From Selenomonadales bacterium (lineage in GTDB: Bacteria; Bacillota; Negativicutes; RGIG982), in contig JAFSAX010000134.1 of the NCBI GenBank assembly GCA_017442105.1, forward strand, positions 1-45,400: a DNA stretch of 45,400 nucleotides, given 5' to 3'. Shown piece by piece: positions 1-45,400 of the stretch. The notes below the pieces were generated by a model. That model was not told the DNA's origin and ran no database searches. It was given only the letters and a program-made list of their open reading frames with translations. Both the position numbers and the translations under genes were made by a program. Positions within the stretch are counted from its first letter, which is position 1. The number at the start of each line of letters is the position of its first letter.

Positions 1-141
1 CGGGGATCCCATCTTTGTCGGTATCGACCATACAGCCTGCGATGAATGTCACGAAAGCGATCATTCCACCGCCGACCATTTCGGTGATAAGAGAAAGGAG
101 ATCGCGTAGTGCGACCTCTCCTTCTTTCCACAGCCACAGCC
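1..141. repeat. Terminal direct repeat, copy 1 (equals 45260-45400)
   Basis: Base-by-base identity read directly. The repeat lies inside a coding ORF, so it is most likely a circular-assembly overlap. Confidence 0.95.
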
Positions 142-286
142 ATGCCGCGTAATATGTCAGCACAAGCACCGTGACCAAGCCGAAATATAAAAAGACAACC
201 CATTTGATAGGTTGCTTCATCCCGACTATTTTGCTTTTTGCTGTCACCGTCAATCGTGACATTGCATCTTTTACCTTGTTCATCAT
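1..286 (-). CDS. Putative holin, 5-prime part (codons 1-95); the ORF continues across the junction into 45231-45259 (104 aa in total)
   Basis: ATGATG start at 286 with GGAAGGA upstream. Two hydrophobic helices (WVVFLYFGLVTVLVLTYYAAWLWLW and MVGGGMIAFVTFIAGCMV). Charged tail DQFEKEEKK. Directly precedes the amidase. Confidence 0.6.
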   Translation of the reverse strand, partial: MMNKVKDAMSRLTVTAKSKIVGMKQPIKWVVFLYFGLVTVLVLTYYAAWLWLWKEGEVALRDLLSLITEMVGGGMIAFVTFIAGCMVDTDKDGIP

Positions 287-288
287 CG

Positions 289-561
289 TTAATCCTTCCT
301 GCACTTGCAATTGTTGCAGAACGAGTGAAATTCTTCTTCCAAATGCGTTAGGCGGTTTGTATTTGTTTCAATCGCTGTTTCTCCCGCCGCCACTCGCTCC
401 CCCAGTGCCGCCATCTCCTTGCGCCGCTCCTCAAGCGACTTTGCCAGATTATCTACCGACTTTTGCAGTCCATCTATCGACCCTCGCAATGGAGATACGA
501 TAAGCCATGTGATGACCATCGCCAGAAGTCCGATGACGTTGATGAAATCGTTCATATCCAT
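289..561 (-). CDS. Small membrane-anchored coiled-coil protein in the lysis cassette (possible holin partner)
   Basis: 90 aa. N-terminal TM segment (FINVIGLLAMVITWLIV) followed by a heptad-like coil. Lies tightly between the fibre genes and the holin. Confidence 0.5.
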   Translation of the reverse strand: MDMNDFINVIGLLAMVITWLIVSPLRGSIDGLQKSVDNLAKSLEERRKEMAALGERVAAGETAIETNTNRLTHLEEEFHSFCNNCKCRKD

Positions 562-564
562 ACG

Positions 565-1038
565 TTATACCTCCAATGCCACCGCATTGACTTCCTCTGC
601 CGTCATTGCTGCATTGACCTTCGCCTTTGCATCACGGTATGCGACATGAAGTGCGTTGGAACGGACAGCCACCGCCGATACCACCGCGATAAGGTCTTGT
701 GCCGTTACCAGTACCGAATTGTTGTCGGCGAGAGTCCATAAAATAGAACCGTTCGATGCTTGCAACGCGATGATAGCATTATTGATACGCTCTCTTGCCT
801 TTTCATCGTAGTCGTATAGATGACCGTCAACTTCAATATCCTCGACCTCAAGACGGTCGCGGTCTGCTTTGAGAGAAGCGATTTTTGCCGTTTTGACTTC
901 ATCAAGCGTAGGTTTGGGAATACCTACGATGCGATACCCACCTTCAATGACCTCCATGTACGCTCTGTTTTGGTTGCACCATGCCGCCGCCTCGGGCGGA
1001 TATGTCTCTTTAAATGTTTGTCCGATATTAAATGTCAT
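565..1038 (-). CDS. DUF4376-like protein, tail-fibre associated
   Basis: 157 aa. The central KIASLKADRDRLEVEDIEVDGHLYDYD pattern is typical of the DUF4376 domain seen next to phage fibre genes. It is the last gene of the fibre block. Confidence 0.55.
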   Translation of the reverse strand: MTFNIGQTFKETYPPEAAAWCNQNRAYMEVIEGGYRIVGIPKPTLDEVKTAKIASLKADRDRLEVEDIEVDGHLYDYDEKARERINNAIIALQASNGSILWTLADNNSVLVTAQDLIAVVSAVAVRSNALHVAYRDAKAKVNAAMTAEEVNAVALEV

Positions 1039-1052
1039 GTGTTATTACCTCC

Positions 1053-1649
1053 TTATGTCCCACTACCGACATAACTTGATGAGCCATTTGTGAATGTGAT
1101 GTCATGGCTGGTATCCATCGTGAATGTGTATCTCCCCTTTTTCGTGTTCGTGCCGTCAAGTTTCACATATGTCATGTAAATCCAATCAGCATCGCTAGAG
1201 GTATCTTGAGCCGTCACGGTAACACTTGTATCTGGAGCTAAATACACAGACAGACTACCTATATACGACACTCCGTTTATATTTGTCGTTATGGTGAACT
1301 TTTCGCTATAGGTAAAGTCTGTAGCCGTTACAGTGAGAAGGTGCATCTGTACGAGGTGTACGCTTGCATCTTCGCCATAACTGACTTCTACCGTCGCCAT
1401 GTACATTTCGTTATACACAATGTCAAAAGATGCGTTTGTGTTTTTCTCACCTTCCACGTATATCTTGCCTAAGCTGTCCGTAATAAGCGTTTCACCATTT
1501 ATCACGACAGAAGCATTAGTCAGAAGTGTTCCATCGGGCATATATATGGTGAGCACTGATGTGGCTTGTAGCGATAATGTGCTTACATACGTTTTACCAT
1601 TTCTTATGTATACGTATGTCTTGCCGTCATCTTTTTTTGCAACGTACAT
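1053..1649 (-). CDS. Beta-rich hypothetical protein, probable distal tail or receptor-binding accessory
   Basis: 198 aa, rich in T/S/V/Y with an alternating pattern. Located in the fibre gene block. No recognisable motif. Confidence 0.45.
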   Translation of the reverse strand: MYVAKKDDGKTYVYIRNGKTYVSTLSLQATSVLTIYMPDGTLLTNASVVINGETLITDSLGKIYVEGEKNTNASFDIVYNEMYMATVEVSYGEDASVHLVQMHLLTVTATDFTYSEKFTITTNINGVSYIGSLSVYLAPDTSVTVTAQDTSSDADWIYMTYVKLDGTNTKKGRYTFTMDTSHDITFTNGSSSYVGSGT

Positions 1650-1661
1650 GATGTATCCTCC

Positions 1662-2747
1662 TTAGCGACCAGAAGCGTGCCAATATCCTCGAGAACTGTC
1701 GGTGATGTCCCACGTAAAACCAGTAAGAGATTCAGTGTACACAAAAGCTGTTTTGTCGCGACTGTTTGATTCATAGTCCACACCAAACGTTAAATATACT
1801 TCTGCGGAAAATGCTTTGGGGAACGTAATTGTTCCAGACGTGCCAGAACCAAAAGTACCGCCTTGTTCAAGCCATCCGTCAGAATACTTACGATACCAAG
1901 ACGAACCATCGTCGCTTCGCCACGTTTCAACAATGAACGAATCAATGTATGCCACGTTATCCGTGTATTCATCCATCTTATTTTCTACTCGCGTAAGACC
2001 TGCCGAAACATCTGCGATATCTTGATTGCCAATATTCGACACCGTGCCAAACGCTTTGACAAGATACATCCCTACGATGGATGGTGGTTGTACCGTATCG
2101 CTGTTGCCATAAATTGGATTCGACAAAGATGCATCAAACGAAAATATATTCGATAAGTTTGCATACTTGCTACTAGATGCGGAATGTGGCTTATATGACC
2201 CTTTTTCCGAATCGAATGCACCTGCCGTATTCTCGAACGCAGCAGTATCATTCCCGCCTGTGCTTTGTGCACTACCTGTAATATTCGGCAACCCTGCCTT
2301 GAGGTAACCGCCTACTTCTTCGACACCGTTCGCACCCTGTACGTGGCACTTTAAGCTAGGTACGCGGAATGTCGTAGACCCGTCACCGTCCGAATAAAAG
2401 GCTACATTGCCTTCGTTCGCCGTGGCTTTCTCTTGCCATTCTGCTTCTGTGATGAGATAGCTACCTTGTGTTTGCACCCATGCCCACAAGTCAGCATATG
2501 CCGTTCGGCTGAATGTACCGCCGAAGAGAGGCAGACAGCCTGTCGGGATGTTCGGATTTGTCGTGAACCATTCGTGACCGATGGGAAGACCTGCCACCAG
2601 TACATCACCGTTTGCATCAGGCTCGATGCCGTTGACAGTACATACCGCACCTTCGACATATTTTACGCTTGTAACGGGGTAGTGCATCACAGTATTACCA
2701 TCTTTGTCTTTTGTTGCGATGACTGTCTGACGTTCTATTACTGCCAT
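1662..2747 (-). CDS. Tail fibre / receptor-binding protein with a tail-collar-like segment
   Basis: 361 aa. PIGHEWFTTNPNIPTGCLPLFGGTFSRTAYADLWAWV...GSTTFRVPSLK resembles the phage tail collar motif. Confidence 0.65.
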   Translation of the reverse strand: MAVIERQTVIATKDKDGNTVMHYPVTSVKYVEGAVCTVNGIEPDANGDVLVAGLPIGHEWFTTNPNIPTGCLPLFGGTFSRTAYADLWAWVQTQGSYLITEAEWQEKATANEGNVAFYSDGDGSTTFRVPSLKCHVQGANGVEEVGGYLKAGLPNITGSAQSTGGNDTAAFENTAGAFDSEKGSYKPHSASSSKYANLSNIFSFDASLSNPIYGNSDTVQPPSIVGMYLVKAFGTVSNIGNQDIADVSAGLTRVENKMDEYTDNVAYIDSFIVETWRSDDGSSWYRKYSDGWLEQGGTFGSGTSGTITFPKAFSAEVYLTFGVDYESNSRDKTAFVYTESLTGFTWDITDSSRGYWHASGR

Positions 2748-2759
2748 ACATTACACCTC

Positions 2760-3413
2760 CTATTCTCCGATGATCTGGAGAAACATTTCGCCTTCGGCAA
2801 GGTCATCAGGTACCGACGCGCCGCTCCTGACAGCTACGCCCCATTCACCCGCGCCGCTCCCTGTTGCGCGAAGCACCTGCCCGACTGTTCCGCCCGTAGG
2901 AAGATGCGTATTACCTGCTCCCGTCGGATGCTTATATACAGTCTTTTCTGTACCGTTGATCTTGATATTTCCGTTCGTGGACGATGCTTCGACCTTCGTT
3001 GCACCCTCTGCGATGCCGTTAAGCTTCGTGAGAAGTGCCGTTGTGAAGTCGTTCGTGGAAAGGCCTTTGCCGTCTACCTTATCCACCTTGTTCCCGATCG
3101 CCGCATTAAGCTGATCGATAACGCCCTGATTCGTTGTGATAGCCGTTGCGATCTCTTTCAACGTATCAAGCGTAGAAGGCGCAGAATCGACAAGCGCCGC
3201 TATCTTTTCGTTGATCATCGTTTCTACCTGAGTAGCAGTCAGACCTCCCGCCACCGCACTTTCAAGGTCGGCGATGATCTCTGCAAGAGCCGTCGCAAGC
3301 GTCTTGCCTGTCGCCTGATCCACGATGACGCTTGCCGAGCCTGTTCGTACATCGATCTGTTTAATTACGCCCTCGATCTTTGCCTGAAGAATACCTTTTA
3401 CGATCGTTGCCAT
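2760..3413 (-). CDS. Tail fibre protein
   Basis: 217 aa. Carries the fibre motifs LDTLKEIATAI and KVDKVDGKGLSTNDFT. Confidence 0.7.
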   Translation of the reverse strand: MATIVKGILQAKIEGVIKQIDVRTGSASVIVDQATGKTLATALAEIIADLESAVAGGLTATQVETMINEKIAALVDSAPSTLDTLKEIATAITTNQGVIDQLNAAIGNKVDKVDGKGLSTNDFTTALLTKLNGIAEGATKVEASSTNGNIKINGTEKTVYKHPTGAGNTHLPTGGTVGQVLRATGSGAGEWGVAVRSGASVPDDLAEGEMFLQIIGE

Positions 3414-3429
3414 ATTATATCATCCTCTC

Positions 3430-4626
3430 TTATTCATTCGTTGTTACACTGTAATGATCGCCGACATCATACAACGTGCCGTCCACATCAAGGCTCAACA
3501 CGCTTGTCCCGTCTGCCAACGTTCCATCGCTCAACACGAACGATTCATCCGTCACCCCGTATGTCGGCTCATCATCTCCGCGTACTCGTTCTGATACAGT
3601 AATGAACCTCGGTGCATTTCTGATATACGCTTTCGATGCGGTATCTGTTTCATTCCAGTCCGCCTGCACCTGTCCTGTCGCCACACCATCAGCGGCATCC
3701 TGTGCCCTTTTTGCGCTTGCCTCAGCCGATTCAGCCGATGCGGCGGATTCATTCGCCTTAGTTGTCGCCGTTGTTGCCGCCGTGCTTGCCGTATCTGCCG
3801 CCTTACTTGCCGCAGACGATGCCTGCTGTGCCGTATTGGCACTTGTACTCGCCGAGAGCGAGCTTTTGTACGCGGCTGTTTCCGAAGAAGATGCCTTTGT
3901 CGCAGACGATTCGGCAGACGTCTTATATGCTTCCGCTTTCTTCATGTACTCCTCAGCTTTTGCCTCAGCATTGACCGCTACCGCCTTCGCATCTACCGCA
4001 GTATTCTTCGCATCTACCGCAGTATTCGCTGCATCAGATGCAGTCTTGGCACTATTGACCGCCGCCGTACTTTGCACTTGTACTGTCGCGGCAAGGTTTT
4101 CGACGACCCTGCGCACTACGGCGGGATCGTCTGTGACCTCCAATCTTTTGCCGTCATCGCTCCAGCGAAAGCTAGTCCCCTTTCCGTTCGGCACGATGAG
4201 CGAGATGTCGCTGTTATCGACCGATACACTAAGTCGCATCGCACGATTCGTTTCGTCTTTCAACTGTTGGGCAAGGATGGTGTTTTTGTCGATCATGCCT
4301 TCCAGTACCTTAAACGGATATTGATCGAACATCGCCACCTCCTGCGTGAACGGTACCTCGCGATAGACTACGAGCCGCCATCCATCATTGAGCGGAAGAT
4401 ACTCCTCGATATTCTCGGGTTCCTCGCCCTCTGCCCATCCCGGGTAAAAGACGATATTTTTTTCTACATCGACATAGTAGTCATTCGTAAGGACGGTCTC
4501 TGCCCCTTCGGGAGAGACCGTCATGACCTTGACGTCGGTGTTCTTCGTGATAACGAACGGATAGAAGAATTGTGTTGCTTCTCCGTTCCCTTCGTAGATC
4601 ACCTTATTTACGCTGTCCTGTATCAC
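3430..4626 (-). CDS. Tail fibre protein with a T7 gp17-like N-terminal tail-attachment domain and an Ala-rich coiled shaft
   Basis: 398 aa. N-terminus YEGNGEATQFFYPF...VVYREVPFTQ...ILAQQLKDETNRAMRL resembles the T7 tail-fibre N-terminal domain, followed by a long A/S/T-rich coil. Confidence 0.7.
   Translation of the reverse strand: MIQDSVNKVIYEGNGEATQFFYPFVITKNTDVKVMTVSPEGAETVLTNDYYVDVEKNIVFYPGWAEGEEPENIEEYLPLNDGWRLVVYREVPFTQEVAMFDQYPFKVLEGMIDKNTILAQQLKDETNRAMRLSVSVDNSDISLIVPNGKGTSFRWSDDGKRLEVTDDPAVVRRVVENLAATVQVQSTAAVNSAKTASDAANTAVDAKNTAVDAKAVAVNAEAKAEEYMKKAEAYKTSAESSATKASSSETAAYKSSLSASTSANTAQQASSAASKAADTASTAATTATTKANESAASAESAEASAKRAQDAADGVATGQVQADWNETDTASKAYIRNAPRFITVSERVRGDDEPTYGVTDESFVLSDGTLADGTSVLSLDVDGTLYDVGDHYSVTTNE
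3988..4029. repeat. 21-bp tandem duplication inside the fibre shaft (encodes NTAVDAK twice)
   Basis: cgcatctaccgcagtattc appears twice in tandem. Confidence 0.9.
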
Positions 4627-4636
4627 GCTTTGTCAC

Positions 4637-7600
4637 CTACTTTATTTTTTTGTCAAATACGATCGCTTTCAGCACTTCGCCAATATCGTTGTCGAAATCG
4701 TTGTCCGCATATCGGATAAACGTCCAGATGCCATCCGTTATCGTATCGCTCCAGCCTGTGAACGAATTAGATGCCCTTGTCACTTCTCTGCCGACATCGA
4801 TCCAATCCTTTTTCTTGGACATGATCGCCTGCGATGCACGTTGTGCGCGATCGACCACATCGTATGCCGAGGTCATTTTTGCACCGTATACGCGCTCGCC
4901 CATGAACACACCAACCGTTACCTTGAAAAACTCTCTTGCGATTGGGATCATGCCGAACACCTGCTCGCCGAACGACTGCGCCATATGTGCAGGATCGAAT
5001 ACTTTTTTGATACGCTCCGACATATCTTCCTCATCGTCTCCCCACAGCGCACGAAGCACTTCTTCCATCGCCTTCGTAAGAATGAGCCAATACAGCACGC
5101 TTCGCGCAAATTTCATCCATTCTCCCGCGTTGACTGCCCTGCCGTAACGGAAGGCAAGCGCATTGAATACGGTGTTCATATACGAATAGAACATTGTGAG
5201 CTGTTTTGCGACTTCATGACTTCGCTGAACAGGCGCAAGGTCCTTGACATCACCGCTGCCGAATACGCGTCTGACCGCCGCATCGCCTGCCGCTACTGCT
5301 CTCCGCTCGATATTCTCCGCCGAGAGACCTTTTCCCACGCCTTCCCGATACACTCTTTCGTACTCGCTTTTCCAAAGCGGCGCAGCAAACATAAGATCGG
5401 TATATGCCATCAACGTAAAAGCATGCTCCTCCGCCCATTCGATTTTTTCTTTCGCTCCTCTGATCACCTTGCCTGCGAGATTCGGGAGCTTGCTTTCTCC
5501 TTCTCGTATCTCTCTCAGCTTCTCGCGCACATCTCGATCCATCGTCTCTGCTCGATGAGCAAGAAATTCCGATTTTTCCAGACAGAACTGATATTCCTTA
5601 ACAGGATCGGACGCAAAATTCCTCAGAGCGGCAAACGTTCTGCCTGCGCCGATATACTCGGTCACAGGCGCAATGTTCACCAGATTCAGCGCTGCAACAG
5701 TGACGCGCCAGCCCATGACAGCCATCGTCGCGTTTCTGCGAAGGAACGCCGCAACCTTGGTGATCTTATCCTTCTTCTCGTCCATCACCCAATTATCTTT
5801 CACCCACTTGTCCAGACTTCTGTGTGTCGATGTGCCGTACGCTTCTTCGATAGCCACTCTGACTTCCTGCGCATTGATGAGCTTGTAGACATCTCGGATC
5901 GCCTCACGATAACAGATGTTGTGGATCACATCGTCAAGTGCCTTTGGGAGAGGATCAAGCACCGTATAGATCGGTCGCTCGATCGTCTGCCGACTGCGCT
6001 GTTTTGTGAATCCTCGGCGCGTACCAAGCACGGCATTGCCGCTCATCTGCATTTTGGCGACATCGTCTTTCTCTAGGTCCTGCTGCCGTCCGCTTTTGGT
6101 CGGATCATACATGATTGGATAATAGCCGCCCGCAAGATGGTAGACAGTGCCGTCCTTGCCGACGATATCAAACGGCACTGCCTGCTGTTTCTCAATTCCT
6201 ACGCCTGTCATGCGCTCCTCAATAGCGACCGTATCGCCCCAGAACGATTCAAGCAGAGTCCACACGCCTGTGACCGTCTGCCAATCCTCCGCAGTAAGAT
6301 TGCCCAACACTTCTTCAATGTCTTTCTCTGTGAGATTGACAAACGCATCTTTATTTTGCTCGTCAGGTTTCTTGAATCCGTCCAAGACACGCTTACGGTT
6401 AAGCTCCGTCCCCCAGTTAAGAGCCAGCACGATAACCTGTTCCTTCGTCAGCACCGAGGTACCGAGCTTATACCGTTCTTCTTTGCGATGCTCTCTGTAT
6501 TTACCGAACAGCTCATGCACAGCCTTTGCCGCCTGCGCCTGCATGCGCATCTCCTTATTCGCCGCCCGATCGATCGGATCATACAGGAACATCATCGATA
6601 CGCCTTCCTTGCCGCCGTCGTTCCAACGGAATATCGTCTCAGGCTTGATAAGTTCTCCAACCGCCGCATCGCGTGCTGCAGTTATCTTTTCAAGTGTAGT
6701 CGGCAGTGTCATGCCCGTCGGATCATCGTTTGCTTTTGCCTTTACGTTCTTACGGACACCATCTGCGATACGTTGTACGGCATCTTCAAACGATACCGCC
6801 TTGCCGTCCTCATCGATGACCGTAAAGAGCCTGTTCGCATTTTGTCCGATGGTGTATACGCTCGTCAGAATGTCGAACAATCCGTCAAACTCATCCTTCG
6901 TCAATGCACCATAGCCGAGAGCCTTAACAGGGTTCTTCCTGCCTTCAATATTGACCTGCGTTTTGTAGACATCATTGCCGCCTGCCGCATCCTTGATAAA
7001 CTGCGGGATATCGACCTCGCCGTCCTCGTCAAGGAAGTGTGCTTCATATTCTTTGGCATACCGCTTGAACATCGCATCGACGCTCTCGCTCCCCTGCCAC
7101 TCCTGTGGCATGATGGCATCTCGGCGATTGACACCGAACACGTAGAGAAGATGGTTATAAAAATAGCGTTCATCAGCCGCCAATTTGACATTGCCTTTGG
7201 CGATACTGTTTGAACGCTTTTTCAATTTGTTCACTTTTTTATCTACATCTGCTTTCAGTTTTGCAGATTCGTCGGCGAAGTAGCTGAACATGACCTGCTC
7301 CCGCTTCGCTTGTTTCGCTTCTTGCCACTTACCCTTTGCCATCAGACGTGCGACCTCGACACCTTTCATGCGTTCCTTATGCCGCCATGAGTAAGTAGCT
7401 GTCGCCTGTCTGATCGGCATATACATCAGATTCATGAACGCAGCACGTTTGTACATATCCATCTGCCCTTCGACCGCATCACGTACCAGTCGGATACCTT
7501 CTTTTGACGATGTAATAAAGTCCCTAAGCTGTTTGACAGTATCAAGGATCTTCGCCTTGTCCTGCTCTGCCTTTTCCTTCGCCTTGCCTACCGCTTTCTC

Positions 7601-10600
7601 GACAGCTTCTTCCTTATCCTGTTTCGCTTCGACTTTCGCCGCCTGCTTCTGCATTTGATTGATGAGCTTCATCTCGGCTTCACGCCATCGGTAGGTGTAC
7701 TTGAGATCGGCAATTCGTTGTTTGAGCGACTTGACCTCTTTGCCTTCATCCTTCGGCTGTTCTTCTTCGCCGCGAAGAGATTTTTCGATCTCATCCAGAG
7801 CCTTGTCTACGCTCTTGTCAAGACGTCTTTCCTCTTTCTCTTTACGTTCCAGCGCTTCATATTCAAGCGTGAGGATCATCGCCTTATATTTTGAGGATGA
7901 TAGAGCCTTTTCCGCTTCTGCGTTTACAGTCGCTTCAACATCAGTATACGAATCCATATCTTCTACGGCTTGTGCCAGCTCTTTTTCAACCGCTTTTTCA
8001 AGACCGCCGCCGTGCATTTCAAGCTCTGCTTTATAGCTTTCTTCGGTATATCCAAGCGTAGGCAGGATATCCATACTTCCGGACAATCGTACACACTCTT
8101 CTGCACGGAAAATATCCTGTTCTTTTAACCGCTCCTCAATATCCTCGCGCATCGCCTTGATGATCTCCTGTCTGCCCGCTTCCATTTCGTCAGACACATC
8201 TTGCATCGCGATCTTTAACACCTTTTCTTTTGCTTCTTCCTTCGCTTCGCGTACCCATCGTTCGTACATCGCCTGCGTCGTATCGTCGAGTATCTGCATA
8301 CCCTTTTTCTTCGTAATAGATTCGATGCCCTGTACCTTTGCTTCGGCTTCTATCTCCTGCTCGCTTGCGAGCATACGTGCCATAACCGCCCGTACTTCCG
8401 CAGACGGTTTCCCGCCGAGCTGTACGAAATCGGCATAGATGTCGCACAGCCACTTTTTAAACGTGCGGAATACTGCTCTAAGACCGCGTACAGGTGCTTC
8501 GCCTGTGCGTAAGTACGCTTCGAATCCTCGAGCAAACTTCTCATGCTGTTCCCTTGTGAATCCTTGACTATCCTTATACCCAAGCCATTCTTTGACCGTC
8601 TGCCAATCTCTGACGAGCTGTGCAGGCGCACCATCCATCTCGGCAAGCATCTTAAGATCGGCAAGTGCTACATGCCCAAGCTCATGTACGAAGGTCGATT
8701 TGTCTGCCGATTCAAACAAGCTCACAACACGAGACATACCGCTGATGCGCGTCTGACCGCGGACGGATTGATTGTACCGCTCGATAACAGAGATAGCCTT
8801 ATCGTCGAATACAACAAAGCATCTTCCGTCAAGATAACCTTCGTAGGTGATTCCTTTGACACCATATTCGTTGAGCTTACGCGATGCTTCTTCAAGAGAA
8901 CCATATTCTTTTACCAACTTGGAGTAGATGGCATGTCCCGTATCGTTGGCGTTGAAGATGTTATACTTATACTCCTTCTCGTAAATCGAATCTGCAATTT
9001 CGTCCAACTCTTTGCCTAGATCACTACCTTTTCGCACATGCCTATGTGTGGAAAAATCAACCCAATCACCAAAAAGAGAACCTTTTACATATTTGTATGT
9101 CTTACCTTTATAGTCGACAAACTTGCCTGTTGTTGTGCGCTTGCCAATCTCTTTTAAGGCATTTATAACTTTTGGAGGTTGCTCTTTAAGTGGTTTCTGT
9201 TCGTCAAGCAGAACATCATTTTCGGGGATATCGACCTCATACAATTCCCCCGGGGTCTTTGCTTCGTTTTCTGTTTTTTCAATACCCTTCGAAGCAAAGT
9301 TTTCCTCCAGATAATCAGCCGCCTCATCAAGTCGTACATCGTTCCATTTGGACGCAGCTTGTTTTAGGCTGAGTATGGTCGCGGCGACGTTGCCATTTTC
9401 GTTGCTCAGGTAATTCAATGCTCTTTCCAAAACATCAGACGCTCTGTTTCCTTCGGCATCTCGCCATTCGCCCCGCACTGCTTTGTACCCAAGATAAATA
9501 CTTTCTTTTACTTCCCCTGCTAATCTGCGGCGGTATTCTTCTGATACCTTCTTGTCCTGTGCGAAGTACAGCCCCCATCCATGCGCCTGTGCTCCTTCGC
9601 CTGTGCCGATCGCGCCCAAGTCGAAGGTATCAAAGGTATGCGGCGTGCCGTGATACGCGGTCTGATAATATGTAGGCATTCCCTTTTTTCGCTTGCGTAA
9701 ATCGTTTTCATTTGGTATATTAGTAGTAGATAAACTACTGATTTTGTTGAGGACGTAGGGCGGTTTGAGCCTTGCCTCCCTTAACCAATCAGTAGTTTTT
9801 TTCTTGTTTATATACCGAATTTTATTGGTATTAAGGAAATTGTCTATAAACCATTTGTAATCTGTTTGTTTAACTGCATTGGCTGTGCCGTAAGCACTGT
9901 CTTTCCCATAGGATGATAAAATAAAGTTTGCGTTATTGCCTGTGCTGTCTCTTTTTTCTAATAAAAAAGTCACAATACTGACATCGTTTTTGTCGCCCAA
10001 ATCCAACGCTACTAAAATATTCCCGTTAGATTCAGCAACAAATAGAGGATCAGTAAGAGCCCTCGGGATTTTTTTTAGCTCTTCCTTTCCTATACTGTCT
10101 TTGTGTTTCACAAGAATATGCTCAAAAGTTTTATTCTTTATTTTTATCGGTAAGTGTGCAACGCCTGCTATTTCCAAAGCTAACGGAGTATGCATCACAT
10201 AGCTTTCTCCACGCTTCGGAAGTTTTGTCCAAGTATCTACCGTTTTTGCAAAATCAGCTTCATCTTTCTTCAATTTTGCTTCAGCAATATCTTGTCCATA
10301 CGCGCCTTCTTCCACTTCCGTCGCATCTGCCACGATAGAGGTACGTTCACGCATATAATCCTCGGCTGTATACGGTTTGCCTGTTATCTTGCTGATATTG
10401 TCTGCCATACGGTCTGCATATCTGGCGAACAGGATGGCATTCATTCTGCCTGCCTTCTGTACATCTGCATTGCCGCGTTCAAACTGCTTGCGTGCCGCTT
10501 GATATACCTTGTAGCCGCTCGGTGTAAGACCGCGCACTACTGCCATCTCGCTCGCTGTGAGGTTTTCTACCTTGCCTTTGATATCATTGAGAATATCAAG

Positions 10601-12988
10601 ATTCGCAAAGTCCTGATCGAGTGCATCGAAGTCCTCCTGCATCTCGTCTGTTGCTTCAAAGGTATATTCGGGCATCTGGTAGCGTTCGCCGCCGCCCTTG
10701 TATATCTCGCGTGCCATCTCCCACAGCTCGGCTTTGTTCGGCTTACGTTTATGCTGTTTATAAAAGTCGCTATACCACTCGTCATTATCGCTCATGCGTT
10801 TTGCAGGATGGCCTATCTCGTCAGAGTAGTACATATGTATGCCTCTGCTCATGCCTTCTTCCAGTTTCTTCACGATATTGCCGAGGCGCGCATTGATAGC
10901 TGTTTCTGTATCGTGCTTCATCTGTTTCCATGCCTGCATCGGATTGGACGGATTCGACAGGATGATAGCCGCGCCCATGTCCTGCTCTATGCCTGCTTCG
11001 GGGAAATTTGCCGTGATAATACCGTCTATCAGCTCTGCCTGCTTTTCTTCCTGCTCGATGCTGATGCTTTTTGCCATCTCCTCAGCAACAGCCATATAGT
11101 ATTTCTTACGTGCCGCGCTGTGTCCCTTTTCATCAAAAGAGATGTACCGATCGAACTTATCATTGTTCATTACCGTCTGCGCGTAGATTTCCGTAGGCAC
11201 GATGAGATCAGCCTTATTTTCGATGATGGCGTTGACTTCTTCTTGCTCAAGTCCCATTTCCTCAACAAGCTGATTGAACACTACCGCGCCTTCTTCGTCC
11301 TGCAGGGCAAGTTCCGTGTCGACGCGTACTTCCTTAAACTCCGTGTTCTCAACTGCACCTTTGACAGCCGCTTGATAGATCTCTGGATTTTTCTTGAACA
11401 ACTTCGATTCTGCCATATTCGCCTGCAGATTCTTTATCATGGCAAGACCGTTCGCACGCTTCATCTCTGCAAAGAAGATATCATTTTGCTCTTTCTGCAG
11501 ACGGGCAAAGTCGCTCACGCTTTTGAAATTCGACACCGTACCACCGATAACGCCAAGACCGATGATACCGGGAAGAGCTTCTGCCGACGCTTCCAGCGCA
11601 CCTTTGGCAAACTCTGTACCTGTATACTTACGGTATGCCGCCTGTGGTGCATACGTTACGATGGCATTATGTACCGCCTTATCGCTTGCATCCTGCACCG
11701 CTTCTTCTGCCGCTTCGGTCGCTCCTGCTTTTGCCGCCTGCAATACGCGCTCTCTGATGAATTGGGACATACCTGCTTTCAACATTGCTTGATCGCCCGA
11801 TGCCTTTGCCACGATTTCCATGATATCACGCTTGTAATTTGCACCGAGGAGATTCATGATCTGACCGTAATTCCAGAACTCCACGCCTGTTTCCATACCT
11901 GCCGCGATCGCCGCGAACGCACGTGCTTCATTCGGCGTCAAAAGGGTTTTGCCGTCTTTTGACTTCATCTCGCTGTACTCGGCATAATGTCTGCCTGCGC
12001 TGTTCATGAACATATCCTCTGCCATACCGTATCTGAATCCGATACCTGCCGTTGTGATAGCCGCACCCATAGCAGGAGCAGCAAGTGTACCACCCGACAT
12101 GACTGATACACCTACCCCTGTCGCAAGAGCCGTAGCCGCAAGGTTTGATCCTCTCTGTATCCCCTTGTTCATGTGGTAGAGATTAGCACCCGTACCGCCC
12201 GCGATTGCTACCCAAGGATCGTCAAGGAGATTCGGCATAGACTTCTGCTCGGGGATAGACTTCTTGATAGATGCGATCTCTTTTTTCATCTCATCTGTCA
12301 GCTCACCGCCTGCAAAACCAAACACGCCAAGCTCACCGATGCGGTAATTCGCCTTGTCCATCGCATACCCAAGGCTAAACGCCTCTGTTGCCGACTTTGC
12401 TTTCGTCAAGTCCTCGATATTGTGCATGGCGATAGCAACATCGGTATCGCTCATATTCGGATTCTCAACGACTTCTTTCAGCCCGGGGAACTTCGCATAC
12501 ACAGCATCCATATCGTCCCAATCGTTGATACCCTCGGGCGCAAGTGCCATACGCTTCTTCGTATACTCCTGCACACTTCTGCCCTTCGCCATGTTCTCGT
12601 CACTGTACAACAGTGCATTGACAGGGATACCTGTTTCAATACTGATGACCTGTGCCTCACGCTTCTTTTCTTCATCCGTCGCCAAATATTTTCTATACGC
12701 ATTACTGCCTTTCAGATAAGCGGCTGTATCCGATGCAGTTTCAACGATCGTAGACACCGCGCCTGTAAATGGTGCCACAGCACTTACAACATTCTCCGAT
12801 ACATCCGCACTTACCACACCTGTCATCGCACCGCCCGCCAAGTCAAGCATAGACAGATTGTCTGTGCTGTACTCATACTTCGGTTTCACAGGAGCAGGAG
12901 AGGATTGCTGTGCCTTGCGAATGCGTTCTGCACGCTGTTCGTCAACGAGCTTCAATCGCCGTTGCCACCGCTCAATATCGTTTGCCAT
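4637..12988 (-). CDS. Giant (2,783 aa) multi-domain internal virion / ejection protein of the polyvalent type
   Basis: Uninterrupted ORF in the T7 gp16 position after the other core proteins. Gly/Ala-rich hydrophobic N-terminus, an HILVKH nuclease-like module, a YHGTPH...GWGLYFA module, HELGH, an E/K coiled coil, and a roughly 900-aa C-terminal region. Confidence 0.85.
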   Translation of the reverse strand: MANDIERWQRRLKLVDEQRAERIRKAQQSSPAPVKPKYEYSTDNLSMLDLAGGAMTGVVSADVSENVVSAVAPFTGAVSTIVETASDTAAYLKGSNAYRKYLATDEEKKREAQVISIETGIPVNALLYSDENMAKGRSVQEYTKKRMALAPEGINDWDDMDAVYAKFPGLKEVVENPNMSDTDVAIAMHNIEDLTKAKSATEAFSLGYAMDKANYRIGELGVFGFAGGELTDEMKKEIASIKKSIPEQKSMPNLLDDPWVAIAGGTGANLYHMNKGIQRGSNLAATALATGVGVSVMSGGTLAAPAMGAAITTAGIGFRYGMAEDMFMNSAGRHYAEYSEMKSKDGKTLLTPNEARAFAAIAAGMETGVEFWNYGQIMNLLGANYKRDIMEIVAKASGDQAMLKAGMSQFIRERVLQAAKAGATEAAEEAVQDASDKAVHNAIVTYAPQAAYRKYTGTEFAKGALEASAEALPGIIGLGVIGGTVSNFKSVSDFARLQKEQNDIFFAEMKRANGLAMIKNLQANMAESKLFKKNPEIYQAAVKGAVENTEFKEVRVDTELALQDEEGAVVFNQLVEEMGLEQEEVNAIIENKADLIVPTEIYAQTVMNNDKFDRYISFDEKGHSAARKKYYMAVAEEMAKSISIEQEEKQAELIDGIITANFPEAGIEQDMGAAIILSNPSNPMQAWKQMKHDTETAINARLGNIVKKLEEGMSRGIHMYYSDEIGHPAKRMSDNDEWYSDFYKQHKRKPNKAELWEMAREIYKGGGERYQMPEYTFEATDEMQEDFDALDQDFANLDILNDIKGKVENLTASEMAVVRGLTPSGYKVYQAARKQFERGNADVQKAGRMNAILFARYADRMADNISKITGKPYTAEDYMRERTSIVADATEVEEGAYGQDIAEAKLKKDEADFAKTVDTWTKLPKRGESYVMHTPLALEIAGVAHLPIKIKNKTFEHILVKHKDSIGKEELKKIPRALTDPLFVAESNGNILVALDLGDKNDVSIVTFLLEKRDSTGNNANFILSSYGKDSAYGTANAVKQTDYKWFIDNFLNTNKIRYINKKKTTDWLREARLKPPYVLNKISSLSTTNIPNENDLRKRKKGMPTYYQTAYHGTPHTFDTFDLGAIGTGEGAQAHGWGLYFAQDKKVSEEYRRRLAGEVKESIYLGYKAVRGEWRDAEGNRASDVLERALNYLSNENGNVAATILSLKQAASKWNDVRLDEAADYLEENFASKGIEKTENEAKTPGELYEVDIPENDVLLDEQKPLKEQPPKVINALKEIGKRTTTGKFVDYKGKTYKYVKGSLFGDWVDFSTHRHVRKGSDLGKELDEIADSIYEKEYKYNIFNANDTGHAIYSKLVKEYGSLEEASRKLNEYGVKGITYEGYLDGRCFVVFDDKAISVIERYNQSVRGQTRISGMSRVVSLFESADKSTFVHELGHVALADLKMLAEMDGAPAQLVRDWQTVKEWLGYKDSQGFTREQHEKFARGFEAYLRTGEAPVRGLRAVFRTFKKWLCDIYADFVQLGGKPSAEVRAVMARMLASEQEIEAEAKVQGIESITKKKGMQILDDTTQAMYERWVREAKEEAKEKVLKIAMQDVSDEMEAGRQEIIKAMREDIEERLKEQDIFRAEECVRLSGSMDILPTLGYTEESYKAELEMHGGGLEKAVEKELAQAVEDMDSYTDVEATVNAEAEKALSSSKYKAMILTLEYEALERKEKEERRLDKSVDKALDEIEKSLRGEEEQPKDEGKEVKSLKQRIADLKYTYRWREAEMKLINQMQKQAAKVEAKQDKEEAVEKAVGKAKEKAEQDKAKILDTVKQLRDFITSSKEGIRLVRDAVEGQMDMYKRAAFMNLMYMPIRQATATYSWRHKERMKGVEVARLMAKGKWQEAKQAKREQVMFSYFADESAKLKADVDKKVNKLKKRSNSIAKGNVKLAADERYFYNHLLYVFGVNRRDAIMPQEWQGSESVDAMFKRYAKEYEAHFLDEDGEVDIPQFIKDAAGGNDVYKTQVNIEGRKNPVKALGYGALTKDEFDGLFDILTSVYTIGQNANRLFTVIDEDGKAVSFEDAVQRIADGVRKNVKAKANDDPTGMTLPTTLEKITAARDAAVGELIKPETIFRWNDGGKEGVSMMFLYDPIDRAANKEMRMQAQAAKAVHELFGKYREHRKEERYKLGTSVLTKEQVIVLALNWGTELNRKRVLDGFKKPDEQNKDAFVNLTEKDIEEVLGNLTAEDWQTVTGVWTLLESFWGDTVAIEERMTGVGIEKQQAVPFDIVGKDGTVYHLAGGYYPIMYDPTKSGRQQDLEKDDVAKMQMSGNAVLGTRRGFTKQRSRQTIERPIYTVLDPLPKALDDVIHNICYREAIRDVYKLINAQEVRVAIEEAYGTSTHRSLDKWVKDNWVMDEKKDKITKVAAFLRRNATMAVMGWRVTVAALNLVNIAPVTEYIGAGRTFAALRNFASDPVKEYQFCLEKSEFLAHRAETMDRDVREKLREIREGESKLPNLAGKVIRGAKEKIEWAEEHAFTLMAYTDLMFAAPLWKSEYERVYREGVGKGLSAENIERRAVAAGDAAVRRVFGSGDVKDLAPVQRSHEVAKQLTMFYSYMNTVFNALAFRYGRAVNAGEWMKFARSVLYWLILTKAMEEVLRALWGDDEEDMSERIKKVFDPAHMAQSFGEQVFGMIPIAREFFKVTVGVFMGERVYGAKMTSAYDVVDRAQRASQAIMSKKKDWIDVGREVTRASNSFTGWSDTITDGIWTFIRYADNDFDNDIGEVLKAIVFDKKIK

Positions 12989-15112
12989 TTACTCGTCCTC
13001 CTCGCCGTATCTGTCTGCCTGTTTGTAGAAGTCATCTTCATCCATTATCGCTGTTCTGCCATTCGGGTAAGTTACCGTAACAGTGCCGTCGCCGTTTTCT
13101 CTCGCGTTCGATATGCCCATCGCACGCATCGCCGCATTGCTGAGTCCCATCTGCTCATAATCAGCAAGATCGGAATTGCTTGCCCACCAACTATTCTGCG
13201 GTTTAACTGCCGCCTTGGTAAGTGCATCATATATCTGACTATAGCTCGGTGTTCCTCCGTTTTTCTCAACATAGTCCTGTATGAAATCCTGTGCCGCAGC
13301 CTTCGCACCGAGCCATAGACCGTTGTTATTGCCGTAATCACGCTGGAAATCTGCCTTCAGAGAGACCCAATCATATGTATCTTTCTGCATCTTGCGGTAA
13401 TATCCCACGAGAGACCGTCTGTCGGCAGGAGATACCCCTTCCGCATCCAGTGCATCGGTAAGCATATCTTCACTAAGAAATCTCCCCATATCAATAGCAT
13501 CTTTGAGCATTGCCATACCGTCCCTCGACACTTTGCCATAGCCGCCACTACCGCCACTGCCGCCCGTACCGCCCGATCCGCCGATATATCCTGCCATTCT
13601 TCTTTTTACTTGGCGATATACTTCAGGATCGTCGGCGTATCTTCTCGCAACCGCTTCAAACTGCCCCCGATCGGTAACACCCGACTGATGCAACTCCCAC
13701 ATCGCATCATCTGCGCTATCTACGCGCTGTCGGATACGCTCGTTCTCAATAGCTTTTTTTTGATTGCAGATGGCGATTACCCCGTTTCTTTGCTCCTGTT
13801 TTTCTTTGGCGGTAAGCGGTATCTTTTTTTTCGTTACACCGAGCGTACCATATCCGATTATCTTGCCTGCAAACGTGCTCATAGGCACAGAGCCGACACC
13901 CTTTGACGAGCCCGCCTGCGTGATATTGCCGTTTTCATCTACCATACCTACGTGCGTAACGTTTTTGTATGCCGTCTTATTTTTCGGATCGGTATTTACG
14001 ATAAATACAAGGTCGCCTGCTTGTGGCTTGTACGAGCCATCGTTTGCACGGAATCTGCCGTTTTCTTCCGCCCACTTGCACTGTGCATCTGCTACTCGTG
14101 GTATCTCTACGCCCATATGATGAGCAAGCTGTTGCGTATATGCAGAACAGTCGATACCGTTTTCGTCGTTGCCGCCCCATTTGTACCGAACGCCCTGCAT
14201 GCTGTCTTTGTATTCTTTTGCTTTGTAATAATTGCCGCCTTCTTCAATCTCTATCGTGTCATGGTTGGCAAGGATAGCATCGATCTTCGTTATATCATAA
14301 TTCGCTTCTTTGGCGATCTGTTCTTCCGCAGTCAACATTGCTTCATCCTTATCCGATTCCACAAGTCCTTTGCGCCATCGATTTAGCGTGCTTGGTGGTA
14401 CTCTATCACCGAAAACGTTTATCAAACTTCTTACCGCATCGTTATCGCCGTTTGAGTAAGCCGTTTCGACCACCGACGCTACCACTTTCGCTTCTGTTTC
14501 ATCAAACTTCGACTTACACCACTCTGCGCCGTATTCGTTCTCGCAATTCGCACGAATATCCGTATAGATCGCATCAAGCTGTTCTTTGACCGCAGACGGG
14601 TCTTTGTAGTAGTGCTGTGCGTTCTCCATCTTGAAATTGATCGAATTAGTAAGATTGACATCACGATATGCCTTTTTCTGTTCAAGACTGTAATTGCGGA
14701 CCGTATTGAAGTTTCGCTGTGAATCTTTGTCTGCCAGATTCGCAAACGCAATATGCGCTTTTTCATACTTCGGCAGCATCGGAAGAATGTCTGCTCTGAT
14801 CTTTTGCTCTTCTTCCTCAAACGTCTTGCCGATACCGCGCGCATTGGCAAGCTTCTTGTGCATCAGTCCGTTCTCTTCGTTATACAGAAGGTCGCTGATA
14901 CGCCTATCGTATTCATTTTTAGCCGCAGTAACGTCCGCTACCATATCTTCTTCACGCTCTTTCTCCACGAGCGAAAGAACCGTACCGAATCCTCTTGCCA
15001 TCGCATCGTAGCCGCTTCCGTCACCATAAGCAATGGCAGGCCCTGTCGATTGTCTTGCTGGCGTACTGCCGACCTTAAGCCCCACGTTGGACTGGTATCC
15101 TATTGCTTTCAT
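12989..15112 (-). CDS. Internal virion protein with an NlpC/P60 cell-wall endopeptidase domain
   Basis: 707 aa. VRYKWGGNDENGIDCSAYTQQ...THVGMV supplies the NlpC/P60 Cys and His. Also has a GGSGGTGGSGGSGG linker. Lies in the core-protein block. Confidence 0.8.
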   Translation of the reverse strand: MKAIGYQSNVGLKVGSTPARQSTGPAIAYGDGSGYDAMARGFGTVLSLVEKEREEDMVADVTAAKNEYDRRISDLLYNEENGLMHKKLANARGIGKTFEEEEQKIRADILPMLPKYEKAHIAFANLADKDSQRNFNTVRNYSLEQKKAYRDVNLTNSINFKMENAQHYYKDPSAVKEQLDAIYTDIRANCENEYGAEWCKSKFDETEAKVVASVVETAYSNGDNDAVRSLINVFGDRVPPSTLNRWRKGLVESDKDEAMLTAEEQIAKEANYDITKIDAILANHDTIEIEEGGNYYKAKEYKDSMQGVRYKWGGNDENGIDCSAYTQQLAHHMGVEIPRVADAQCKWAEENGRFRANDGSYKPQAGDLVFIVNTDPKNKTAYKNVTHVGMVDENGNITQAGSSKGVGSVPMSTFAGKIIGYGTLGVTKKKIPLTAKEKQEQRNGVIAICNQKKAIENERIRQRVDSADDAMWELHQSGVTDRGQFEAVARRYADDPEVYRQVKRRMAGYIGGSGGTGGSGGSGGYGKVSRDGMAMLKDAIDMGRFLSEDMLTDALDAEGVSPADRRSLVGYYRKMQKDTYDWVSLKADFQRDYGNNNGLWLGAKAAAQDFIQDYVEKNGGTPSYSQIYDALTKAAVKPQNSWWASNSDLADYEQMGLSNAAMRAMGISNARENGDGTVTVTYPNGRTAIMDEDDFYKQADRYGEEDE

Positions 15113-15116
15113 CTAC

Positions 15117-15755
15117 TCACCACCCGCTATAATTCGGCAAGCCGTACGCGCCCCAGCCGTACTTCTGCTTTTTGGGAGCTTTGAAATCGTACGTATCCGC
15201 CCAATCTCCACTTACCGTTCCGCTTGTCGCCACTTCTTTCGCTGTATCTGCCGTCTTGCCTGCATCGTACGCACCGTAGATAGAAGATGCCGCACCCAAG
15301 ATAGACCCGATCTGTTTCTGTCTGGACGCACGCTTGGCGTTTGCCGCCGCACTGTATGAATTAAGAGCCGACTGCATATAATTCGTTTCCTGCGCCCGCG
15401 ACGCTTCGTTATCGTATCGCTGATTCTGCAGGAGATTCATGCTGTCTTTCTTCCATGCTTCTTCTGACGAGGACATGATATCAAGACCGCTTCCCGTCAT
15501 CGTCATACCGCTTGCCCCTGCGCCTGCCGCGATCTGACCGTGAGCCAGTCTGCGCTTATCGTCAAGCATCATCTGATCCTGTGCATACTTGTCGGCGATA
15601 CGCTCCTGCTGCCTACGCTCCGCTTCTGCGTTCATCTCGGCATTGCGTGCCTGCGCCTTATACATTGCCTCCTGTGCATCTCCTTCGGCTTTTGCCCCCA
15701 TAAAATTAGAATACCCTTGGAGTGCCGCCAGACCTATTGTCAAACTGCACATCAC
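15117..15755 (-). CDS. Internal virion (core) protein, gp14-like position
   Basis: 212 aa. Hydrophobic N-terminus followed by a Q/A/N-rich coil. Position matches podovirus core proteins. Confidence 0.5.
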   Translation of the reverse strand: MMCSLTIGLAALQGYSNFMGAKAEGDAQEAMYKAQARNAEMNAEAERRQQERIADKYAQDQMMLDDKRRLAHGQIAAGAGASGMTMTGSGLDIMSSSEEAWKKDSMNLLQNQRYDNEASRAQETNYMQSALNSYSAAANAKRASRQKQIGSILGAASSIYGAYDAGKTADTAKEVATSGTVSGDWADTYDFKAPKKQKYGWGAYGLPNYSGW

Positions 15756-16225
15756 TTCTCACCTCCGATCGTGAACATCATAAACTTATCGCCCTTCTCG
15801 TTGATGGGACGCGGCTCATGAAACACTGCCCCCATTCGTTTCAGCCATGCAACGGCTTTCTTGTTTTTCACACTTACGAAGTTAAACAGCATCCCGTATT
15901 CCGCCGTCCACTCTTTCAATACTCTGCGCGATTCTCTCACAAACGACTTCTTGCACTCGTCAATACCATCCGTTCCAAGACACCAGATGATGCGGCCGCC
16001 CGCATACTCTTCTTTCGACACGCCGAAGATACAGACGGGCTTCTCTCTGTGCCCGAAAAACATTGTGATCTCCGAGCCGTCCATACCGTCTTTGATCGCC
16101 TGCTCTCTGTCTGTGTACCCGATCGCCTCAAGCTCAAACACATCCATCTTACGCATGTTCCGCGCAATATCTTTCACCATCTCATCGGCTCTTTCGTCTT
16201 CACAAAATACTACCCTAGCCACCAA
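15752..16225 (-). CDS. Small virion-assembly / internal protein (T7 gp13-like position, DUF2833-like C-terminus)
   Basis: 157 aa. The C-terminus LFNFVSVKNKKAVAWLKRMGAVF resembles the gp13/DUF2833 pattern. The TTG/GTG start is uncertain. Confidence 0.4.
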   Translation of the reverse strand: MVARVVFCEDERADEMVKDIARNMRKMDVFELEAIGYTDREQAIKDGMDGSEITMFFGHREKPVCIFGVSKEEYAGGRIIWCLGTDGIDECKKSFVRESRRVLKEWTAEYGMLFNFVSVKNKKAVAWLKRMGAVFHEPRPINEKGDKFMMFTIGGEK

Positions 16226-18491
16226 ACTGCACCTTCCTTACGATACTGCACAGCGAAAACGGGAACGGCTCATCATGCTCAATAAGTATCCGCCCGCTGT
16301 TGTTGAAATTCACAGGCACCGTACAATGTTTGTCCCCTGTATATAAAGGATATGCGCCCGTTTCCATCAGCTCGTCATAAAAGATCATATCGAGCGCATC
16401 GATGCGCTGTCCCAAACGACCGCCAAGCGACCGCTCCAGACGGAGGATCGCTTCTTTCACGTCCTTCTTGCGCCCCTGCATCGTGCCGTCCTTTGCTCCG
16501 ACCTCCACATTCGGCATCTCTACCGTCATGCTGATGGGAAGTCCGACTACGATATGGTGGGCAGGCATCACAAGCGACACCGTACCGTCTGATGCTACCT
16601 GTGCATCAGGCTGTCTGCGACCGTCTGCCATGATCTGCACCGTCATGCCGACCAAATGACCAGCCTGTACGATCGTCACAGCATCTTCATATCGGTATCT
16701 CACCGAACTGTCTGTACACGTATGTTCCATCACATCTTCGCTCACGCAATGCTTTGCCATACGCTCGATATATGTCACCGCTTCGCCGTCGATCTCGCGC
16801 TGTACCGCGACATACAGTGTATCTTCTTCCTGCCCGGGGATAGAGCATACCGATATTGCCTTGCCTTTGCCTAAGACGCTGTGCGCCCACGCGTACACGT
16901 TCTGTTCCCGAATATACGTGATCTCCACCAGTACGCCGTCACTTCTCACGAAATGCACGATGCTGTACGGCTCCTGACAGTACGCGCTGTCCACAAGGTC
17001 ATATCCGTTTACGAGATGCTTTGCAAGCTGTGTGAGATCGTCGCCTGCATAATTATCCGATTCGTATGAATATCCCATATCTCGGACCGTACCGCCCCTT
17101 CGCTGTACGTAGATCACACGAGAGCCGATAAACAGCGGCTCGCACTCATTCGATCCACGCGTCGTCTGCATCTTCGGATTGATATTCGCAGGTGTCACTA
17201 CCTCACCGCCGCTGATGACCCACTCATTGCCGTTCGTCAACACAGCCAAGTCCTGCCCCGGCACAAGATGATTGATCTTATACATCTTGCGCGAAATAAG
17301 GCTTGCCATGATCGCGCTGTCATCGGTAACAGTGCCGTTTACCTTTTCTACCGAGAAATTATAATAATCCCCGCTTCTGCTCATCCAGATAGAATGTGGA
17401 TAATACTTGTTTCCTGCAAAGCACAGTCTATCTTGAAAGAACGCCGAACATGTCGGATACCCGTACGCCTCAGACCACACCGAGAAAGCAAAATCTGCGC
17501 TCGCTTCTGTCGAACCGAATCTGTCAACGACGGTCGCCGTTACCTCTTTGGCTGAGGTATATCCTGTGATCTTCGCCGTACCCGTATGCGTATAACCATA
17601 AGCAGACAGATCACACTCACACGTACCGCCCATGCAGGTTATTTTCAGCTTGATATACGTATGCTTATCAAACGTGCCGCTCTCTGCCACGTTAAGATCA
17701 CCCGTGCCGTCAGCATATTTGCCGACATACTTGCGGTATTCCTTCCATGTCGCACCATCATCAGACTGCAAGATCGTGATCGTGCCGCCCCACTTCCCAT
17801 GTGAAAGGATCTTCCAACCCTGTCCGCAGAGGAGCTCCGTGCTTTCGCTCGTTACATCTTTCGCTACTGTCAACGAAACTGTCTGTGTAGCAAGCTCCTG
17901 ACTTATTTGTACGTGCGCTCCCACCATCGCAGATGTAAACGTATCCTTTGACGCTGTTATCGTGATACTGCCATTCAGTGCGCTCGGGGCGACCGTTGCT
18001 GTTGTCCCGTCGAGTGCAAGACCATTGGCAATATCAAAATACGGATGCGAACAGTCAAACTCTTTGATAGTCCACTCCGTATCACTGTTTCGGCGAAGCT
18101 CCTGCACAGGATGCGTACCCGAACAGATATACATCACATCCGCGCTCTGATTGAAGCGCAGATAAGGCAAGTCCGATTCCGAAAACGGCGATGCGATCTC
18201 TACGCCAAGATACACACCGTCCCGCCATACCCTGATGTACTTCTCTCCGACTTCAAGCATATAGCTGCTGTTGGCACTCTCGGGAAACTCTACCAGAATA
18301 CAATTTTTACTCTTTGCTCTGCCGACATATTCCGTTCCCTGTCGCTTCTCGATACCGCCGTACGGCTTGACCACTACATTTTCCGCATTGAGTAATGCCG
18401 ACTGGTACTTGTCAATGTCGGTACGTGATGCTACCTCGCTCGATATCTCCCCGCCCGCAAAAGACGGTTGAAGAATGTATATTGCACTCAT
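16215..18491 (-). CDS. Tail tubular protein B / nozzle (T7 gp12-like)
   Basis: 758 aa, directly after the gp11-like gene. The size, order and N-terminus (PSFAGGEISSEV...YQSALLNAENV) fit nozzle proteins. Confidence 0.7.
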   Translation of the reverse strand: MSAIYILQPSFAGGEISSEVASRTDIDKYQSALLNAENVVVKPYGGIEKRQGTEYVGRAKSKNCILVEFPESANSSYMLEVGEKYIRVWRDGVYLGVEIASPFSESDLPYLRFNQSADVMYICSGTHPVQELRRNSDTEWTIKEFDCSHPYFDIANGLALDGTTATVAPSALNGSITITASKDTFTSAMVGAHVQISQELATQTVSLTVAKDVTSESTELLCGQGWKILSHGKWGGTITILQSDDGATWKEYRKYVGKYADGTGDLNVAESGTFDKHTYIKLKITCMGGTCECDLSAYGYTHTGTAKITGYTSAKEVTATVVDRFGSTEASADFAFSVWSEAYGYPTCSAFFQDRLCFAGNKYYPHSIWMSRSGDYYNFSVEKVNGTVTDDSAIMASLISRKMYKINHLVPGQDLAVLTNGNEWVISGGEVVTPANINPKMQTTRGSNECEPLFIGSRVIYVQRRGGTVRDMGYSYESDNYAGDDLTQLAKHLVNGYDLVDSAYCQEPYSIVHFVRSDGVLVEITYIREQNVYAWAHSVLGKGKAISVCSIPGQEEDTLYVAVQREIDGEAVTYIERMAKHCVSEDVMEHTCTDSSVRYRYEDAVTIVQAGHLVGMTVQIMADGRRQPDAQVASDGTVSLVMPAHHIVVGLPISMTVEMPNVEVGAKDGTMQGRKKDVKEAILRLERSLGGRLGQRIDALDMIFYDELMETGAYPLYTGDKHCTVPVNFNNSGRILIEHDEPFPFSLCSIVRKVQFGG

Positions 18492-18495
18492 CTCG

Positions 18496-19104
18496 TCACA
18501 TCCTCACCGTCAAATAATCATCGGGAAAGTGCGGCATCGTTTCTTTCTCGTTCGCGCTTGCCAGCTTCGCATTGGCGATCATCTCGCGGAACAGCTGGTA
18601 CTGCGTATTGGCGATGCTCTCCGATCCCGTCAAACTCTGCGCAATATTGTAGGCGATGATACGGCTGAGTGCTTCAACAAAGTCCACACTGAACGTATCC
18701 ACATCGACTACATCATGTGTATATTCAAGATATGCGTCCTCGACATTGCAGGCAACAGCGACCACGCCATTGTCTAAAACGAATACCTCATATTTTTCTT
18801 TCTCATATTCCTTGACGCTCGCGCCCTCCTCATTATAGATGCGGCGCACTGCAAGACATTCGCTCGGATACGCATATGCATGTTCGTATCCGGGTATTTT
18901 TTTATCCACCTTTGCCAGACGAACGATACGCTTTGCAAAACCCCATACATAATTTCGCAGTAAGAGTTGGCGCAGATGATCGTAATACAGCTTACACATA
19001 CGCGCTTCCTCGCTCTTATCTTCCAAGCTAAATATTCTGGTTTTCGCAATATAGCCGAGTGCCATATTGCATATCTCGATATTGGTTACGGCATTCACAG
19101 CCAT
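18496..19104 (-). CDS. Tail tubular protein A / adaptor (T7 gp11-like)
   Basis: 202 aa. VTNIEICNMALGYIA...EEARMCKLYYDHLRQLLLRNYVWGF parallels the N-terminal pattern of T7 gp11. Confidence 0.6.
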   Translation of the reverse strand: MAVNAVTNIEICNMALGYIAKTRIFSLEDKSEEARMCKLYYDHLRQLLLRNYVWGFAKRIVRLAKVDKKIPGYEHAYAYPSECLAVRRIYNEEGASVKEYEKEKYEVFVLDNGVVAVACNVEDAYLEYTHDVVDVDTFSVDFVEALSRIIAYNIAQSLTGSESIANTQYQLFREMIANAKLASANEKETMPHFPDDYLTVRM

Positions 19105-19118
19105 ATTGAATCCCCCTT

Positions 19119-19146
19119 AAAAAAATAAGGCAGGTGTTACCCTGCC
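19119..19146 (-). terminator. Intrinsic terminator inside the late operon, after the capsid genes
   Basis: Minus-strand RNA forms GGCAGG-GUAACA-CCUGCC followed by UUAUUUUUUU, immediately after the stop at 19147. Confidence 0.7.
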
Positions 19147-19296
19147 CTATTGATTTTCCTTCACGAGCCGTTCAAGCTCCTCCCGCGTCGCATCGGTAGC
19201 ATACTCTACCCCCTGCTGATACAAGATCGCCCTCAGCTCGTTCATCGACATATGTTCTACCTTATGACCTGCGTTGTAGATATCCCTCAGATTCAT
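19147..19296 (-). CDS. 49-aa protein with an HeH/SAP-like motif
   Basis: ATGA-coupled to the upstream gene. Sequence is MNLRDIYNAGHKVEHMSMNELRAILYQQGVEYATDATREELERLVKENQ. Not in the ORF track because it is under 60 aa. Confidence 0.55.
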   Translation of the reverse strand: MNLRDIYNAGHKVEHMSMNELRAILYQQGVEYATDATREELERLVKENQ

Positions 19297-19625
19297 TTCA
19301 CATCAACATCATACGCAAGATATGCGCTGACCTTGCCCGTGCAGCTTCCTGCCGCGATATCTACCTGCAAATATTTCTTCATACCGATCGGCACGCGTGC
19401 TTTTACAGGCGCGTCCGCCGCAAGAGGATACTCGCCGAGTACCACCGCGCCGCTCATCGCTACTTCATCAGAAGTATTGAGAGTGACCGTACCGCCCGTA
19501 CCTGCCGCCACACTGACAAACAGATACATTTCTTTTACTGCGTCACCGCCGCCGACGAACACAACATTCGATTCGGTGCCGATATCTTCATTCGCAATGA
19601 ATGTATTTTCCGCATCTCTGATCAT
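19293..19625 (-). CDS. Putative capsid decoration / cement protein
   Basis: Internal ATG at 19625 with an AAGGAGGG RBS. The track ORF start at 19733 overlaps the capsid gene. 110 aa, beta-rich, directly after the major capsid gene. Confidence 0.5.
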   Translation of the reverse strand: MIRDAENTFIANEDIGTESNVVFVGGGDAVKEMYLFVSVAAGTGGTVTLNTSDEVAMSGAVVLGEYPLAADAPVKARVPIGMKKYLQVDIAAGSCTGKVSAYLAYDVDVK

Positions 19626-19638
19626 CGCTATTCCCTCC

Positions 19639-20652
19639 TTAAATCTTCGCTTCGTCCGTACGCATGCAATCCATGCGGAACACAGGGATACCGCTAAGGC
19701 GAATACCCGAGATACCGCCTTCGAAATCAGCACGCGTTACATGTACGTTATTTTTGTTCAAAAGGAACACTTCGAGGAAGTCATAGACCGCATCAGGCAC
19801 ATACCATGCAAAATCAGTACCCGGCTGAGAAAGATTGCGGATGCGGTTTTTCGCATAGATGAATTTGTTCACAAGTGCTTTTGCATTCGCATCCGTAATG
19901 CCCTGAAGCGCAGTGCAGTCGATGTTGCGTACTGCCGCGTTCTGACGAATATCACGTACCGTAAGACCTGCGTTGTAGCTAAACAGCGTCTGTACCGCAC
20001 GATACGGATTGCCGTTCTTATCGTAAACATCGCCTTCGCCGAGGTCCTGCATCTTCATACCGCACTGCGTACCTTTCGGATAGATACCTGCCGTCGCATG
20101 TTCACCGAAACCGATAAGGTAAGCAGAGCCGTTCACCGCAGACGCAGAACCCATGCCCGCGTCGATGACCTGATAGCCCGCCGTGCCTTTGTCGCCTGTG
20201 AACGTATTGTAGCGCACTGCAATACCGTTGAATTTGTCAGGATCCTTCTCTACATCACCATAGATAAGCGTAGATGCGATCTCTTGTGCATAACCTTCGA
20301 TATGTGCCGCATCCTCGCTTCTGCGGAATGCTTCGGGATTCGTCTGAAGCGCAAGCAATTTCACGTCAACACAAGAACGAGATTCGTACATCATGCACGT
20401 ATCGGCGATCTGTTTCGTGGTCGATTTGCTCACCTCAACACCTTGGTTGATCACACGAATGCTCGGCGCAGGAAGCGACGTACGCTGTGTCGTCTGAATA
20501 CCAGTTGGAAGGTTACCTTCCATCCATTTGATGCGTTTCATGATCTCATTCTGCTGTGCGCAGTTTTCCATGATGAACGCAAGCGATCCGTCCGGATCAA
20601 GTCTTTTGCGGTAATCCATCATCGTTACCGCAAGGTTACCTACTGTAGCCAT
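19639..20652 (-). CDS. Major capsid protein
   Basis: 337 aa. Lies after the scaffold and before the decoration gene. The sequence style (MATVGNL..., NAGLTVRDIRQNAAVRNID) is typical of phage coat proteins. Confidence 0.75.
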   Translation of the reverse strand: MATVGNLAVTMMDYRKRLDPDGSLAFIMENCAQQNEIMKRIKWMEGNLPTGIQTTQRTSLPAPSIRVINQGVEVSKSTTKQIADTCMMYESRSCVDVKLLALQTNPEAFRRSEDAAHIEGYAQEIASTLIYGDVEKDPDKFNGIAVRYNTFTGDKGTAGYQVIDAGMGSASAVNGSAYLIGFGEHATAGIYPKGTQCGMKMQDLGEGDVYDKNGNPYRAVQTLFSYNAGLTVRDIRQNAAVRNIDCTALQGITDANAKALVNKFIYAKNRIRNLSQPGTDFAWYVPDAVYDFLEVFLLNKNNVHVTRADFEGGISGIRLSGIPVFRMDCMRTDEAKI

Positions 20653-20667
20653 TTCTGTTCACTCCTT

Positions 20668-21282
20668 TTATTTATATTTGCTGAAGTCCGTCTTGTCATA
20701 CATCGTAGACGAACCGCCCGCCGTACCGTTATCCAATCTGGTGCCGTTCTCCTCACCGACCATATCGGCAAGCCTTGCCATCAGATTAAGGAACACAGGA
20801 TGATTGCCCGCCCCTGTATCGATCGCCATCTGCGTAAAGCCCGGGTGAAGCTTTTCTGCCCATTCCTTCGCAATGCCGATCTTTTGGAGCTTCGCATCAT
20901 AGTCCTTGCCCGCTTCTTCGCGGAACGTATTTGCCCAGCCTTTTTCACGCTCGATCTGTGCAGCGATGACACTGTCTGCCGCGTCTTGCTGAAGCTTAAG
21001 CCCGTATGCGGCAAGCTTATTCGCCTGTTCATTGCCGATGCCCGCCTCCTTGCACACAGCGATGAAACCGTCGCTTGCCTCTTGGCTCATCTCAAGGCCG
21101 AGAGAAGCGCACGTTTCACTGAAATCGTATGTATCGGCGGGTGGATTTGCACCACCAAAGATATTGTCTGCCGCAGGTGGTGTCGGCTCTGCGGGCGGGT
21201 CTGTCGGTGTATTTGTCGGTTGATTGGTAGGCTCTGCCGGTGTCGGGTCCGCAGGCGTATTTAAAGTATCACTCATATTCAT
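20668..21282 (-). CDS. Scaffolding protein (putative)
   Basis: 204 aa, acidic and helical with a Pro/Thr-rich N-terminus. Located between the portal and the capsid gene. Confidence 0.55.
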   Translation of the reverse strand: MNMSDTLNTPADPTPAEPTNQPTNTPTDPPAEPTPPAADNIFGGANPPADTYDFSETCASLGLEMSQEASDGFIAVCKEAGIGNEQANKLAAYGLKLQQDAADSVIAAQIEREKGWANTFREEAGKDYDAKLQKIGIAKEWAEKLHPGFTQMAIDTGAGNHPVFLNLMARLADMVGEENGTRLDNGTAGGSSTMYDKTDFSKYK

Positions 21283-21634
21283 TCTCCTTCATTGATTCGA
21301 TCAGTTTCTTTTTCATCTCATAGCTGTCAGCGATCAGCTTCGCATATTCGGCTTCTGCTTGTTGTTTCAGCTTCAAACCGTCCATGCCAAGCCCTTTGAT
21401 GTCGGACAAAATATTGATGCCGACGCTTCGTCTGCCCTCGCTGTACGCATTGATAAGCGCATCTGAATTGAAAGCACTTCCGAAAATGTCTGTTCGGTCG
21501 AAAAGCCGCATCAAGAACCATCGCCCCTCCTTGCTGTTAAGCAAAAAAAGAAGTGCGTTTCTATCCATCTCCCTTTTATCGACTTCGACCAATTCCAACA
21601 GTCTTTTCAGGGTCGGATCAGTAATACAATCCAT
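21269..21634 (-). CDS. Bbp19-like small phage protein
   Basis: 121 aa. SKEGRWFLMRLFDRTDIF...NAYSEGRRSVGINIL resembles the Bbp19 family of BPP-1-like podoviruses. Confidence 0.45.
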   Translation of the reverse strand: MDCITDPTLKRLLELVEVDKREMDRNALLFLLNSKEGRWFLMRLFDRTDIFGSAFNSDALINAYSEGRRSVGINILSDIKGLGMDGLKLKQQAEAEYAKLIADSYEMKKKLIESMKENEYE

Positions 21635-23370
21635 CAGCTAAGCCCCGGCAAGCCGAGCATCTGTGCCATCACATCATTACTACCGCCTACCGCCTCGCGG
21701 AAATTCTTTGCCGCCTGCGCCGTCTGATTGAGGGCGGGAGCTGTTTCCCTCATCATTTCCTGCTGTGCCGCCGCCTGCTGTGCCTGTGCGCGTGCTTCCT
21801 GCCGCTTCGCCACTTCCTCATCACTTCTGAGGATAGCCGCAGGCGAGCCGAGTGCAGACGCGTACTTGTCGAGAGCTTCCAGCGCATCGATCTTGTCCGC
21901 CACTTCGGGAAACATCTGCGCGATGGTACCCGTGAAAGCAAATAACTGTTCGATCGCAGTCAGCCCACTCATCTTCTGCGCCTGTGCCAAAGGTGAGATA
22001 TATTCTATCTTCACTTCCTCACTTGCAAGCTGTGCCATCATCTCTTCGGGGAACGGCGGGAACATGTTTGCACGCTCCAAAATGTTGTACACTCTCTCCA
22101 AGATGACTGACAAGAACTCAAACTCAAGCCGTTCTACCACAGGCCCGAGCTGTTGCAATTTCTCTTGTGAACGCTCCATGACCTCGCGTGCCGTCATCTG
22201 TCCTTTCTCCAAGGAAGATATCGTCAGGAATAGATCGGCATTGTATGCGCGCTTGATAGCTTCTTTCGTCGCCTCGATCTTCGTCTGCACGCTCGCAATA
22301 TCCAATTTCACATCGAAGATCGGCTTGATACCACCGTTCATATTCGTCGCATTCGCCGCACCCGGAATGATATTGATACCGCGCGCCGCTGTTTCGACAT
22401 CTGCCTGCATCGGCGGGCGGACACCGAGCTGCACCGCAACCAATAGATCTTTTTCAAGCGCCTGCAACATCTTGCTGTCACCAAGTGCGAACCATCCCGC
22501 ACCTTTTGCGTACGGCTCAAGTCCCGTCACAAGGTACCTTGCCACCGCAATAGGCATTTCGTAAGAACCGCCGATGTGCAGCCATTCATCATCAGCACTT
22601 CCATCCAGCCAATACATGACAACATACGGCATAGTCAACCGAGTAGGATTATGCCTGTCATACTCTCTGTTCGGCTCGATAAGACAGTAAACGAAATGCT
22701 GTGAATTGATACCGCCATCACGTTCTAACTCATGCCTCAATTGGTTGGGAAGATTCTCTATGCCGAATTGCTCCGCGATCTGGCTTGTGTACATCTTGTA
22801 CTTGCGGCAGAACGTATTCGCGATACCGTCCGCCCCCACATCGATGCAATACGTGCCGATCGGATAATGCGTGAACCGCACACCCTTCTTCGCATCAGGA
22901 AACACACCGAGCGCGCCGATACCGAACGGAAGCTCCATGTAAACCGACTGTGCTGCGTTATAAAAATTACTGCCCGCCAATACTCTTTCCAAGATCGTGT
23001 TGCGCTCGTCAAGCACCATGCTCGCTTCCTTGTTCTCCTTCAATGCAGGATCGGCAAACGTAAGCTTGAACCAATTACGGCTTGGCGGCGTCAGCCCGCT
23101 CATAATGCCCGATGCAAAAATATTACAGCACTCCCACGCACAACCTGTATATATCTTCTGATCCCTGCGCTGGTGCTGATCGTTGAACTCACTATCCTCC
23201 AAGACACCGAGATACGGCAGTTGATAGTCGCGTATCTCCTTCCACTTCGTCAAGTAGTCGCGTCTTTTCTGGATCAGCTGTGATACCTTACTGTTTGCCT
23301 GTGCCTTTGACCTCGACCGTCGCTTTTTACCCGATGCACCCGCAGTCGGACTTCTAGCAAAAATATTCAT
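21634..23370 (-). CDS. Portal (podovirus head-to-tail connector type)
   Basis: 578 aa, immediately after TerL. KRRDYLTKWKEIRDYQLPYLG is typical of T7-type connectors. Confidence 0.8.
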   Translation of the reverse strand: MNIFARSPTAGASGKKRRSRSKAQANSKVSQLIQKRRDYLTKWKEIRDYQLPYLGVLEDSEFNDQHQRRDQKIYTGCAWECCNIFASGIMSGLTPPSRNWFKLTFADPALKENKEASMVLDERNTILERVLAGSNFYNAAQSVYMELPFGIGALGVFPDAKKGVRFTHYPIGTYCIDVGADGIANTFCRKYKMYTSQIAEQFGIENLPNQLRHELERDGGINSQHFVYCLIEPNREYDRHNPTRLTMPYVVMYWLDGSADDEWLHIGGSYEMPIAVARYLVTGLEPYAKGAGWFALGDSKMLQALEKDLLVAVQLGVRPPMQADVETAARGINIIPGAANATNMNGGIKPIFDVKLDIASVQTKIEATKEAIKRAYNADLFLTISSLEKGQMTAREVMERSQEKLQQLGPVVERLEFEFLSVILERVYNILERANMFPPFPEEMMAQLASEEVKIEYISPLAQAQKMSGLTAIEQLFAFTGTIAQMFPEVADKIDALEALDKYASALGSPAAILRSDEEVAKRQEARAQAQQAAAQQEMMRETAPALNQTAQAAKNFREAVGGSNDVMAQMLGLPGLS

Positions 23371-23374
23371 GTTC

Positions 23375-23578
23375 TCACCCCAATGTGTCTTTCTGATTGT
23401 TCACGCCTGCCAAGATGTTAGCCATGCCCGAACGAGTAGAATTGTAGCCGCGTTTTTTGCGTTCGCGTTCGTTCGCCGCCGTTTGTGCACTCGTATCCGA
23501 TACATCGCTGTTCATCACCGTCGCCGCAGGAGCAAACGTTACCTGCTTGGGCTTGCTCGGTTTCATAAATCCACACAT
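23375..23578 (-). CDS. Hypothetical small protein between TerL and the portal
   Basis: 67 aa, tightly packed in the operon. No motif recognised. Confidence 0.45.
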   Translation of the reverse strand: MCGFMKPSKPKQVTFAPAATVMNSDVSDTSAQTAANERERKKRGYNSTRSGMANILAGVNNQKDTLG

Positions 23579-23590
23579 ATTCTCACCTCC

Positions 23591-24940
23591 TCATCCGAAC
23601 GGATCATACTCTGTATTGCATCTTGTCATCGCTGAATTGTATAAATTTGTGTTTGGTAACACAATTTGATGGGCAAACGTCAATGCTACCGCGTCTGCGA
23701 TATCAGGGCTCATACCAAAATCACGCTTGATATCTTCCTTCTTTTTCAGCTTCCGTCTGTCCGCATTGTCGAACCCATACTCTACTACTGTCAGTTCCGC
23801 TTTCAGCTCGGGCATATCGGGCAGACTTCCCGTCCGTCTGATCCAATCAGCCATCTTGTGCCACATCTCAGTCCGCAGATTGATGTACTTGTTGGGATCC
23901 TCTGCCTTACTGCCAAACGCTACCTCGATGATATTCGTATATCCAAGCTGTCTAAGCCTGTCTATCACACCACTGCCGCCGCCTGCGTCGATGAACACGG
24001 CTACAGGATCATATCTGCGTATCTCTTCCACGATGCGCGCCACCAGTTCCATATTGTCTATGCCCTTGTAGATTTTCGGCTCATACAAGACCTCGCCTTG
24101 TCTACACGCTATGACGCTTCTGTCATCACCGAATCTAGCCACGTCTACACCGAGGATGCGCGGCATCCCGCGCACCTGCGCTTCGGTGTACTTGCGTGCG
24201 ATTGCTGTTTCCACCATGTCTATCGTGATAAGGATATTGAACGCCGAAACAGTGAAGTCGCACAGCATCTCCTGTCGGTACTCAATGTCCGTCATATTGT
24301 CTTTCATGTCAGCTAACTCCTCATCGTCAATGATGCCCGTTTCTGTGGCACGAAACAAAAAAGAGAACCAGTCATCCTTAGACAGGCTCTCCTTGTATTT
24401 TTCATAAAATTGGTTTTGTCCCTTCGGTGTTCCGATGAACCACGCGAACCCTTTTCTGTCGGCAAGCGCAGGACGGATGATCTCGCCCCACAGTTCCGGT
24501 TTGATCTGCGCATATTCGTCCAAGATCACCCCGTCCCAGTACGTGCCGCGCAGTGCGTCTGGTTTGTCCGCACCGACAATGTATATCCTTGCCCCGACCG
24601 CACCCTTATGCCTCGTCGGGATCTCGATGTACAATTCGCTCTCATTCGTTTTCAGACCGGGTATTTTATTGGCATAGAATTTCAGATAGTTCCATGCTAT
24701 CATCTTTGCCTGATTGCGATACGGTGCGATATATGCGTACTGCGGACTTATCTTCACGTCAAGCAATGCTTTTTTCAGCATCGCATTGACGCTGCCGACC
24801 GTTTTCCCCAGCCTTCGATGTGCTACCAGTACACCGAAACGGTGTTTATCAAACGCAGGATGAAGAACGTCACGCCATATCTTTCTAGGACGATACGGTA
24901 TCGTTATCTTCATTGCTGTCCCACTCGATCGTGATAGCAC
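23591..24940 (-). CDS. terL: Terminase large subunit
   Basis: 449 aa. Has a Walker-A-like AHRRLGKTVG, a GVILDEY Walker B, and a C-terminal nuclease-like region. The start is ambiguous (GTG at 24940 or ATG at 24913). Confidence 0.85.
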   Translation of the reverse strand: MLSRSSGTAMKITIPYRPRKIWRDVLHPAFDKHRFGVLVAHRRLGKTVGSVNAMLKKALLDVKISPQYAYIAPYRNQAKMIAWNYLKFYANKIPGLKTNESELYIEIPTRHKGAVGARIYIVGADKPDALRGTYWDGVILDEYAQIKPELWGEIIRPALADRKGFAWFIGTPKGQNQFYEKYKESLSKDDWFSFLFRATETGIIDDEELADMKDNMTDIEYRQEMLCDFTVSAFNILITIDMVETAIARKYTEAQVRGMPRILGVDVARFGDDRSVIACRQGEVLYEPKIYKGIDNMELVARIVEEIRRYDPVAVFIDAGGGSGVIDRLRQLGYTNIIEVAFGSKAEDPNKYINLRTEMWHKMADWIRRTGSLPDMPELKAELTVVEYGFDNADRRKLKKKEDIKRDFGMSPDIADAVALTFAHQIVLPNTNLYNSAMTRCNTEYDPFG

Positions 24941-25283
24941 CTTCGTGCTCGTTCACACGCTTCTCGACGAACATACCGAGGCTCTTGCCGATCAGCTCCG
25001 ATGCCTTCAGACGGTTTTTCATGTTTTCCTCTTCATCCTTCATCACACCTGCCCAAAATGCCGTAAGCTCTTCATTCAGTACGCCTGCCGCGTCCGCATT
25101 GCGCTCCTGCAGCTCACGTATGCGCGCCTGCACCGCAGGTATCTGCATGATACGATGTGCCTGCCTGTTCGCATTCGCCGGCGCATATCCTGCACGACGT
25201 GCCGCCTCCGCACGCGATACACCTACCTGCGTGACAAACTGACAGAACAACTCATGCTGTTGATTTTCTAGTATTGGCACCAC
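24885..25283 (-). CDS. terS: Terminase small subunit
   Basis: 132 aa. ELFCQFV...SRAEAARRAGYAPANANRQAHRIMQIPAVQARIREL is typical of the Terminase_2-type TerS. GTG start with a GGAGG RBS. Confidence 0.8.
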   Translation of the reverse strand: MVPILENQQHELFCQFVTQVGVSRAEAARRAGYAPANANRQAHRIMQIPAVQARIRELQERNADAAGVLNEELTAFWAGVMKDEEENMKNRLKASELIGKSLGMFVEKRVNEHEGAITIEWDSNEDNDTVSS

Positions 25284-25298
25284 CGTACACCTCCTTCA

Positions 25299-25325
25299 TA
25301 AGAAAAGCCGCCCATAAGGACGGCT
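25299..25325 (-). terminator. Weak terminator-like hairpin just upstream of the terS RBS
   Basis: Minus RNA forms AGCCG(U)CC-UUAU-GG(G)CGGCU followed by UUUCUU. It sits between the early-side small ORF and the late operon. Confidence 0.4.
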
Positions 25326-25330
25326 GTGTG

Positions 25331-25483
25331 TTATCTGTGTTTTCTTCTTTTTCGCTCGACGCGTTTACCATGAATGATGCCGAGCGCGCATGCATCGCAG
25401 ATCGCACTGAACATATCCGCACGATTCGCAAGCATCGCAAGTTCCGCTACTAAATTTTTCGGCAGCGACTGATACCGAAGCAT
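25331..25483 (-). CDS. 50-aa hypothetical protein with a basic tail
   Basis: AGGAGGAGG RBS 5 nt before the ATG. Sequence is MLRYQSLPKNLVAELAMLANRADMFSAICDACALGIIHGKRVERKRRKHR. Not in the ORF track. Confidence 0.5.
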   Translation of the reverse strand: MLRYQSLPKNLVAELAMLANRADMFSAICDACALGIIHGKRVERKRRKHR

Positions 25484-25507
25484 AAAGCCTCCTCCTTTCC
25501 TCGATTC

Positions 25508-25855
25508 TCAGATCGGGGAAAGTGTATCGCTTGGCAAGCCTCCTGCCTGCCTTGAGTAGAACAAATACGTTGTTCGCTTCTCTGTTGGCTTCTCCTTATC
25601 GCGGTCACGATATCCGCATGATACTGCCGTCACAACAAGCTCTTTGAAGCACCGTTTGATCTTCTCGGCATTGATGAGCATACGAAGCCGCGCTCCGCAT
25701 TGTTCGGATTGCTCGGCGATTGCACGTTCATCCTTGTCGATGTATTCGACATATGTTGTCTGCTCCGTATCACACGCACGGCAGATATTTACCGTCACCA
25801 CACATGGAGCAAGTACACCGACGATTGCCAAGAGGATCAGTATTAACTTTTTCAT
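25508..25855 (-). CDS. Secreted or membrane-anchored small protein (signal peptide)
   Basis: The ATG at 25855 has a GGAGGTG RBS. MKKLILILLAIVGVLAPCVV is a signal-like N-terminus. The protein contains several Cys. Confidence 0.6.
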   Translation of the reverse strand: MKKLILILLAIVGVLAPCVVTVNICRACDTEQTTYVEYIDKDERAIAEQSEQCGARLRMLINAEKIKRCFKELVVTAVSCGYRDRDKEKPTEKRTTYLFYSRQAGGLPSDTLSPI

Positions 25856-25932
25856 TTGCAATCACCTCCGCTGTTGAAGATTCTCTATTTATACCTATCT
25901 TCCTGCTAGGTATTGCAATGTATACATGAATA

Positions 25933-25968
25933 CATAAAGGCGAGGAATCTCTCACCCTCGCCTTTATG
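25933..25968. repeat. 13-bp perfect inverted repeat (hairpin) in the divergent intergenic region
   Basis: cataaaggcgagg / cctcgcctttatg with a 10-nt loop and no U-tract on either strand. Confidence 0.6.
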
Positions 25969-26040
25969 CCTATGATAATAATATCACAGAAAGTATGTAC
26001 CAAACCATACCAAACTTTTAAAAAACTTTCCCTAAACCCG

Positions 26041-26069
26041 TTGACATTCCGCCCATTGGGCGGTATAAT
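26041..26069 (+). promoter_or_regulatory. Consensus sigma-70 promoter of the rightward three-gene cassette
   Basis: TTGACA, a 17-nt spacer, then TATAAT. An AAAGGAGAG RBS and the ATG at 26107 follow. Confidence 0.8.
26049..26063. promoter_or_regulatory. Palindromic operator inside the promoter spacer
   Basis: CCGCCCA-T-TGGGCGG is a perfect 7-bp inverted repeat lying between the -35 and -10 elements. Confidence 0.6.
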
Positions 26070-26106
26070 ATAATCAAAGGTAAGGAAAACCAAAGGAGAG
26101 ATAACA

Positions 26107-26379
26107 ATGTTGGAAAGAAAATATTATTCGGTCACAAACCCACTCGGACAAGAATATTTGTATGTAACAGAAGAAGGTCGCAGGATACCTTTGTGGGCAG
26201 ATCAGCACAAGACGGAAATTTCGTATGAAGAAGCGCACCAAAAATTTCATAACGAGTGCATTTATACCGTATTCGACACCAAAAATTTAAATTGTGCAGG
26301 ATCGATCAGATGTACGGAGCATCCCGATATTTTTGATGATGTTATTGCCGGCAACTGGTTTCCAACGCCAAAATTATAG
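26107..26379 (+). CDS. Small hypothetical protein (90 aa), first gene of the rightward cassette
   Basis: Strong RBS. Opposite strand to all neighbours. No motif recognised. Confidence 0.7.
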   Translation: MLERKYYSVTNPLGQEYLYVTEEGRRIPLWADQHKTEISYEEAHQKFHNECIYTVFDTKNLNCAGSIRCTEHPDIFDDVIAGNWFPTPKL

Positions 26380-26384
26380 GAGTA

Positions 26385-26705
26385 ATGACTATGGATGAAA
26401 AAATGAAAGAAATGCTTACCGCCATTCACGAAGGAGAAATAGAAGGAATGACTGTAAGTTACGATTCCGAAGATCTGATTGCCGAAGTCAAAGAAGATAT
26501 TGCCGAGCTCGGCGAAGACACATATGTCTTTGTTTGGGCACGATACGTCGAAGAATATGGCACCGCCTTTGCTGTCGATTATGACTTCCTCGATGCCACG
26601 ATCCGCAAAGATGATATTGATGCAGATGAATCTGTAGGCGTCACTACACTCGGCGAGCTTCTTACACAGCTCGAAAAACAAAATAGCATCATGGGAGATG
26701 ATTAA
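26385..26705 (+). CDS. Hyper-acidic small protein (106 aa), DNA-mimic / anti-defence candidate
   Basis: By my count about 29 Asp/Glu against about 7 Lys/Arg. RBS is TAGGAG. Adjacent to the next gene with no gap: its stop codon ends at 26705 and the next ATG is at 26706. Confidence 0.7.
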   Translation: MTMDEKMKEMLTAIHEGEIEGMTVSYDSEDLIAEVKEDIAELGEDTYVFVWARYVEEYGTAFAVDYDFLDATIRKDDIDADESVGVTTLGELLTQLEKQNSIMGDD

Positions 26706-27056
26706 ATGACAATCAAAGAAGCACGCATCGCCGCAGGTCTTACCCAAGCAGAGATGAGCCGCATTTTCGAGATACCTACCCGCACAATCGAGCACTGGGA
26801 GGCAGGCACACGCAAACCGCCCGCATATGTGGAAAAACTAGTCTTAGCTAAGCTGAAACGTCATTCCCAAAACAGATTTTATGCTGCCAACAATGAAACG
26901 CTTATTTCGGAGCTTTGCAGCGTTCAGAATACGCTTTGGGAGCTTCGCGAAGATATGAAAAGCCTCGGCATCAACGATAATGCAATATCTATCACGAGTA
27001 ATGCAATCGACATGATAGACAATATCGTACTTGCTATAGAAGAAGAGCAGGAGTGA
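26706..27056 (+). CDS. XRE-type HTH regulator (Aca-like or antitoxin-like) with a C-terminal extension
   Basis: MTIKEARIAAGLTQAEMSRIFEIPTRTIEHWEAGTRKPPAYV is a classic HTH_XRE pattern. It is the last gene of the cassette. Confidence 0.8.
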   Translation: MTIKEARIAAGLTQAEMSRIFEIPTRTIEHWEAGTRKPPAYVEKLVLAKLKRHSQNRFYAANNETLISELCSVQNTLWELREDMKSLGINDNAISITSNAIDMIDNIVLAIEEEQE

Positions 27057-27077
27057 TTCCTGCTCTTTTCTTTTTTT
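27043..27077 (+). terminator. Intrinsic terminator of the rightward cassette
   Basis: 10-bp stem aagagcagga/tcctgctctt, a 5-nt loop, then ttctttttttat. Confidence 0.8.
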
Positions 27078-27447
27078 ATCTTTTTTGGAAATAACCTCGA
27101 TCGTTGTTCTTCTCCCACGCCAGCCGTCTCGCCATTGTCCGCTCTTTCGCTGATGTGCCGAGTAAATGCATCAATGTTTCGACCGACTGTTGAATGTCGG
27201 CGCACTCAATCAGAAGATTCAACCGCGATTCATGGTCGCCAAAGGCGCAGTATCTTTCATACGCTTCGTCCACTTCTGCTGCCTCTTCGCACATCTTCCC
27301 AATCTGGCCTTTGAAGGTGTTATCGCTGAAGCGGTAAGACGGCATCAACCATTCGTGATCTCGTGCGATACATCGGAGCGGGCGTTTCTTCCTGCTCATC
27401 TGCGACGTCGCACGCTCGACATCGTTCATCGTCATCAATCTCATCAC
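27076..27447 (-). CDS. MazG-like nucleotide pyrophosphohydrolase (start uncertain)
   Basis: The EEAAE-X22-ECAD arrangement matches the EExxE...ExxD MazG signature. It is the last gene of the early operon. Confidence 0.6.
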   Translation of the reverse strand: MMRLMTMNDVERATSQMSRKKRPLRCIARDHEWLMPSYRFSDNTFKGQIGKMCEEAAEVDEAYERYCAFGDHESRLNLLIECADIQQSVETLMHLLGTSAKERTMARRLAWEKNNDRGYFQKR

Positions 27448-27841
27448 CTCGTAATTTTCTAAGTATCTTTCTGTAGCGATGGTGGAGCGCGTTCCACGAC
27501 AGACACATCGTCGCTGCCACCGCCTCCCACGTCATTCCGCGGAAGTAGTAGAGCCGTATCAGCATCTGCTCGTCTGCTTCGAGCGCATCCACCTCCGCTT
27601 CTATCTTCGCCTTTTGTTCCAGAAGGATTGACATGTTGTCGAAGTATCGCTTCCTGAGAGCGTCCGCGCGGGCAATGACTTCGCCGATCTTGTCGGTCGT
27701 CTGGTGCGCACCCGGCATACCCGACAGATTCTGTACGCTAGGCACGACCATCATCATATCCAGTTCGCGTATCTCCTCTGCTAACTGCAGTACTTCTTCT
27801 TTCAGATGTCGGTATTGTCTAAGTTCATCTTTCGTTACCAT
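27320..27841 (-). CDS. Sigma-70 region-4-like phage transcription activator (DUF1492/ArpU/RinA style)
   Basis: N-terminal coil. EQMLIRLYYFRGMTWEAVAATMCLSWNALHHRYRKILRKL is an HTH. GGAGG RBS. Confidence 0.6.
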   Translation of the reverse strand: MVTKDELRQYRHLKEEVLQLAEEIRELDMMMVVPSVQNLSGMPGAHQTTDKIGEVIARADALRKRYFDNMSILLEQKAKIEAEVDALEADEQMLIRLYYFRGMTWEAVAATMCLSWNALHHRYRKILRKLRGDEIDDDERCRACDVADEQEETPAPMYRTRSRMVDAVLPLQR

Positions 27842-27866
27842 ATCAATCCTCCTCTTCTCTCTTTAG

Positions 27867-28019
27867 TCAACAGTTACTGTTCGGTATCCTTATCGGCATG
27901 CTCCGTCTGTTTCGCTCTTTCAGCTCGTCCAGTCGTTTGCGATACCGTTTGTACTTCTCGCATTCTGTGTGGCAGGTCGCTGTTCTCATCTCGCATTTAT
28001 TCGCGCATGGACAATGCAT
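27867..28019 (-). CDS. 50-aa Cys-rich protein
   Basis: TGATG-coupled to the rusA stop. Sequence begins MHCPCANKCEMRTATCHTECEKYKRYRKRLDEL. Not in the ORF track. Confidence 0.5.
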   Translation of the reverse strand: MHCPCANKCEMRTATCHTECEKYKRYRKRLDELKERNRRSMPIRIPNSNC

Positions 28020-28456
28020 CACGACAGCTCCTTTCGCACGATGAATACTTCGACTTCTACACGCGGCTCATCGCTGTAATATTTCTCTACTCGCGAAAGA
28101 AGTATCTGTCTGTCATCGTGATATAACACGCCATTTAACGCATCTGATACCGCTTTGAAGATGTTATCGACATCGGGCTTTTTCGTCGGTCTGATGTCGC
28201 CTGCCACCGCCGCCGCATGGAATTTCTTCGTTTCGCTTTTCGGAATAGACATGTACGCGTACACTTTCATTCCGATGCCTTCTGTTTCGGCGAACGTCCA
28301 CCCTTGCTCTCTCGCCGCCGTCTGTGCGATCAGTTTCACCTGCGTCTTGTAATTTCGGCTCTCGTCGGTGTTGTATGTATGTACCTTCCCATTCACCGCC
28401 GAGAATCTCGGTCTTGGTTGACCGTACGGCTCACCCGGTACTGTGAATTTTAACAT
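28019..28456 (-). CDS. rusA: RusA-family Holliday junction resolvase
   Basis: PGEPYGQPRPRF...KKPDVDNIFKAVSDALNGVLYHDDRQI is the RusA signature. Confidence 0.85.
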   Translation of the reverse strand: MLKFTVPGEPYGQPRPRFSAVNGKVHTYNTDESRNYKTQVKLIAQTAAREQGWTFAETEGIGMKVYAYMSIPKSETKKFHAAAVAGDIRPTKKPDVDNIFKAVSDALNGVLYHDDRQILLSRVEKYYSDEPRVEVEVFIVRKELS

Positions 28457-28466
28457 AGCTTACCTC

Positions 28467-28838
28467 CTAGAACGGGATCTCTTCTTCTGGAAACGCCTGC
28501 GTGCCCATCGATTCGTAATTACCCTTGCTCTCTGTCTGCGTGCTTTTGCTGTCGCAGAAATACATGCTCGTCGCGACTACCTCCGTCGCCTTACGCTTTT
28601 GCCCTTCATGCTCGTACGACCGAATCTGCAATCTGCCCTCAATCAGAGCGCGGCGCCCCTTCGCTAAGTTGTTCCCGATGATCTCCGCAAGCTTCTCCCA
28701 TGCCACGATCGGCACGAAGTCTACCCCCTCGCCCCTGCGGTCAACTGCCAGCGTGAACGATGCTACCGTCTTACCGCTCTGCGTATATCTGACTTCTGGA
28801 TCGGCTGTCAGTCTGCCCATCAATGTAACGTGATTCAT
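28467..28838 (-). CDS. ssb: Single-stranded DNA-binding protein
   Basis: MNHVTLMGRLTADPEVRYTQSGKTVASFTLAV... forms an OB fold. Acidic tail EEEIPF. The ATG at 28838 is ATGA-coupled; the track ORF is N-terminally over-extended. Confidence 0.9.
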   Translation of the reverse strand: MNHVTLMGRLTADPEVRYTQSGKTVASFTLAVDRRGEGVDFVPIVAWEKLAEIIGNNLAKGRRALIEGRLQIRSYEHEGQKRKATEVVATSMYFCDSKSTQTESKGNYESMGTQAFPEEEIPF

Positions 28839-28993
28839 TTTTCTCTCTCCTTCATGTAATCGTCGGTTATCTTGCGTATTCTTCGCTTGTGTTCTTCTGC
28901 TCGCCATCTCCACTCTTTCCAGAGGAAATAAAATCCGAGAGTACCGAGCATGATAAAATATACATTTAGTAAAATATCGATTGCCTTTTCCAT
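28835..28993 (-). CDS. 52-aa single-TM peptide
   Basis: GGAGG RBS. Sequence is MEKAIDILLNVYFIMLGTLGFYFLWKEW followed by a basic tail. Coupled at both ends. Confidence 0.55.
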   Translation of the reverse strand: MEKAIDILLNVYFIMLGTLGFYFLWKEWRWRAEEHKRRIRKITDDYMKEREK

Positions 28994-29088
28994 CACTCGT
29001 CCTCCTTCCACACCGTATCTCGGTACAATCCCACCGCACCGACCAGAGCAATCCCGATCAGCGCGACAGCAATGATAATACACATCAT
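28993..29088 (-). CDS. 31-aa hydrophobic micro-protein
   Basis: Its ATG overlaps the methylase TGA, and its stop overlaps the next ATG. Sequence is MMCIIIAVALIGIALVGAVGLYRDTVWKEDE. Confidence 0.45.
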   Translation of the reverse strand: MMCIIIAVALIGIALVGAVGLYRDTVWKEDE

Positions 29089-29906
29089 GTCGTATTGCCC
29101 TCCTCGAACAAATTTATCTGTTTCTCTTCTTCCGTTTTCAGCATCTTCTCCATCGCTTCTCGGTAAAATCGCTTATCGACCTCGAAGCCGTATGCCTTTC
29201 TGCCCAGCTCATGCGCCGCTCGAAGCGTTGATCCGCTTCCTGCACAGGGATCGATCACAACGTCCCCGGGATCTGTAAATATCTCGATCAGCTTTTTCAA
29301 TACTCCGACAGGCTTCTGCGTCGGATGAATCTTTGGATATTCCTTCGCGCTATCTCTCGCCCACTCGATCCAGTTAAATATCATCTTTCCGCTCCCGCGT
29401 ATGATCTTGCCGTTCTCATCGTACTGCCTGCCGTTGTTAAATTTCGGCAACTTATCACGATACAACACCACTGCGAATTCTGTCGCTCCGACTATCTTCA
29501 TGTTTGCTTTCAGCACTTGTGCCGAGTAGTTTTTTATGAAAAAGAGAGGATAGTTCTTATCAAATCCGTACCGCTTGCCGTATTCAATGACCGTCTGTAT
29601 CTGCTCGAACGCGCAGAACACGATCATGGCAGGTGCTTGTCCTTTCTCTTTCGGTTCTTTTTTCAACAGGCGATTACAGAAGTGCATATATTCTGCGATC
29701 TTGAAGTTACCGTCTGTGTTAAAAAATGTCGCCTTTGCCAGCTTGCTTTCACCATTCTTATTGTCACCATCGTTGTACCACATCGGATTGCTTGCGTAAG
29801 CATCTACGCCGATGTTGTACGGTATATCCGCGATAACAAGCTGTGCTTTCGGAATATTGTACCGTTTGAAATTCTGGAAATTATCGTTGTACAGCTCCAT
29901 TTTCAT
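29085..29906 (-). CDS. Orphan DNA methyltransferase (N6-A/N4-C, beta class)
   Basis: VIADIPYN is a motif IV DPPY variant near the N-terminus. VIDPCAGSGSTLRAAHELGRKAYGFE is motif I near the C-terminus. No nuclease partner is present. Confidence 0.85.
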   Translation of the reverse strand: MKMELYNDNFQNFKRYNIPKAQLVIADIPYNIGVDAYASNPMWYNDGDNKNGESKLAKATFFNTDGNFKIAEYMHFCNRLLKKEPKEKGQAPAMIVFCAFEQIQTVIEYGKRYGFDKNYPLFFIKNYSAQVLKANMKIVGATEFAVVLYRDKLPKFNNGRQYDENGKIIRGSGKMIFNWIEWARDSAKEYPKIHPTQKPVGVLKKLIEIFTDPGDVVIDPCAGSGSTLRAAHELGRKAYGFEVDKRFYREAMEKMLKTEEEKQINLFEEGNTT

Positions 29907-29916
29907 GTGTTTTCTC

Positions 29917-30216
29917 CTAAAACAACTTTGTCTGTTCTACCACTCTCGGCTTGTCTATCGGTATCATATTTGCTCCACGCCTTACTTCAACTATTGACCG
30001 TTCTTTCTCTTGCTCATCACTACTTTTTTTGCGCTTATGGCTCTTACACGCCGCCCCGCCTCCATCAATGAAAACAGGGAAACCCTTACCCATATTGGGC
30101 GAATAATCTTTGTCGCCCTCTTGGAAACAATATCCGAAGATCCGTACTTCGTCACTTCTTTGATAAGGTGTTTTTAATTCAGCATAGAAACGGCAATTAT
30201 TACAGCTTTTTCCCAT
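29917..30216 (-). CDS. Hypothetical protein (99 aa, N-terminal CxxC)
   Basis: ORF packed in the operon. No motif recognised. Confidence 0.5.
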   Translation of the reverse strand: MGKSCNNCRFYAELKTPYQRSDEVRIFGYCFQEGDKDYSPNMGKGFPVFIDGGGAACKSHKRKKSSDEQEKERSIVEVRRGANMIPIDKPRVVEQTKLF

Positions 30217-30222
30217 AACCGA

Positions 30223-30525
30223 TCATCTACTCTCCCACGCGATATTCTCATCACCATGCCGATGCAATCTTACTATCTTCCCGTCCTCGTCCACCGTTGC
30301 CCAACATGTCCGCCCCTGCAGAAGCGCAAGGCGGCATCCGTATTTTGGCTCGATGCCGAACACCCTCAGCATATCGCCTAAGCTCTCTGCCTTTGGACGA
30401 ATGGCGTGCATCAGCTCGTCATTTTCTTTCAGTATCAGCTCGAATTCCGTTTTGTTTTCGGTTACCACACAATCCGCGCTGATGACCGACATCACGACAG
30501 CCTTACAAACCTGCTTTTCAGACAT
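30223..30525 (-). CDS. Hypothetical protein (100 aa)
   Basis: The internal ATG at 30525 has a GGAGGTG RBS. The track ORF is over-extended. Confidence 0.5.
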   Translation of the reverse strand: MSEKQVCKAVVMSVISADCVVTENKTEFELILKENDELMHAIRPKAESLGDMLRVFGIEPKYGCRLALLQGRTCWATVDEDGKIVRLHRHGDENIAWESR

Positions 30526-30680
30526 CCTTCGCACACCTCCACACCATCCACTTCGTAAATATCGTCCTCGATATCGTCGCCGCAATCATCGCAAACGATT
30601 ATCTCCACATTTCGCTTCGGACAATGTCTGCCGATACACGTATCACACGATACGCATTGATTCTCGTATCTACTTGCCAT
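30492..30680 (-). CDS. Small Cys-rich (zinc-ribbon-like) protein
   Basis: 62 aa with four CxxC-type pairs. Confidence 0.5.
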   Translation of the reverse strand: MASRYENQCVSCDTCIGRHCPKRNVEIIVCDDCGDDIEDDIYEVDGVEVCEGCLKSRFVRLS

Positions 30681-31014
30681 CGTTTACCGCCTCCATTTTC
30701 GCTCCGCAGTTCGGGCAGTAATTACGTATTTCAAAATGCGGTGAACTGCATTCGGAACAGTTATGGCCAACATATTCTCCGTTGCCATATTCGAACTCAA
30801 ATTCTTCCCAATGCCCTGTTTTGCGTTCTTCTCCGTCAGATTTCCCTAACTTATACATCCTGTCGAGCAAATCCATTCCGACATCGAACAGTTCGGAATA
30901 TGTATCGTAATCAATATTGCCTGTGCTGTTTTTCCCATTCAGCTCATCTGCCCACTCAGCCTTTATCTTTTCCTTTTCGCTTGCATTTGGCGAAATTCCC
31001 CAGTTACCCATCAC
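30670..31014 (-). CDS. Hypothetical protein with a C-terminal zinc ribbon
   Basis: 114 aa, with CSEC...CPNCG at the C-terminus. Confidence 0.55.
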   Translation of the reverse strand: MMGNWGISPNASEKEKIKAEWADELNGKNSTGNIDYDTYSELFDVGMDLLDRMYKLGKSDGEERKTGHWEEFEFEYGNGEYVGHNCSECSSPHFEIRNYCPNCGAKMEAVNDGK

Positions 31015-31017
31015 AAA

Positions 31018-31269
31018 TCACTCCCCATACAACCACAAAATATCTTTCAAGTCTGGTTTCAATCGCTTTAACGTGGTCTTTTTCAATTGCGGATGATATG
31101 GAGAAGCAAACAAATACGGACAGCCAAGACACACGTTGTATGTCGCAAGACCCAATTCTTTTAAATTTTCTACGCATTTCGTAGGACATTTCTTGCCCCT
31201 TGCCTTCACAATGCTTTTTACCACTTTTCTGTAAGTTGCGTTTTTCTTTTTTCTAGGATGCATTGCCAT
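31018..31269 (-). CDS. Hypothetical basic protein (83 aa)
   Basis: ATG at 31269 with a GGAGGGG RBS. The upstream extension in the track is unlikely to be real. Confidence 0.5.
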   Translation of the reverse strand: MAMHPRKKKNATYRKVVKSIVKARGKKCPTKCVENLKELGLATYNVCLGCPYLFASPYHPQLKKTTLKRLKPDLKDILWLYGE

Positions 31270-31489
31270 CTTTCTTCCCCTCCAACACGTGGAATCCATC
31301 ATCCGTACCGACAAGATCGATTCCCGTTTCTCGTTGTATCGCTTCGGCAATATCGTCGAAGCCGACATAATCTCTGTTCAGCCCGTCTTATATCTGGTAC
31401 AGCTTGTCCAAATCGCTACGCTTGACTTGTAGTACCTTTTCTCCCTTGATTTTGGCACGTTCCTGCCGTCTGCGTTCTGCTCTGTTCAT
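31253..31489 (-). pseudogene. ORF interrupted by one in-frame TAA (33 codons + TAA + 44 codons)
   Basis: The ATG at 31489 lies 1 nt after the loader-gene stop. TAA sits at 31388-31390. The downstream in-frame part reads DGLNRDYVGFDDIAEAIQRETGIDLVGTDDGFHVLEGKKDGNAS and has no start codon of its own. Confidence 0.35.
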
Positions 31490-31490
31490 G

Positions 31491-32336
31491 TTACTCCCCC
31501 AACATATCATTCATCTCGGTAAAATCGTCTTTCAGCTCCTGTCGCCGTCTGTTCTCACCGGTCACTTCGACGGGATGGCATCTGCCGAGGATACGCTCAT
31601 AAATACGCTTGTTCGCACTCGGTGTCGTCATCTCTCTGAGTGTCAGATTCGTCGTCACGATCATCGGCAGCTTGGCTCTGCTTCTAGTGTCGATGATGTT
31701 GAACACCTGTTCTGCCACGTATTCGCTCTGGCGTTCGGCACCGAGATCGTCGATAACGAGAAGGTCTACTTGATTCAGCGAGTCGATATACGCCTGCTTG
31801 TCCTCCACGCTCCACAGCGCATTGAGTACGCGTGAGAAACTTGTCATCAGGCAAGGCACGCCACTGTCTACCAGAGCATTTACGATGCACGCCGCCGCGT
31901 ATGTTTTCCCGACACCGCAATCTCCGTAGAGCAGGAGGCCTTTCCCGCGTTTTTTCAGCTCGGCGAAATTCTCCGCGTATCTTCGCGCCTGTCGGATCAC
32001 CTTCGTATCGTCCGCTTTGGCGAACGTCCATTCCTTCATGTCGCGTCCGTTCATCGCCATTCGCCGAAGGTCTTTTCTTAGCTCGGCTGCCTTTCGCTTT
32101 TCTTCCTCCGCCCGTTCTTTGGCGATCTCCAAAACTCGGCATTTGCAAACAACAGGCAGTGTCCGTAAACGCCCGAACATGACCTTTCGTATCATCATCG
32201 GCGTATGGCATTTTTTGCAGTACAAAATCCCGTTTTTCATGTATCCTCGCCCCAACAGCTCCTGTTCGACAGCTCGCATGTTGGGCATATCCTCAAGCAC
32301 CGCACCGATGCTATGCATCTTTTCCACCTCGCTCAA
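31491..32336 (-). CDS. DnaC/IstB-like AAA+ helicase loader
   Basis: LLLYGDCGVGKTY is Walker A and LLVIDDLGAE is Walker B. PMIVTTNL is also present. Confidence 0.85.
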   Translation of the reverse strand: MSEVEKMHSIGAVLEDMPNMRAVEQELLGRGYMKNGILYCKKCHTPMMIRKVMFGRLRTLPVVCKCRVLEIAKERAEEEKRKAAELRKDLRRMAMNGRDMKEWTFAKADDTKVIRQARRYAENFAELKKRGKGLLLYGDCGVGKTYAAACIVNALVDSGVPCLMTSFSRVLNALWSVEDKQAYIDSLNQVDLLVIDDLGAERQSEYVAEQVFNIIDTRSRAKLPMIVTTNLTLREMTTPSANKRIYERILGRCHPVEVTGENRRRQELKDDFTEMNDMLGE

Positions 32337-33042
32337 TGAAATCCGCCAACTCGTCCACCGCTTTCAACGTTTCCGCTCCTGCCGCTTTTTTATCACGCCG
32401 CGCCCAACTTCGGATCGTCGCCAGATGGCTCTTATATGTCTTCCCGGTCGAAGCCATGTATTCTGACAAACGCTCGATGCGTTGTTCGTAGTCGGCAAAT
32501 TCTTTTTTCAGTTTTTCGTATTCGTCATCGGTGAGGAGGACGTTTTTATATGCGCCGTACTGATGGCGCATATATATCTCTCTATCCTTACCTAACCTAA
32601 CCTTACCTAACCTAACCTGTGTATCCAACGTTTCGGTTTCTTGGATACAACTTGTATCCATTTTGTATCCATTTTGGATACAATCTGTATCCACGTTTGT
32701 CAATTCATACGATTTGTCTGGATTTACAAGAAGCATTTTTCGCTCATTTTGATACATCGTATCCTTGCTTCGGTCTCGTTGAATGTAGTTATGTATACGC
32801 CAATGCTTTACCACCAAAACACCGCTGTCGAACGGGAGTAGGAATTGTTTTGCGATGAGCAATCTGCTGTCATCGTCGGTACATCCGAGCATCCGCTGTA
32901 TCTTTTTCGGATTGTTGATGAATCCCTCGTCATCGGCTCGCATCGACAGGTGGAAGTACAGTGCCTGCGTTGTCAACGGCATGTCCAAAAAAGCATCGCT
33001 GTCGATGATCGTCTTGGCGAACATTCGTCTTTCTGCCATCAT
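32311..33042 (-). CDS. Phage replisome organizer (DnaD-like N-terminal domain)
   Basis: RRMFAKTIIDSDAFLDMPLTTQALYFHLSMRADDEGF is typical of the replisome-organizer N-terminal domain. Confidence 0.8.
   Translation of the reverse strand: MMAERRMFAKTIIDSDAFLDMPLTTQALYFHLSMRADDEGFINNPKKIQRMLGCTDDDSRLLIAKQFLLPFDSGVLVVKHWRIHNYIQRDRSKDTMYQNERKMLLVNPDKSYELTNVDTDCIQNGYKMDTSCIQETETLDTQVRLGKVRLGKDREIYMRHQYGAYKNVLLTDDEYEKLKKEFADYEQRIERLSEYMASTGKTYKSHLATIRSWARRDKKAAGAETLKAVDELADFIERGGKDA
32586..32693. repeat. Putative replication origin inside the organizer gene: a 15-bp tandem repeat plus six 8-bp iterons
   Basis: ccttacctaacctaa x2 at 32586-32615. TGTATCCA at 32620, 32653, 32664 and 32686. Inverted TGGATACA at 32642 and 32675. 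Confidence 0.6.
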
Positions 33043-33578
33043 CTATCCCCCCATTCCTCTTTCAATCTCGTCAGCTCATCGGGCGGAAGCGTTTCCACGC
33101 CGAGGGTCTTTGCCTCTGCGATCAGACCGTCTATCAGTCGCGCCATCTCTGCCGTATCGTATGTACTGCTGCCATGATATGCCGCAAGGTTGACGTATCC
33201 GCTCAACTTCGATTCGCCGAGTTCTTCCACGATCCATCCGATGCCATGCGCCGACCAGATGTGCTTGAAATGATCGACTGCCGTTTTTTTGATTGGAAGT
33301 ATCGTACAATGCCCACATTCGGATATTGCCTTGCGGTAAACATCGACGGCAGACGTCATCACGTGCCCTGTGGTGAGTTTTTTCGCTATCGCATGACACA
33401 ATACCCATGCGTACGAATTTGCATCGTTAGAACGGCGTTCTCGCTTGATTTCGACCGTTATTCGTTTGCCCTTCTCGCAGTACCGTTGGAGGGCATTGAT
33501 GTCATCGACCGCACCGATCGGCACTTGCACCTGCATCATGCCGCCGAATACGTTGATATTGTCTGCTGTGAATCTCAT
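33039..33578 (-). CDS. ninB: NinB/Orf-family recombination mediator
   Basis: KRERRSNDANSYAWVLCHAIAKKL and the C-terminal LKEEWGDR parallel lambda NinB (ERNRSLDQNRKLWACL and WKARWGDR). Confidence 0.65.
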   Translation of the reverse strand: MRFTADNINVFGGMMQVQVPIGAVDDINALQRYCEKGKRITVEIKRERRSNDANSYAWVLCHAIAKKLTTGHVMTSAVDVYRKAISECGHCTILPIKKTAVDHFKHIWSAHGIGWIVEELGESKLSGYVNLAAYHGSSTYDTAEMARLIDGLIAEAKTLGVETLPPDELTRLKEEWGDR

Positions 33579-33868
33579 TTGTTGCCCTCCTCCAGATAGT
33601 TCCTGCCGATCAATTTCATGAATTCCTCTCGGCTGTGTTTCAGTTCATATACCGCTTGGCATAGTCTTTTCAGCAACAGATCCACTACTCTGTCACGATG
33701 TACGCTTACTCGCCCACCCGTATGGTGGTCGTTGCACAGCCAGACGGTGAATCCGTTCTCATCGCTTATCTTTCGATTCTTGCCGAAGTAGATGTGATGA
33801 CACTCCATATTCACCGTTGACCGGCAGAAGAAACATTCCTTCTCGACCTGCAATATCGACTTACTCAT
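33575..33868 (-). CDS. Zinc-binding HNH-like protein
   Basis: The ATG at 33868 overlaps the erf stop. Carries a CFFC...ECHHI...LCNDHH pattern. Confidence 0.45.
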   Translation of the reverse strand: MSKSILQVEKECFFCRSTVNMECHHIYFGKNRKISDENGFTVWLCNDHHTGGRVSVHRDRVVDLLLKRLCQAVYELKHSREEFMKLIGRNYLEEGNK

Positions 33869-34475
33869 TGGCTTGCTTCTCTTTGATCGCTTTCGCAATA
33901 TCCCACTTGATCGCCTTGTACTTGTCATCGCTCACGATCTTCTGCAAGCTCTTCATCGAGAATCGGCTCAACTCGCAATACTCGCCGTTCCCGCTTAGAA
34001 CGTAAGTCTTGCCGCCTTCCTTCTTCCACGCCTGCTGTTCCTGCTGTTGTTCGCCTTTTGTTTCCCTTGCCTTGCTGTGCTGTGACGGATCATCGGCATC
34101 CTTCACATCATCGATACAGAAAAGCCCATTCAGCGCATATTTTCGCGCATAGCTTGACGCCGAACCTGTGATCTGCGACGCATCCATCCCGCTTTTGCTG
34201 TCCGCTTCTCTCGCGCACGCTTCTGCTTCGATAACATCGCCGTCACCTTCTAAATCGGTCAATAACGCTGTCGCCTTTACATAATACCGATCGCCAATCA
34301 CGACGATCTCGTCTGTGATCGTCAATACCGCGTTGTACTTCTGGCACAGCGGCTTCACCGCCTCTAGAATATCTTCGCAGTTTCGGTAGTAGTACTTGCC
34401 GAAACTGTTATACTGCCCCTTCGGTGCTTTCAGCTCCATCTGGATCGCCTGCAGCTTCGTCATGATACCCGCCAT
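33861..34475 (-). CDS. erf: ERF-family single-strand annealing protein
   Basis: KAPKGQYNSFGKYYYRNCEDILEAVKP...GSASSYARKYALNGLFCIDD is the ERF signature. ATG at 34475 with an AGGAGGAGG RBS. Confidence 0.85.
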   Translation of the reverse strand: MAGIMTKLQAIQMELKAPKGQYNSFGKYYYRNCEDILEAVKPLCQKYNAVLTITDEIVVIGDRYYVKATALLTDLEGDGDVIEAEACAREADSKSGMDASQITGSASSYARKYALNGLFCIDDVKDADDPSQHSKARETKGEQQQEQQAWKKEGGKTYVLSGNGEYCELSRFSMKSLQKIVSDDKYKAIKWDIAKAIKEKQANE

Positions 34476-34776
34476 CGTTTGCCTCCTCCTTCTCTGCTTT
34501 ATCGACATAGCAGTACATCTCTACACCACACACATCTTTGCACAATCTGTCTCGGTTATCATATGCATATTTTCTTTTCGACTTCTCTTTGTCGAACGGG
34601 AAGTCTTCTTCGTAGAATTGCACGCCGATCGATTCACTATAACCAAGATTGATATATACACTCGTCGCTCCGATCTCTTTTGCCGCGATCTGCGCCGCTT
34701 TCAGATAGTCGATCATCTTGTCCATCATTTCTTCTCGGTACTGAACAACACACGCACGCATTTCATCTTCATTCAT
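34408..34776 (-). CDS. Hypothetical protein (122 aa)
   Basis: ORF in the operon. Its acidic tail overlaps the erf start. Confidence 0.5.
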   Translation of the reverse strand: MNEDEMRACVVQYREEMMDKMIDYLKAAQIAAKEIGATSVYINLGYSESIGVQFYEEDFPFDKEKSKRKYAYDNRDRLCKDVCGVEMYCYVDKAEKEEANDGGYHDEAAGDPDGAESTEGAV

Positions 34777-34787
34777 ATTGCATCCTC

Positions 34788-34991
34788 CTAAACATGGAGC
34801 GCGTTCAACATCTCCGCGCCCAATTCATTGTCTTTTTTATACGCTTTCATCGCCCACTCACAGACGATCTCCAGTGCGATTCTGTCTGCTTTTGCTTCTT
34901 CTCGCATCTCGGCCGGAAGCGCAAGACGTTCTCTTACATATATCTCACGTGCGATACCTTGTACGCGTCGCACAGCTTGCTCTATTTCCAT
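34788..34991 (-). CDS. Hypothetical protein (67 aa)
   Basis: ATG at 34991 with a GGAGG RBS 8 nt upstream. Confidence 0.55.
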   Translation of the reverse strand: MEIEQAVRRVQGIAREIYVRERLALPAEMREEAKADRIALEIVCEWAMKAYKKDNELGAEMLNALHV

Positions 34992-35019
34992 TGCAATAAC
35001 CTCCAATGTGTGCTATACT
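34991..35019 (+). promoter_or_regulatory. Rightward promoter with an extended -10
   Basis: TTGCAA (34991-34996), a 17-nt spacer, TGc, then TATACT (35014-35019). Confidence 0.55.
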
Positions 35020-35040
35020 TTTAACAACTTCTTTTGTCAA
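35012..35040 (-). promoter_or_regulatory. Leftward promoter whose -10 overlaps that of the rightward promoter
   Basis: Minus strand: TTGACA (35035-35040), a 17-nt spacer, then TATAGC (35012-35017). Confidence 0.5.
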
Positions 35041-35080
35041 ACCACAGTTCGATCTAATCGGCTGTGGTTTTTTTCTTTTT
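35026..35080 (+). ncRNA. Candidate small RNA of about 55 nt, defined by a promoter and an intrinsic terminator
   Basis: No ORF. Stem aaaccacag/ctgtggttt (35039-35047 / 35062-35070) is followed by T7CT5. It is antisense to leftward early transcripts. Confidence 0.4.
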
Positions 35081-35195
35081 CGGTCGTGCCGTGTCTTTGG
35101 CATGCATCCACGCCATCGCTTGGTCGATAGAAAAATTCTCGTTCATTATCGTGATAAGCAGAGCGTAGTACCTGCGTTTCAATATCGGGTCGATG

Positions 35196-35396
35196 TTATC
35201 CACACAGCATCACGACCAATACTGCCAGCATTGCGCCGATAAAAAACGAAAGAATCGGTCTTTCGTTACGCAGGTACCATTCTTCTACCACTTCCGCTGT
35301 TGCGGCCGCAACAGCTAACGGCAGATCGCGGACATATATTCCGCGTGTATCTCCGCGTTCATCTACGACGAGCTTCCACTTCTTGCCCTTCATCAT
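35196..35396 (-). CDS. 66-aa protein with a C-terminal TM helix
   Basis: ATGA-coupled to the upstream micro-ORF. ILSFFIGAMLAVLVVMLCG lies at the C-terminus. Confidence 0.55.
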   Translation of the reverse strand: MMKGKKWKLVVDERGDTRGIYVRDLPLAVAAATAEVVEEWYLRNERPILSFFIGAMLAVLVVMLCG

Positions 35397-35518
35397 TTCT
35401 TGCCCCTCTCTTTCTTCAGTTCCGGGCGATACACCGCCCTGTTTTTCTCAAGCATCTTCTCAATGCGGCTCGTCTGCGCTCGTTTACCGTCGCAATACGC
35501 GACCAATTTACCTGTCAT
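35393..35518 (-). CDS. 41-aa basic micro-protein
   Basis: GGAGG RBS 7 nt upstream. Sequence is MTGKLVAYCDGKRAQTSRIEKMLEKNRAVYRPELKKERGKK. Not in the ORF track. Confidence 0.45.
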   Translation of the reverse strand: MTGKLVAYCDGKRAQTSRIEKMLEKNRAVYRPELKKERGKK

Positions 35519-35520
35519 TG

Positions 35521-36159
35521 CTATTCCTCCGCTTCTATCGGCTGACCGTCTTTCAATTTATAGAACGTGTCAGCTTTGATTTTTTCTCCGTCCACCTTGA
35601 AGCACTGTACATCAACCAGATGCCAGTTATATTTCTCATCCTGCTTCTGCTCACCGAGAATGATCCAACAACCAAGTGCGCCTTTCGCTTTTGAATCATA
35701 TCCAATTGCCATTGCTACGCTTTCTTTGCCTGAAACACTAGCCGCCGACCAATAGCCTGTGTTGGTAGCCGCCGACCAATAGCCTGTGTTGGTAGCCGCC
35801 GACCAATCGCCTTCCTGCTTTTCTTCTTTGTCCGCATCAATATGCGATTTGACATATTCGATAGTTGCTTTTACGATACCGGGAATCCCGATCTCTGCAC
35901 CGATCGTCAGTTTGCTTACGCACACCTTCGTATCATTCTGCCCGCTGTTGTCCGCACATCCTTCGCCGACTACTTCCGTATATCTGCTGTCGGCAGGTGG
36001 ATAATAGTCGAATACATCAAGTGGATACTCGCAGAAGTGGAATCCGCTCTCACACGTTACCGCCTTGCCTTCATGCTCATATGTCTTGCCTACTTCGTAC
36101 TGGAATCCCCTGCATTGAAGATTCTTGTCATAGCCCTTGAACCCGTGAACCTTGCTCAT
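35521..36159 (-). CDS. Conserved-looking phage protein with an internal tandem peptide repeat
   Basis: 212 aa. N-terminus GFKGYDKNLQCRGFQYEVGKTYE...GFHFCEYPLDVFDYY. Central repeat is (W)SAATNTGY x2.6. Confidence 0.6.
   Translation of the reverse strand: MSKVHGFKGYDKNLQCRGFQYEVGKTYEHEGKAVTCESGFHFCEYPLDVFDYYPPADSRYTEVVGEGCADNSGQNDTKVCVSKLTIGAEIGIPGIVKATIEYVKSHIDADKEEKQEGDWSAATNTGYWSAATNTGYWSAASVSGKESVAMAIGYDSKAKGALGCWIILGEQKQDEKYNWHLVDVQCFKVDGEKIKADTFYKLKDGQPIEAEE
35739..35807. repeat. 27-bp tandem repeat x2.6 (coding)
   Basis: tagccgccgaccaatagcctgtgttgg at 35739-35765 and 35766-35792, with a partial copy to 35807. Confidence 0.95.
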
Positions 36160-36173
36160 GCCTTGCCTCCTGT

Positions 36174-36467
36174 TTAATAGATTCTTTCCATCTTCGCGGC
36201 GATACCGCCCTTGCGCGGTCTTGGGAGTGTACTGATCTCCTCCATTACCTCACGAAGCACTTCTTTTTTCTTCTTCGGTGCTACTGTCACCGTCTTGCGC
36301 GATTCAAGCCACGCTTCATAATCTTCCTCTCTGATGTAGCGGCGAGAGCCGACCTGTACACACGGCAAGCCATGTTTTGTTACCCACAGATAAACTTGAT
36401 TGTATGTAGCATTCACAGCCTTGGCAAACTCAGCCAGTGTAAGTAAGCCGTCTGTCAGCTTCGTCAT
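36174..36467 (-). CDS. xis: Excisionase-family (MerR-like HTH_17) DNA-binding protein
   Basis: LLTLAEFAKAVNATYNQVYLWVTKHGLPCVQVGSRRYIREEDYEAWL is the typical pattern. Confidence 0.65.
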   Translation of the reverse strand: MTKLTDGLLTLAEFAKAVNATYNQVYLWVTKHGLPCVQVGSRRYIREEDYEAWLESRKTVTVAPKKKKEVLREVMEEISTLPRPRKGGIAAKMERIY

Positions 36468-36508
36468 TGTTTGTACCTCCCAATATATTGTGTTTTTTAT
36501 TCCTCCTC

Positions 36509-36537
36509 TTGTTTTTTACCCCTATATATGGTATTAT
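36509..36537 (+). promoter_or_regulatory. Rightward promoter for the KTSC gene (extended -10)
   Basis: TTGTTT, a 17-nt spacer, TGg, then TATTAT. An AAAGGAGGTG RBS precedes the ATG at 36562. Confidence 0.5.
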
Positions 36538-36561
36538 CTCGGAACAAAAGGAGGTGAATAA

Positions 36562-36762
36562 ATGAATCTTGTATCTGTAACCTCATCCAATGTAAGAGCC
36601 ATTGGATACGAAAACGGTGTTATTGAAGTACATTTCCATAACGGCTATGTATATCAATACGTTGCTACCTGCGCCATGTTTAACGCATTTCTCTCGGCTT
36701 CATCAAAAGGGAAATTCGTACATCAGCATTTGAAGCATCTTCCGACGCGCCGCATCCGCTAA
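36562..36762 (+). CDS. KTSC-domain protein
   Basis: SSNVRAIGYENGVIEVHFHNGYVYQYVATCAMFNAFLSASSKGKF matches the KTSC pattern. It lies on the opposite strand within the early operon. Confidence 0.7.
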   Translation: MNLVSVTSSNVRAIGYENGVIEVHFHNGYVYQYVATCAMFNAFLSASSKGKFVHQHLKHLPTRRIR

Positions 36763-36898
36763 CAGGCACAACGACCTCGTCGGCAACAACCTTGTACTGC
36801 TCATCAGTAATGACGATCGTGTCATGTGGTGAGCAGTTCTTTTTCATATACTCAACTACAGGAACACACACACGATGCAGCTCTTTCAAATCCATCAT
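36680..36898 (-). CDS. Hypothetical protein (72 aa)
   Basis: GGAGGTG RBS. Its 3-prime 83 nt overlap the convergent KTSC gene. Confidence 0.45.
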   Translation of the reverse strand: MMDLKELHRVCVPVVEYMKKNCSPHDTIVITDEQYKVVADEVVVPVSGCGASEDASNADVRISLLMKPREMR

Positions 36899-37109
36899 TC
36901 ACACCTCCAAAAAATATCTCCCACGTTTCATCTCGCGTAAGCGGAATATGCTCCATCATTGCCTGTACTTCTCTCACGCGGAACGAACCGCCATCTTCAA
37001 GCCTGCGTGTAAACGTATCTCTGTTTATGCCGATTGCTTGGGCAACTTCGTAATACGTTTTGCTATGATACTTCAACTTTGCTTTCAGCAGCCGGATATC
37101 AACTGCCAT
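36852..37109 (-). CDS. HTH regulatory protein (XRE/DUF739-like)
   Basis: LLKAKLKYHSKTYYEVAQAIGINRDTFTRRLEDGGSFRVREVQAMMEHI. Confidence 0.6.
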   Translation of the reverse strand: MAVDIRLLKAKLKYHSKTYYEVAQAIGINRDTFTRRLEDGGSFRVREVQAMMEHIPLTRDETWEIFFGGVNDGFERAASCVCSCS

Positions 37110-37159
37110 GTTGCACCTCCTCTGCTCCCATGAAAGGAGCTTTTTGATTTGCCTCGATA

Positions 37160-37176
37160 AAACACGTTACGTGTTA
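37160..37176. promoter_or_regulatory. Operator-like palindrome O3
   Basis: AAACACG-TTA-CGTGTTA. The stop codon of the Cro-like gene sits in the centre. Confidence 0.5.
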
Positions 37177-37370
37177 TCGTTTGGTAAAAAAATAAGTTTT
37201 TCTTGCGGAACACCGTACAAGACTACCATTTTCTTTACCGTGTCAAGAGTAGGAGAAGTTTCTCCCATTTCGTAATTCCACAAGGTTTTTCTTGTGATCC
37301 CTAGTAGTTTCGCGGCTTCTTCCATGTTAAACCCTTTGTTTACTCTCGCCGCCCTAGCTGTAATTTTCAA
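37167..37370 (-). CDS. Cro-like XRE-family HTH protein (67 aa)
   Basis: TTG start at 37370 with a GGAGG RBS 6 nt upstream. NMEEAAKLLGITRKTLWNYEMGETSP is the HTH. The longer track ORF would cover the promoter. Confidence 0.7.
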   Translation of the reverse strand: MKITARAARVNKGFNMEEAAKLLGITRKTLWNYEMGETSPTLDTVKKMVVLYGVPQEKLIFLPNDNT

Positions 37371-37389
37371 AGGATACCTCCTTTCCGAG

Positions 37390-37406
37390 AAACACGAAAC
37401 GTGTTT
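37390..37406. promoter_or_regulatory. Operator palindrome O1
   Basis: AAACACG-AAA-CGTGTTT, lying between the leftward -10 and the cro RBS. Confidence 0.6.
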
Positions 37407-37419
37407 TTCATCTATCCAT

Positions 37420-37448
37420 AGAATACACCATAAAACCACCATTGTCAA
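37420..37448 (-). promoter_or_regulatory. Leftward early promoter (PR-like)
   Basis: Minus strand: TTGACA (37443-37448), a 17-nt spacer, then TATTCT (37420-37425). Confidence 0.65.
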
Positions 37449-37461
37449 CACTTTTTGTGTT
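37447..37461. promoter_or_regulatory. Operator palindrome O2, overlapping the leftward -35
   Basis: AACAC-TTTTT-GTGTT. Confidence 0.5.
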
Positions 37462-37478
37462 TTATTTTTTTGAGTTTG

Positions 37479-37507
37479 TTTACTTCTTTTCTCAAATGGT
37501 GTAAAAT
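37479..37507 (+). promoter_or_regulatory. Rightward repressor promoter (PRM-like)
   Basis: TTTACT, a 17-nt spacer, then TAAAAT. A GAGGTG RBS and the ATG at 37531 follow. Confidence 0.45.
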
Positions 37508-37530
37508 GCAAGTAAAGCGAGGTGTGATTG

Positions 37531-38106
37531 ATGCGCGTAGAAATAGACAAGAAAGTTGTTGGGAAAAACCTCACAAAACTAGTTAAAAACAGCGGAAAAA
37601 GCAGAAAAGAAATCTGTGCTGCAACTGGCATCGGCTACTCCACTTTTACCGAATGGATAAACGGTAGGAAGTACCCTCGTCCAGAAGGCATAGAGATATT
37701 AGCTAAATACTTCGGTGTGTCTAAAGCAGACCTTATCGAAGAACAGACCGCCGCTCCTGTTCTCCTCTCCCCTGCCGAGATTGGCAACACCATACGCGCT
37801 CAGCGAGAAGAAAAGGGACTCACATACGAACAGCTTGCCGAACAAACGGGCACTACAGTAGCTGTCATCAAGAAATGGGAGAAAGGCAAGATTGCCGAAC
37901 CTCGCATAGACATGGCATCAAACCTTGCACGTGCACTCGACCTGCCGACCTCTGCCCTCTTCGGTGTGCAAGAGAACGAAACGAACATACGCAGACAGAG
38001 ATTCCGAACCATGCTATACGAAGAACTCCCTGACCTGTGCTTGACCGATGACGAGATAAGACAAGTCATCAACTATATCAAGTTTGTTATATCGCAGAGA
38101 AAATAG
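37531..38106 (+). CDS. CI-like repressor with two XRE HTH domains and no S24 peptidase domain
   Basis: Two HTH units (GKSRKEICAATGIGYSTFTEW and KGLTYEQLAEQTGTTVAVIKKWEKG). Divergent from the Cro-like gene. Confidence 0.8.
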   Translation: MRVEIDKKVVGKNLTKLVKNSGKSRKEICAATGIGYSTFTEWINGRKYPRPEGIEILAKYFGVSKADLIEEQTAAPVLLSPAEIGNTIRAQREEKGLTYEQLAEQTGTTVAVIKKWEKGKIAEPRIDMASNLARALDLPTSALFGVQENETNIRRQRFRTMLYEELPDLCLTDDEIRQVINYIKFVISQRK

Positions 38107-38121
38107 AAAGAAGTTGATTGT

Positions 38122-38958
38122 ATGAAACATAAGATAACCTCATTACAGATAGCACAGCTATTCTTAATAGGATTTTTACTTATAATAACCACAGACCGAT
38201 TTTCCTCGGGTGTATATACTCTACTTAGAATACTGGCAACAATCATCTCGGTATGGTCTGCAATAAAAACAGATAACAACATCCTTAAACTTATCTTCGC
38301 ATTTATAGCGATACTATTTAACCCGATTATTCTCATCAAACTGGATAGAGATGAATGGCAGCTTATCAACCTAATTGTAGCTCTGTTCTATGCAGGAAAC
38401 ATTTTGTATCCTATCATCTCCAAATACAGAAAAACTCCAAAGATACCTTCAACGCCGCAAAGTGTTGTTAAAAGCGACATTGTTTGCAAAGCTCTTCAAC
38501 CCACTCAAGAAGTCAATGTAAGAACCACTCCAACAGAAGAAACTAAAACTCCTTCTACGGACATTCAGCCGAAACCACAGGAACATATAACTATTGGACA
38601 GCGCTTCTCAAAATTATTTCAAGGGCGCTTGGGTCGATTGACTTTCGCAATTCGCTTTATTTTTACGTTCATAGGAGCTATGTGTTGTGGTATCATCTAT
38701 AGCTCTATTTTCTCTACATACGTAAACCCCGATATGTTTTTTGTAGCCGTCTTTTGCCTTTTGGTTTTGTTGGCATTAATAGTTTATTGGTTTTCCATTG
38801 TCATTAGGAGATTACATGACATCAACGCTTCTGGTTTCTACTCAATTCCACTTATGGTAGTACAATCTTTGGGGATTATCGGTTTTGTAGGGATAATAGT
38901 ACTTGCTTGTTTCCCCGGTACAAAAGGGAGAAACAAATACGGAGAACAACCTAAATAA
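38122..38958 (+). CDS. Polytopic membrane protein: N-terminal multi-TM domain, P/T/Q linker, C-terminal DUF805-like domain
   Basis: GRLGRLTFAIRFIF...VIRRLHDINASGFY...PGTKGRNKYGEQP is a DUF805 hallmark. The gene is AT-rich and lies in the repressor operon. Confidence 0.7.
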   Translation: MKHKITSLQIAQLFLIGFLLIITTDRFSSGVYTLLRILATIISVWSAIKTDNNILKLIFAFIAILFNPIILIKLDRDEWQLINLIVALFYAGNILYPIISKYRKTPKIPSTPQSVVKSDIVCKALQPTQEVNVRTTPTEETKTPSTDIQPKPQEHITIGQRFSKLFQGRLGRLTFAIRFIFTFIGAMCCGIIYSSIFSTYVNPDMFFVAVFCLLVLLALIVYWFSIVIRRLHDINASGFYSIPLMVVQSLGIIGFVGIIVLACFPGTKGRNKYGEQPK

Positions 38959-39038
38959 AATCAAATCCGATAATTAGATACAAAATTTTTAAGATACATT
39001 TTTTCTTATCAAAACGAATTTAGAAAGAAGCTGAAACT

Positions 39039-39593
39039 ATGTTTTTCTTTAGAACAATGTACCAACTGTTTTGCTTTATTTTTTTTATTTTCCGAAAATC
39101 AGAATATGAAAAAGTGTCTTTTGATAATCTTGTTAAGTTTTTTGAAACTGAAATCACCGAAATATGTAATCAGACAGATATCCCCCAAAAAGAGGTAATA
39201 AGATATACGTTTCAACCTATGTGCAACCATATACAGATGATTCGTAACAAGCGACTAGGCACCGAAGCCCATGATCCCCTTTATGCTTTTCGTGAAATTG
39301 ATTTTTATTTTTGCTTTGCGGATATGTTGTCAAGTTACCATGACTACTGGCAAGATAGAGAATTTTATATCGAGATATTCAATGATCGCCATAAACTTCT
39401 CAAAGCCTTATGCGAGCGCGGATATGAAAAAGGATATTTTTCTAAATCTGCGGTGGAAAACTACCTGTCTTTATCAAGTAAGTTTAGCAAATGGAATATC
39501 CCCACTCGCGACAGCGACGCATTGAAAACAGCAGCATTGCTCATCTTTTTTCTCTATGTGCTTAAAGCAATTTTTTTGGGGGATTCTGAATAA
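39039..39593 (+). CDS. Hypothetical protein with hydrophobic N- and C-termini (184 aa)
   Basis: AT-rich ORF between the repressor and the integrase. No motif recognised. Start uncertain. Confidence 0.55.
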   Translation: MFFFRTMYQLFCFIFFIFRKSEYEKVSFDNLVKFFETEITEICNQTDIPQKEVIRYTFQPMCNHIQMIRNKRLGTEAHDPLYAFREIDFYFCFADMLSSYHDYWQDREFYIEIFNDRHKLLKALCERGYEKGYFSKSAVENYLSLSSKFSKWNIPTRDSDALKTAALLIFFLYVLKAIFLGDSE

Positions 39594-39599
39594 CACAAC

Positions 39600-39630
39600 A
39601 ACCGACTACCCTATCGTAGTCGGTTTTCTT
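39600..39630 (+). terminator. Intrinsic terminator between the morons and int
   Basis: 10-bp stem aaccgactac/gtagtcggtt, a 6-nt loop, then ttttctt. Confidence 0.75.
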
Positions 39631-39646
39631 GAAAGGAGAGAACCAT

Positions 39647-40810
39647 ATGCCGAGTAAGATACGCAAACGCGGTAACAGCTATCTGCTGACCGTCACGCAT
39701 GAGAAGAAAGAATATACTAAGACTGTCCGTGTATCCACTAAGAAAGAAGCGGAAAAGGCATGGGCACTCTTCGCTTCTGAGGTCATCAAAGACAGGCTGT
39801 CTGCACGTGCCGAGGGAGATATGACGCTCGATGACTTTTATGCGTACTGGACGAAACATTACGCGGAGATGAATCAAGCTATATCATCGCAGGGATTGAA
39901 CGAGCGCATATTCCAACGTATCAGCGGCGCACTCGGTCACATGAAGATATCGAAGATAAGACCGCGACACATTCTGTCTTTTGCCAAACAGCTTACTAAG
40001 CCTGATGCTTCAAATTACGGCAAGCCACTCTCTACCGCCTACATCAAGAAGCATATGTCCAATCTCCGCACAATGTTCTCCTGTGCTGTTCAGTGGGGAT
40101 TCATCGACAATAACCCGATGGATAATATCAGATCGCCCAAGGGAGTGACGAAGAAAAAGGTACTCCCAACCGAGGCAGAGCTTGCCGCTTTTTTCTCGGC
40201 AGCAGACAATGCTACCACAAAACATAAGCTGTGGATCGCGCTTGCCTTTACACTCGGATTACGCAGAGAAGAGATATTCGGCTTGCAATGGGGGGACATC
40301 GACTTTGACCGCCGATCGCTTACTGTAAACCGAGTAGCGGTCTATGTGTCGGGTCGCGGTATATTTGTTAAGGATGCCAAGACGGATAATTCTTACCGCA
40401 CGATACCGATAAACAATTTTGTCTTAAACCTGCTGTACGCATGGCGTGGCGAAGTGATCGCCGCAGAACAGAACGTGATAAGCATCAATGCACCGATAAG
40501 ACCTGTTGATTTCCTCTTTCCGAAGGCAGACGGCTCTGTGGGGCATCCTCACGCGATCAACACATTTATGAGTAGATTTTGCAAGAAGAACAATATCCCT
40601 ACTATCTCTCCTCACGATCTCAGACATATGTACGGAAGCTACCTCATTGCAGGCGGCGTGAATATCGCTACGATCAGTTCACTCCTTGGACACTCGGACA
40701 AGTCCTTTACGCTCAAGACATACATCCATGAATTGAAGTCCCTTGAATCTCATACGGCAGACATCATGGACAGCACGATGAGCCAGATGAAAAATATCAC
40801 AGGCAAATAA
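39647..40810 (+). CDS. int: Tyrosine integrase
   Basis: The ATG at 39647 follows AAAGGAGAG. The N-terminal SAM-like domain begins KIRKRGNSYLLTV. The catalytic region contains LRHMYGS, LLGHSD and TYIH. Confidence 0.9.
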   Translation: MPSKIRKRGNSYLLTVTHEKKEYTKTVRVSTKKEAEKAWALFASEVIKDRLSARAEGDMTLDDFYAYWTKHYAEMNQAISSQGLNERIFQRISGALGHMKISKIRPRHILSFAKQLTKPDASNYGKPLSTAYIKKHMSNLRTMFSCAVQWGFIDNNPMDNIRSPKGVTKKKVLPTEAELAAFFSAADNATTKHKLWIALAFTLGLRREEIFGLQWGDIDFDRRSLTVNRVAVYVSGRGIFVKDAKTDNSYRTIPINNFVLNLLYAWRGEVIAAEQNVISINAPIRPVDFLFPKADGSVGHPHAINTFMSRFCKKNNIPTISPHDLRHMYGSYLIAGGVNIATISSLLGHSDKSFTLKTYIHELKSLESHTADIMDSTMSQMKNITGK

Positions 40811-40812
40811 AA

Positions 40813-40849
40813 AAAGCACGTCTTTTTCGACGTGCTTTACTCTTTTTTT
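40813..40849. terminator. Bidirectional intrinsic terminator after int
   Basis: Stem aaagcacgtc/gacgtgcttt, with an A-run on the left and a T-run on the right. Confidence 0.8.
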
Positions 40850-40858
40850 GTAGAATTC

Positions 40859-40880
40859 GGGGACAAACACGGGGACAAAC
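40859..40880. repeat. Two direct GGGGACAAAC repeats (candidate integrase arm-type sites, left arm of attP)
   Basis: ggggacaaac-ac-ggggacaaac. Confidence 0.55.
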
Positions 40881-40936
40881 GCTATAGGTGCATTTCCCTT
40901 CGATGCCTGCGAACCCTTGATATTACTGGATTTGTT

Positions 40937-40981
40937 TGGTCGGAACGACAGGATTTGAACCTGCGACCTCTACCACCCCAA
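40937..40981 (-). other. attP core: the 3-prime 45 nt of a tRNA-Pro(GGG)-like gene, not a complete tRNA
   Basis: The reverse complement reads TTGGGGT-GGTAG-AGGTC-GCAGG-TTCAAAT-CCTGT-CGTTCCG-A-CCA. That covers the anticodon loop, the 3-prime anticodon stem, the variable loop, the T arm, the acceptor 3-prime strand and CCA. There is no complementary 5-prime half. Confidence 0.75.
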
Positions 40982-41089
40982 ATTAACTACAAAACACGCG
41001 AAATGTCCGTGAAGCCTTGATTTTACTAGCTTTTTTATTTTTATGTTTATTAAAATTTCCTCTGTTTTTACTTATTTTTTGTCATTTTT

Positions 41090-41118
41090 GGGGACAAGCA
41101 AAGGGACAATTTGTCCCC
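41090..41118. repeat. GGGGACAAG, GGGACAAT and inverted TTGTCCCC (candidate arm-type sites, right arm of attP)
   Basis: The same motif as at 40859-40880. 41103-41117 forms the palindrome GGGACAA-T-TTGTCCC. Confidence 0.55.
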
Positions 41119-41235
41119 TGTATAACAAAAGCAACACCACATTTCTGTGATGTCGCCTTCGTACACATTCATATTGATATAGGAGGTGTCTTGAACCTGT
41201 CCATAGTATACAAGATTTCTCATATACTTGCAAAT

Positions 41236-41694
41236 TTATTTTTTGACAAACGCTACCGCCATCCATTGTCTGAATAGTTTGCCTTCTACCATGTCTGGAT
41301 CTTCGAAGTAGAGTGCTTTTGCCATCTTTACATAGATGTCTGCACTTGTACCCATGCTTGCCGACAAGTCGGAGTACAACATATTCATCGCGTAGTAGAA
41401 GTCGCACTTATGCTCGATGCCGTGCGCGAGAGCCAGTTTGTCGGTATCGTCTTTCGTCCAATGACCACCGACGGTGCCGTCCACGTTGTGCATCTTGCCG
41501 ACAGCCATTTTCGCCGTATCTTCATCGAAGTGCATACCGTGGAGCAGGCAATGCAGTTTTGTGACCATTGCCCAATACGTTTCAGGACAATACTTCTTCA
41601 AATCTTCTGCCATCTCGCAGACAACGTGTTTTGCTTCTTTATACTTCTCTGGATGCTGTTCAAGCTTCTCCATGTACTTCTTTAATTCGTGCAT
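41236..41694 (-). CDS. Cargo protein E: 152-aa helical His/Met-rich protein of unknown function
   Basis: The ATG at 41694 shares one base with the D stop (TAATG). GAGGAGGG RBS. Sequence begins MHELKKYMEKLEQHPEKYKE and contains GKMHNVDGTVGGHWTKDDT. Confidence 0.65.
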   Translation of the reverse strand: MHELKKYMEKLEQHPEKYKEAKHVVCEMAEDLKKYCPETYWAMVTKLHCLLHGMHFDEDTAKMAVGKMHNVDGTVGGHWTKDDTDKLALAHGIEHKCDFYYAMNMLYSDLSASMGTSADIYVKMAKALYFEDPDMVEGKLFRQWMAVAFVKK

Positions 41695-42077
41695 TATGCG
41701 CCCTCCTCTGCCGTTCCTGCGGTCGTAGTAGGTGCAGGTATACCAACTATCGCACCGCAATTTTCAGCTCGCAGGAAGCCATTCCAGAGGACAAAACGAG
41801 CGGTGTCTGCCGCGACCTTCACGACATATCTGCATCTCGTCTTGACTTGGTTTGCATACACGTTATGACCGCATTTGCGAACGAGTGGGTACTGTGTAGC
41901 ATCCGTCCCGATCTGAATCACAACTGGCATCAGATTAGTCGCAGTCGCAGGAATGTCCTGTGCGATTCTGATAACGTATTGACAGCAGTTCTGGAAGGTC
42001 GCCTGCGGCAATGTCAGCACAAGCGTATCAGCCGTCACCGCGACAGCCGTGGTCAATATCTCTTTACAACAATTCAT
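41694..42077 (-). CDS. Cargo protein D: 127-aa beta-rich, Cys-studded protein starting MNCC
   Basis: AAGGAGG RBS. Cys residues occur at MNCC, QNCCQ, RKCGH, TRCRY and ENCG. Confidence 0.7.
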   Translation of the reverse strand: MNCCKEILTTAVAVTADTLVLTLPQATFQNCCQYVIRIAQDIPATATNLMPVVIQIGTDATQYPLVRKCGHNVYANQVKTRCRYVVKVAADTARFVLWNGFLRAENCGAIVGIPAPTTTAGTAEEGA

Positions 42078-42091
42078 GTCTATTCCTCCTT

Positions 42092-42120
42092 ATAAAAAGA
42101 GAGGCGTTACCGCCTCTCTC
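42092..42120 (-). terminator. Intrinsic terminator or attenuator between cargo genes C and D
   Basis: Minus RNA forms AGAGAGGCG-GUAA-CGCCUCUCU followed by UUUUAU, directly abutting the D RBS. Confidence 0.65.
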
Positions 42121-42142
42121 ATAGTCACGCCGAAGCGGAAAG

Positions 42143-42865
42143 TTATGCAGCTACACCGCAACCGTATCCACAGCCGCCATAGCCGTAATTGTGACGAATC
42201 GATTCATACGGGCTCGACACAACATACGCAGGTACTACAGGCGGACGGACCGTATTGACGATGTTTTCCGTCTGGCGAATGTTGCCGATCTGAAGCTGTG
42301 CCGCTTGCAGGTCGAATTGAAGCTGTGCGATGCGCTGATCTTTCGCGTTCGATTCCATCAAGCAGAGCTTGTCAAGAATCTTCTGCGTATTTGCGGTCGC
42401 ATTATTCGTGATCGTGCACGTGTTCTGTGCGTTTTCAAAGCGAACCGCATCAATGTTGCGGTTCGTTTCGCAACAACATTGCTGTGCCGCGAATCTGTTC
42501 TCGGCGATCGCCGAGCCGAGAGCAAAACGATTCTCAAGAACATCACGACCAAGACCGTTGAAGCCCTGAAGCATCGTAGTATTTTGTGCATAGAAGCCGT
42601 CAGCAAGACCGTTCTGCACGCCACGAATACCGTTCTTGATATCCTGCGAATTGAAACCATCAAATAAATCGTTGCGAGTAAGTGCACCGTTGGCGAATGC
42701 CGCCATGCCGTTGTTGCCCCAACCGCCGAAACCACCGCCACCCAAAAGAGCGAACAGCACTAAGAACCACATACAACCGCCACCGCCCCAACCGAAGCCG
42801 TCATTGTAACCGCGATTATTAATGTCCATGACAGGCACTACGCCTGCGCCATTTTCAAATGCCAT
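42143..42865 (-). CDS. Cargo protein C: 240-aa Gly/Asn/Gln/Cys-rich membrane protein
   Basis: The ATG at 42865 lies 6 nt after GAGGTG; the track GTG start is part of that RBS. Features are GWGGGGCMWFLVLFALLGGGGFGGWGNNG, QQCCCETNRN and the C-terminal NYGYGGCGYGCGVAA. Confidence 0.7.
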   Translation of the reverse strand: MAFENGAGVVPVMDINNRGYNDGFGWGGGGCMWFLVLFALLGGGGFGGWGNNGMAAFANGALTRNDLFDGFNSQDIKNGIRGVQNGLADGFYAQNTTMLQGFNGLGRDVLENRFALGSAIAENRFAAQQCCCETNRNIDAVRFENAQNTCTITNNATANTQKILDKLCLMESNAKDQRIAQLQFDLQAAQLQIGNIRQTENIVNTVRPPVVPAYVVSSPYESIRHNYGYGGCGYGCGVAA

Positions 42866-42917
42866 ACTTTTCACCTCGTTTGTTTTATTTTTTATCTGAA
42901 CTCTGACTGCGCGCTTG

Positions 42918-43145
42918 TCAAAGTTTCATTCCGAATTGTGATAAGAATTGATTGAGGGAGGCATCGTCCATTCCTCTCTGGCGAGCGAGATTGCGAACAG
43001 TCGCTTTCAGCTCGTCCTCGTTTTTGCCTTGTGCCATCTGCATTGCTCGACCGAACATCGGGTCATTACCGAACTGCTGTTGCATCAGCGCCATTGGATT
43101 CTGACTTGACTGTAACATTTGCATCATTTGCATTGGATTGAACAT
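42918..43145 (-). CDS. Cargo protein B: 75-aa Gln/Met-rich protein
   Basis: GGAAGGGGTG RBS. Sequence begins MFNPMQMMQMLQSSQNPMALMQQQF. Its first 80 nt overlap gene A in another frame. Confidence 0.5.
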   Translation of the reverse strand: MFNPMQMMQMLQSSQNPMALMQQQFGNDPMFGRAMQMAQGKNEDELKATVRNLARQRGMDDASLNQFLSQFGMKL

Positions 43146-43530
43146 TAGTTTGCACCCCTTCCAGTTTTCGTTCTAAGACCTCGATGCGTGACTGCAGAGC
43201 CGCGATGATGTCGCCCTCCTTTGGCTGTGCCTGCGAAATCACACGCTTATACTCCTCAAATATCGGCATCCCATCAAGTCCGATACTCTTTTTGTATATG
43301 GTCGCCTCGGACGGACAGTCGAAATAGTGCGGGGTTCCATCTAAATCTATTTGAGCCGCTTTTGCCTCGTCTCTGCCCGTCACAAGTCGACCTTTCAAAC
43401 CACTCGGCATAGGCATCGAGCCGTATGCCTGTGGCTGAATCTGCTGTTGCATAGACCGTAACCGTTGCTGATACATCATCTGCATAGGATCGGGCGGTAT
43501 GTGTTGATAGCCGTAATTAAAGCCGTTCAT
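43066..43530 (-). CDS. Cargo protein A: 154-aa protein with a Gln/Met/Pro-rich N-terminus
   Basis: GAGGTGAGGA RBS. Sequence begins MNGFNYGYQHIPPDPMQMMYQQRLRSMQQQIQPQ, followed by the core LKGRLVTGRDEAKAAQIDLDGTPHYF. Confidence 0.65.
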   Translation of the reverse strand: MNGFNYGYQHIPPDPMQMMYQQRLRSMQQQIQPQAYGSMPMPSGLKGRLVTGRDEAKAAQIDLDGTPHYFDCPSEATIYKKSIGLDGMPIFEEYKRVISQAQPKEGDIIAALQSRIEVLERKLEGVQTNVQSNANDANVTVKSESNGADATAVR

Positions 43531-43615
43531 GTATCCTCACCTCTTGGCTATATAATGCCGTAAAAACCCCTACTGAAACGGTCGATAATACCCCAATAAA
43601 CGGTCAGCAAAAGGT

Positions 43616-43660
43616 CACACAACGCATTTTTACAACCAAAAAATGCGTGTTGTGGTTTTT
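43616..43660 (+). repeat. Long imperfect inverted repeat followed by a T-run (plus-strand terminator-like or operator-like)
   Basis: Core stem of 10 bp, acgcattttt/aaaaatgcgt, with a 7-nt loop. Four further bp form after a bulge, then gttttt follows. Confidence 0.45.
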
Positions 43661-43710
43661 ACCCCTCGTTTATGCCACGAATTCCCCTCATAAGAACCAA
43701 AAATGGGCAT

Positions 43711-43743
43711 AAAAAAAGAAGCACCCCCTTAAAAAGGGAGTGC
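43711..43743 (-). terminator. Intrinsic terminator ending the late/lysis operon
   Basis: Minus RNA forms GCACUCCCU-loop-AGGGGGUGC (one G-U pair) followed by UUCUUUUUUU. Confidence 0.8.
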
Positions 43744-43977
43744 CTCTTGTATTGCCTTATGCAATTTGTCGTAGGCACGTTCTATCCGTCTGCCTACTGT
43801 TTTTTCAGAGAGATTCATGTGATACGCGATCTTCACATTGCTCCACCGTTTGCTGAACTTCAGCCGAATGATCTCACATTCTTCCTCGCTCAAGTTCGCT
43901 TCTTCGATGAGCGTATCTAATTCAGATCGGATCGCTCTGTCGGCGACATCACGTGCTGACTTGCGGTGTTCTCGCAT
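43729..43977 (-). CDS. 82-aa sigma-70 region-4-like HTH protein
   Basis: The ATG at 43977 lies 7 nt after GGAGG. LSEEECEIIRLKFSKRWSNVKIAYHMNLSEKTVGRRIERAYDKL is the HTH. Confidence 0.65.
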   Translation of the reverse strand: MREHRKSARDVADRAIRSELDTLIEEANLSEEECEIIRLKFSKRWSNVKIAYHMNLSEKTVGRRIERAYDKLHKAIQEALPF

Positions 43978-44159
43978 TCGTTTCCTCCTTCTATGTAAGA
44001 GAACAGGAATGCGAGATTGAATGCAATACTCGCAACCAAGAGCAATACCGCGTAGAAACATCCTCTCTTCAATCGGCTAATTACTCTTTCCTGTTCATTG
44101 ATTTTCTCCGTTGATTTAACCATGTGCATTGTTGCGATTGCTTCCTTTACCTCTGTCAT
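43917..44159 (-). CDS. 80-aa coiled-coil plus single-TM protein in the lysis cassette
   Basis: AGAGGGGGA RBS. TM segment is FYAVLLLVASIAFNLAFLF. Its tail overlaps the next gene by 61 nt. Confidence 0.5.
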   Translation of the reverse strand: MTEVKEAIATMHMVKSTEKINEQERVISRLKRGCFYAVLLLVASIAFNLAFLFSYIEGGNECENTASQHVMSPTERSDLN

Positions 44160-44174
44160 TTTATCCCCCTCTTA

Positions 44175-44200
44175 TGTTACCGACACAAATGTCGGTAACA
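44175..44200. repeat. 11-bp perfect inverted repeat between the lipoprotein gene and the next RBS
   Basis: tgttaccgaca-caaa-tgtcggtaaca, with no U-tract. Confidence 0.6.
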
Positions 44201-44722
44201 TTAAAATTTCATTTTTACACCGACAGCCGTACTGTCATTGTCTCGATACACCCATCCACCGACCGTATCTGACTTGCCGATGGGAAAGTCCACCGTATAT
44301 GCCATGCCGTCATTGCCGTATCCGACACCGACTGCCCATCGCTTAGTTTCGTCCCGCGTGGGAACATTCACGTCCATCGTGACTTTGCTCGTCTGGTCGA
44401 GTGTGAGTTTGTTTTTATCGAACACATACCGTTCGTCCTCAGCTTTCGTGAATGTCTGTTCCTGCCCGTTCACGCGGACAACGAAGTCGGTCTTGCCGAC
44501 GTCTGCTTGCAGGTCTGTCTTTTCTTTTTTCCCATTGACTACAGTTTTCGGCACGTATGCGATCTCGGTCTTTGTTACCGTTTCGCCCTGCACGTATACG
44601 GGCTTTTCTTTTGTCACCGTGATAGTTTCCCTTGACGCGTAATGTTCGCCCGCCAGACAGCCGCCTACGAAGCACAGCAGGCATACGCATACAGTAGGGA
44701 TATACTGTTGAATGTTCATCAT
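44201..44722 (-). CDS. Lipoprotein with a beta-strand C-terminus ending in Phe (spanin-like or outer-membrane candidate)
   Basis: Signal peptide with the lipobox CFVGG-C. C-terminus is WAVGVGYGNDGMAYTVDF...TAVGVKMKF. ATGA-coupled to the amidase. Confidence 0.65.
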   Translation of the reverse strand: MMNIQQYIPTVCVCLLCFVGGCLAGEHYASRETITVTKEKPVYVQGETVTKTEIAYVPKTVVNGKKEKTDLQADVGKTDFVVRVNGQEQTFTKAEDERYVFDKNKLTLDQTSKVTMDVNVPTRDETKRWAVGVGYGNDGMAYTVDFPIGKSDTVGGWVYRDNDSTAVGVKMKF

Positions 44723-45234
44723 TGTTTCCTCGTGATGTAGTCCGTCACGCCGCGAGCGATGGCACGTGCAAACTCATCTTCTCGCTCAATAAGAAGTGCC
44801 TCATCATGCACATTATCGATGAACGCGCATTCCACAAGCACTGCAGGACATTTCGTATGTTTGAGCACATAGAAGCCAGCCTCTTTTATACCGCGATCGA
44901 CGGTGCCGATGCTTGACACGACCTGCGACTGAATGTGATGAGCGAGCTTATCTCCTGTGCGAGAAAACGCGAATGTTTCCGTTCCGCGCGCGTTATGATT
45001 CAGACAGGCGTTGCAATGGATGGAGATAAACAGATCTGCTCCCCATCTATTTGACACATTACATATTTCGCCCAAATCATCTGTCTGCACGGCCATGACT
45101 TCGCATCCTGCTTTCTCCAAATATCCTGCTACACGCTGCATCAATCGCATACATACGTCTGCTTCTTTTACGCGGCTGCCAAGTGCACCGGGATCTCTGC
45201 CCGGGAAGTGTCCGCCATTGATACACACCTTCAT
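44719..45234 (-). CDS. N-acetylmuramoyl-L-alanine amidase endolysin (Amidase_3 type, no wall-binding domain)
   Basis: MKVCINGGHFPGRDPGA...ADLFISIHCNA...GTETF...PAVLVECAFIDN. Confidence 0.9.
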   Translation of the reverse strand: MKVCINGGHFPGRDPGALGSRVKEADVCMRLMQRVAGYLEKAGCEVMAVQTDDLGEICNVSNRWGADLFISIHCNACLNHNARGTETFAFSRTGDKLAHHIQSQVVSSIGTVDRGIKEAGFYVLKHTKCPAVLVECAFIDNVHDEALLIEREDEFARAIARGVTDYITRKQ

Positions 45235-45400
45235 TTTTTCTCCTCCTTCTCAAATTGATCGGGGATCCCATCTTTGTCGGTATCGACCATACAGCCTGCG
45301 ATGAATGTCACGAAAGCGATCATTCCACCGCCGACCATTTCGGTGATAAGAGAAAGGAGATCGCGTAGTGCGACCTCTCCTTCTTTCCACAGCCACAGCC
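45231..45400 (-). CDS. Putative holin, 3-prime part (same ORF as 1-286; 45260-45400 duplicates 1-141)
   Basis: In-frame continuation ...DKDGIPDQFEKEEKK. The stop TGA at 45231-45233 overlaps the amidase ATG. Confidence 0.6.
   Translation of the reverse strand, partial: LWLWKEGEVALRDLLSLITEMVGGGMIAFVTFIAGCMVDTDKDGIPDQFEKEEKK
45260..45400. repeat. Terminal direct repeat, copy 2
   Basis: Identical to 1-141. Confidence 0.95.

Follow-up and report, generated by a model that had tools for sequence, protein, structure and literature searches.

A giant polyvalent protein with an exchangeable cargo cassette in the internal virion protein position of a Selenomonadales podovirus

The 2,783-residue protein described here is likely to belong to a BPP-1/epsilon15-like temperate podovirus of Selenomonadales and to be the largest of its internal virion (ejection) proteins, equivalent in position and architecture to Bbp10, T7 gp16 and IVP-D, and at the same time a polyvalent protein with swappable cargo. 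The protein has three parts, namely a conserved N-module (aa 1-899) and a conserved C-module (aa 1408-2783), which flank a variable cargo cassette (aa 900-1407); among related phages the two flanking modules and the position of the gene are retained while the cargo is exchanged. An initial annotation of the same DNA had read this gene as occupying the gp16 slot and coding for a polyvalent virion or ejection protein that combines several enzyme-like modules, and this core reading is supported by synteny, homology and profile searches. We also recomputed the coordinates and motif positions given in that annotation, all of which were exact (Table 1).

The window, meaning the whole stretch of 45,400 nucleotides that was analyzed, carries an exact 141-nt direct repeat at both termini, which indicates that it represents a complete phage genome of 45,259 bp. 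The giant ORF thus accounts for 18.5% of the genome, close to the earlier estimate of about 18%. Its product is identical to the NCBI MAG protein IJN28_05165 (Selenomonadales bacterium). In a megablast search, none of 50,697 phage records matched the giant gene, indicating that there is no close cultured relative among these records, and an NCBIfam search of the protein returned noise only. ORFs present on the opposite strand within the giant gene (e.g. the 590-aa ORF at 10190-11962 on the plus strand) were rejected as shadow ORFs because both the strand composition skew and the existence of full-length homologues favor the minus-strand gene. The alignment used for structure prediction was obtained by reducing 46 full-length homologues to 32.

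Table 1. Features of the giant gene and its upstream neighbors, with nucleotide positions counted along the window.
Feature	Residues	Nucleotides	Strand	Basis or remark
Giant ORF, probable Bbp10-type (IVP-D position) polyvalent internal virion protein	1-2783	4637..12988	-	ATG start, 2,783 aa
Conserved C-terminal scaffold, mostly alpha-helical	1840-2783	4640..7471	-	PHROG 9880, E 9e-150
E/K-rich, highly charged helical linker, putative coiled coil	1549-1839	7472..8344	-	Composition; conserved in relatives
Conserved HExxH(+E) domain	1408-1548	8345..8767	-	Invariant residues, no Pfam family
HELGH	1435-1439	8672-8686	-	Recomputed
Junction 3, Y1405-N-Q1407, cassette end / C-module start	1405-1407	8768..8776	-	HSP starts
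ART-PolyVal-type domain	1110-1404	8777..9661	-	Pfam PF18760 borderline + hhalign
GITYEGYLDGRCFVVFDD	1379-1396	8801-8854	-	Recomputed
GAQAHGWGLYFA	1132-1143		-	Recomputed
YHGTPHTFDTFD	1112-1123	9620-9655	-	Recomputed
Junction 2, Y1107-Y-Q1109, between MuF-C and ART domains	1107-1109	9662..9670	-	HSP starts at aa 1106-1109, many homologues
MuF-C / PBECR cargo domain (BECR-fold RNase-like)	961-1066	9791..10108	-	Pfam PF18819
HILVKH	957-962	10103-10120	-	Recomputed
Junction 1, Y897-G-Q899, N-module end / cassette start	897-899	10292..10300	-	HSP ends
Conserved N-module, divergent LPD22-like region (aa ~88-215) and helical segments	1-899	10292..12988	-	BLAST + hhalign
Gly/Ala/Ser/Thr-rich, nearly uncharged segment, small-xxx-small repeats	255-325	12014..12226	-	Composition
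707-aa internal virion protein with NlpC/P60 peptidoglycan hydrolase domain, upstream neighbor (gp15 / Bbp11 position)		12989..15112	-	Pfam NLPC_P60 3.4e-14
T7 gp14-family and Gp13-family internal virion protein genes		15117..16225	-	Pfam T7_gp14 4.9e-12, Phage_T7_Gp13 1.8e-7

PHROG and Pfam matches of the neighboring genes confirm that the giant ORF sits in the gp16 position. Specifically, the gene order is portal, Bbp19-like protein, scaffold/protease-like protein, epsilon15-type GP7 capsid protein, tubular tail protein A, nozzle, T7 Gp13, T7 gp14, NlpC/P60 protein, giant ORF and tail fibers, which places the succession gp13-gp14-gp15-gp16-fiber downstream of the tail tube genes. The same order is common to BPP-1 and to the relative P0010. 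The 707-aa protein coded upstream has PHROG matches to both endolysin and tail proteins. Elsewhere in the window, a 204-aa ORF (20671-21282) that has a PHROG 'protease' match and no Pfam match was weighed as a processing enzyme.

Homology leads to the same slot. A tblastn comparison of the giant protein with BPP-1 Bbp10 gave an E value of 5e-49, and the region of residues ~1395-2700 aligns with Bbp10 and with equivalent proteins from 53 phage records, such counterparts being present in podoviruses of Caulobacter (Jess A, SR18), Pseudomonas (AF, UFJF_PfDIW6), Xanthomonas (CP2) and Vibrio as well as in cyanophage podoviruses. Bbp10 (NP_958679, 'crystallin beta/gamma motif-containing protein') occupies the matching position, after a muralytic internal protein and before the tail fiber, and is listed as an IVP-D homologue in Table 2 of Hardies et al. 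2016 (PMC4819975). Synteny and this homology together support the ejection-protein reading of the initial annotation. The two proteins are also built alike, each with an LPD22-type N-terminus, cargo located just upstream of HExxH, a charged helical region and a homologous C-terminal scaffold, and BPP-1 is temperate like the phage analyzed here. In contrast, Bbp10 has only 2,052 residues with PBECR1 as its single cargo, whereas the giant protein carries MuF-C plus an insert-bearing ART domain; identity to Bbp10-type proteins is only ~27-28% in the shared part; and the LPD22 region of the giant protein, unlike that of Bbp10, is too divergent to be matched by the Pfam LPD22 model. The hosts also differ, with a Negativicute here versus a proteobacterium for BPP-1. 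The host of the present phage is a diderm Firmicute of gut or rumen type. A literature search on 'Bbp10' returned one passing mention and otherwise irrelevant papers.

As with T7 gp16 and the IVP-D proteins analyzed by Hardies et al. 2016 (PMC4819975), the giant protein is the largest and a mostly alpha-helical internal virion protein that is coded downstream of gp13/gp14/gp15 analogues. This helical character is evident in the AF2 model of the C-terminal scaffold (aa 1840-2783), which is almost all helix (pLDDT 79, pTM 0.75). Hardies et al. also stated that internal virion proteins serve as hosts of cytoplasm-directed domains, a principle that the giant protein follows, although its cargo is RNase-like and ART-like versus the polymerase (N4 gp50, vRNAP) or methylase (Pseudomonas H66 gp60) of other IVP-D homologues. 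We detected no direct sequence or fold likeness to T7 gp16 itself. A phmmer search of the whole giant protein against PDB sequences found nothing, T7 gp16 included; a profile of the ART and HExxH region found nothing among the same sequences; and a full-family profile gave low-complexity noise only, with no chain of T7 gp16 or of any other ejection protein. A Foldseek search of the C-terminal scaffold model against the PDB had a best E value of 1.3, with no chain of T7 gp16 or of the cyanophage A4 pre-ejectosome. As these sequence-profile and Foldseek searches gave no likeness to solved ejection proteins, the IVP-D link rests on synteny and on the published HMM-HMM chain via Bbp10. When the same scaffold model was searched against BFVD there were 116 matches with E<=1e-3 (best 1e-36, TMq up to 0.72), which are C-terminal pieces of viral polyvalent proteins and of 'crystallin beta/gamma' (Bbp10-like) proteins.

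The modular construction of the protein is seen from BLAST HSP breakpoints at aa ~899, ~1107 and ~1405. In the relatives P0002-P0011 the cassette is replaced while its flanks remain 48-90% identical, with similarity of the N-module stopping at aa ~899-913; the HSPs to P0006, P0007, P0009 and P0019 break off precisely at aa 899, and HSPs resume at aa 1399-1408 in P0007-P0011 and P0019. The relatives carry LPD3, LPD23, PBECR1, PBECR5 or a canonical ART domain at the matching site. A φ-x-Q motif is located at all three junctions of the giant protein, and at junction 3 it occurs in 53 of 58 distinct homologue flanks versus a background of 32%, the relatives having L/F/Y-x-Q followed by S, G or A. 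The occurrence of this motif at every cassette junction is possibly a new detail.

With regard to the N-module, an hhalign comparison of its N-terminus with the LPD22-bearing N-termini of BPP-1-like proteins gave a probability of 94.7% (E 6e-8). A first guess that Pfam LPD22, which recurs among the homologues, corresponds to the HExxH domain was ruled out, as LPD22 is N-terminal in P0026 and in Bbp10. The segment at aa 255-325, which had been described as Gly/Ala-rich and hydrophobic, is rich in small residues (G+A+S+T are 36 of its 71 residues, with eight [GAS]xxx[GAS]xxx[GAS] motifs) and includes the longest uncharged run of the whole protein (39 aa, aa 280-318), but it is only moderately hydrophobic, with a Kyte-Doolittle maximum over 19 residues of 1.26. 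This segment is possibly membrane-active. In the C-module, the composition of aa 1540-1830 (E+K 0.22-0.36 per 100 aa, 59% E/K/D/R/Q/A and 2 Pro) is consistent with a coiled coil.

The first cargo domain is recognized by the Pfam MuF_C model (PF18819), which scores 35.9 bits with the whole protein and 39.2 bits with the segment versus a cut-off (GA) of 27.6. MuF-C is classed as a PBECR domain in Iyer et al. 2017 (PMC5512222), and the Pfam scores support the earlier proposal that the HILVKH module is of this nuclease type. The PBECR2 Pfam match is weak. HILVKH is part of a conserved block around MuF-C (~aa 930-1100) and, like YHGTPHTFDTFD, GAQAHGWGLYFA, GITYEGYLDGRCFVVFDD and HELGH, it occurs once in the giant protein. 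When the four available sequences are compared, H957, H962, D982-P983 and Y1016 are conserved in all three relatives (P0013, P0020 and P0021), H957 or H962 being the candidate for the His that PBECR domains carry in an N-terminal helix, while at the PBECR strand-4 Ser/Thr site, again from four sequences only, the giant protein has S1014/S1015, P0013 has S, and P0020 and P0021 have N/A.

Evidence for the second cargo domain is more divided. The Pfam ART-PolyVal model (PF18760) scores 26.2 bits with the whole protein and 32.1 and 30.5 bits with segments of 316 and 443 aa, respectively, versus a cut-off of 31.2, and the match spans only the N-terminal half of the model (positions 9-62 of 140). 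The same model matches all 16 ART-bearing homologue segments that were searched. An hhalign comparison of 21 family members with 14 canonical ART-PolyVal domains gave a probability of 94% (E 1.4e-7) with an alignment that covers the whole domain (query columns 4-259 of 263, template columns 25-164 of 175). H1113 and Y1141, located on predicted strands 1 and 2 (pLDDT ~80-89), are conserved in 21 of 21 members. However, the strand-5 Asp that is characteristic of ART-PolyVal domains (Tox-ART-HYD2 clade) and present in the GYDG motif of 12 of the 14 canonical domains aligns with K1378, a variable position among the 21 members. D1395, which follows directly after the last strand and is conserved in 19 of 21 members, could possibly substitute for the missing Asp. 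The core strands of the AF2 model have pLDDT values of 87-97, and the domain contains two large inserts (~aa 1145-1245 and ~1270-1375) that split these strands. A Foldseek search of the aa 1106-1548 model against the PDB gave no match with E<0.7 and no significant match to a solved ART, the ART toxin TreX (9gco_B) ranking only 22nd with a non-significant E value of 2.8; the large inserts probably defeated this search. Thus, the ART assignment of the initial annotation stands as regards the profile-profile match and the conserved His and Tyr, while the Pfam match is borderline and the canonical Asp is replaced.

These results bear on a different reading, in which the giant protein has only a structural role in ejection or in the core and its 'enzyme' modules are degenerate passengers that bind or scaffold but do not catalyze. 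The lysine found in place of the GYDG Asp, the half-length Pfam ART match, the Foldseek search that returned neither ART nor zincin and the PBECR Ser/Thr site that is not clearly conserved would all fit such a protein. In addition, Iyer et al. (PMC5512222) consider the MuF-C domain of phage Mu itself to be inactive, so activity of the MuF-C domain in the giant protein is not a given. We nevertheless regard this reading as improbable because H1113 and Y1141 are retained in all members of the ART family and D1395 in 19 of 21, H957 and H962 are retained in the MuF-C relatives, and 49 diverse homologues all have the HExxH motif, E1483 and E1490. Furthermore, the rapid exchange of the cassette is a signature of effectors under arms-race selection rather than of scaffolding.

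Directly after the cassette, the C-module begins with a domain in which H1435, E1436, H1439, E1483, E1490, Y1518 and R1538 are invariant in these 49 homologues, so that HExxH is accompanied by a downstream Glu as expected for the third ligand of zincins. From these residues we predict that aa 1408-1548 is a metallohydrolase without a catalogued family. The domain matches 9,059 cluster representatives at E<=1e-3, and Pfam has no match to it in the giant protein; among 26 members the sub-threshold Pfam matches are DUF4344 (0.0054, in 3 members), Peptidase_M3 (0.014) and Peptidase_Mx (0.12). The AF2 model of the domain is helical (pLDDT 80-94), and the Foldseek search of the aa 1106-1548 model against the PDB gave no match to a zincin or peptidase. 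Thus, the HELGH motif and two invariant Glu residues are present as the zincin claim would have it, while matches to a known zincin family or to a PDB fold are not.

As to what this domain might do, one proposal is that it constitutes a new family of cis-acting processing peptidases in Bbp10-type proteins that would cleave at φ-x-Q, with the protein unpacking itself after ejection. We put this forward tentatively and judge it rather unlikely to be correct. Another proposal is that the domain, or the whole protein, acts on peptidoglycan peptides or envelope proteins during penetration instead of processing cargo. T7 gp16 carries a muralytic domain. Phage records for Caulobacter, Nostoc, Microcystis and Octadecabacter label homologues as 'lysis protein' or 'lysin', and the authors of a study on phage phi24B suggest that the metallopeptidase domain of gp47 degrades peptidoglycan (bioRxiv 10.64898/2026.04.10.717836). 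However, neither Pfam nor PHROG detects any muralytic family in the giant ORF, which also lacks the N-terminal lytic transglycosylase of T7 gp16. The Pfam (NlpC/P60) and PHROG (endolysin) matches place the peptidoglycan hydrolase in the separate upstream 707-aa protein, just as the hydrolase of BPP-1 resides in Bbp11, and we found no experimental support for the 'lysin' labels of the phage records. An action on the envelope is therefore very unlikely.

If the giant protein is an ejection protein with exchangeable cargo, a few copies would sit on the portal within the capsid core and would be ejected at infection, where the conserved modules would help to build or extend a trans-envelope conduit and the cargo would enter the cytoplasm along with the DNA. 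Once there, the BECR-fold domain would act as an RNase and the ART-like domain would attach ADP-ribose to host targets, activities that could serve to blunt defense or take over the host, and cleavage at the φ-x-Q junctions by the HExxH metallohydrolase may set the cargo free. Packaging and delivery are proposed by analogy, with precedent provided by gp47 of the Stx phage phi24B, a 2,811-aa polyvalent protein that proteomics has shown to be virion-borne and that is proposed to be an ejection protein (bioRxiv 10.64898/2026.04.10.717836). This protein likewise is a ~2,800-aa polyvalent protein of a temperate podovirus with a MuF-C domain; it differs in its LPD set (LPD5, LPD1 and LPD38), and phi24B differs in its capsid/tail lineage (GP4-like, T=9). 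The idea that the giant protein is instead a late cytoplasmic polyprotein or toxin (e.g. one that excludes superinfecting phages or acts in conflicts between phages) that happens to lie within the structural operon is extremely unlikely: although polyvalent domains are also known outside virions, for example in conjugative elements, the position between gp14/gp15-like genes and fibers is strictly conserved across distant phages, the start of the giant gene adjoins the stop of the upstream 707-aa gene, the BPP-1 record describes Bbp10 as 'part of the structural protein cassette', and virions of phi24B contain the analogous gp47 in abundance.

The giant protein is a good example of a described class, the polyvalent proteins, and not a new kind of thing. 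It combines at least two effector or LPD domains that are unrelated to each other (Pfam detects MuF_C and ART-PolyVal, hhalign the LPD22-like region), its gene stands among virion genes in the structural operon of a podovirus whose complete genome is 45.3 kb long, and its architecture at aa 900-1407 is a rapidly changing mosaic among orthologues. In Iyer et al. 2017 (PMC5512222), polyvalent proteins likewise combine unrelated effector-type domains (MuF-C/PBECR, ART-PolyVal, LPD22-like) in one giant polypeptide among virion genes, with a mosaic architecture between orthologues and predicted packaging and injection. MPTase-PolyVal, the prevalent processing peptidase in that paper, is absent here, with the uncatalogued HExxH domain at a fixed position instead. 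The searched text of the paper contains no mention of BPP-1, gp16, ejection proteins or the junction motif. The earlier view that a podovirus ejection protein with fused cargo is noteworthy in a temperate phage was overstated, as Bbp10 of temperate BPP-1 bears LPD22 and PBECR1, and such fusions are preceded both by the internal virion proteins with cytoplasm-directed domains of Hardies et al. 2016 and by phi24B gp47 (2026). The conceptual gain is thus small, given that polyvalent proteins, cargo-bearing IVP-D homologues and a virion-borne polyvalent protein of 2.8 kaa have all been published.

What the phage does provide is a clean and complete case of a podovirus in which the largest ejection protein serves as the carrier of injected effectors that can be swapped. 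A by-product is the recognition of an abundant HExxH domain, absent from Pfam, in thousands of giant phage proteins. The recurrent φ-x-Q motif at the cassette junctions supplies practical domain boundaries for the cloning of cargo modules, as well as a testable hypothesis on how polyvalent proteins are cut into working parts. If cleavage at φ-x-Q by the HExxH domain were true, then these proteins would be self-unpacking polyproteins that free interchangeable effectors.

The giant ORF (4637..12988, minus strand) begins with an ATG immediately past the stop codon of its upstream gene and codes for a 2,783-aa protein identical to NCBI MAG protein IJN28_05165 ('Selenomonadales bacterium', 45,400-nt contig). 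An exact 141-nt direct repeat is present at both contig ends (window 1-141 and 45260-45400). The window therefore represents one complete 45,259-bp genome, circle-assembled or terminally redundant, of which the giant gene makes up 18.5%. Neighboring genes, annotated by PHROG and Pfam scans, follow a minus-strand order of small and large terminase, portal, a Bbp19-like protein, a scaffold/protease-like ORF, an epsilon15-type GP7 major capsid protein, tubular tail A, tubular tail B (nozzle), a T7 Gp13-family protein, a T7 gp14-family protein, a 707-aa NlpC/P60 protein, the giant ORF and then tail-fibre genes. The layout is that of the epsilon15/BPP-1 podovirus group with the giant gene in the slot of gp16, the T7 internal virion protein IVP-D, which agrees with the gp16-type position proposed in the initial annotation. 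The gp15-position protein contains an NlpC/P60 endopeptidase domain and also has PHROG endolysin-like matches, whereas Bbp11, which occupies the same slot in BPP-1, is annotated as a transglycosylase, a different muralytic solution.

Megablast against 50,697 phage records returned no close DNA-level relative of the giant gene. With tblastn, each of 53 phage records yielded a single large protein matching residues ~1395-2700; these records include Bordetella BPP-1/BIP-1/BMP-1 (Bbp10), Caulobacter Jess A and SR18, Pseudomonas AF, Xanthomonas CP2, Vibrio phages and cyanophages. In BPP-1, Bbp10 (2,052 aa) is flanked directly by Bbp11, a transglycosylase protein, and by the fibre Bbp9; Hardies et al. 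2016 (PMC4819975) list it as the epsilon15 subgroup's homologue of T7 IVP-D. Using hhalign, the N-terminus (aa 88-320) proved homologous to the LPD22-bearing N-terminus of BPP-1-like proteins (Prob 94.7%, E 6e-8), and thus the whole giant protein is collinear with Bbp10. A search of a large protein database returned 82 further homologues of 1,600-4,500 aa, most on 40-46-kb contigs, that carry varying 'polyvalent' Pfam domains (ART-PolyVal, MuF_C, LPD3, LPD22, LPD23, PBECR1/3/5, RadC, zeta toxin and Kinase-PolyVal). Note that NCBI and UniRef list one homologue, P0026 (2,058 aa, 40.5-kb contig), under 'Brugia timori'; this almost certainly reflects phage or bacterial DNA within a nematode assembly.

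BLAST breakpoints against the homologues divide the giant protein into three parts, an N-module, a cargo cassette and a C-module (see table). All motif positions in the initial annotation were exact upon recomputation.

Coordinates of modules, motifs and other features of the window
Feature	Residues (aa)	Window (nt)	Remark
N-module	1-~899		48-90% identity to ten closest relatives (BLAST)
Cassette	~900-1407		swapped out in those ten relatives
C-module	~1408-2783		conserved across whole homologue set, as far as BPP-1
Junction Y-G-Q	897-899	10292-10300	cassette boundary
HILVKH	957-962		
Junction Y-Y-Q	1107-1109	9662-9670	cassette boundary
YHGTPHTFDTFD	1112-1123		
GITYEGYLDGRCFVVFDD	1379-1396		
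Junction Y-N-Q	1405-1407	8768-8776	cassette boundary
HExxH domain	1408-1548	8345-8767	140 aa, immediately behind cassette
HELGH	1435-1439	8672-8686	
gp15-position protein		12989-15112	
DNA methyltransferase gene		29085-29906	early/replication region; PHROG 67, E 4e-53
ORF (-)		35521-36159	PHROG 4433 (function unknown)
27-nt tandem repeats		35739-35819	three units, two exact and one 74% identical; within ORF 35521-36159
Low-GC island		~37000-40000	GC 0.38-0.40 vs ~0.49 elsewhere
Candidate membrane-protein moron (+)		38122-38958	inside low-GC island
Tyrosine integrase (+)		39629-40810	PHROG/Pfam scan

The cargo differs among numbered homologues of the giant protein. For example, P0010 has the same gene order as the window but carries PBECR1; P0007 carries LPD3 and a canonical ART; P0009 carries LPD23, an HEIQH zincin-like segment and LPD3; and P0011 carries PBECR5, ART and LPD23. 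When window 4640-12988 was compared with P0002, P0004 and P0007, sliding-window identity showed blocks of 96-100% to one relative adjoining blocks of 10-25%. Specifically, amino acid identity to P0002 is 96-100% at aa 51-150, 351-850, 1401-1600 and 1901-2050, while 98% identity to P0004 is reached in aa 1151-1250 only. This sharp mosaic indicates recent recombination within the giant gene among co-circulating phages. In P0008 and P0009 the ART is reduced to its first ~17 residues ('NQTAYHGSPHKFDTFD') joined to an unrelated domain, which in P0010 comes straight after the N-module; this truncated ART start looks like a recombination scar.

The first cargo domain matches Pfam MuF_C at aa 961-1066 (35.9 and 39.2 bits vs a threshold of 27.6) beside a weak PBECR2 match. 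The proposed PBECR-type domain is borne out, since Iyer et al. 2017 (PMC5512222) place MuF-C among the phage BECR (PBECR) RNase families. The three relatives sharing this module retain H957, H962, D982-P983 and Y1016, but the expected PBECR Ser/Thr has no clear conservation.

The second cargo domain scores 26.2, 30.5 or 32.1 bits against Pfam ART-PolyVal depending on the segment given (cut-off 31.2), with the match confined to the N-terminal third of the model. All 16 homologous segments match ART-PolyVal, six also touching DUF3990 and one PARP, all sub-threshold. An alignment of 21 members of this ART variant against 14 canonical ART-PolyVal domains, both drawn from the homologues, covered the whole domain (hhalign Prob 94%, E 1.4e-7). 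Two large inserts (roughly aa 1145-1245 and 1270-1375) interrupt the variant, in which H1113 and Y1141 are invariant. The canonical GYDG Asp (12/14) aligns to K1378, a variable position, and D1395, kept in 19/21 members, could provide the acidic residue instead. For aa 1106-1548, AF2 modelling (pLDDT 77) predicts the ART core strands with high confidence, and Foldseek with this model found no significant neighbor in the PDB. The second cargo domain is therefore a likely member of the ART-PolyVal superfamily and a putative enzyme; the earlier ART-type call stands to this extent, with K1378 at the place of the canonical Asp.

Behind the cassette, H1435, E1436, H1439, E1483, A1486, E1490, G1496, P1499, F1507, F1510, Y1518 and R1538 are invariant in 49 homologues. 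Such a residue pattern is typical of a gluzincin-like metal site, whose third ligand would lie 44 or 51 residues further along the chain. The domain has no Pfam match in the giant protein, its members give sub-threshold metallopeptidase echoes only, and neither a profile search nor Foldseek found a match in the PDB. Support for the predicted zincin thus comes only from its motif, the HExxH with invariant Glu. Scanning all 1.84 billion cluster representatives yielded 9,059 matches at E<=1e-3 (5,837 at E<=1e-10), mostly in mid-protein of 2,000-3,000-aa proteins. Taken with the lack of Pfam, PDB and Foldseek matches, this makes it an abundant, uncatalogued domain.

The motif [YF][NGYF]Q, found at the cassette boundaries, occurs five times in the giant protein vs 1.3 expected, the two non-junction occurrences being conserved core positions of the N-module. 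In relatives, too, every domain boundary bears this motif, and S, G or A usually follows the junction Q. Immediately upstream of the HExxH domain, φ-x-Q is present in 53 of 58 distinct homologues vs 32% of random windows; as these sequences are related, the p-value treats them as more independent than they are. A term search of the text of Iyer et al. 2017 (PMC5512222) gave no mention of such a motif. We hypothesize that the chain is cleaved at this motif, that the motif acts as a docking strand or that it is a conserved domain edge; as a landmark, it may mark cleavage or recombination.

In the C-module, aa 1883-2725 match PHROG 9880 (function unknown; E 9e-150), and the AF2 model of aa 1840-2783 is nearly all helical (pLDDT 79, pTM 0.75). 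Foldseek found no significant PDB neighbor for this C-module model, and none of the solved ejection proteins of T7 or cyanophage A4 was among the hits. In BFVD it matched 116 viral giant-protein fragments at E<=1e-3 (best 1e-36, TMq <=0.72), labelled crystallin beta/gamma (the Bbp10 label), LPD-containing, MuF-C, PolyVal ART, nuclease and others; thus the C-module is the carrier scaffold common to this protein class. As initially annotated, aa 1540-1830 are strongly E/K-rich by composition, which fits a putative coiled coil. The reported Gly/Ala-rich hydrophobic segment at aa 255-325 is indeed rich in Gly/Ala/Ser/Thr and includes the protein's longest uncharged run (aa 280-318), with merely moderate hydropathy.

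Elsewhere in the genome, the low-GC island, which has plus-strand ORFs and adjoins the integrase gene, is probably a lysogeny/moron region. The DNA methyltransferase is a second, non-injected anti-restriction candidate.

The position of the giant gene, its modular build, the identity and exchange of its cargo and the conserved catalytic-type residues are established. From the T7 and BPP-1 literature and Iyer et al., we infer that the giant protein would be packed on the portal within the capsid and ejected upon infection, where it may contribute to a trans-envelope channel, possibly via the uncharged Gly/Ala-rich segment and the helical scaffold. With it, before gene expression, the RNase-like and ART-like modules would reach the cytoplasm, where the HExxH domain may free them. 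Direct precedent for packaging comes from phi24B gp47, a 2.8-kaa polyvalent protein in virions that was proposed to be ejected (bioRxiv 10.64898/2026.04.10.717836). Polyvalent proteins as a class were described by Iyer 2017, and cytoplasmic cargo on IVP-D homologues was an idea of Hardies 2016. The concept is therefore already published, temperate podoviruses included, and cargo fusion to such an ejection protein, initially considered noteworthy, has precedents in phi24B gp47, in the IVP-D homologues of Hardies 2016 and in Bbp10, which carries LPD22 and PBECR1. Only three items go beyond the published descriptions found: the ART variant with its inserts, the HExxH domain that is uncatalogued, and the motif at the junctions.

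Follow-up and report, generated by a model that had tools for sequence, protein, structure and literature searches.

The systems closest to the locus described here are the anti-CRISPR protein AcrIIA17 and the Aca10-regulated operon of Pseudomonas citronellolis. AcrIIA17 (WP_074626943.1) is a type II-A anti-CRISPR that binds to the bridge helix of Cas9 and blocks loading of the sgRNA (PMC8754659, PMC13520725), and mutation of its residue D17 abolishes Cas9 binding (PMC13520725). Aca10 (WP_074980464.1, PDB 7XI5) is the repressor of the acrIC7-acrIC6-aca10 operon in P. citronellolis. Its operator has been defined by EMSA as AATACGCTCA-T-TGAGCGTATT with the core CGCTCA-T-TGAGCG and spans the -35 and -10 elements of the promoter (PMC9410881). 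In general, the repeats recognized by Aca proteins are typically placed in or over the core promoter (PMC12658196, PMC9410906). Fusions of Acr and Aca domains are an established pattern as well (PMC12282945, PMC9410881).

The locus analyzed in this study lies within a 45,400-nucleotide stretch of DNA from a Selenomonadales bacterium (contig JAFSAX010000134.1), which is referred to as the window in the following. It is a cassette on the plus strand (26041-27079), in which a promoter with an operator in its spacer is followed by the three coupled genes ORF1, ORF2, and ORF3 and by a strong terminator (Table 1). The cassette is the sole plus-strand unit between the packaging genes terS and terL and the leftward early operon, which extends from position 27076 on. 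The original prediction for this DNA had described the only rightward unit of this block, composed of a perfect promoter, a palindrome, three ORFs, and a terminator, and the strands of the surrounding genes as well as all of these elements were found as described. It had also recognized the layout of an acr-aca operon, which is now supported by homology of ORF2 to AcrIIA17, by the likeness of ORF3 to Aca10, and by 50 related loci in which repressor and operator co-vary. The cassette is, in our view, probably an autoregulated acr-aca-type counter-defence operon of a temperate Selenomonadales phage.

Table 1. Position of the cassette elements and of the neighboring packaging genes in the window
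Feature	Position	Strand	Remarks
-35 hexamer TTGACA	26041-26046	+	part of a 12/12 promoter match; kept in 50 related cassettes
Predicted operator	26046-26066	+	10-1-10 inverted repeat ATTCCGCCCA-T-TGGGCGGTAT; 9/10 positions paired; read from the sequence
-10 hexamer TATAAT	26064-26069	+	17-nt spacer from the -35 hexamer
5' leader	26070-26106	+	holds the ORF1 ribosome-binding site AAGGAGAG (about 26093-26100)
ORF1	26107-26379	+	90 aa, pI 5.2; orphan cargo gene
ORF2	26391-26705	+	104 aa, pI 4.05; 106 aa if the start is at 26385
ORF3	26706-27056	+	116 aa; XRE-family HTH (residues 1-52) and C-terminal extension of about 60 residues
Intrinsic terminator	27041-27079	+	hairpin over the ORF3 stop codon (27041-27069, 13 pairs), then a T-run
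terL	23591-24940	-	
terS	24885-25283	-	

The promoter is the only 12/12 match to TTGACA-17-TATAAT in the 18 kb between 20 and 38 kb of the window, and perfect matches are expected by chance about 0.005-0.016 times per window. Inside its spacer lies the perfect 7-1-7 palindrome CCGCCCA-T-TGGGCGG (26049-26063) that had been noticed before. This palindrome is the core of the longer 10-1-10 repeat, which begins at the final base of the -35 hexamer and overlaps the -10 hexamer. When the entire window was searched with CCRCYCAWTGRGYGG, the operator was the single site without mismatches; no second operator site was found in the window, and the next-best match, which is located within coding sequence, has two mismatches. 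The terminator at the other end of the cassette has a free energy of -18.2 kcal/mol (z = -3.9), a stability that was not reached by any of 200 shuffled sequences, in agreement with the strength that had been ascribed to it. The operators of the Aca10 operon and of the cassette are both 10-1-10 repeats with a 1-bp center that overlap both the -35 and the -10 element, and their cores differ by one base per half-site.

ORF3 begins with an ATG directly behind the stop codon of ORF2, and the cassette has a single terminator. That ORF3 encodes an XRE-type HTH protein, as had been predicted, is confirmed by an HTH_3 match at residues 3-39 (E=1.8e-6). A comparison with Aca families, which had been suggested along with the prediction, yielded a match of the ORF3 HTH-family profile to Aca10 (7XI5) with E=4.4e-5, a score that two uncharacterised XRE proteins equal. 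Both proteins have an HTH with the motif WEAGxR, and the DNA-contacting residues Q22, R34, and R44 of Aca10 correspond to Q14, R26, and R36 of ORF3, all three of which are invariant across the aligned HTHs. A further residue of Aca10, Q37, is not conserved and aligns with Glu29. Direct identity amounts to about 35% over 46 residues (16 identities), which is below the identity criterion for Aca10 of at least 50% at 80% coverage (PMC9410906). With 65 amino acids, Aca10 does not have the C-terminal extension of ORF3; relatives of ORF3 with 63-71 amino acids match Aca10 in size. In ORF3, residue Tyr41 is found at the position of G49 in the dimer-interface helix alpha4 of Aca10, and the roughly 60 C-terminal residues could mediate dimerisation instead of this helix. 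In both operons the regulator gene comes last, behind two small cargo genes, while the hosts belong to different phyla and the cargo differs, with type I-C Acr proteins in the one case and an AcrIIA17-like protein in the other. From these similarities, ORF3 is predicted to be an Aca10-like repressor and the autorepressor of the cassette.

The early gene block lies on one side of the cassette and the late block on the other, and a sigma-like regulator (27320-27841) is adjacent. Given this position, ORF3 could also be a Cro-like or late-switch regulator of the phage in general, which would act on several promoters and make the cassette part of the core lytic program. This would be compatible with the HTH profile, which also matches phage repressors, but the single operator in the window speaks against several target promoters, and the window has a separate lysogeny module with an integrase and a repressor-like HTH protein at 37-41 kb. 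Moreover, sister phages with the same backbone have no ORF3, which is therefore dispensable. A role as general regulator is thus extremely unlikely.

The prediction of ORF3 as an autorepressor gains indirect support from related loci. Of 83 loci with a related HTH gene, 50 have a promoter close to the consensus, 60-1930 nt upstream of this gene, whose palindrome keeps the same register. The HTH gene is always the last one of its cassette. The operators of these loci show compensatory changes in their two arms, and residue 30 of the HTH tracks the variable operator base: Asn occurs with T or C and Asp or Glu with G (15 of 16), and further pairings are His with C and Ala or Ser with A. The cargo of the HTH cassettes comprises at least 24 mutually unrelated families of small and often acidic proteins without known function. 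This exchange of cargo behind a conserved control region is illustrated by locus L011, with which promoter and leader of the cassette are 91% identical up to the start codon, while the cargo beyond is unrelated. At three loci (L073, L074, and L078), the promoter is only about 20-70 nt away from the HTH ORF, which leaves no room for cargo. Three features of acr-aca operons are found here, namely a strong promoter in front of small cargo genes, an inverted repeat in the core promoter, and a conserved 3' HTH gene combined with variable cargo.

Of the two cargo proteins, ORF2 can be linked to a characterised anti-CRISPR. The most likely start of this ORF is position 26391, because homologues and independent gene calls start there; the length of 106 amino acids given in the original prediction is corrected to 104. 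The protein has 29 acidic (Asp and Glu) and 7 basic (Lys and Arg) residues, exactly the numbers that had been estimated. It has no match in Pfam, PHROGs, PADLOC, or NCBIfam. In searches against the PDB, the top match of ORF2 alone is entry 23AA (E=0.34), which was recognized as AcrIIA17 through PMC13520725. The same entry remains the top match with a profile of the close ORF2 family (E=0.04), and it reaches E=6e-8 with a profile of 65 sequences, none of which is an AcrIIA17 sequence, the next match being at 0.36. The two proteins are bridged by a Ligilactobacillus prophage protein (L096), which is 41% identical to AcrIIA17 over 100 amino acids (E=8e-25) and 36% identical to ORF2 (E=4e-14). In direct pairwise comparison, ORF2 and AcrIIA17 share 38% identity over 45 amino acids (E=2e-6).

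AcrIIA17 and ORF2 are similarly small (100 and 104 amino acids), are both borne by mobile elements, and have Paratox as their nearest fold neighbor (PMC13520725). Their common core consists of the motif ISxDSExLIxExxxDIxxxGED, two β-strands, and a C-terminal helix with the motif LxELLxxLxxQNxI. The Asp residue D17 of AcrIIA17 is retained as D36 in ORF2, does not vary among the close relatives, and is conserved in at least 90% of the 65 members. In contrast, the second interface residue of AcrIIA17, E57, is not conserved and aligns with Ile76. ORF2 also differs from AcrIIA17 by the lack of the alpha2 segment of about 18 residues, by a gain of an N-terminal helix of 19 residues, and by its markedly acidic character, while AcrIIA17 has been described with a balanced surface charge. 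Furthermore, ORF2 is encoded by a Selenomonadales phage, and the closest AcrIIA17 relative found here is located on Enterococcus plasmids. Based on the significant profile match, ORF2 is regarded as a remote homologue of AcrIIA17 and a member of the same superfamily, and as such it is a candidate Cas9 inhibitor. Since the core identity is about 36-38%, alpha2 is missing, and an N-terminal helix has been added, its target could have changed relative to AcrIIA17. The acidic composition had originally been taken as a sign of DNA mimicry; this is not supported, as AcrIIA17, its characterised homologue, is not reported to be a DNA mimic and targets the bridge helix of Cas9 (PMC8754659).

In sister phages, close homologues of ORF2 stand alone: their promoter is a different one and no HTH gene lies within about 4 kb, indicating that ORF2 does not depend on ORF3. 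No AcrIIA17-like gene was found in 73 other HTH-anchored viral loci, and a genome scan with the narrow alignment of the ORF2 family (A1) gave one true match only. Neither the cassette (blastn in distant mode) nor ORF2 (tblastn) had a match among 50,697 phage records.

The AF2 model of ORF2 has a core with pLDDT values of 80-96 in the order alpha-beta-beta-beta-alpha (H26-40, E45-53, E58-66, E80-86, H87-102), which is preceded by an N-terminal helix of low confidence. For comparison, the fold of AcrIIA17 has three β-strands with three helices around them. With Foldseek, the best PDB neighbor of this model is Paratox (Prx, 6CKA; E=0.1, probability 0.85; 27% identity over 66 columns, TM 0.35/0.48), a match that is not significant; the library used probably predates 23AA. 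Like ORF2, Paratox is a small acidic prophage accessory protein, but no relationship between the two was detected at the sequence level. Paratox inhibits the transcription factor ComR.

The AcrIIA17-like domain is also found fused to HTH_3 domains at either of its ends (P0086, P0100, P0107, P0112, P0117, and P0124), and the HTH of P0124 is 42% identical to that of ORF3 (E=1e-13). A further fusion protein, Orf140b of Sfi21, consists of an AcrIIA15-like N-terminal HTH and an AcrIIA17-like domain and is encoded in the lysin-attP accessory region. AcrIIA5 also has a length of 140 amino acids; an identity of Orf140b with AcrIIA5 was rejected, as its N-terminus matches the AcrIIA15 HTH and no AcrIIA5 match was obtained. 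These natural fusions resemble the bifunctional Acr-Aca proteins AcrIIA1, AcrIIA13, AcrIIA15, and AcrIIA32 (PMC9410881, PMC12282945), whereas in the window the inhibitor-like ORF2 and the regulator ORF3 are encoded by separate, translationally adjacent genes.

The cassette could also be an autoregulated accessory unit ('moron'), in which ORF2 uses its AcrIIA17/Paratox-like fold to inhibit another host protein, either a transcription factor, as in the case of Paratox and ComR, or a different defence system, while ORF3 would still be a promoter-occluding repressor. Besides the fold similarity to Paratox and the accessory location of Orf140b, this is favored by the absence of alpha2 and of an E57 equivalent from ORF2, by the breadth of the superfamily (71 clusters at 50% identity), of which AcrIIA17 alone has been characterised, and by the fact that no literature linking Selenomonadales with Cas9 was found. 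However, this sole characterised member is an anti-CRISPR with a significant sequence link to ORF2, whereas the match to Paratox is not significant; the Asp important for Cas9 binding is retained, and the domain occurs fused to regulatory HTHs of the Acr type such as the N-terminal domain of AcrIIA15. Non-anti-CRISPR cargo is therefore considered rather unlikely.

A toxin-antitoxin-like module had been named as the alternative in the original prediction. In such a type II module, ORF1 and/or ORF2 would be the toxin and ORF3 an MqsA/HigA-like antitoxin that represses the operon via the palindrome. The antitoxin families MqsA, HigA2, and HipB are indeed matched by the ORF3 HTH at sub-threshold scores, and some toxin-antitoxin operons have the toxin gene first and are autorepressed via palindromes (PMC9410906). 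The antitoxin-like matches can be explained by the resemblance of Aca6, Aca9, and Aca10 themselves to HigA2 (PMC9410906). Neither ORF1 nor ORF2 matches a toxin family in Pfam, NCBIfam, or PADLOC, and ORF2 is homologous to AcrIIA17. In addition, the close homologues of ORF2 stand alone, a state in which a toxin could not be kept, and the same HTH is located behind the at least 24 unrelated cargo sets or has no room for cargo. A toxin-antitoxin function is thus disfavored and very unlikely.

For an acr-aca-type operon, ORF1 would be a second, orphan cargo gene. Pfam, PHROGs, PADLOC, and NCBIfam gave no match to the protein, a search of 5.8 billion proteins recovered nothing but the identical sequence, and the gene is found only in copies of the same phage. 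Its single-sequence AF2 model is weak (pLDDT 63.5) and has no neighbor among PDB folds (best E=1.5). A resemblance to the product of the first cargo gene of locus L015 (KYYSVT versus RYYAVT) is not significant (E=0.1), and kinship of the two was rejected. ORF1 is regarded as a candidate anti-defence protein.

We infer transcription from the cassette promoter and its repression by ORF3 as well as any anti-CRISPR activity or target of ORF2 and ORF1. Upon DNA entry, host RNA polymerase would initiate at the consensus sigma-70 promoter, and ORF1, ORF2, and ORF3 would be produced from one mRNA. The most likely role of ORF2 would be to capture a host protein ahead of its arming. If ORF2 behaves like AcrIIA17, it would attach to the bridge helix of apo-Cas9 and prevent the guide RNA from being loaded; inhibition of the AcrIIA17 type requires that the inhibitor be present ahead of the sgRNA. 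ORF3 would accumulate, dimerise, and bind to the 10-1-10 repeat across the -35 to -10 region. This would exclude RNA polymerase from the promoter and keep the operon switched off later in infection and in the prophage, while the strong terminator would isolate the cassette from the convergent early operon.

On a broader interpretation that is put forward tentatively, many uncultured phages, including those of Selenomonadales, may have a hypervariable slot for counter-defence genes beside terS, which the Aca10-like HTH and its operator would make recognizable. If this interpretation holds true, ORF1 and the majority of the cargo families (at least 24) would represent novel anti-defence proteins. 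The ORF2 subfamily with its deleted alpha2 and added N-terminal helix would then consist of inhibitors with a modified mechanism, directed against a Negativicutes Cas9 or against a target other than Cas9. Residue 30 and operator base 4, as pairing partners, would constitute a simple recognition code with orthogonal pairs. Judging from the co-variation of HTH and operator, there may be a small number of mutually orthogonal pairs of repressor and operator, which are possible genetic parts. An Aca10-like HTH together with a palindrome at a fixed promoter position provides a handle for new anti-defence genes in the poorly studied phages of gut, oral, and rumen Firmicutes and has so far yielded at least 24 candidate families. 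It also connects the Pseudomonas regulator Aca10 with phages of another phylum by a conserved protein and a conserved operator. AcrIIA17, in turn, does not stand alone with a fold of its own: the superfamily to which it belongs is broad, comprises at least 71 clusters at 50% identity, and has members that are often fused to regulatory HTHs. The cassette and its relatives stay inside the established acr-aca framework.

An additional copy of the 8-mer CCGCCCAT close to terS (25308-25315) had been pointed out in the original prediction, with the remark that it could be due to chance. The copy is present, but it lies within an unrelated terminator-like hairpin, and the four copies in the window, compared to 1.5 expected, are equaled in 8 of 100 shuffled sequences; it was therefore rejected as a chance occurrence. 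The G+C content of the cassette (0.43) is lower than that of the window (0.48).

The three-gene cassette is probably an operon of the acr-aca type, in which a consensus promoter is followed by the orphan gene ORF1, the AcrIIA17-like gene ORF2, and ORF3, which encodes an Aca10-like repressor. Such a layout had been proposed from the sequence alone, and it is now supported by the homology of ORF2 to AcrIIA17, by the Aca10-like character of ORF3 and its operator, and by the recurrence of the layout in related loci. The window belongs to a temperate phage. Since both the early operon on one side and the packaging and structural genes on the other run leftward, the cassette forms an isolated opposite-strand unit, as originally described.

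Features of the cassette and of the surrounding phage genome
Feature	Position	Strand	Remarks
-35 hexamer TTGACA	26041-46	+	read from sequence
-10 hexamer TATAAT	26064-69	+	17 nt after -35; read from sequence
Palindrome CCGCCCA-T-TGGGCGG	26049-63	+	perfect; inside promoter spacer
10-1-10 inverted repeat	26046-66	+	9/10 positions paired
ORF1	26107-26379	+	90 aa
ORF2	26385 or 26391 to 26705	+	start 26391 (104 aa) favoured by homologues and independent gene calls
ORF3	26706-27056	+	116 aa; ATG directly abuts ORF2 stop codon
Terminator	27041-27079	+	hairpin and T-run; -18.2 kcal/mol, z = -3.9
Integrase	39629-40810		marks temperate phage
Repressor-like HTH	37167-37631		marks temperate phage
Early operon	reaches down to 27076	leftward	Erf, DnaD-like loader, DNA methyltransferase, SSB, RusA, sigma-like regulator, MazG-like protein
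DNA methyltransferase	29085-29906	-	phrog_67, E=4e-53
Sigma-like gene	27320-27841	-
MazG-like ORF	27076-27447	-	from first start codon
terS, terL, structural genes	from 25283 downward	leftward
Hairpin AGCCGTCCTTATGGGCGGCT and T-run	25306-25325	-	terminator-like; immediately upstream of terS
2783-aa ORF	4637-12988	-	structural region

The perfect promoter, the perfect palindrome in its spacer, and the strong terminator of the original prediction were all found. The promoter is the sole 12/12 match in 18 kb scanned, with a chance expectation of about 0.005-0.016 such matches per window, and the inverted repeat extends from the last base of the -35 hexamer over the first three of the -10 hexamer. 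The G+C content of the cassette is 0.43, compared to 0.48 for the window. The predicted size of ORF1 holds, whereas the 106 aa given for ORF2 are replaced by 104 aa from the favoured start.

ORF2 has no match in Pfam, PHROGs, PADLOC, or NCBIfam, and its 38 close relatives (69-95% identity) are all unnamed. The best PDB sequence match of ORF2 alone is chain 23aa_A, an 'Anti-CRISPR protein' (E=0.34), which is AcrIIA17 (PMC13520725); the close-family profile matches this chain in two collinear segments (E=0.04). When 1.84 billion representative proteins were searched exhaustively with a profile, a superfamily of 71 clusters emerged at E<=1e-3, most of them acidic, 80-90 aa long, and beginning where Met1 of AcrIIA17 aligns. 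A profile of 65 domain sequences, from which AcrIIA17 and its close relatives had been left out on purpose, matched AcrIIA17 with E=6e-8, the next PDB chain following at 0.36. The Ligilactobacillus prophage protein L096 forms a bridge: it can be aligned gap-free with AcrIIA17 along the full 100 residues (41% identity, E=8e-25) and also aligns with ORF2 (36% identity, E=4e-14), where a single 18-residue deletion takes out the α2 region of AcrIIA17. Aligned directly, ORF2 and AcrIIA17 are 38% identical across 45 residues (E=2e-6). These alignments place ORF2 among the remote homologues of AcrIIA17, an anti-CRISPR protein.

The target of AcrIIA17 is the bridge helix of apo-Cas9, where its binding stops sgRNA from being loaded (PMC8754659, PMC13520725); exchange of the AcrIIA17 residue D17 for Trp abolishes bridge-helix binding (PMC13520725). 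D17 is kept as D36 in ORF2, a position that never varies in the close family and is conserved to at least 90% in the superfamily, whereas E57, reported to be non-conserved (PMC13520725), is replaced by Ile76. The acidity of ORF2 agrees with the earlier estimate (29 acidic and 7 basic residues, pI 4.05), but the DNA mimicry suggested from it is not the best analogy because AcrIIA17 acts on the Cas9 protein. By homology, ORF2 would probably block the arming of a host Cas9. That cargo under the same regulatory logic acts on a target other than CRISPR-Cas is rather unlikely; the loss of the α2 segment and the Paratox-like fold of ORF2 leave some room for this reading.

The only known match of ORF1 is an identical protein from a Selenomonadales MAG and from copies of the same phage. 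It has no family matches, and its weak AF2 model (pLDDT 63.5) has no fold match; from its first cargo position, and by this association only, it is a candidate anti-defence gene. The DNA methyltransferase of the early operon would be a second, independent counter-defence function, directed against restriction.

AcrIIA17 is newly placed in a broad superfamily in which fusion to an HTH domain is common. In the superfamily proteins P0086, P0100, P0112, and P0117 an N-terminal HTH_3 precedes the AcrIIA17-like domain, and in P0107 and P0124 the order is reversed; the HTH of P0124 is 42% identical to that of ORF3 over 55 residues (E=1e-13). Orf140b of Streptococcus phage Sfi21, which matches ORF2 by structure and by profile, consists of an HTH resembling the N-terminal domain of AcrIIA15 (E=0.005) and an AcrIIA17-like C-terminal half. 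Acr-Aca fusions are an established pattern, as in AcrIIA1, AcrIIA13, AcrIIA15, and AcrIIA32 (PMC9410881, PMC12282945). Orf140b is encoded at 23983-24405 of the Sfi21 genome (AF115103), in the accessory segment that separates the lysin gene from attP, and the top viral fold match of ORF2 is Orf103a of phage TP-J34 (BFVD O48387, E=3.9e-4); in both cases an anti-CRISPR of an S. thermophilus phage may have gone unrecognised.

The predicted XRE-type HTH was confirmed at the N-terminus of ORF3 (HTH_3, E=1.8e-6). Sub-threshold matches to MqsA and HigA antitoxins are explained by the resemblance of Aca6, Aca9, and Aca10 to HigA2 antitoxins (PMC9410906). The HTH-family profile matches three PDB chains at about 1e-5, including 7XI5 (Aca10, E=4.4e-5), and the Aca10 DNA-binding residues Q22, R34, and R44, the last being the most critical (PMC9410881), align with Q14, R26, and R36 of ORF3, which are invariant in the HTH family. 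The EMSA-defined operator of Aca10, AATACGCTCA-T-TGAGCGTATT, lies within TTGCAA-N16-TATTCT and overlaps both hexamers (PMC9410881). The predicted operator of the window, ATTCCGCCCA-T-TGGGCGGTAT, has the same 10-1-10 layout and promoter position, and its core CGCCCA-T-TGGGCG differs from CGCTCA-T-TGAGCG of Aca10 by one base per half-site. Because identity is only about 35%, with Aca10 homologues being defined by at least 50% (PMC9410906), and because ORF3 has a C-terminal extension of about 60 residues, ORF3 is classed as an Aca10-like predicted repressor and not as an Aca10 family member. It would dimerise on the operator and occlude RNA polymerase.

A general regulatory function of ORF3 in the phage is extremely unlikely because a window-wide search found no second copy of the full operator and sister phages lack ORF3. 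An additional 8-mer near terS, originally noted with the caution that it could be a chance match, is attributed to chance, as its 4 copies in the window (1.5 expected) are equalled in 8 of 100 shuffles. The hairpin upstream of terS, which includes this 8-mer by chance, may act as a terminator of the late operon or as a site of antitermination.

Homologues of ORF3 are in every case encoded by the last gene of a rightward cassette between terS and leftward sigma-like, RusA, and SSB genes, with upstream genes that vary by locus. Scanning viral contigs with the HTH alignment yielded 73 additional loci. A near-consensus promoter with a 7-1-7 spacer palindrome (<=1 mismatch) abutting the -10 hexamer precedes 50 of 83 HTH genes on the same strand at a distance of 60-1930 nt. 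The palindrome arms show compensatory changes (CACGCA/TGCGTG, CACTCA/TGAGTG, CACACA/TGTGTG, CACGGA/TCCGTG, CGCCCA/TGGGCG), and the variable base is tracked by the recognition-helix residue that follows RTIE (position 30 in ORF3). Asn occurs with T or C (12/12, plus L066 with an atypical repeat), Asp or Glu with G (15/16), Ala or Ser with A (2/2), and His with C in the CGCCCA context (the window and the related cassette L011). With H30N and T25V in an HTH otherwise nearly identical to that of ORF3, the related cassette L015 has the operator CCACTCA instead of CCGCCCA. These pairs are phylogenetically non-independent, but the association is seen repeatedly in clearly distinct HTH backgrounds. 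The conservation of operator and recognition residues from Aca10 to these phage HTHs is a new finding.

L015 (also L016 and L017) contains two operator copies at 2648-2720, CCACTCA-A-TGAGTGG in the promoter spacer and CCACCCA-A-TGAGTGG in the transcribed leader immediately ahead of the first cargo gene's ribosome-binding site; this arrangement could allow a second control layer, perhaps acting on RNA as has been reported for Aca2. A further natural cargo-regulator fusion is encoded in locus L082 (4437-5180), where a 247-aa protein combines an N-terminal domain of about 190 aa and of no known type with an ORF3-type HTH (IPKRSIENWDGGKRNPPEYV); L082 contains in addition a second stand-alone HTH and a second promoter with an operator.

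Cargo across the cassettes comprises at least 24 unrelated families, none of known function, mostly of 60-250 aa and many with pI 4.1-5.2; an AcrIIA17-like gene is absent from all other cassettes compared. The promoter and leader of the window and L011 are 91% identical up to the first ATG and the cargo beyond is unrelated, which indicates that cargo is exchanged between conserved cassette ends. In sister phages, close ORF2 homologues are solo genes in the same genomic slot with their own terminator and a different promoter, and neither ORF1 nor an HTH is found nearby. A toxin-antitoxin module, originally named as the alternative, is very unlikely, since ORF2 homologues are found as solo genes, the cargo differs between cassettes or is missing, and the searches matched no toxin family. 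Neither the two protein families nor the logic of the operon is new; the pairing of AcrIIA17-like and Aca10-like proteins in a Negativicutes phage is. The cassette is of value mainly as a starting point in the search for new anti-defence genes.

Upstream of the solo homologues in the sister loci L001, L005, and L008 (about 3940-3975), there is a promoter-like site, cTGACA-17-TATGCT, extended by TG and overlapped by CATACC-N6-GGTATG, an unrelated inverted repeat, without an adjacent HTH gene. At 2165-3215 of L005/L006, in a variable region that lies a few genes away from the slot of ORF2, a gene pair with SocA_Panacea domain (150 and 206 aa) suggests that toxin-antitoxin or defence genes were inserted into the same hotspot. 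The large terminase of the related phage L011/L012 (498-3017) has 839 aa and contains an intein (Pfam Intein_splicing). In the window, the MazG-like ORF overlaps the sigma-like gene by 128 nt and has no gene call on L098, an identical contig; the actual start probably lies further inside, if the ORF is a gene at all. The size of the 2783-aa ORF is unusual even among proteins of the tape-measure or tail-fibre type.

Follow-up and report, generated by a model that had tools for sequence, protein, structure and literature searches.

The five genes A to E near the end of the window (the whole stretch of DNA analysed, 45,400 nucleotides) are the core of a larger, separately regulated block of seven genes, in the order T, S, terminator, A, B, C, D or its alternative D2, and E, which to judge from sequence matches is common to thousands of uncultured gut phages. 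This block is a conserved, mobile, self-regulated and late cassette and not strain-specific cargo, because its position differs among phages and the variable slot of close relatives sits elsewhere. Our best guess at what it makes, tentative and short of probable, is a fibre that is anchored in the membrane, bears an exchangeable head and would act at the envelope late in infection. The elements of the block in the window are as follows.

44211 to 44238, minus strand: candidate sigma-70-like promoter upstream of T-S (ATGACA-16-AAAAAT with a TG extension), purely a pattern match from a consensus scan
43917 to 44159, minus strand: T, an open reading frame for an 80-residue single-pass membrane protein with an N-terminal helix, a transmembrane segment and a short tail
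43729 to 43977, minus strand: S, an 82-residue stand-alone HTH protein of GerE/LuxR or sigma-70 region 4 type, from profile matches, RBS and relatives
43716 to 43748, minus strand: intrinsic terminator directly after S, found by scan (15-bp stem with 7 GC pairs, T-run)
43531 to 43715, minus strand: S-A spacer, the presumed regulated promoter region of A-E, with an inverted repeat of ~16 bp at ~43616-43654
43066 to 43530, minus strand: A, 154 residues, with a Gln/Pro/Met/Tyr-rich N-terminal low-complexity region, a core and a C-terminal coiled coil
42918 to 43145, minus strand: B, 75 residues, Met/Gln-rich at the N-terminus and with a C-terminal half that is short and helical
42143 to 42865, minus strand: C, the 240-residue core protein, with an acidic conserved N-tail, a hydrophobic segment, a long helix and a Pro/Tyr/Cys-rich tail
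42092 to 42120, minus strand: GC-rich hairpin and T-run between C and D (RNAfold -22.3 kcal/mol; no call by the consensus scan)
41694 to 42077, minus strand: D, a 127-residue Cys-rich protein modelled as an eight-strand beta-sandwich (AF2 pLDDT 86)
41236 to 41694, minus strand: E, a 152-residue helical DUF7841 protein (Pfam PF25223, 3e-21), coupled to D via TAATG

The open reading frames A to E are all present on the minus strand with the coordinates that an earlier note on this DNA had given them, and they are real genes: against a relative with 85-95% amino-acid identity, dN/dS is 0.07-0.18 for each of the five (0.18 for A, 0.08 for B, 0.07 for E), and with S at 0.08 purifying selection holds for six genes. 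Homologues agree on the starts, placing that of C at MAFENG (ATG 42865), not GTG 42874, and that of E at MHELKKY (41694), not TTG 41760. The RBS claimed for every gene is there as an RBS-like purine run before each start (GAGGTGAGG for A, GGAAGGGGTG for B, ACGAGGTGA for C, AAGGAGGA for D and GAGGAGGG for E); the stop of D overlaps the start of E in TAATG, coupling the two genes translationally, and B lies in another frame over the 3' end of A, with an overlap of 80 nt. The odd composition that had been remarked on is confirmed by measurement, B being 16% Met and 16% Gln, C enriched in Cys (3.6-fold), Asn (2.5-fold) and Gly (2.0-fold), D in Cys (5.9-fold) and E in His (4.8-fold) and Met (2.7-fold); low-complexity regions occur in A, B and C.

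The earlier note had described a cluster of five genes; A to E stand as such, but the unit is larger, including S and probably T. The block from T and S through E recurs in ~160 fetched loci, which belong to gut phages and prophages whose hosts include Negativicutes and Clostridia among other groups, and its genes keep close company: among the 138 loci with enough flank, A stands beside C in 131 and B beside C in 111, S lies upstream of A in 112 of 138, 80-95% of loci have A, B and C together, and either D or D2 is present in 147 of the 159 C loci. Followed in this way across the fetched loci, the gene families are conserved together and behave as the single functional unit that had been proposed, and this conservation, with the purifying selection on six genes, carries the case for a block. 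The C family has 5,353 matches; clustering at 50% identity divides it into at least 2,322 groups, and its members are all 110-310 residues long with no fusions to larger domains. Phages labelled sipho-, myo-, podo- and crAss-like all have the same small C. Large contigs of Clostridia, Lachnospiraceae and Ruminococcus, up to 442 kb, carry the cassette, as do Negativicutes, and many of its assigned hosts are non-sporulating; in the phage collection C matches only 13 records, all of them metagenomic, with no cultured phage carrying the cassette.

Searches of Pfam, NCBIfam, PADLOC and PDB sequences link none of A to E to a characterised family, E being DUF7841, and no product is homologous in sequence to any characterised family of virion, lysis, replication or defence proteins (the best E-values of A-E against PADLOC defence models, just 0.018-0.035, are not significant), so that the earlier failure to recognise a virion, replication or lysis protein among them holds at the level of sequence. 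PHROG matches of A (21718, 1.3e-5) and C (16490, 1e-29) lead to entries labelled as of unknown function. A, which has a conserved core of ~50 residues (KGRxVxxxEAxAAxIDxDG...IYxK), gives no consistent Pfam match among 37 members and only coiled-coil noise against PDB. No signal peptide or lipobox is found in any of A-E.

In the window the cassette closes the late strand ahead of attP and the integrase, on a contig with a 141-bp terminal repeat and therefore from a circular genome carrying attP; the 'attP core' is a stretch resembling the 3' half of a tRNA (~40935-40980) that was spotted by eye, and neither ARAGORN nor Rfam calls it. The place directly before attP that the earlier note had emphasised is thus correct here but not general, since in Dulem virus 35 the cassette lies within the head-gene block, ~15 kb from endolysin and integrase, and in Dulem virus 36 directly after the receptor-binding protein (RBP); in a further locus, L014, it precedes a neck protein. 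Upstream of the cassette stand genes for holins, endolysins, XhlA-type hemolysins and tail proteins; downstream of it come integrase, repressor and early genes. The variable cargo slot of close relatives is upstream of T-S: three of them (L165, L166 and L167) are identical from T through E to the integrase, while seven ORFs upstream come and go, being extra in L166 with the cassette unchanged.

The earlier note had taken the genes for lysogenic-conversion cargo. On this reading, which we consider improbable, the cassette would be a moron that the repressed prophage expresses via T-S and that helps the lysogen by altering its envelope, for instance through adhesion or superinfection exclusion. 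The block does stand last before attP and integrase in the window and its relatives, has integrases and repressors as common downstream neighbours, and may be transcribed autonomously, given the promoter-like site ahead of T-S and the terminators on both sides; the lambda genes lom and bor, which are moron-type genes, are autonomous units flanked by terminators, in or at the end of the late operon and of varying position, as the cassette is between phages. However, the cassette keeps six or seven genes, a regulator among them, in an unvarying order, its family is very large, conserved and under strong purifying selection, and it lies among the late genes in their orientation and is kept unchanged while adjacent cargo varies. 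Patchy presence among relatives is not seen, there is no match to defence families, and the GC content of the region from 41 to 44 kb (0.45-0.50, against ~0.49 genome-wide) shows no compositional anomaly. Finally, gene C is a target of a group I intron and of homing endonucleases, and such elements are typical of conserved lytic-cycle genes.

Regulation of the block centres on S. T, which precedes it and overlaps its start by 61 nt, has a maximum KD(19) of 2.35, is called as an 80-residue gene in L166 and L167 and finds no match in PHROG; small transmembrane ORFs of T-related type lie directly upstream of S in 72 of 117 S loci. S itself matches Pfam GerE (4.2e-5) and Sigma70_r4 (6e-5), a PHROG 'sigma factor' (1e-11), the NCBIfam 'positive control sigma-like factor' (2e-5) and, best in PDB, 3hug, an ECF sigma region 4 (0.007); the GerE score of the window's S, 23.5 bits, is exactly at the cut-off, and that of the S of L007 is 28.7 bits. 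A reading of 110 residues from 44061 is less likely, given a strong RBS before ATG 43977 and the 82 residues called in relatives, and we rejected a full sigma factor on account of this length and of matches to region 4 only, with no region 2. S is a candidate activator of A-E. The terminator after S, found by the scan where the earlier note had placed one upstream of A, shields A-E from transcription coming from upstream; 25 of 34 non-redundant loci have a terminator-like hairpin behind S, and terminators flank S, with a further one beyond E. The consensus scan finds no canonical sigma-70 promoter in the S-A spacer and so none before A, and the equivalent spacer in related lineages has TAGGGA(A/T)T boxes phased at 11 bp and a TATA(A/G) box beside the RBS. 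Together with the HTH character of S and the terminator, these features favour a dedicated promoter in the spacer, although the TAGGGA-box arrangement is missing from the window's own spacer, which counts against it. The hairpin between C and D, described earlier as a terminator, does fold and is followed by a T-run, but goes uncalled in the consensus scan; comparable hairpins occur in 22 of 57 loci, weakly above background, and it is probably a partial terminator.

The architecture of C comprises a Gly-flanked hydrophobic segment at about residues 30-48, an amphipathic helix at about 75-206 and an invariant motif, QQCCCETNRNID. The AF2 monomer model is a single 132-residue helix at 75-206, of low confidence (pLDDT 51), and the hydrophobic period is 3.64, with a power of 57 against a shuffle 95th percentile of 47 (above 95% of shuffles, not all). 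Over 251 homologues the median KD19 is 1.68 and 69% reach 1.6 or more; this hydrophobicity, the helix and its period argue for a membrane stalk, and the earlier description of C as a membrane protein agrees with a predicted membrane-grade segment. Against the membrane-anchored fibre stand the low pLDDT of the model and a segment that in the window's own C is borderline (KD19 1.59, with an apolar stretch of just 11-13 residues). The charge bias of C is also weak and if anything favours N-out/C-in, and therefore stalk and head would be cytoplasmic. C was rejected as the phage's holin, given that the window has a 2-TM holin directly upstream of the amidase and that 15 kb separate C from the endolysin in Dulem virus 35.

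C invites comparison with the spanins, either Rz/Rz1 or the u-spanin gp11: it has an anchor at its N-terminus, a long helical region and cysteines that are conserved, and its gene comes right behind the lysis genes in a phage of a diderm (Negativicutes) host. Yet C lacks a lipoprotein partner in the outer membrane, large Clostridia contigs carry the cassette too, and related diderm-host phages carry lipobox-bearing u-spanin-like genes elsewhere, upstream; with no lipobox in A-E and no restriction to diderm-host phages, we rejected C or the cassette as a spanin. A membrane-active late effector in a wider sense, in which the Gly/Phe/Trp-rich segment of C would serve as a fusion or pore-forming peptide kept soluble by A and B, either completing envelope disruption in a spanin- or XhlA-like manner or arming a bacteriocin-like, receptor-targeted particle released at lysis against neighbours, seems quite improbable. 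Genes for XhlA-type hemolysins and holins show tight linkage to the cassette, also in the transposed block of Dulem virus 35, the anchor and long helix of C resemble the layout of i-spanins and class I fusion proteins, and the Met/Gln-rich A and B recall the Met-rich chaperones that bind transmembrane segments. Such an effector would nevertheless have to work in monoderm Clostridia and diderm hosts alike, and to do so beside the u-spanin-like genes already in diderm-host relatives, with neither a lipoprotein partner nor a recognisable immunity gene; pore formation finds no sequence or fold support, the PDB match to HA2 (E 3.6) being noise.

The fold of D resembles the distal domains of phage tail fibres and RBPs, a likeness of fold only, which says nothing on virion incorporation. 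Searched against BFVD, the D model finds 37 proteins with E<=1e-3; many carry the annotation collagen-like fibre, RBP or tail fibre, with E-values from 1e-5 to 1e-3 and a TMq of 0.45-0.55. The best PDB fold match of the model is a Pa193 baseplate/tail-fibre chain (E 0.022). The comparison of structures that the earlier note had suggested thus gives a divided result, sequence homology being absent while the predicted fold goes some way towards the structural components that the note had not recognised. D is found in 40 loci and D2 in 108, at one position and never together; D2 is BclA_C-like (4e-7, below the Pfam cut-off) and unrelated to D (hhalign probability 0.4%). DUF7841 is the sole domain in at least 1,017 homologues of E, and the protein at BFVD rank 12, from one crAss-like virus, is annotated as DUF7841-containing and aligns with the fold of D along 96 columns, suggesting that D and E are fused there. 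The fold matches, the exclusivity of D and D2, the TAATG overlap and this fusion-like match argue for D as a head with E as its partner. Between relatives, however, D is no more variable than C, unlike typical receptor-binding tips, which counts against the membrane-anchored fibre.

An accessory virion fibre or decoration is an unlikely reading of the same genes. C would be a trimeric coiled-coil shaft, D or D2 the receptor-binding tip, E and B fibre chaperones and A the adaptor to the particle, in an exchangeable module for host range or adhesion. Familiar counterparts are lambda stf-tfa and T4 gp37-gp38, modules of tail fibre plus chaperone, and the lambda side-fibre genes are the last late genes before attP. 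The cassette shares with them this position, a putative fibrous shaft gene followed by small coupled accessory genes, a tip of tail-fibre/RBP-type beta-sandwich fold or, in D2, of the BclA_C/C1q-like kind common on collagen-like phage fibres, and the exchange of non-homologous tips at one position. The lack of signal peptides in every component, the homing elements in C, which are often found in structural genes, and the places that the cassette occupies behind the RBP (Dulem virus 36), within the head genes (Dulem virus 35) and ahead of a neck protein (L014) would also suit a virion part. But C is only ~240 residues long, alpha-helical and never fused to larger fibre domains, and its N-terminus, an acidic peptide and a hydrophobic segment of transmembrane grade in 69% of homologues, takes the place of an attachment domain, with no homology to any structural family and no virion-docking domain. 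Since the same C serves sipho-, myo-, podo- and crAss-like phages, no common docking site is evident. The tip, moreover, is a separate polypeptide, a regulator and upstream terminator of their own are unusual for structural genes, and the cassette has neither a PHROG structural annotation nor sequence homology to any fibre family.

The composition of the proteins leads to a further possibility, which we regard as highly improbable, that low-complexity Tyr/Arg/Gly/Gln/Cys-rich proteins assemble into a cross-linkable coat or gel, forming a membrane-bound assembly compartment or a protective layer on particles, similar in composition to spore coat or exosporium. Besides the low-complexity regions of A, B and C and the Cys-rich termini of C and D, it could draw on long forms of E with RGG/DYG-rich tracts of 100-200 residues, on alternative proteins at the E position with R/D/Y/G-rich centres, on the BclA_C-like D2 and on the GerE-like S; the low-complexity composition of A, B and E is left unaccounted for by the membrane-anchored fibre. 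The argument is purely compositional, though, and has no known tailed-phage precedent, many assigned hosts do not sporulate, and a ferritin-like or coat-like identity for the alternative proteins at the E position found no support in Pfam. BclA is an exosporium fibre and GerE regulates spore-coat genes; the sub-threshold BclA_C matches of D2, the Cys/Tyr-rich proteins and a putative stand-alone HTH of GerE type and size recall them, but neither C nor D2 has collagen-like repeats, the stalk is alpha-helical and the D of the window belongs to a different fold family. A BclA-type exosporium fibre was rejected on these grounds.

For the membrane-anchored fibre, a late role at the envelope is suggested by the holin, endolysin and XhlA-type neighbours and by Dulem virus 35, in which an XhlA-type gene and T move with the cassette, apart from the endolysin. 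On the other side, A, B, D and E have no export signals, and the lysis set of the window phage is already complete, with an XhlA-like protein, the 2-TM holin, an amidase and a lipoprotein-like X. A precedent is XepA of PBSX, a late signal-less beta-sandwich protein of the lysis cassette that is exported past the membrane, is cytotoxic and absent from virions, and whose role in PBSX is unresolved (PMC6834076); its cytotoxicity would equally suit a membrane-active effector. As with XepA, YomS and XhlA of PBSX and SPbeta (PMC6834076), late signal-less beta-sandwich proteins are encoded beside XhlA-type, holin and amidase genes, and XhlA-type hemolysin genes are among the cassette's neighbours. 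There is no sequence similarity, however, XepA is not in the top 50 PDB fold matches of D and is a pentameric dumbbell without a stalk partner, and PBSX has no dedicated regulator and no Gln/Met-rich partners. Llp of T5 and Cor of phi80 and N15 are receptor-blocking exclusion proteins, single small lipoproteins with signal peptides. They are envelope-located, are encoded where the tail and late genes end and are proposed to mask receptors, protecting progeny and lysogens, whereas the cassette, with no lipobox in A-E, has six or seven genes, which are many for such a role.

In the mechanism we propose, A to E would be the structural genes of a self-contained cassette that is conserved as a block in uncultured gut tailed phages and changes genome position. 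The small T-S unit would produce S, a GerE/sigma-region-4-type HTH protein, which would turn on a dedicated promoter, not of canonical sigma-70 type, in the spacer behind its own terminator; A, B and C would be made next, and D and E, beyond the C/D hairpin, in lesser amount. C would enter the cytoplasmic membrane through its Gly-flanked hydrophobic segment and oligomerise through its amphipathic helix of ~130 residues (11/3 periodicity) into a stalk of ~20 nm ending in the Pro/Tyr/Cys-rich tail. D would cap this stalk, a role filled elsewhere by the unrelated BclA_C/C1q-like D2, with E as its partner or chaperone, while A and B, Gln/Met-rich and coiled-coil, would act as adaptors or chaperones and possibly shield the hydrophobic segment of C. 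The parts without signals could get to the envelope through holin/XhlA-type lesions, as the signal-less endolysin does. The outcome would be a fibre anchored in the membrane, carrying an exchangeable binding head and working at the host envelope as the lytic cycle ends, and its likely purpose would be to bind an envelope ligand, either masking receptors and so protecting progeny, or helping in the break-up of the envelope.

Genes A to E, together with the helix-turn-helix (HTH) gene S and the small membrane protein gene T that precede them, form a cassette with a fixed gene order, S-A-B-C-(D or D2)-E, in which D2 denotes a protein that takes the place of D in other phages. In the window this cassette sits in a complete 45.4-kb contig from a 'Selenomonadales bacterium' MAG, and the exact 141-bp direct repeat at the two ends (1-141 and 45260-45400) indicates a circularly closed phage genome of approximately 45.26 kb. 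The minus strand carries most of the genes, and the tail genes are transcribed first, followed by the lysis genes and then by T, S and A-E:

Genes of the late block and cassette in the window
292-564, XhlA-like membrane protein, late block, after the tail genes
across the contig junction, 2-TM holin, late block
44719-45234, Amidase_3 endolysin, late block
44201-44722, minus strand, X, 173 aa, directly after the amidase
43917-44159, T, small membrane protein, between X and S
43729-43977, S, HTH protein
43066-43530, minus strand, A
42918-43145, minus strand, B
42143-42865, minus strand, C
41694-42077, minus strand, D
41236-41694, minus strand, E
39629-40810, tyrosine integrase, convergent with A-E, past E

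The N-terminus of X is lipobox-like (LLCFVGGC), and its C-terminal VGVKMKF is similar to an outer-membrane beta-signal. X may be the outer-membrane lysis component for a diderm host; just one homologue was found among ~160 loci. The tail region contains a 2,783-aa ORF (4637-12988, minus strand), which we regard as a polyvalent-protein-like giant gene because its 2,694-aa counterpart in L165, a close relative, has LPD3 and ART-PolyVal domains. The GC profile of the window is unremarkable across the cassette. Between E and the integrase, a stretch resembling the T-arm/acceptor 3' half of a tRNA (GGTTCAAATCC...CGACCA; 40935-40980, minus strand) would fit the attP core that had been placed after E, although neither ARAGORN nor Rfam calls it a tRNA.

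The genes themselves are much as the earlier note described them: five ORFs preceded by RBS-like purine runs, D and E coupled through TAATG, an odd composition and a terminator closing the preceding operon (43748-43716). The hairpin proposed as a second terminator, between C and D (42092-42120), is not called by the consensus scan; its folding energy is -22.3 kcal/mol, and it ends in a T tail. In a comparison with a relative at 85-95% amino-acid identity, dN/dS is 0.08 for S, 0.18 for A, 0.08 for B, 0.12 for C, 0.07 for D and 0.07 for E, and such low values mean that A-E and S are not chance ORFs. A and B share 80 nt, read in different frames (43066-43145, minus strand), so that the low-complexity C-terminal tail of A is B's Met/Gln codons read out of frame; elsewhere the shared stretch is longer still, reaching 178 nt in L008, for instance.

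Among the cassette proteins C is conserved best. It has 5,353 matches in a 90%-identity collection, none of them named or with a Pfam domain, and at least 2,322 clusters in a 50%-identity library; homologues in the best 150 of these 2,322 clusters are all 110-310 aa long, with no fusions. C led us to 70 loci in genomes and 80 in viral records, whose ORFs were then searched in iterative rounds using the window proteins as queries; the gene counts are limited to contigs that leave room. A is present in 131 of 138 loci, S in 112 of 138, B in 111 of 138 and E in 69 of 119, and the families that the earlier note supposed to be one system do occur together. The position 3' of C is occupied by D in 40 loci and by D2 (~140 aa, unrelated) in 108, never by both; only 12 loci have neither, and most of these are cut by a contig end. 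The gene immediately before S usually encodes a small membrane protein: T-like ORFs lie there in 72 of the 117 loci with S, and XhlA-type 'hemolysin' genes take this place in others.

Nearly all cassette contigs come from animal guts. Their assignments include Phascolarctobacterium, Dialister, Megasphaera, Ruminococcus, Lachnospiraceae, Oscillospiraceae, Christensenellaceae, Gastranaerophilales, Treponema, Bacteroidales and other groups, to be read with the caveat that binning is unreliable for contigs of phage size; Negativicutes and Clostridia are both confirmed as hosts by contigs of 177 kb to 2.5 Mb. A search of the plasmid collection with C gave no match, and the idea of plasmid or other non-phage carriage was dropped. 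A small integrated virus or satellite was rejected too, since the 'Bacteriophage sp.' records of 4-6 kb in which C occurs are scaffold fragments, linear and unverified. The phage collection holds only 13 matching records, all metagenomic. A search by way of the amidase for close relatives without the cassette found none, and IMG/VR contains no close relatives. One 125-kb contig of a Faecalibacterium MAG carries two copies of the C region 39 kb apart (L076 and L077), which could be tandem prophages or an assembled concatemer.

Within the cassette some loci are interrupted. In L016 (6470-7600), a relative of the window phage, gene C is split exactly within its invariant QQCCCETNRNID motif by an insert that encodes a 272-aa GIY-YIG/NUMOD-type endonuclease ORF and matches a group I intron (31 bits, E 1.5e-5, under the Rfam gathering score), while L025 and L050 have ORFs between C and D that, judged by eye, are HNH-type endonuclease-like. 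To judge from these inserts, the cassette is a target of homing elements.

Across the loci, the cassette is preceded by genes for holins, endolysins, XhlA-type hemolysins and tail proteins and followed by genes for integrases, an invertase and repressors, early genes and a few structural genes, which places its usual site at the distal end of the late region. It is bound neither to attP nor to the endolysin. Dulem virus 35, whose genome is complete, carries the block XhlA-like-T-S-A-B-C-D2-H with a minor capsid gene on one side and scaffold and major capsid genes on the other, ~15 kb away from endolysin and integrase; in Dulem virus 36 a receptor-binding protein is followed directly by A-B-C-D, and in L014 a T4-type neck protein comes after the cassette. 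In the closest relatives of the window phage (L165, L166 and L167; C 82% identical) the arrangement T-S-A..E-int is unchanged, while seven extra ORFs between amidase and T are present in L166 and L167 (5497-8640) and absent from L165 (8012-8860). Because the cassette is constant while these ORFs differ, the variable cargo slot is upstream of it. This speaks against the reading of A-E as lysogenic-conversion cargo, drawn from their place between lysis genes and attP, and we consider a moron expressed from the prophage unlikely. For annotation, the lesson is that the lysis-attP slot need not hold strain-specific cargo. A Tad2-like gene was seen upstream of the amidase in L166.

S matches sigma-70 region 4 or the GerE/LuxR HTH and nothing else, and with matches confined to this HTH it is predicted to be a small DNA-binding regulator, not a sigma factor. 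It is most likely 82 aa long, reading from the ATG at 43977 with its strong RBS, and gene callers predict 82 aa for its relatives. A terminator follows S in 25 of 34 non-redundant loci. In the spacer between S and A of the window, a consensus scan found no sigma-70-like promoter; there is a near-perfect inverted repeat of ~16 bp at 43616-43654 (CACAACACGCATTTTT ... AAAAATGCGTTGTGTG), one arm of which has an additional copy inserted in L165. Spacers of a Phascolarctobacterium-type lineage carry TAGGGA(A/T)T boxes spaced 11 bp, and four loci (L007, L010, L089 and L126) have TAGGGAA direct repeats exactly 11 bp apart, upstream of a TATA(A/G) box adjoining the RBS of A. These repeats are candidate binding sites for S. 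The arrangement was seen in one lineage and is not reproduced in the window spacer, nor convincingly elsewhere in the window genome, and the idea of a shared S-box promoter was dropped.

A begins with a stretch rich in Gln, Pro, Tyr and Met and also has a conserved ~50-residue core and a coiled coil, and B is 16% Met and 16% Gln. C has a conserved acidic N-tail, a Gly-flanked hydrophobic segment and a tail rich in Pro, Tyr and Cys. The median KD19 of the segment is 1.68 among 251 homologues, with 69% reaching at least 1.6, and that of the window protein is 1.59; mean charge is -2.2 on its N side and -0.8 on its C side, a weak bias. Residues 75-206 are predicted as a single helix of hydrophobic period 3.64 residues, in a model of low confidence (AF2 pLDDT 51), too low for a fold search. 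A membrane-active effector might also employ such a segment, and this we regard as improbable; the idea of C as holin or spanin of the phage was dropped, because the window already has a holin and relatives carry u-spanin-like genes. Searches of all proteins against Pfam, PHROGs, NCBIfam and PADLOC turned up nothing beyond DUF7841 for E and some PHROGs of unknown function, with no match for A-E in PADLOC or NCBIfam. The A and D family alignments gave no consistent weak Pfam matches, PDB sequences searched with profiles of A, C, D, D2 and E yielded noise only, homologue architectures contained no fusion tying C or E to a known domain, and the A-E sequences contain no signal peptide or lipobox.

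The model of D is confident (pLDDT 86) and shows a beta-sandwich of eight strands. No PDB entry matches it at E<=1e-3, the top match being a Pa193 baseplate/tail-fibre chain (E 0.022). BFVD gives 37 matches at E<=1e-3; members of D's own family come first, and the annotations of those that follow are tail fibre, T7 tail fibre, tail-collar fibre, receptor-binding protein, collagen triple helix and hyaluronidase tail fibre. The match at rank 12 (TMq 0.62, rmsd 2.0), from a crAss-like virus, is 294 aa long and annotated 'DUF7841 domain-containing protein', which suggests a D-like domain fused to an E domain. D2 has sub-threshold matches to BclA_C (4e-7 and 1e-3); no relationship between D and D2 is detectable (hhalign probability 0.4%), and the idea that they are diverged homologues was dropped. 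E is DUF7841, and at least 1,017 homologues have no other domain. Longer members of the E family (P0390, P0412, P0400 and others) have N-terminal RGG/DYG/Met-rich tracts of 100-200 residues, which resemble eukaryotic phase-separating domains and are unusual in phage proteins; that the cassette makes a matrix or condensate seems to us highly improbable. Where E is absent, its position is held by either of two other unnamed families, one with a conserved F..LGL.GFKR.H motif and the other with helical ends and an R/D/Y/G-rich centre (L001 7224-8003, L020 5019-5951, L021 7169-7777, L151 2885-3463; L002 7149-7721 and L004 1981-2535). Neither has a Pfam match, and a ferritin- or coat-like identity was discarded for want of Pfam support.

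These facts fit a stalk-and-head assembly, of which we infer every step past the gene architecture. In it, C would serve as the anchored helical stalk and D or D2 as its exchangeable head, of fold types found at phage fibre tips, with E as the partner of D and A and B as low-complexity accessory proteins, the whole set being switched on by a dedicated regulator behind a terminator. We tentatively place this assembly in the cell envelope, as an anchored late complex. The same heads might instead belong to an accessory virion fibre, which is rather unlikely. The envelope placement is favoured over it by the hydrophobic segment in C, by regulation of its own, by linkage with XhlA-type and holin genes and by the absence of any virion-docking domain. 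A precedent for an envelope-acting late complex is XepA of PBSX, a late, signal-less beta-sandwich protein exported beyond the membrane, absent from virions and of unresolved role (PMC6834076). Taken further, and no less tentatively, the cassette could encode a phage machine of a kind not recognised before: a regulator-gated, membrane-anchored or membrane-inserting coiled-coil fibre, put together from chaperone-like low-complexity partners and bearing swappable receptor-binding-type heads, that would work independently of the virion and be widespread among gut phages with monoderm and with diderm hosts. Such a fibre could, for example, serve in membrane fusion or egress, be set free as a killer particle aimed at a receptor, or stay bound to the envelope as a receptor trap.

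In its working the cassette comes closest to a fibre-plus-chaperone module, from which it differs by the absent docking domain, and it does not belong among spanins, holins, defence systems, sigma factors or BclA fibres. We have filed it as a fibre-like phage accessory module, and there is a substantial chance that it is categorically new. Literature searches found no functional description of DUF7841, PF25223 or Dulem virus, and no member of the C family is named or has a cultured representative. The scale of this family is considerable, with the same partners found across gut phages of several bacterial phyla, and solving the function in one inducible prophage would annotate thousands of genes. 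If the product is a virion fibre, the cassette would amount to a portable module for host range; a fibre with swappable heads that works without the virion would instead be a new element in the dealings of temperate gut phages with the host envelope, whether in exclusion, egress or attack on neighbours.

Follow-up and report, generated by a model that had tools for sequence, protein, structure and literature searches.

A conserved phage gene cassette in which a small beta-rich protein with N-terminal cysteines fills an exchangeable slot and may act as a tethered knob

The window analysed here is a whole contig of 45,400 nucleotides, whose ends share a repeat of at least 100 bp, with a holin-like ORF spanning the junction between them; we therefore consider it to be the circularly assembled genome of a temperate phage. 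Reading along the minus strand, this holin-like ORF is followed by an Amidase_3 endolysin, one further gene, a small protein of the sigma-70 region-4 type, a terminator and a cassette of five genes, here called A to E (Table 1), which is widespread in gut phages. An intergenic region 3' of E separates the cassette from a convergent integrase gene.

Table 1. Genes and sequence signals of the A-E cassette and of the region 5' of it, with positions in the window
Feature	Position	Strand	Description	Basis
Small sigma-70 region-4 / LuxR-type protein	43729..44061	minus	Candidate regulator	Pfam GerE / Sigma70_r4; phrog_3512
Strong intrinsic terminator	43716..43748	minus	Divides the lysis/sigma-like operon from the cassette	15-bp stem and T-run
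Gene A	43066..43530	minus	154 aa, first gene of the cassette, 80-nt overlap with B	phrog_21718, synteny
Gene B	42918..43145	minus	75 aa, Met/Gln-rich	Synteny in all loci with enough flank
Gene C	42143..42874	minus	243 aa, Gly-flanked hydrophobic segment, invariant CCC, GCGYGCG tail	phrog_16490 (E = 1e-29), alignment, synteny
Small conserved hairpin and GTGAC, TCCGCTTCGGCGTGAC	42125..42141	minus	Just 3' of the stop codon of C	RNA folding, related loci
GC-rich hairpin AGAGAGGCG-GTAA-CGCCTCTCT, then TTTTTAT	42097..42121	minus	Terminator-like, directly 5' of the RBS of D	RNA folding
RBS of D, AAGGAGGA	42084..42091	minus	6 nt 5' of the ATG	Direct sequence reading
Gene D	41694..42077	minus	127 aa, predicted beta-sandwich, N-terminal CC, type-1 occupant of the knob slot	ORF, homologues, AF2 pLDDT 86, weak phrog_31654 match
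Gene E	41236..41694	minus	152 aa, predicted all-alpha, DUF7841, coupled to D via TAATG	Pfam PF25223 (E = 3e-21); AF2 pLDDT 88

The product of gene D, as called in the window, starts with the sequence MNCCKEILTT, and its ribosome-binding site is strong. A preliminary description of this DNA had proposed a protein-coding gene at this place, and the ORF is real: it is present on the minus strand behind AAGGAGGA and its product has homologues. A word-indexed search retrieved 67 clusters of homologues with 44-94% identity, all of them unannotated, and an HMMER profile search retrieved 369 D-family clusters at 50% identity, of which 183 scored below E = 1e-10; D is therefore not a chance ORF. The TAA stop codon of D and the ATG of E share one base (TAATG at 41692-41696), an overlap indicating that the two genes are translationally coupled. 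No signal peptide or lipobox was found in D. A hydrophobic stretch of the protein (residues 7-23) is modelled as strands and includes Asp17.

Nearly all of the best 150 of the 369 D-family matches are free-standing proteins of 100-170 amino acids. The exceptions among them are a spurious match to a repeat protein and a D-E fusion, which is encoded by one ORF (L144:641-1345) open in the standard code and carries DUF7841 at residues 136-237. We considered that this fusion (P0211) could be a gene-calling artefact ("TAG=Q") and rejected this explanation, since the TAG precedes the D domain and the reading frame is open across the junction with E. The sole library match of D is a weak one to PHROG 31654 (E = 3.2e-7, 31 bits, residues 8-109), a catalogued family without assigned function. 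No match to D was found in Pfam (E <= 1), NCBIfam or PADLOC; the comparison of 136 diverse D relatives with Pfam gave only noise, with no match to DUF3992, DUF4183 or BclA_C, and PDB sequences searched with D alone and with the family profile gave chance-level matches only. The D family is uncatalogued but very common. Close relatives of the D protein of the window occur at only two loci in a collection of species-representative genomes, and none was found in the 60 relatives of the genome bin to which the window belongs. Two other readings of D were dropped: a role in a defence system, given that there were no PADLOC matches, and a role in the spore coat, given that the records of carriers are labelled Veillonella, Phascolarctobacterium, Bacteroidales and crAss-like.

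The order A-B-C-D is constant in every related locus with enough flank. It holds for instance in a Veillonella MAG, in a Bacteroidales MAG and in the cultured Clostridium perfringens phage CPD1, as well as on a contig that carries a D homologue and is labelled Phascolarctobacterium sp. by NCBI. A homologue of C is present directly 5' of D, on the same strand, in all D-seeded loci with enough flank, and six far-end relatives of D, together with CPD1, likewise have a C homologue directly upstream. E adjoins D in most loci, with a spacing of -8 to +65 nt, and is located elsewhere or absent in Veillonella-type and some other loci. A gene of the sigma-70 region-4 type recurs 5' of the cassette in many loci. 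The cassette itself comes after the lysis genes here and in locus L005; in the Veillonella type, it precedes a predicted membrane protein together with a putative endolysin (sequences read by eye), and it is found next to the integrase in L002-L004 and among early genes in CPD1. The preliminary description had suggested that D would fit a surface structure encoded by a prophage, which our analysis does not support: D lacks a signal peptide, the contig corresponds to the circular genome of a phage rather than to a demonstrated integrated prophage, and the cassette occupies non-moron positions in other phages.

The protein encoded by gene C is Cys-rich and predicted to be helical and membrane-anchored, with one Gly-zipper-like hydrophobic segment whose flanks present no charge bias to set the topology. 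In the alignment, C also carries an NTC motif that is invariant alongside CCC, plus a Cys tail. No export signals were found in A, B, D, E or in the BclA_C-like proteins that occupy the position of D in other cassettes (see below). The AlphaFold2 model of E (pLDDT 88) consists of eight helices and gives no functional clue, since no relatives of E by fold or by sequence were found in the PDB. No solved relatives of A and C were found. Similarly, no function, structure or publication was found for PHROG 31654, PHROG 16490, PHROG 21718 or DUF7841, and a literature search for a paper devoted to DUF7841 returned none.

The short region between C and D contains two hairpins (Table 1). The GC-rich one is absent from the list produced by a simple terminator scan; most related loci have a strong hairpin followed by a U-run at its position. 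The two-part layout recurs in most related loci and with both of the knob types described below, some loci having only the strong hairpin. The stems of the small hairpin vary by lineage yet stay complementary, e.g., CCGC/GCG, CCCTC/GAGG, GTGCA/TGCAC and ATACA/TGTAT. No Rfam match was found for this intergenic element. The recurrence of this layout of complementary hairpins suggests that D and E are expressed behind a conserved intra-operon terminator or processing element.

The AlphaFold2 model of D, obtained with a 40-sequence alignment, has a pLDDT of 86.2 and a pTM of 0.77, with a core above 90 and low values for the last ~20 residues. D is predicted to be a compact all-beta sandwich of eight strands (residues 6-8, 11-15, 18-23, 33-37, 51-56, 62-67, 83-89 and 94-99); the five segments that had been named as strands from the sequence alone all fall on strands of the model. 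A fold match to the Ena proteins of Bacillus endospore appendages, with which D had been compared by analogy, did not emerge from Foldseek: nothing in the PDB matched the model at E <= 1e-3, and entries for Ena, BclA, C1q and TNF are absent from the 50 PDB fold matches listed for D. The best of these matches, all weak, are the Pa193 baseplate/tail-fibre complex (E = 0.018, TMq 0.45), the Pa223 capsid spike and T4 gp9. Among predicted viral structures, the first five matches are small relatives of D itself (22-37% identity), and after them come C-terminal domains whose parent proteins are annotated as tail fibre, collagen triple-helix repeat, receptor-binding protein and hyaluronidase tail fibre (TMq 0.44-0.55, E 1e-5 to 1e-3, rmsd ~4 A over ~97 residues). 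In a crAss-like virus, a "DUF7841 domain-containing protein" of 294 amino acids also includes a domain resembling D (TMq 0.61, rmsd 2.1 A). The nearest folds of the D model thus appear to be the distal knobs of phage fibres, a likeness that is moderate (TM ~0.5).

D contains seven cysteines (C3, C4, C31, C32, C69, C82 and C107). The positions listed in the preliminary description (the N-terminal CC, NCC, KCG, RCR and NCG) agree with this count once the second NCC is read as a doublet. The conservation in close homologues is 35/40 for both C3 and C4, 36/40 for C31, 34/40 for C69 and 33/40 for C107, while C32 (9/40) and C82 (6/40, mostly replaced by Arg) are poorly kept. Lack of conservation of the cysteines, which would have told against the proposed design, is therefore not what we observed for the N-terminal motif. 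When 136 diverse relatives were compared, C31, C69 and C107 turned out to be subfamily-specific; at least one cysteine precedes the first strand in 133/136 of these proteins, and at least two in 126/136. The N-terminal cluster thus appears from these alignments as the best-conserved Cys feature of the large D family. A connector of this kind is not indispensable, since the Veillonella-type D proteins have no N-terminal cysteine at all, like three of the 40 close homologues.

The co-occurrence of cysteines in the 136 relatives separates two sorts of positions; these counts ignore phylogeny and are to be taken as indications, not as proofs. The third N-terminal Cys and the core Cys35 are either both present (106 proteins) or both missing (16), with 14 discordant cases (phi 0.64), and the pair C70/C76 behaves likewise (phi 0.76). 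Such both-or-neither pairs would be expected from intramolecular disulfides, or from pairwise ligands. Neither of the first two N-terminal columns, which are Cys in 88% and 74%, is matched by a partner column inside D. The D protein of the window has neither the third N-terminal Cys nor Cys35, and it keeps exactly the two unpartnered positions, C3 and C4. The unpartnered N-terminal cysteines fit free cysteines open to intermolecular links.

The same data bear on the possibility that D is a small metal-dependent cytoplasmic protein whose Cys clusters bind Zn or Fe-S. In favour of it, N-terminal cysteines usually number three, most often spaced C-x3-C-x2-C (26/136), and this spacing comes with a conserved core Cys; moreover, the hosts, which are strict anaerobes, have a reducing cytoplasm, and D has no export signal. 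This role is nevertheless highly improbable in our opinion. The number of N-terminal cysteines ranges from 0 to 6 with dozens of spacings (for a total of typically 6-9 Cys per protein), the D protein of the window has only the CC, the cysteines co-occur in pairs rather than in fours, and no His or Asp ligands co-vary with them.

The paired Cys columns, which suggest structural disulfides and in this way an extracellular life of D, and the fold neighbours, which are virion fibre, spike or baseplate domains, could also be explained if D were an accessory virion component, either a decoration or an auxiliary receptor-binding knob, assembled via C and E and forming its disulfides after release. 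In some phages, the cassette is indeed located at the end of the tail or late region. However, the cassette, which is optional, has a small regulator of its own and is insulated by terminators, and some phages carry it at early or integrase-proximal positions; in addition, the hydrophobic segment of C would be unusual in a virion protein, and proteomic data were looked for and none found. These features make a virion component quite unlikely.

A search of the IMG/VR viral contig collection seeded with C yielded at least 458 loci with confirmed C relatives. In the best 80 of these loci, the slot between C and E is mostly occupied not by D but by a different family of beta-rich proteins of ~140 amino acids. 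Ten of 15 members of this alternative family match the Pfam domain BclA_C (PF18573; best E = 1.2e-9), and the family profile matches PDB 9H38 (F-BclA-CTD) at E = 1.3e-5, with weak matches to BclA and C1q. The structure 9H38 corresponds to the C-terminal domain of F-BclA, a trimeric TNF-like knob located at the tip of an endospore appendage (PMC12357932). D therefore occupies the position that genuine BclA_C homologues have in sister cassettes. The two families present no sequence relationship (hhalign probability 0.07%), and the label BclA-like does not fit the D protein of the window. In the shared C-E slot, phages thus exchange at least two unrelated kinds of small beta protein, of which D is one, 3' of a highly conserved C. 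On the maximum-likelihood tree of 83 distinct C proteins, the family in the slot changes at least four times, strongly supported branches forcing at least three of these changes, compared with about 24 changes when the labels are shuffled. E follows either type of knob, and many of the BclA_C-like proteins also start with a Cys motif (MICNQ..., MACNCNQ...). The Cys count of the C tail and the N-terminal Cys count of the slot protein are correlated (Spearman rho 0.27-0.41, p about 0.04) in samples that are related to each other, with clear counter-examples; this correlation being weak and not independent of phylogeny, we did not count it as support.

The exchange of knobs is relevant to another possible role of D, in which it would act in the cytoplasm as a soluble partner or regulator of C; C would in this case be a membrane-active, lysis-related protein resembling class III holins, which D and E would tune in the manner of antiholins. 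The holin T of bacteriophage T4, with its antiholins RI and RIII, offers a comparison for such tuning. The cassette adjoins the lysis genes here and in many phages, before or after them, D, E, A and B lack export signals, C combines its single Gly-zipper-like hydrophobic segment with a large C-terminal domain, and the separate terminator/hairpin splits the expression of D and E from that of A-C. We consider this role unlikely all the same, because no similarity to holin, antiholin or XhlA families was found, a holin-like gene and an amidase are already present in the phage, and the cassette lies far from the lysis genes in CPD1 and in the phages of L002-L004. Furthermore, repeated swaps between unrelated knobs are better explained by changing external ligands than by one conserved partner.

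The N-terminal cysteines of D recall connectors described in endospore appendages. In L-Ena (Ena3A), residue Cys8 of the connector is linked by a disulfide to the following ring, and docking of the same kind has been proposed for the N-terminal CC motif of the knob protein L-BclA (bioRxiv 10.1101/2023.10.23.563578). Such CC motifs are also present in the protomers of S- and L-Ena, as well as in a candidate tip protein of S-Ena (PMC12357932). D resembles the S- and L-Ena subunits (DUF3992; PDB 7A02) in having an N-terminal Cys connector on a compact beta-sandwich of ~120 amino acids without signal peptide, and differs from them by the absence of DUF3992 homology and of an Ena fold match, and by its context, a phage cassette with a membrane protein instead of an ena operon. 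It also differs from F-ENA, since it has no DUF4183 and its N-terminus (MNCCKEI) is not the hook M-P-psi-psi-$-P-psi (PMC12357932).

The resemblance to L-BclA, F-BclA and BclA (PDB 9H38, 1WCK), the knobs of Bacillus endospore appendages and exosporium, concerns the general design: these are small beta knobs made in the cytoplasm without signal peptide, and in L-BclA a CC-containing N-terminal connector precedes the knob and is proposed to dock on a Cys-rich acceptor. D differs from BclA in that it has neither a sequence relationship nor a listed PDB fold match with it, lacks a collagen stalk, is encoded by phages and is not tied to sporulation. The best structural neighbours of D are fibre and receptor-binding knobs of phages (T4 gp9 C-terminal domain, 1QEX; Pa193 fibre complex, 9B45). 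The knob of the cassette is exchangeable in evolution, as are phage fibre tips; unlike fibre knobs, D is a free-standing protein of 127 amino acids, and its relatives are never the C-terminus of a long fibre among the best 150 of 369 matches. Tethering of a knob by cysteines is known from spore appendages; relative to this theme, the fold of D, the phage setting and the exchangeability of the slot are novel.

The preliminary description had compared D with Ena proteins as a Cys connector on a beta body. The design itself is real and corresponds to a conserved family trait, but D is not a member of the Ena families: no DUF3992/DUF4183 domain, PDB sequence match or significant fold match was found. 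We think that the Ena analogy is apt for the connector, with the tip knob rather than the fibre shaft as the better analogue. If D were nonetheless an Ena-like fibre subunit, it would build a pilus-like appendage on the lysogen through beta-sheet augmentation and a disulfide-stapled N-terminal connector. The conserved Cys cluster in the style of the Ena connector (PMC12357932), the small eight-strand sandwich, the lack of a signal peptide, shared with Ena proteins, and further Cys in the flexible C-terminal tail (NCG, 33/40) that could give head-to-tail links would be consistent with this. We find it very unlikely: DUF3992/DUF4183 matches are absent from D and its 136 relatives, Ena entries were matched neither by PDB sequence searches nor among the listed folds, and the fold neighbours of D are distal knobs, not fibre shafts, while the BclA_C-type knobs found in the same slot cap fibres rather than build them. 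Moreover, some D proteins have no N-terminal Cys, and the carriers include phages linked to Veillonella and Phascolarctobacterium, which do not sporulate.

The explanation that we favour, tentatively and as something a little short of an even chance, is that D serves as the exchangeable knob or head of the assembly, with free N-terminal cysteines as its tether, and is not a fibre-forming pilin. Lacking a signal peptide, D would be made in the cytoplasm; translational coupling would keep its synthesis in step with that of E, and the hairpin/terminator would probably lower or gate its level relative to A-C. Once folded into its predicted compact eight-stranded sandwich, the protein would be tethered through C3 and C4, located on a short flexible N-terminus, to a Cys-rich acceptor, either covalently or via a shared metal. 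The likeliest acceptor would be C, predicted to be membrane-anchored and helical and bearing the CCC motif, which would act as a stalk. The variable knob would set the binding specificity of the assembly, and E would be a partner or assembly factor common to every knob type. The oligomeric state of the knob, its Cys-mediated link to C, the place and time of its action and its ligand are points that we infer. The formation of disulfides in the cytoplasm is doubtful, the hosts being anaerobic; the cross-linking, if real, would thus take place after release, or the cysteines would bind a metal. In addition, if C is mostly outside the membrane, D, E and the BclA_C-like proteins could not meet it before lysis, since they have no export signal.

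A broader scenario, possible but doubtful when taken as a whole, is that gut phages whose hosts are unrelated carry a portable module, consisting of a membrane-anchored stalk and a knob joined via cysteines, which would be in effect a split ligand of the BclA/TNF type. The knob would be swapped between unrelated folds, D corresponding to a previously undescribed one, the output would be gated by an undescribed two-hairpin RNA element, and the knob would bind a ligand of the host envelope or of the gut, near lysis or on lysogens. The slot shared with BclA_C-type trimeric knobs and the unpartnered N-terminal cysteines lead to a testable hypothesis, that of a modular stalk-knob assembly with a Cys tether. 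If it is true, gut phages would possess a new accessory apparatus whose specificity can be swapped like that of tail-fibre tips, and the "Cys-connector" principle of Ena and BclA would reach beyond spores. The cassette is carried by phages that can be cultured, the Clostridium perfringens phages CPD1, CPQ4 and XP41-N3.

The repeat of at least 100 bp at the two contig ends and a holin-like open reading frame (MMNKVKDAMS...DQFEKEEKK) that runs unbroken across their junction identify the window as a complete, circularly assembled phage genome of ~45.3 kb, which had been binned into a 1.7-Mb MAG.

The first two genes of the cassette, A and B, overlap out of frame by 80 nt. This overlap is a conserved feature and not an annotation accident, because it recurs in related loci (L002, L012, L026 and others), where it spans 25–80 nt according to tblastn coordinates.

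A conserved two-hairpin element precedes the exchangeable slot occupied by D, the small beta-sandwich protein with an N-terminal CC motif. It is also present in the related loci L002, L005, L008, L012, L025, L026, L042, L046, L047 and L062–L136. The first hairpin is small and often has GTGAC after it, and the second is a strong GC hairpin accompanied by a U-run. Complementarity of the stems is kept across lineages despite their differing sequences, e.g., GTGCA/TGCAC versus ATACA/TGTAT and CCGC/GCG versus CCCTC/GAGG. A search of Rfam returned no match for this element, which may be a regulated terminator or processing site setting the levels of D and of the DUF7841 protein E.

Features and their coordinates in the window and in related loci
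Feature	Location	Strand	Remark
Region of the terminal repeat and junction-spanning ORF	window 1-130 and 45270-45400		contig ends
A-B overlap	window 43066-43145	minus
Two-hairpin element	window 42097-42141	minus	between the stop of C and the RBS of the slot gene
D-E fusion	L144:641-1345		D-like domain, then DUF7841
Mobile endonuclease-type insertion	L009:4580-5990
Mobile endonuclease-type insertion	L008:3567-4190
Longer C	L142:1407-2264		high-GC lineage

In the Veillonella-type loci (L054–L059 and L010), C and D overlap and the intergenic hairpins are absent. There, D begins with MRTTAVAV and lacks the N-terminal cysteine, E-like genes are located 1–4 kb upstream and not after D, and the cassette is followed immediately by genes for a predicted membrane protein and a putative endolysin (both read by eye). 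Natural D-E fusion proteins, in which DUF7841 comes after a D-like domain, exist at L144 and in BFVD A0A8S5LXP6. The database record of one of them, P0211, was called with TAG=Q, yet its D-E junction is open in the standard code.

Mobile endonuclease-type genes have inserted into the cassette at two loci. In L009, the closest MAG relative, the frame of C, the protein with the CCC motif, ends after 154 aa and is separated from D by a 272-aa ORF with NUMOD1 and HTH domains. In the Clostridium perfringens phage CPD1 (L008), a Cys-rich ORF of 207 aa, HNH-like by eye and without a Pfam match, lies between B and C. In L142, C reaches 285 aa and carries a duplicated CCC motif (SECCCDT and SDCCCDV), and in the 275-aa E protein the DUF7841 domain is preceded by a long N-terminal extension rich in Arg, Met and Gly.

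Follow-up and report, generated by a model that had tools for sequence, protein, structure and literature searches.

A cysteine-rich, putatively membrane-anchored protein family at the centre of an optional gene cassette of gut phages

The window analysed here, a stretch of 45,400 nucleotides from a Selenomonadales MAG, is a complete circular temperate phage genome. The accessory region between its lysis cassette and its plus-strand integrase block contains a gene for a 240-aa protein, which is the subject of this study, together with several partner genes read from the same strand. The features of this region are listed below by window position, with residue numbers referring to the 240-aa protein.

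41236..41694, minus strand: DUF7841 protein (Pfam PF25223, E 2.7e-21)
41694..42077, minus strand: downstream partner of 127 aa, PHROG 31654, a beta-sandwich 'knob' with N-terminal MNCC
42092..42120, minus strand: terminator- or attenuator-like hairpin, 10-bp and GC-rich, followed by a U-run (read from the sequence)
42143..42865, minus strand: CDS of the 240-aa protein, with an acidic N-tail, a Gly-flanked hydrophobic helix, a helical stalk and a CCC...C loop and, in its C-terminal half, a second long helix, a Pro-rich linker and a Gly/Cys tail
42146..42247, minus strand: linker RPPVVPAY..SPY and GCGYGCG tail, aa 207-240
42248..42385, minus strand: long Gln-rich helix, aa 161-206 (AF2 prediction)
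42416..42478, minus strand: most conserved block, aa 130-150, CCCETNRNIDAVRFENAQNTC
42482..42709, minus strand: N/G/Q-rich helical region, aa 53-128, with NGLxDGFY, QGFNG and two copies of ENRFA (AF2 secondary structure)
42719..42790, minus strand: putative membrane-anchor segment, aa 26-49, W-GGGG-CMWFLVLFALL-GGGG-FGGW, the only one in the protein
42918..43145, minus strand: second operon gene, a 75-aa Met/Gln-rich protein, overlapping the end of the 154-aa gene
43066..43530, minus strand: first operon gene, 154 aa, PHROG 21718
43622..43648, no strand assigned: inverted repeat with 11-bp arms, about 92 nt upstream of the start of the 154-aa gene
43716..43748, minus strand: intrinsic terminator after the regulator gene, a 15-pair stem followed by a T-run
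43729..43977, minus strand: 82-aa sigma-70 region 4 / GerE(LuxR)-type HTH regulator
43917..44159, minus strand: 80-aa protein with one TM helix in its C-terminal half, directly upstream of and overlapping the regulator

The open reading frame that an earlier note had placed at 42143-42865 is real and its coordinates are right; it lies on the minus strand, with an ATG at 42865, a TAA at 42145-42143 and the Shine-Dalgarno sequence GAGGTG upstream of the start. Comparison with an 82%-identical homologue gives a dN/dS of 0.115, and these results show a genuine phage gene under strong purifying selection. The protein is a member of PHROG 16490 (family HMM, E 1.5e-29), with residues 10-238 aligned to positions 12-281 of the 286-position profile. 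We found no sign that the frame is untranslated and no homologue with a documented function.

Residues 25-53 read GWGGGGC-MWFLVLFALL-GGGGFGGWGNNG, and the strongly hydrophobic core comprises only 11 residues (hydropathy 2.75) between W26 and W49. The Gly-flanked helix, to which the earlier note had drawn attention, is retained in 124 of 132 cluster representatives, none of which has a second hydrophobic segment. Across the representatives the N-terminal flank of the helix is acidic (KR 0.7, DE 3.1) and the C-terminal flank has a KR value of 1.3. This charge bias weakly favours a cytoplasmic location of the C-terminal part, opposite to the N-in/C-out orientation of i-spanins. The region that follows had been described as roughly 150 aa of NG(L/I)x repeats; it is N/G/Q-rich and contains five NG[AILM] sites, but it spans only 76 aa (53-128) and has no significant internal repeat (alignment score 20 versus a shuffle mean of 20.7). 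What the stretch does display is a hydrophobic period of 3.5-3.6 residues, typical of amphipathic or coiled-coil helices, and in residues 93-128 the pattern is heptad-like. Collagen-like GXX repeats are absent from the protein, and AF2 predicts helices instead. Because the AF2 model (59-sequence alignment) has a pLDDT of 47 and no confident fold, it was read for secondary structure only, which is all-helical; a Foldseek search of the model against BFVD gave only noise (E > 6).

The remaining motifs of the earlier description are present as well: the triple-cysteine motif QQCCCETNRN (aa 128-137), further single cysteines at 31, 150 and 168, a Gln-rich coil (QLQFDLQAAQLQ, aa 183-194) and a Gly/Cys tail (NYGYGGCGYGCGVAA, aa 226-240). 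Conservation in the family extends from end to end and is strongest in the internal block at the CCC motif, into which a probable group I intron is inserted in one relative. C130 and C131 are each retained in 84% of the 132 representatives, C132 in 95%, C150 in 81% and the tail pair in 83-85%. Since the motifs, including CCC and the tail, are kept across these representatives, the features of the protein are not a matter of chance composition. Among close homologues the segment at aa 161-206 exists in two alternative (mosaic) versions, and P208, P212, P219 and Y220 of the linker are invariant in alignment A1. The tail cysteines 232 and 236 co-vary (r = 0.64). C88, which is common elsewhere in the family, is replaced by A88 in the window, and the total number of cysteines per family member shows no bias towards even numbers (67 even versus 65 odd).

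The family is large. At 90% identity the homologues fell into 5,353 clusters in one search and, around a single query, into at least 8,000 in another; at 50% identity they form at least 2,260. Most of the 150 best cluster representatives are about 200-310 aa long, and the shorter ones resemble fragments. The carriers are phages of Clostridia, Negativicutes, Bacilli and Bacteroidota, and include phages of both monoderm and diderm Bacillota; most of the hosts are monoderm, as in the C. perfringens and Butyrivibrio phages and many Clostridia prophages. Cultured carriers are phages of Clostridium perfringens, Butyrivibrio and Bacteroides. Depositors have labelled carriers as podo-, myo-, sipho- and crAss-like, and have annotated the crAss-like homologues as 'outer capsid protein/viral fiber' or 'spike protein'. 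Of the profile searches that the earlier note had recommended, only PHROG (family 16490) yielded a match: Pfam had none for the protein or for 59 family members, NCBIfam returned no family at E <= 0.1, and PDB profile searches gave nothing significant for the protein, the 127-aa family, the 154-aa family or DUF7841. PADLOC-DB contained no significant match for any cassette protein (best E 0.018-0.035, at chance level; HTH-level only for the regulator). Literature searches on DUF7841, the PHROG identifiers and descriptive terms found no relevant paper. As far as these searches reach, the cassette is previously undescribed, and its central family has no name, no Pfam domain and no paper that we could find.

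The 240-aa protein is the invariant centre of a syntenic operon of five to six genes with its own regulator. Gene order and strand were compared across 83 non-redundant loci, with some counts limited to loci with enough flank, and both are fixed: the regulator and its terminator are followed by the 154-aa protein, the 75-aa protein, the 240-aa protein, the knob, and DUF7841 or another low-complexity helical protein. The term 'cargo protein' used in the earlier note fits in so far as the gene lies in the accessory region of a temperate phage and is absent from close relatives of some cultured carriers, but the gene does not stand alone. The regulator, which matches GerE (4.2e-5) and Sigma70_r4 (6e-5) in Pfam and PHROG 3512 'sigma factor' (1.1e-11), is found ahead of the cassette in 44 of 62 loci. 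Small single-TM proteins like the 80-aa one precede it in many loci; whether the 80-aa protein belongs to the cassette is uncertain. Proteins of the 154-aa family have an N-terminus rich in Met, Gln, Pro and Tyr, a coiled-coil-like segment at the C-terminus and a small conserved domain; their gene is directly upstream of the 240-aa gene in all 62 loci with enough flank, and the 75-aa protein is present in 39 of these 62. DUF7841, whose ATG overlaps the stop of the 127-aa gene (TAATG), occurs in 31 of 65 loci and is fused to a knob-like sandwich in one crAss-like virus protein (Foldseek match). None of the cassette partners has a signal peptide, and no enzyme domain was detected among the conserved neighbours in the 83 loci. 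Radical SAM genes lie 6-8 kb from the cassette in two loci (L004 and L005) and are not conserved.

Several candidate control elements accompany these genes. Hairpins are found at the same post-regulator position as the intrinsic terminator in most other loci. The inverted repeat at 43622..43648, which is identical in locus L006, is a candidate operator or promoter element. The hairpin at 42092..42120 is located between the stop of the 240-aa gene and the ribosome-binding site of the knob gene, and the 58-nt stretch that contains it (42085-42142) folds with -22.6 kcal/mol (z = -2.9). This hairpin could mean that the two proteins are produced in unequal amounts. No Rfam family was found in the cassette region of the window.

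The slot downstream of the 240-aa gene is occupied by one of two knob families. The 127-aa family is present in 55 of the 83 loci and a BclA_C-like protein in 24, never both, so that either one is found in 79. The 127-aa protein is modelled by AF2 as a beta-sandwich (pLDDT 87) with Foldseek matches to tip domains of tail fibres and receptor-binding proteins. The alternative knob matches Pfam BclA_C (PF18573, 5.4e-8) and PDB 9H38, the F-BclA C-terminal domain (3.9e-7); Pfam finds BclA_C in this adjacent gene and not in the 240-aa protein itself. We found no homology between the two knob families (hhalign of the window's 127-aa protein against BclA_C, probability 1.8%). We had also taken the 127-aa family to be a possible relative of DUF4183 (F-ENA subunits), a relationship unsupported in Pfam and in a Foldseek PDB search. 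Conserved CC or C-x3-C-x2-C motifs are present at the N-termini of the knobs, and the number of tail cysteines in the 240-aa protein correlates weakly with the N-terminal cysteines of the knob (rho 0.33, p 0.03, uncorrected for phylogeny). BclA_C is a member of the TNF/C1q superfamily, and a CC motif is found in the cysteine-rich N-terminal connectors of L-BclA and of the S-/L-ENA subunits (PMC12357932). The MNCC start of the window's knob resembles this BclA-type motif. For the Gly/Cys tail the earlier note had considered a modified or cross-linked peptide. It is more plausible that the tail serves for docking or cross-linking to the adjacent knob, whose N-terminus is Cys-rich.

The position of the cassette differs from phage to phage. 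It directly follows a receptor-binding protein in Dulem virus 36, lies between head genes in Dulem virus 35, and is found in the early/recombination region of C. perfringens phage CPD1 and Bacteroides phage C3_41T2LP. The C. perfringens phages CPD1, XP41-N3 and 17DYC carry it, and phiCP39-O and phiCP26F do not. The flanks in the phiCP39-O-type relatives are about 96% identical to those in CPD1, as compared over a region of roughly 8.6 kb downstream of the amidase-plus-holin pair. These results show that the cassette is a mobile, optional accessory unit carried by thousands of gut phages. Its absence from the phiCP39-O-type relatives implies that it is dispensable, and that the 240-aa protein is neither a holin, nor a spanin, nor a core part of the virion. 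The published virion proteomes of phiCP39-O and phiCP26F concern phages that lack the gene.

The reading that we tentatively prefer, with low-to-moderate confidence and at somewhat less than even chances, is that the 240-aa protein combines a membrane anchor with a coiled-coil stalk and holds the knob by way of cysteine-rich ends, like a split BclA-type fibre. The protein would enter the cytoplasmic membrane of the infected cell by its single Gly-flanked helix, leaving the short acidic N-tail outside and the large C-terminal part in the cytoplasm, beside partners that lack signal peptides, an orientation suggested by the weak charge bias. The heptad-patterned helices may oligomerise the protein into a stalk, whose oligomeric state and geometry are deduced from periodicity alone. 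The CCC loop and the Pro-rich, Cys/Gly tail would then link up with the knob at its Cys-rich N-terminal connector, through disulfides or a shared metal, and the Met/Gln-rich proteins would probably chaperone or scaffold the assembly. Such a complex would be built intracellularly, exposed on membranes at lysis and would then mediate binding, be it for adhesion, exclusion or decoy; it would neither cause lysis nor form an essential virion part. The pLDDT of 47, the 11-residue core, the weak cysteine correlation, A88 and the hairpin between the two genes count against this anchor-stalk-knob fibre.

The proposed fibre shares its logic of anchor, stalk and trimeric knob with BclA, L-BclA and F-BclA at the tips of Bacillus spore appendages, and the C-terminal domain of F-BclA is homologous to the alternative knob. 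BclA-type proteins, too, lack signal peptides and are assembled in a cell that lyses afterwards. Unlike BclA, however, the stalk proposed here is alpha-helical and not collagen-like, stalk and knob are separate polypeptides, a membrane helix replaces the exosporium leader as anchor, the carriers are phages, many of them with hosts that do not sporulate, and the window's own knob family has no detectable homology to BclA_C. Reovirus sigma-1 and the adenovirus fibre also combine an N-terminal anchor, a coiled-coil stalk and a terminal beta-sandwich knob, although there is no sequence or fold match to them, the phage knob is a separate gene, and its presence in a virion is doubtful.

A dispensable head or tail fibre, formed by the 240-aa protein, the knob and the low-complexity proteins, is an unlikely alternative. 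Lambda side tail fibres and T4 Hoc are dispensable virion parts of this kind, and the resemblance of the knob fold to tail-fibre and receptor-binding tips, the loci beside a receptor-binding protein or among head genes, the fibre and spike labels in crAss-like phages and the missing signal peptides, which are expected of virion proteins, would all suit such an appendage. It fits less well with a hydrophobic, membrane-type anchor, with a cassette that has its own regulator and terminator, with the early/recombination location in CPD1 and C3_41T2LP and with the close relatives that lack the cassette. In addition, the carriers include all four labelled virion types, which speaks against docking at a specific site of a single type.

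We give the same low probability to a membrane-permeabilising effector of phage-borne exclusion or abortive infection, in which the helix would lethally damage the membrane when the knob or the low-complexity partners sense a competitor. The cassette is accessory, mobile, dispensable and integrase-adjacent, as is typical of phage-borne defence and exclusion genes, and it places a single-TM protein in a multi-gene operon with its own regulator; Tad2-like anti-defence genes are found in the same region in one locus (L007). HK97 gp15 and lactococcal Sie2009 are moron-encoded single-TM exclusion proteins that are likewise optional and encoded near tail, lysis or integrase genes, and the 240-aa protein resembles them in being optional, predicted to be membrane-anchored and inserted at variable sites. 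They are, however, single genes, whereas the 240-aa protein is encoded together with a regulator, a knob and low-complexity proteins in a conserved multi-gene operon. Dulem virus 36 is among the carriers, and no integrase is annotated in the 50,000 of its 53,791 bp that were viewed (CPD1 and Ceridwen were viewed over regions of about 12 kb). Against an exclusion effector also stand the lack of any PADLOC match, the presence of the cassette in the plaque-isolated C3_41T2LP and inside late operons, and the lack of an enzymatic or nucleotide-sensing component in the cassette. Moreover, a simple pore needs neither a long conserved stalk nor Cys-rich ends.

More improbable still is an accessory role in lysis, whether as a holin or antiholin of class III, like T4 T, or as a disruptor of the envelope in the manner of a spanin. 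The idea draws on the position of the cassette right after the endolysin in most temperate loci, and on matches to phrog_937 'hemolysin' upstream of the regulator in both loci tested (Dulem virus 35 and L043), with similar proteins of coiled coil and C-terminal TM seen by eye in several other loci. It draws also on the combination of an N-terminal TM helix with a large Cys-containing helical domain. The Rz i-spanin of phage lambda has an N-terminal TM helix, two helical segments and functionally important cysteines and is encoded near the lysis genes, and the class III holin T of T4 has one N-terminal TM helix and a large C-terminal domain with cysteines. The phage-encoded 240-aa protein resembles the former in its helix, helical segments and cysteines, and the latter in having one hydrophobic segment at aa 26-49 followed by about 190 aa. 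Unlike Rz, however, it occurs mostly in phages of monoderm hosts, lacks an o-spanin lipoprotein partner, there being no lipoprotein among the conserved partners, is dispensable and is often encoded far from the lysis cassette. A spanin had come to mind because the window's host is diderm, but this role cannot be general because most hosts are monoderm, and we rejected it; a 173-aa protein with a lipobox-like N-terminus, encoded after the window's amidase, is a better spanin candidate. A holin was likewise rejected: in Dulem virus 35, Dulem virus 36 and CPD1 a holin and an endolysin are annotated as a separate pair at a distance from the cassette, and the close relatives without it, which are propagated phages, possess the same pair of amidase and holin. 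Unlike T4 T, moreover, the 240-aa protein is found in phages with canonical holins, has five co-conserved partners and shows no detectable homology to that holin.

It is very unlikely that the cassette supplies coat- or exosporium-like proteins to host spores. The BclA_C-type knob, the GerE-type HTH regulator and the Cys-, Gln- and Tyr/Arg/Asp-rich low-complexity compositions do recall coat proteins, and the cassette proteins lack signal peptides, as do coat and ENA proteins assembled by the mother cell. The cassette nevertheless sits in lytic-cycle gene blocks, and is carried by phages of Bacteroides uniformis, Butyrivibrio fibrisolvens, Phascolarctobacterium and this Selenomonadales MAG, hosts that to our knowledge form no spores.

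The earlier note's comparison with YjcZ-type sporulation peptides, which have a short hydrophobic stretch between Gly runs, and with precursors of a cross-linked or modified Gly/Cys peptide does not hold and is scarcely credible, in spite of the local GGG-hydrophobic-GGG likeness and the Cys/Gly tail, since YjcZ peptides are tiny while the family here is about 240 aa (about 200-310 aa) and conserved end to end, has no NCBIfam or Pfam match, shows purifying selection along its whole length instead of the leader-focused conservation of a RiPP-style leader and short core, and has no modifying enzyme conserved nearby in 83 loci. The note's own remark that no such enzyme is encoded nearby stands for those conserved neighbours and for the eight minus-strand ORFs scanned in the window between 41236 and 45234. 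None of the literature matches listed for YjcZ was relevant.

The 240-aa family is very common yet nameless, and it spans phages of four bacterial groups. It occupies a fixed central place in a regulated operon whose binding-type domain can be swapped, an arrangement that marks a functional system and not genomic filler. Since the cassette is present or absent among near-identical culturable C. perfringens phages, its function can be tested directly with existing strains, and the culturable Butyrivibrio and Bacteroides carriers offer further test systems. Should the cassette serve exclusion or defence, it would represent a new device of this kind that is abundant in the human gut. If an intracellular cysteine-linked fibre is indeed formed, phage biology would be linked to the assembly principles of spore appendages. 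A bolder proposal, which we consider rather improbable as it stands, is that gut phages of several phyla carry a self-contained kit for a cysteine-linked, membrane-anchored fibre assembled within the infected cell, a phage counterpart of spore appendages, which would decorate envelope, vesicles or debris at lysis and whose swappable knob would bind cells, mucus or rival phages. Such a fibre kit, if real, would be a new class of phage accessory structure.

Our analysis indicates that the window is a circularly closed assembly, since its two ends carry the same exact direct repeat of 141 bp, and that the contig is probably a complete phage genome of ~45.26 kb. It has genes for terminase, portal/adaptor, major head and tail proteins, tail fibres, an Amidase_3 endolysin and an integrase; the last was recognised by reading its translation, and Phage_integrase is present in its counterparts from syntenic loci L006 and L007. 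This gene set, together with the circular gene order (tail fibres, lysis genes, cassette region, integrase), identifies the window as the complete genome of a temperate phage, whose accessory region contains the 240-aa Gly/Cys-rich ORF under study (the target). The main features in the window are:

1-141 and 45260-45400: exact terminal direct repeat, 141 bp
4637-12988, minus strand: giant ORF of 2,783 aa in the tail region, phrog_9880
42143-42865, minus strand: target CDS, ATG at 42865 preceded by GAGGTG; 240 aa
43748-43716: strong terminator ending the regulator gene
43917-44159, minus strand: small single-TM protein, with equivalents in L002, L003, L009-L012, L040, L044, L048 and L091
44201-44722, minus strand: 173-aa protein just after the amidase, with a lipobox-like N-terminus (LCFVGGC)

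With ART-PolyVal and LPD3 domains present in its L006 homologue, the giant ORF is a polyvalent-protein-type phage protein. The 173-aa protein has no Pfam match and, among the loci compared, is restricted to the five closest Negativicutes-type ones; it is a candidate for a spanin-like role in lysis of the diderm host.

The target has no match in Pfam, NCBIfam or PADLOC, and a PDB profile search returned no relative. Its sole family match is the function-less PHROG 16490 (E 1.5e-29, full length), the one family to which it belongs. The family is large: one search returned 5,353 clusters of homologues at 90% identity and another at least 8,000, and there are 2,260 clusters at 50% identity (E <= 1e-3), whose full-length members (~200-310 aa) share the architecture of the target. 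The few matches with a source name read 'hypothetical protein', none of them being named for a function, and literature searches found no relevant paper on the family. In a tblastn search, the homologue from Clostridium perfringens phage CPD1 also matched, at a borderline level (E 1e-3, 28% identity), BK063680.1 / NC_134205.1, Caudoviricetes sp. vir335, whose assigned host is the archaeal Methanomassiliicoccales; the family may possibly extend beyond bacteria. On the features tested, the target does not belong to YjcZ, RiPP precursors, holins, i-spanins, BclA-type proteins or PADLOC systems. The likenesses proposed in the earlier note, to YjcZ-type peptides and to cross-linked or modified peptides, find no support.

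The motifs listed in that note, in contrast, are present in the protein: GWGGGGC-MWFLVLFALL-GGGGFGGWGNNG at aa 25-53, QQCCCETNRN at aa 128-137, additional Cys residues at 31, 150 and 168, QLQFDLQAAQLQ at aa 183-194 and NYGYGGCGYGCGVAA at aa 226-240. The description as 150 aa of NG(L/I)x repeats was overstated: the stretch is indeed N/G/Q-rich with five NG[AILM] sites, but it is 76 aa long, and no internal repeat stands out from shuffled sequence (alignment score 20, shuffle mean 20.7). Over 132 family representatives it displays a strong hydrophobic periodicity of 3.5-3.6 residues. The Gly-flanked helix is present in 124 of these representatives, Cys residues are conserved at 130/131 (84%), 132 (95%) and 150 (81%), the tail Cys pair is kept in 83-85%, and an RP.P.PAY...SPY linker is conserved as well. 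The target has a dN/dS of 0.115 relative to a homologue with 82% identity, and its motifs are no accident of composition. Codon 88 (window 42602-42604) encodes Ala in the window protein versus Cys in 20 of the 21 closest aligned homologues; Cys occupies this position, within the motif NGLCDGFY, in 59% of family representatives. Close homologues carry one or the other of two very different versions of the helix at aa 161-206 (window 42248-42385), …NATANTQKILDKLCLMESNAKDQRIAQLQFDLQ… versus …AIHAEGEATRALINANTMQNLRDKLADRDRDLQ…, while its flanks stay ~80-90% identical, a pattern that reads as mosaic recombination within the target gene. A 219-aa protein (P0266) joins the N-terminus of the 154-aa family described below to the C-terminal half of the target in an apparent gene fusion that a deletion or an artefact of assembly may explain.

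The target is encoded within a cassette, which was compared across 80 genome loci, metagenome contigs and phage records using iterated HMMs from the window neighbour proteins. The order and strand of its genes are fixed across loci:

Gene 1: small sigma-70 region 4 / GerE-type HTH protein (the regulator)
Gene 2: 154-aa family; N-terminus rich in Met/Gln/Pro/Tyr, small domain, coiled-coil-like C-terminus
Gene 3: 75-aa family, Met/Gln-rich
Gene 4: target
Gene 5: beta-rich protein of ~130-150 aa (the knob)
Gene 6: DUF7841 or a different helical protein whose low-complexity region is rich in Arg/Asp/Tyr/Gly

Where the flank is long enough to judge, the 154-aa family occurs in 62/62 loci, the regulator in 44/62, the 75-aa family in 39/62, the 127-aa family to which the window knob belongs in 42/65 and DUF7841 in 31/65. 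In the window, the regulator terminator is followed by ~190 nt with an inverted repeat, and most other loci have hairpins at the equivalent position. A hairpin and then a U-run separate the window target from the 127-aa gene, whose stop codon overlaps the DUF7841 start (TAATG). Many loci also encode small single-TM proteins (55-115 aa) directly upstream of the regulator, and a phrog_937 'hemolysin' coiled-coil and TM protein lies upstream in both loci tested (Dulem virus 35 and L043). These could be anti-sigma-like partners or lysis accessories; the small TM proteins matched no family to which they could be assigned.

In the window, the slot downstream of the target is occupied by the 127-aa protein, for which AF2 predicts a confident beta-sandwich (pLDDT 87). 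Its first Foldseek matches are its own homologues from uncultured gut phages, followed by the domains at the C-terminal tips of tail-fibre, receptor-binding and collagen-like fibre proteins (E 1e-4 to 1e-5, TM ~0.5); the best PDB match, a Pa193 baseplate/tail-fibre chain, is not significant (E 0.02). One 294-aa 'DUF7841 domain-containing protein' (BFVD A0A8S5LXP6, crAss-like virus sp. ctRQZ5) has another half that matches the knob sandwich, an apparent fusion. Loci without the 127-aa family fill the slot with a ~140-aa protein that has matches to Pfam BclA_C (best E 5.4e-8) and to the crystal structure 9H38 (E 3.9e-7). The latter shows the C-terminal domain of F-BclA, which in B. thuringiensis is the fibrillum at the tip of F-ENA spore appendages (PMC12357932). 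Homology between the two families is not detectable, and they never occur together (55 + 24 = 79 of 83 loci). This pattern, in which a conserved partner slot takes one knob-type domain or another, is seen in binding modules. Conserved CC or C-x3-C-x2-C motifs are present at the knob N-termini, and the Cys residues there correlate weakly with those of the target tail (rho 0.33, p 0.03), which is suggestive only.

The cassette lies after the lysis genes and beside the integrase in the window and most prophages. In Dulem virus 36 it directly follows the receptor-binding protein, with holin and autolysin elsewhere; the 50 kb covered, out of 53.8 kb, contain no integrase annotation. In Dulem virus 35 it lies between the minor capsid gene and the scaffold (probable, from reading its sequence) and major capsid genes, again with the lysis cassette elsewhere, and in CPD1 and Bacteroides phage C3_41T2LP it occupies the early/recombination region. 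Further cultured carriers are Butyrivibrio virus Ceridwen and C. perfringens phages XP41-N3, 17DYC, HMD-PC1, PMQ04 and CPQ4.

Phages phiCP39-O, phiCP26F, phiCP34O, phiCP13O and phiCP9O are ~96% identical to the CPD1 flanks over ~55% of the region. In phiCP39-O a ferritin-like gene almost directly follows the antirepressor, and the cassette HMMs have no match in this region. Such cassette-less phages have reportedly been propagated and their virion proteomes published; neither virion formation nor lysis therefore requires the cassette. The 'cargo' label of the earlier note is apt, as the target sits in an accessory region as part of a mobile, dispensable cassette. A ferritin-like protein ('LGLQGFKR' motif) also recurs just downstream of the cassette:

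L092 (CPD1) 7415-7942: ferritin-like protein
L001 9224-10003: ferritin-like protein
L020 9398-10090: ferritin-like protein
L093 3887-4414: ferritin-like protein

Since phiCP39-O encodes it as well (gp45, annotated 'contains ferritin domain'), this gene marks an insertion hotspot and is not a cassette member.

Homing endonucleases cluster with the cassette, and a target homologue is interrupted in one locus:

L092 (CPD1) 5125-5748: HNH gene within the cassette, phrog_374, E ~5e-65
L091 (Ceridwen) 7121-7915: HNH gene within the cassette, phrog_374, E ~5e-65
L094 (C3_41T2LP) 3793-4413: gene annotated I-HmuI, directly upstream of the target homologue
L015 (Bacteroidales-binned MAG contig, roe deer) 8400-9812: target homologue split exactly at the CCC codons by ~1.15 kb

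The presence of HNH genes in or beside the cassette of three unrelated phages suggests that homing contributes to its spread. The L015 insert contains a 272-aa ORF with NUMOD1 and I-TevI-type DNA-binding matches and an Rfam Intron_gpI match (31 bits, E 1e-5, below the gathering score), and is probably a group I intron that splices itself and encodes a homing endonuclease. A 14-aa insert occupies this position in homologues P0006, P0010 and P0107.

The target has a single hydrophobic segment with an acidic N-flank (KR 0.7, DE 3.1) and a slightly more basic C-flank (KR 1.3), and the rest is predicted to be helical with heptad-like periodicity. As judged by reading their translations, its four window partners show no N-terminal signal sequence, and total Cys counts in the family show no even-number bias. 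From these data we infer that the target would be anchored N-out/C-in in the infected-cell membrane, would oligomerise into a stalk and could capture the knob via cysteine-rich ends, by disulfides or a shared metal, with the Met/Gln-rich proteins perhaps serving as chaperones or scaffolds. The closest analogy is to BclA and L-BclA on spore appendages, which are built within a cell that eventually undergoes lysis. In these proteins a stalk bears a C1q/TNF-type knob, and the cysteine-rich N-terminal connector contains a CC motif (PMC12357932). By this analogy, the target would at most work 'like' a split, membrane-anchored BclA or sigma-1-type fibre. Among possible roles, binding, adhesion or exclusion at the envelope or on lysis debris ranks first, an optional virion appendage second and an abortive-infection-type effector third; roles in lysis, on the spore surface or as a modified peptide rank well below.

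The observation on the target is confirmed, and what emerges goes beyond this one ORF: a phage cassette that is widespread, mobile and dispensable and has its own regulation, for which no described counterpart was found and for which culturable phages provide natural presence/absence variants.
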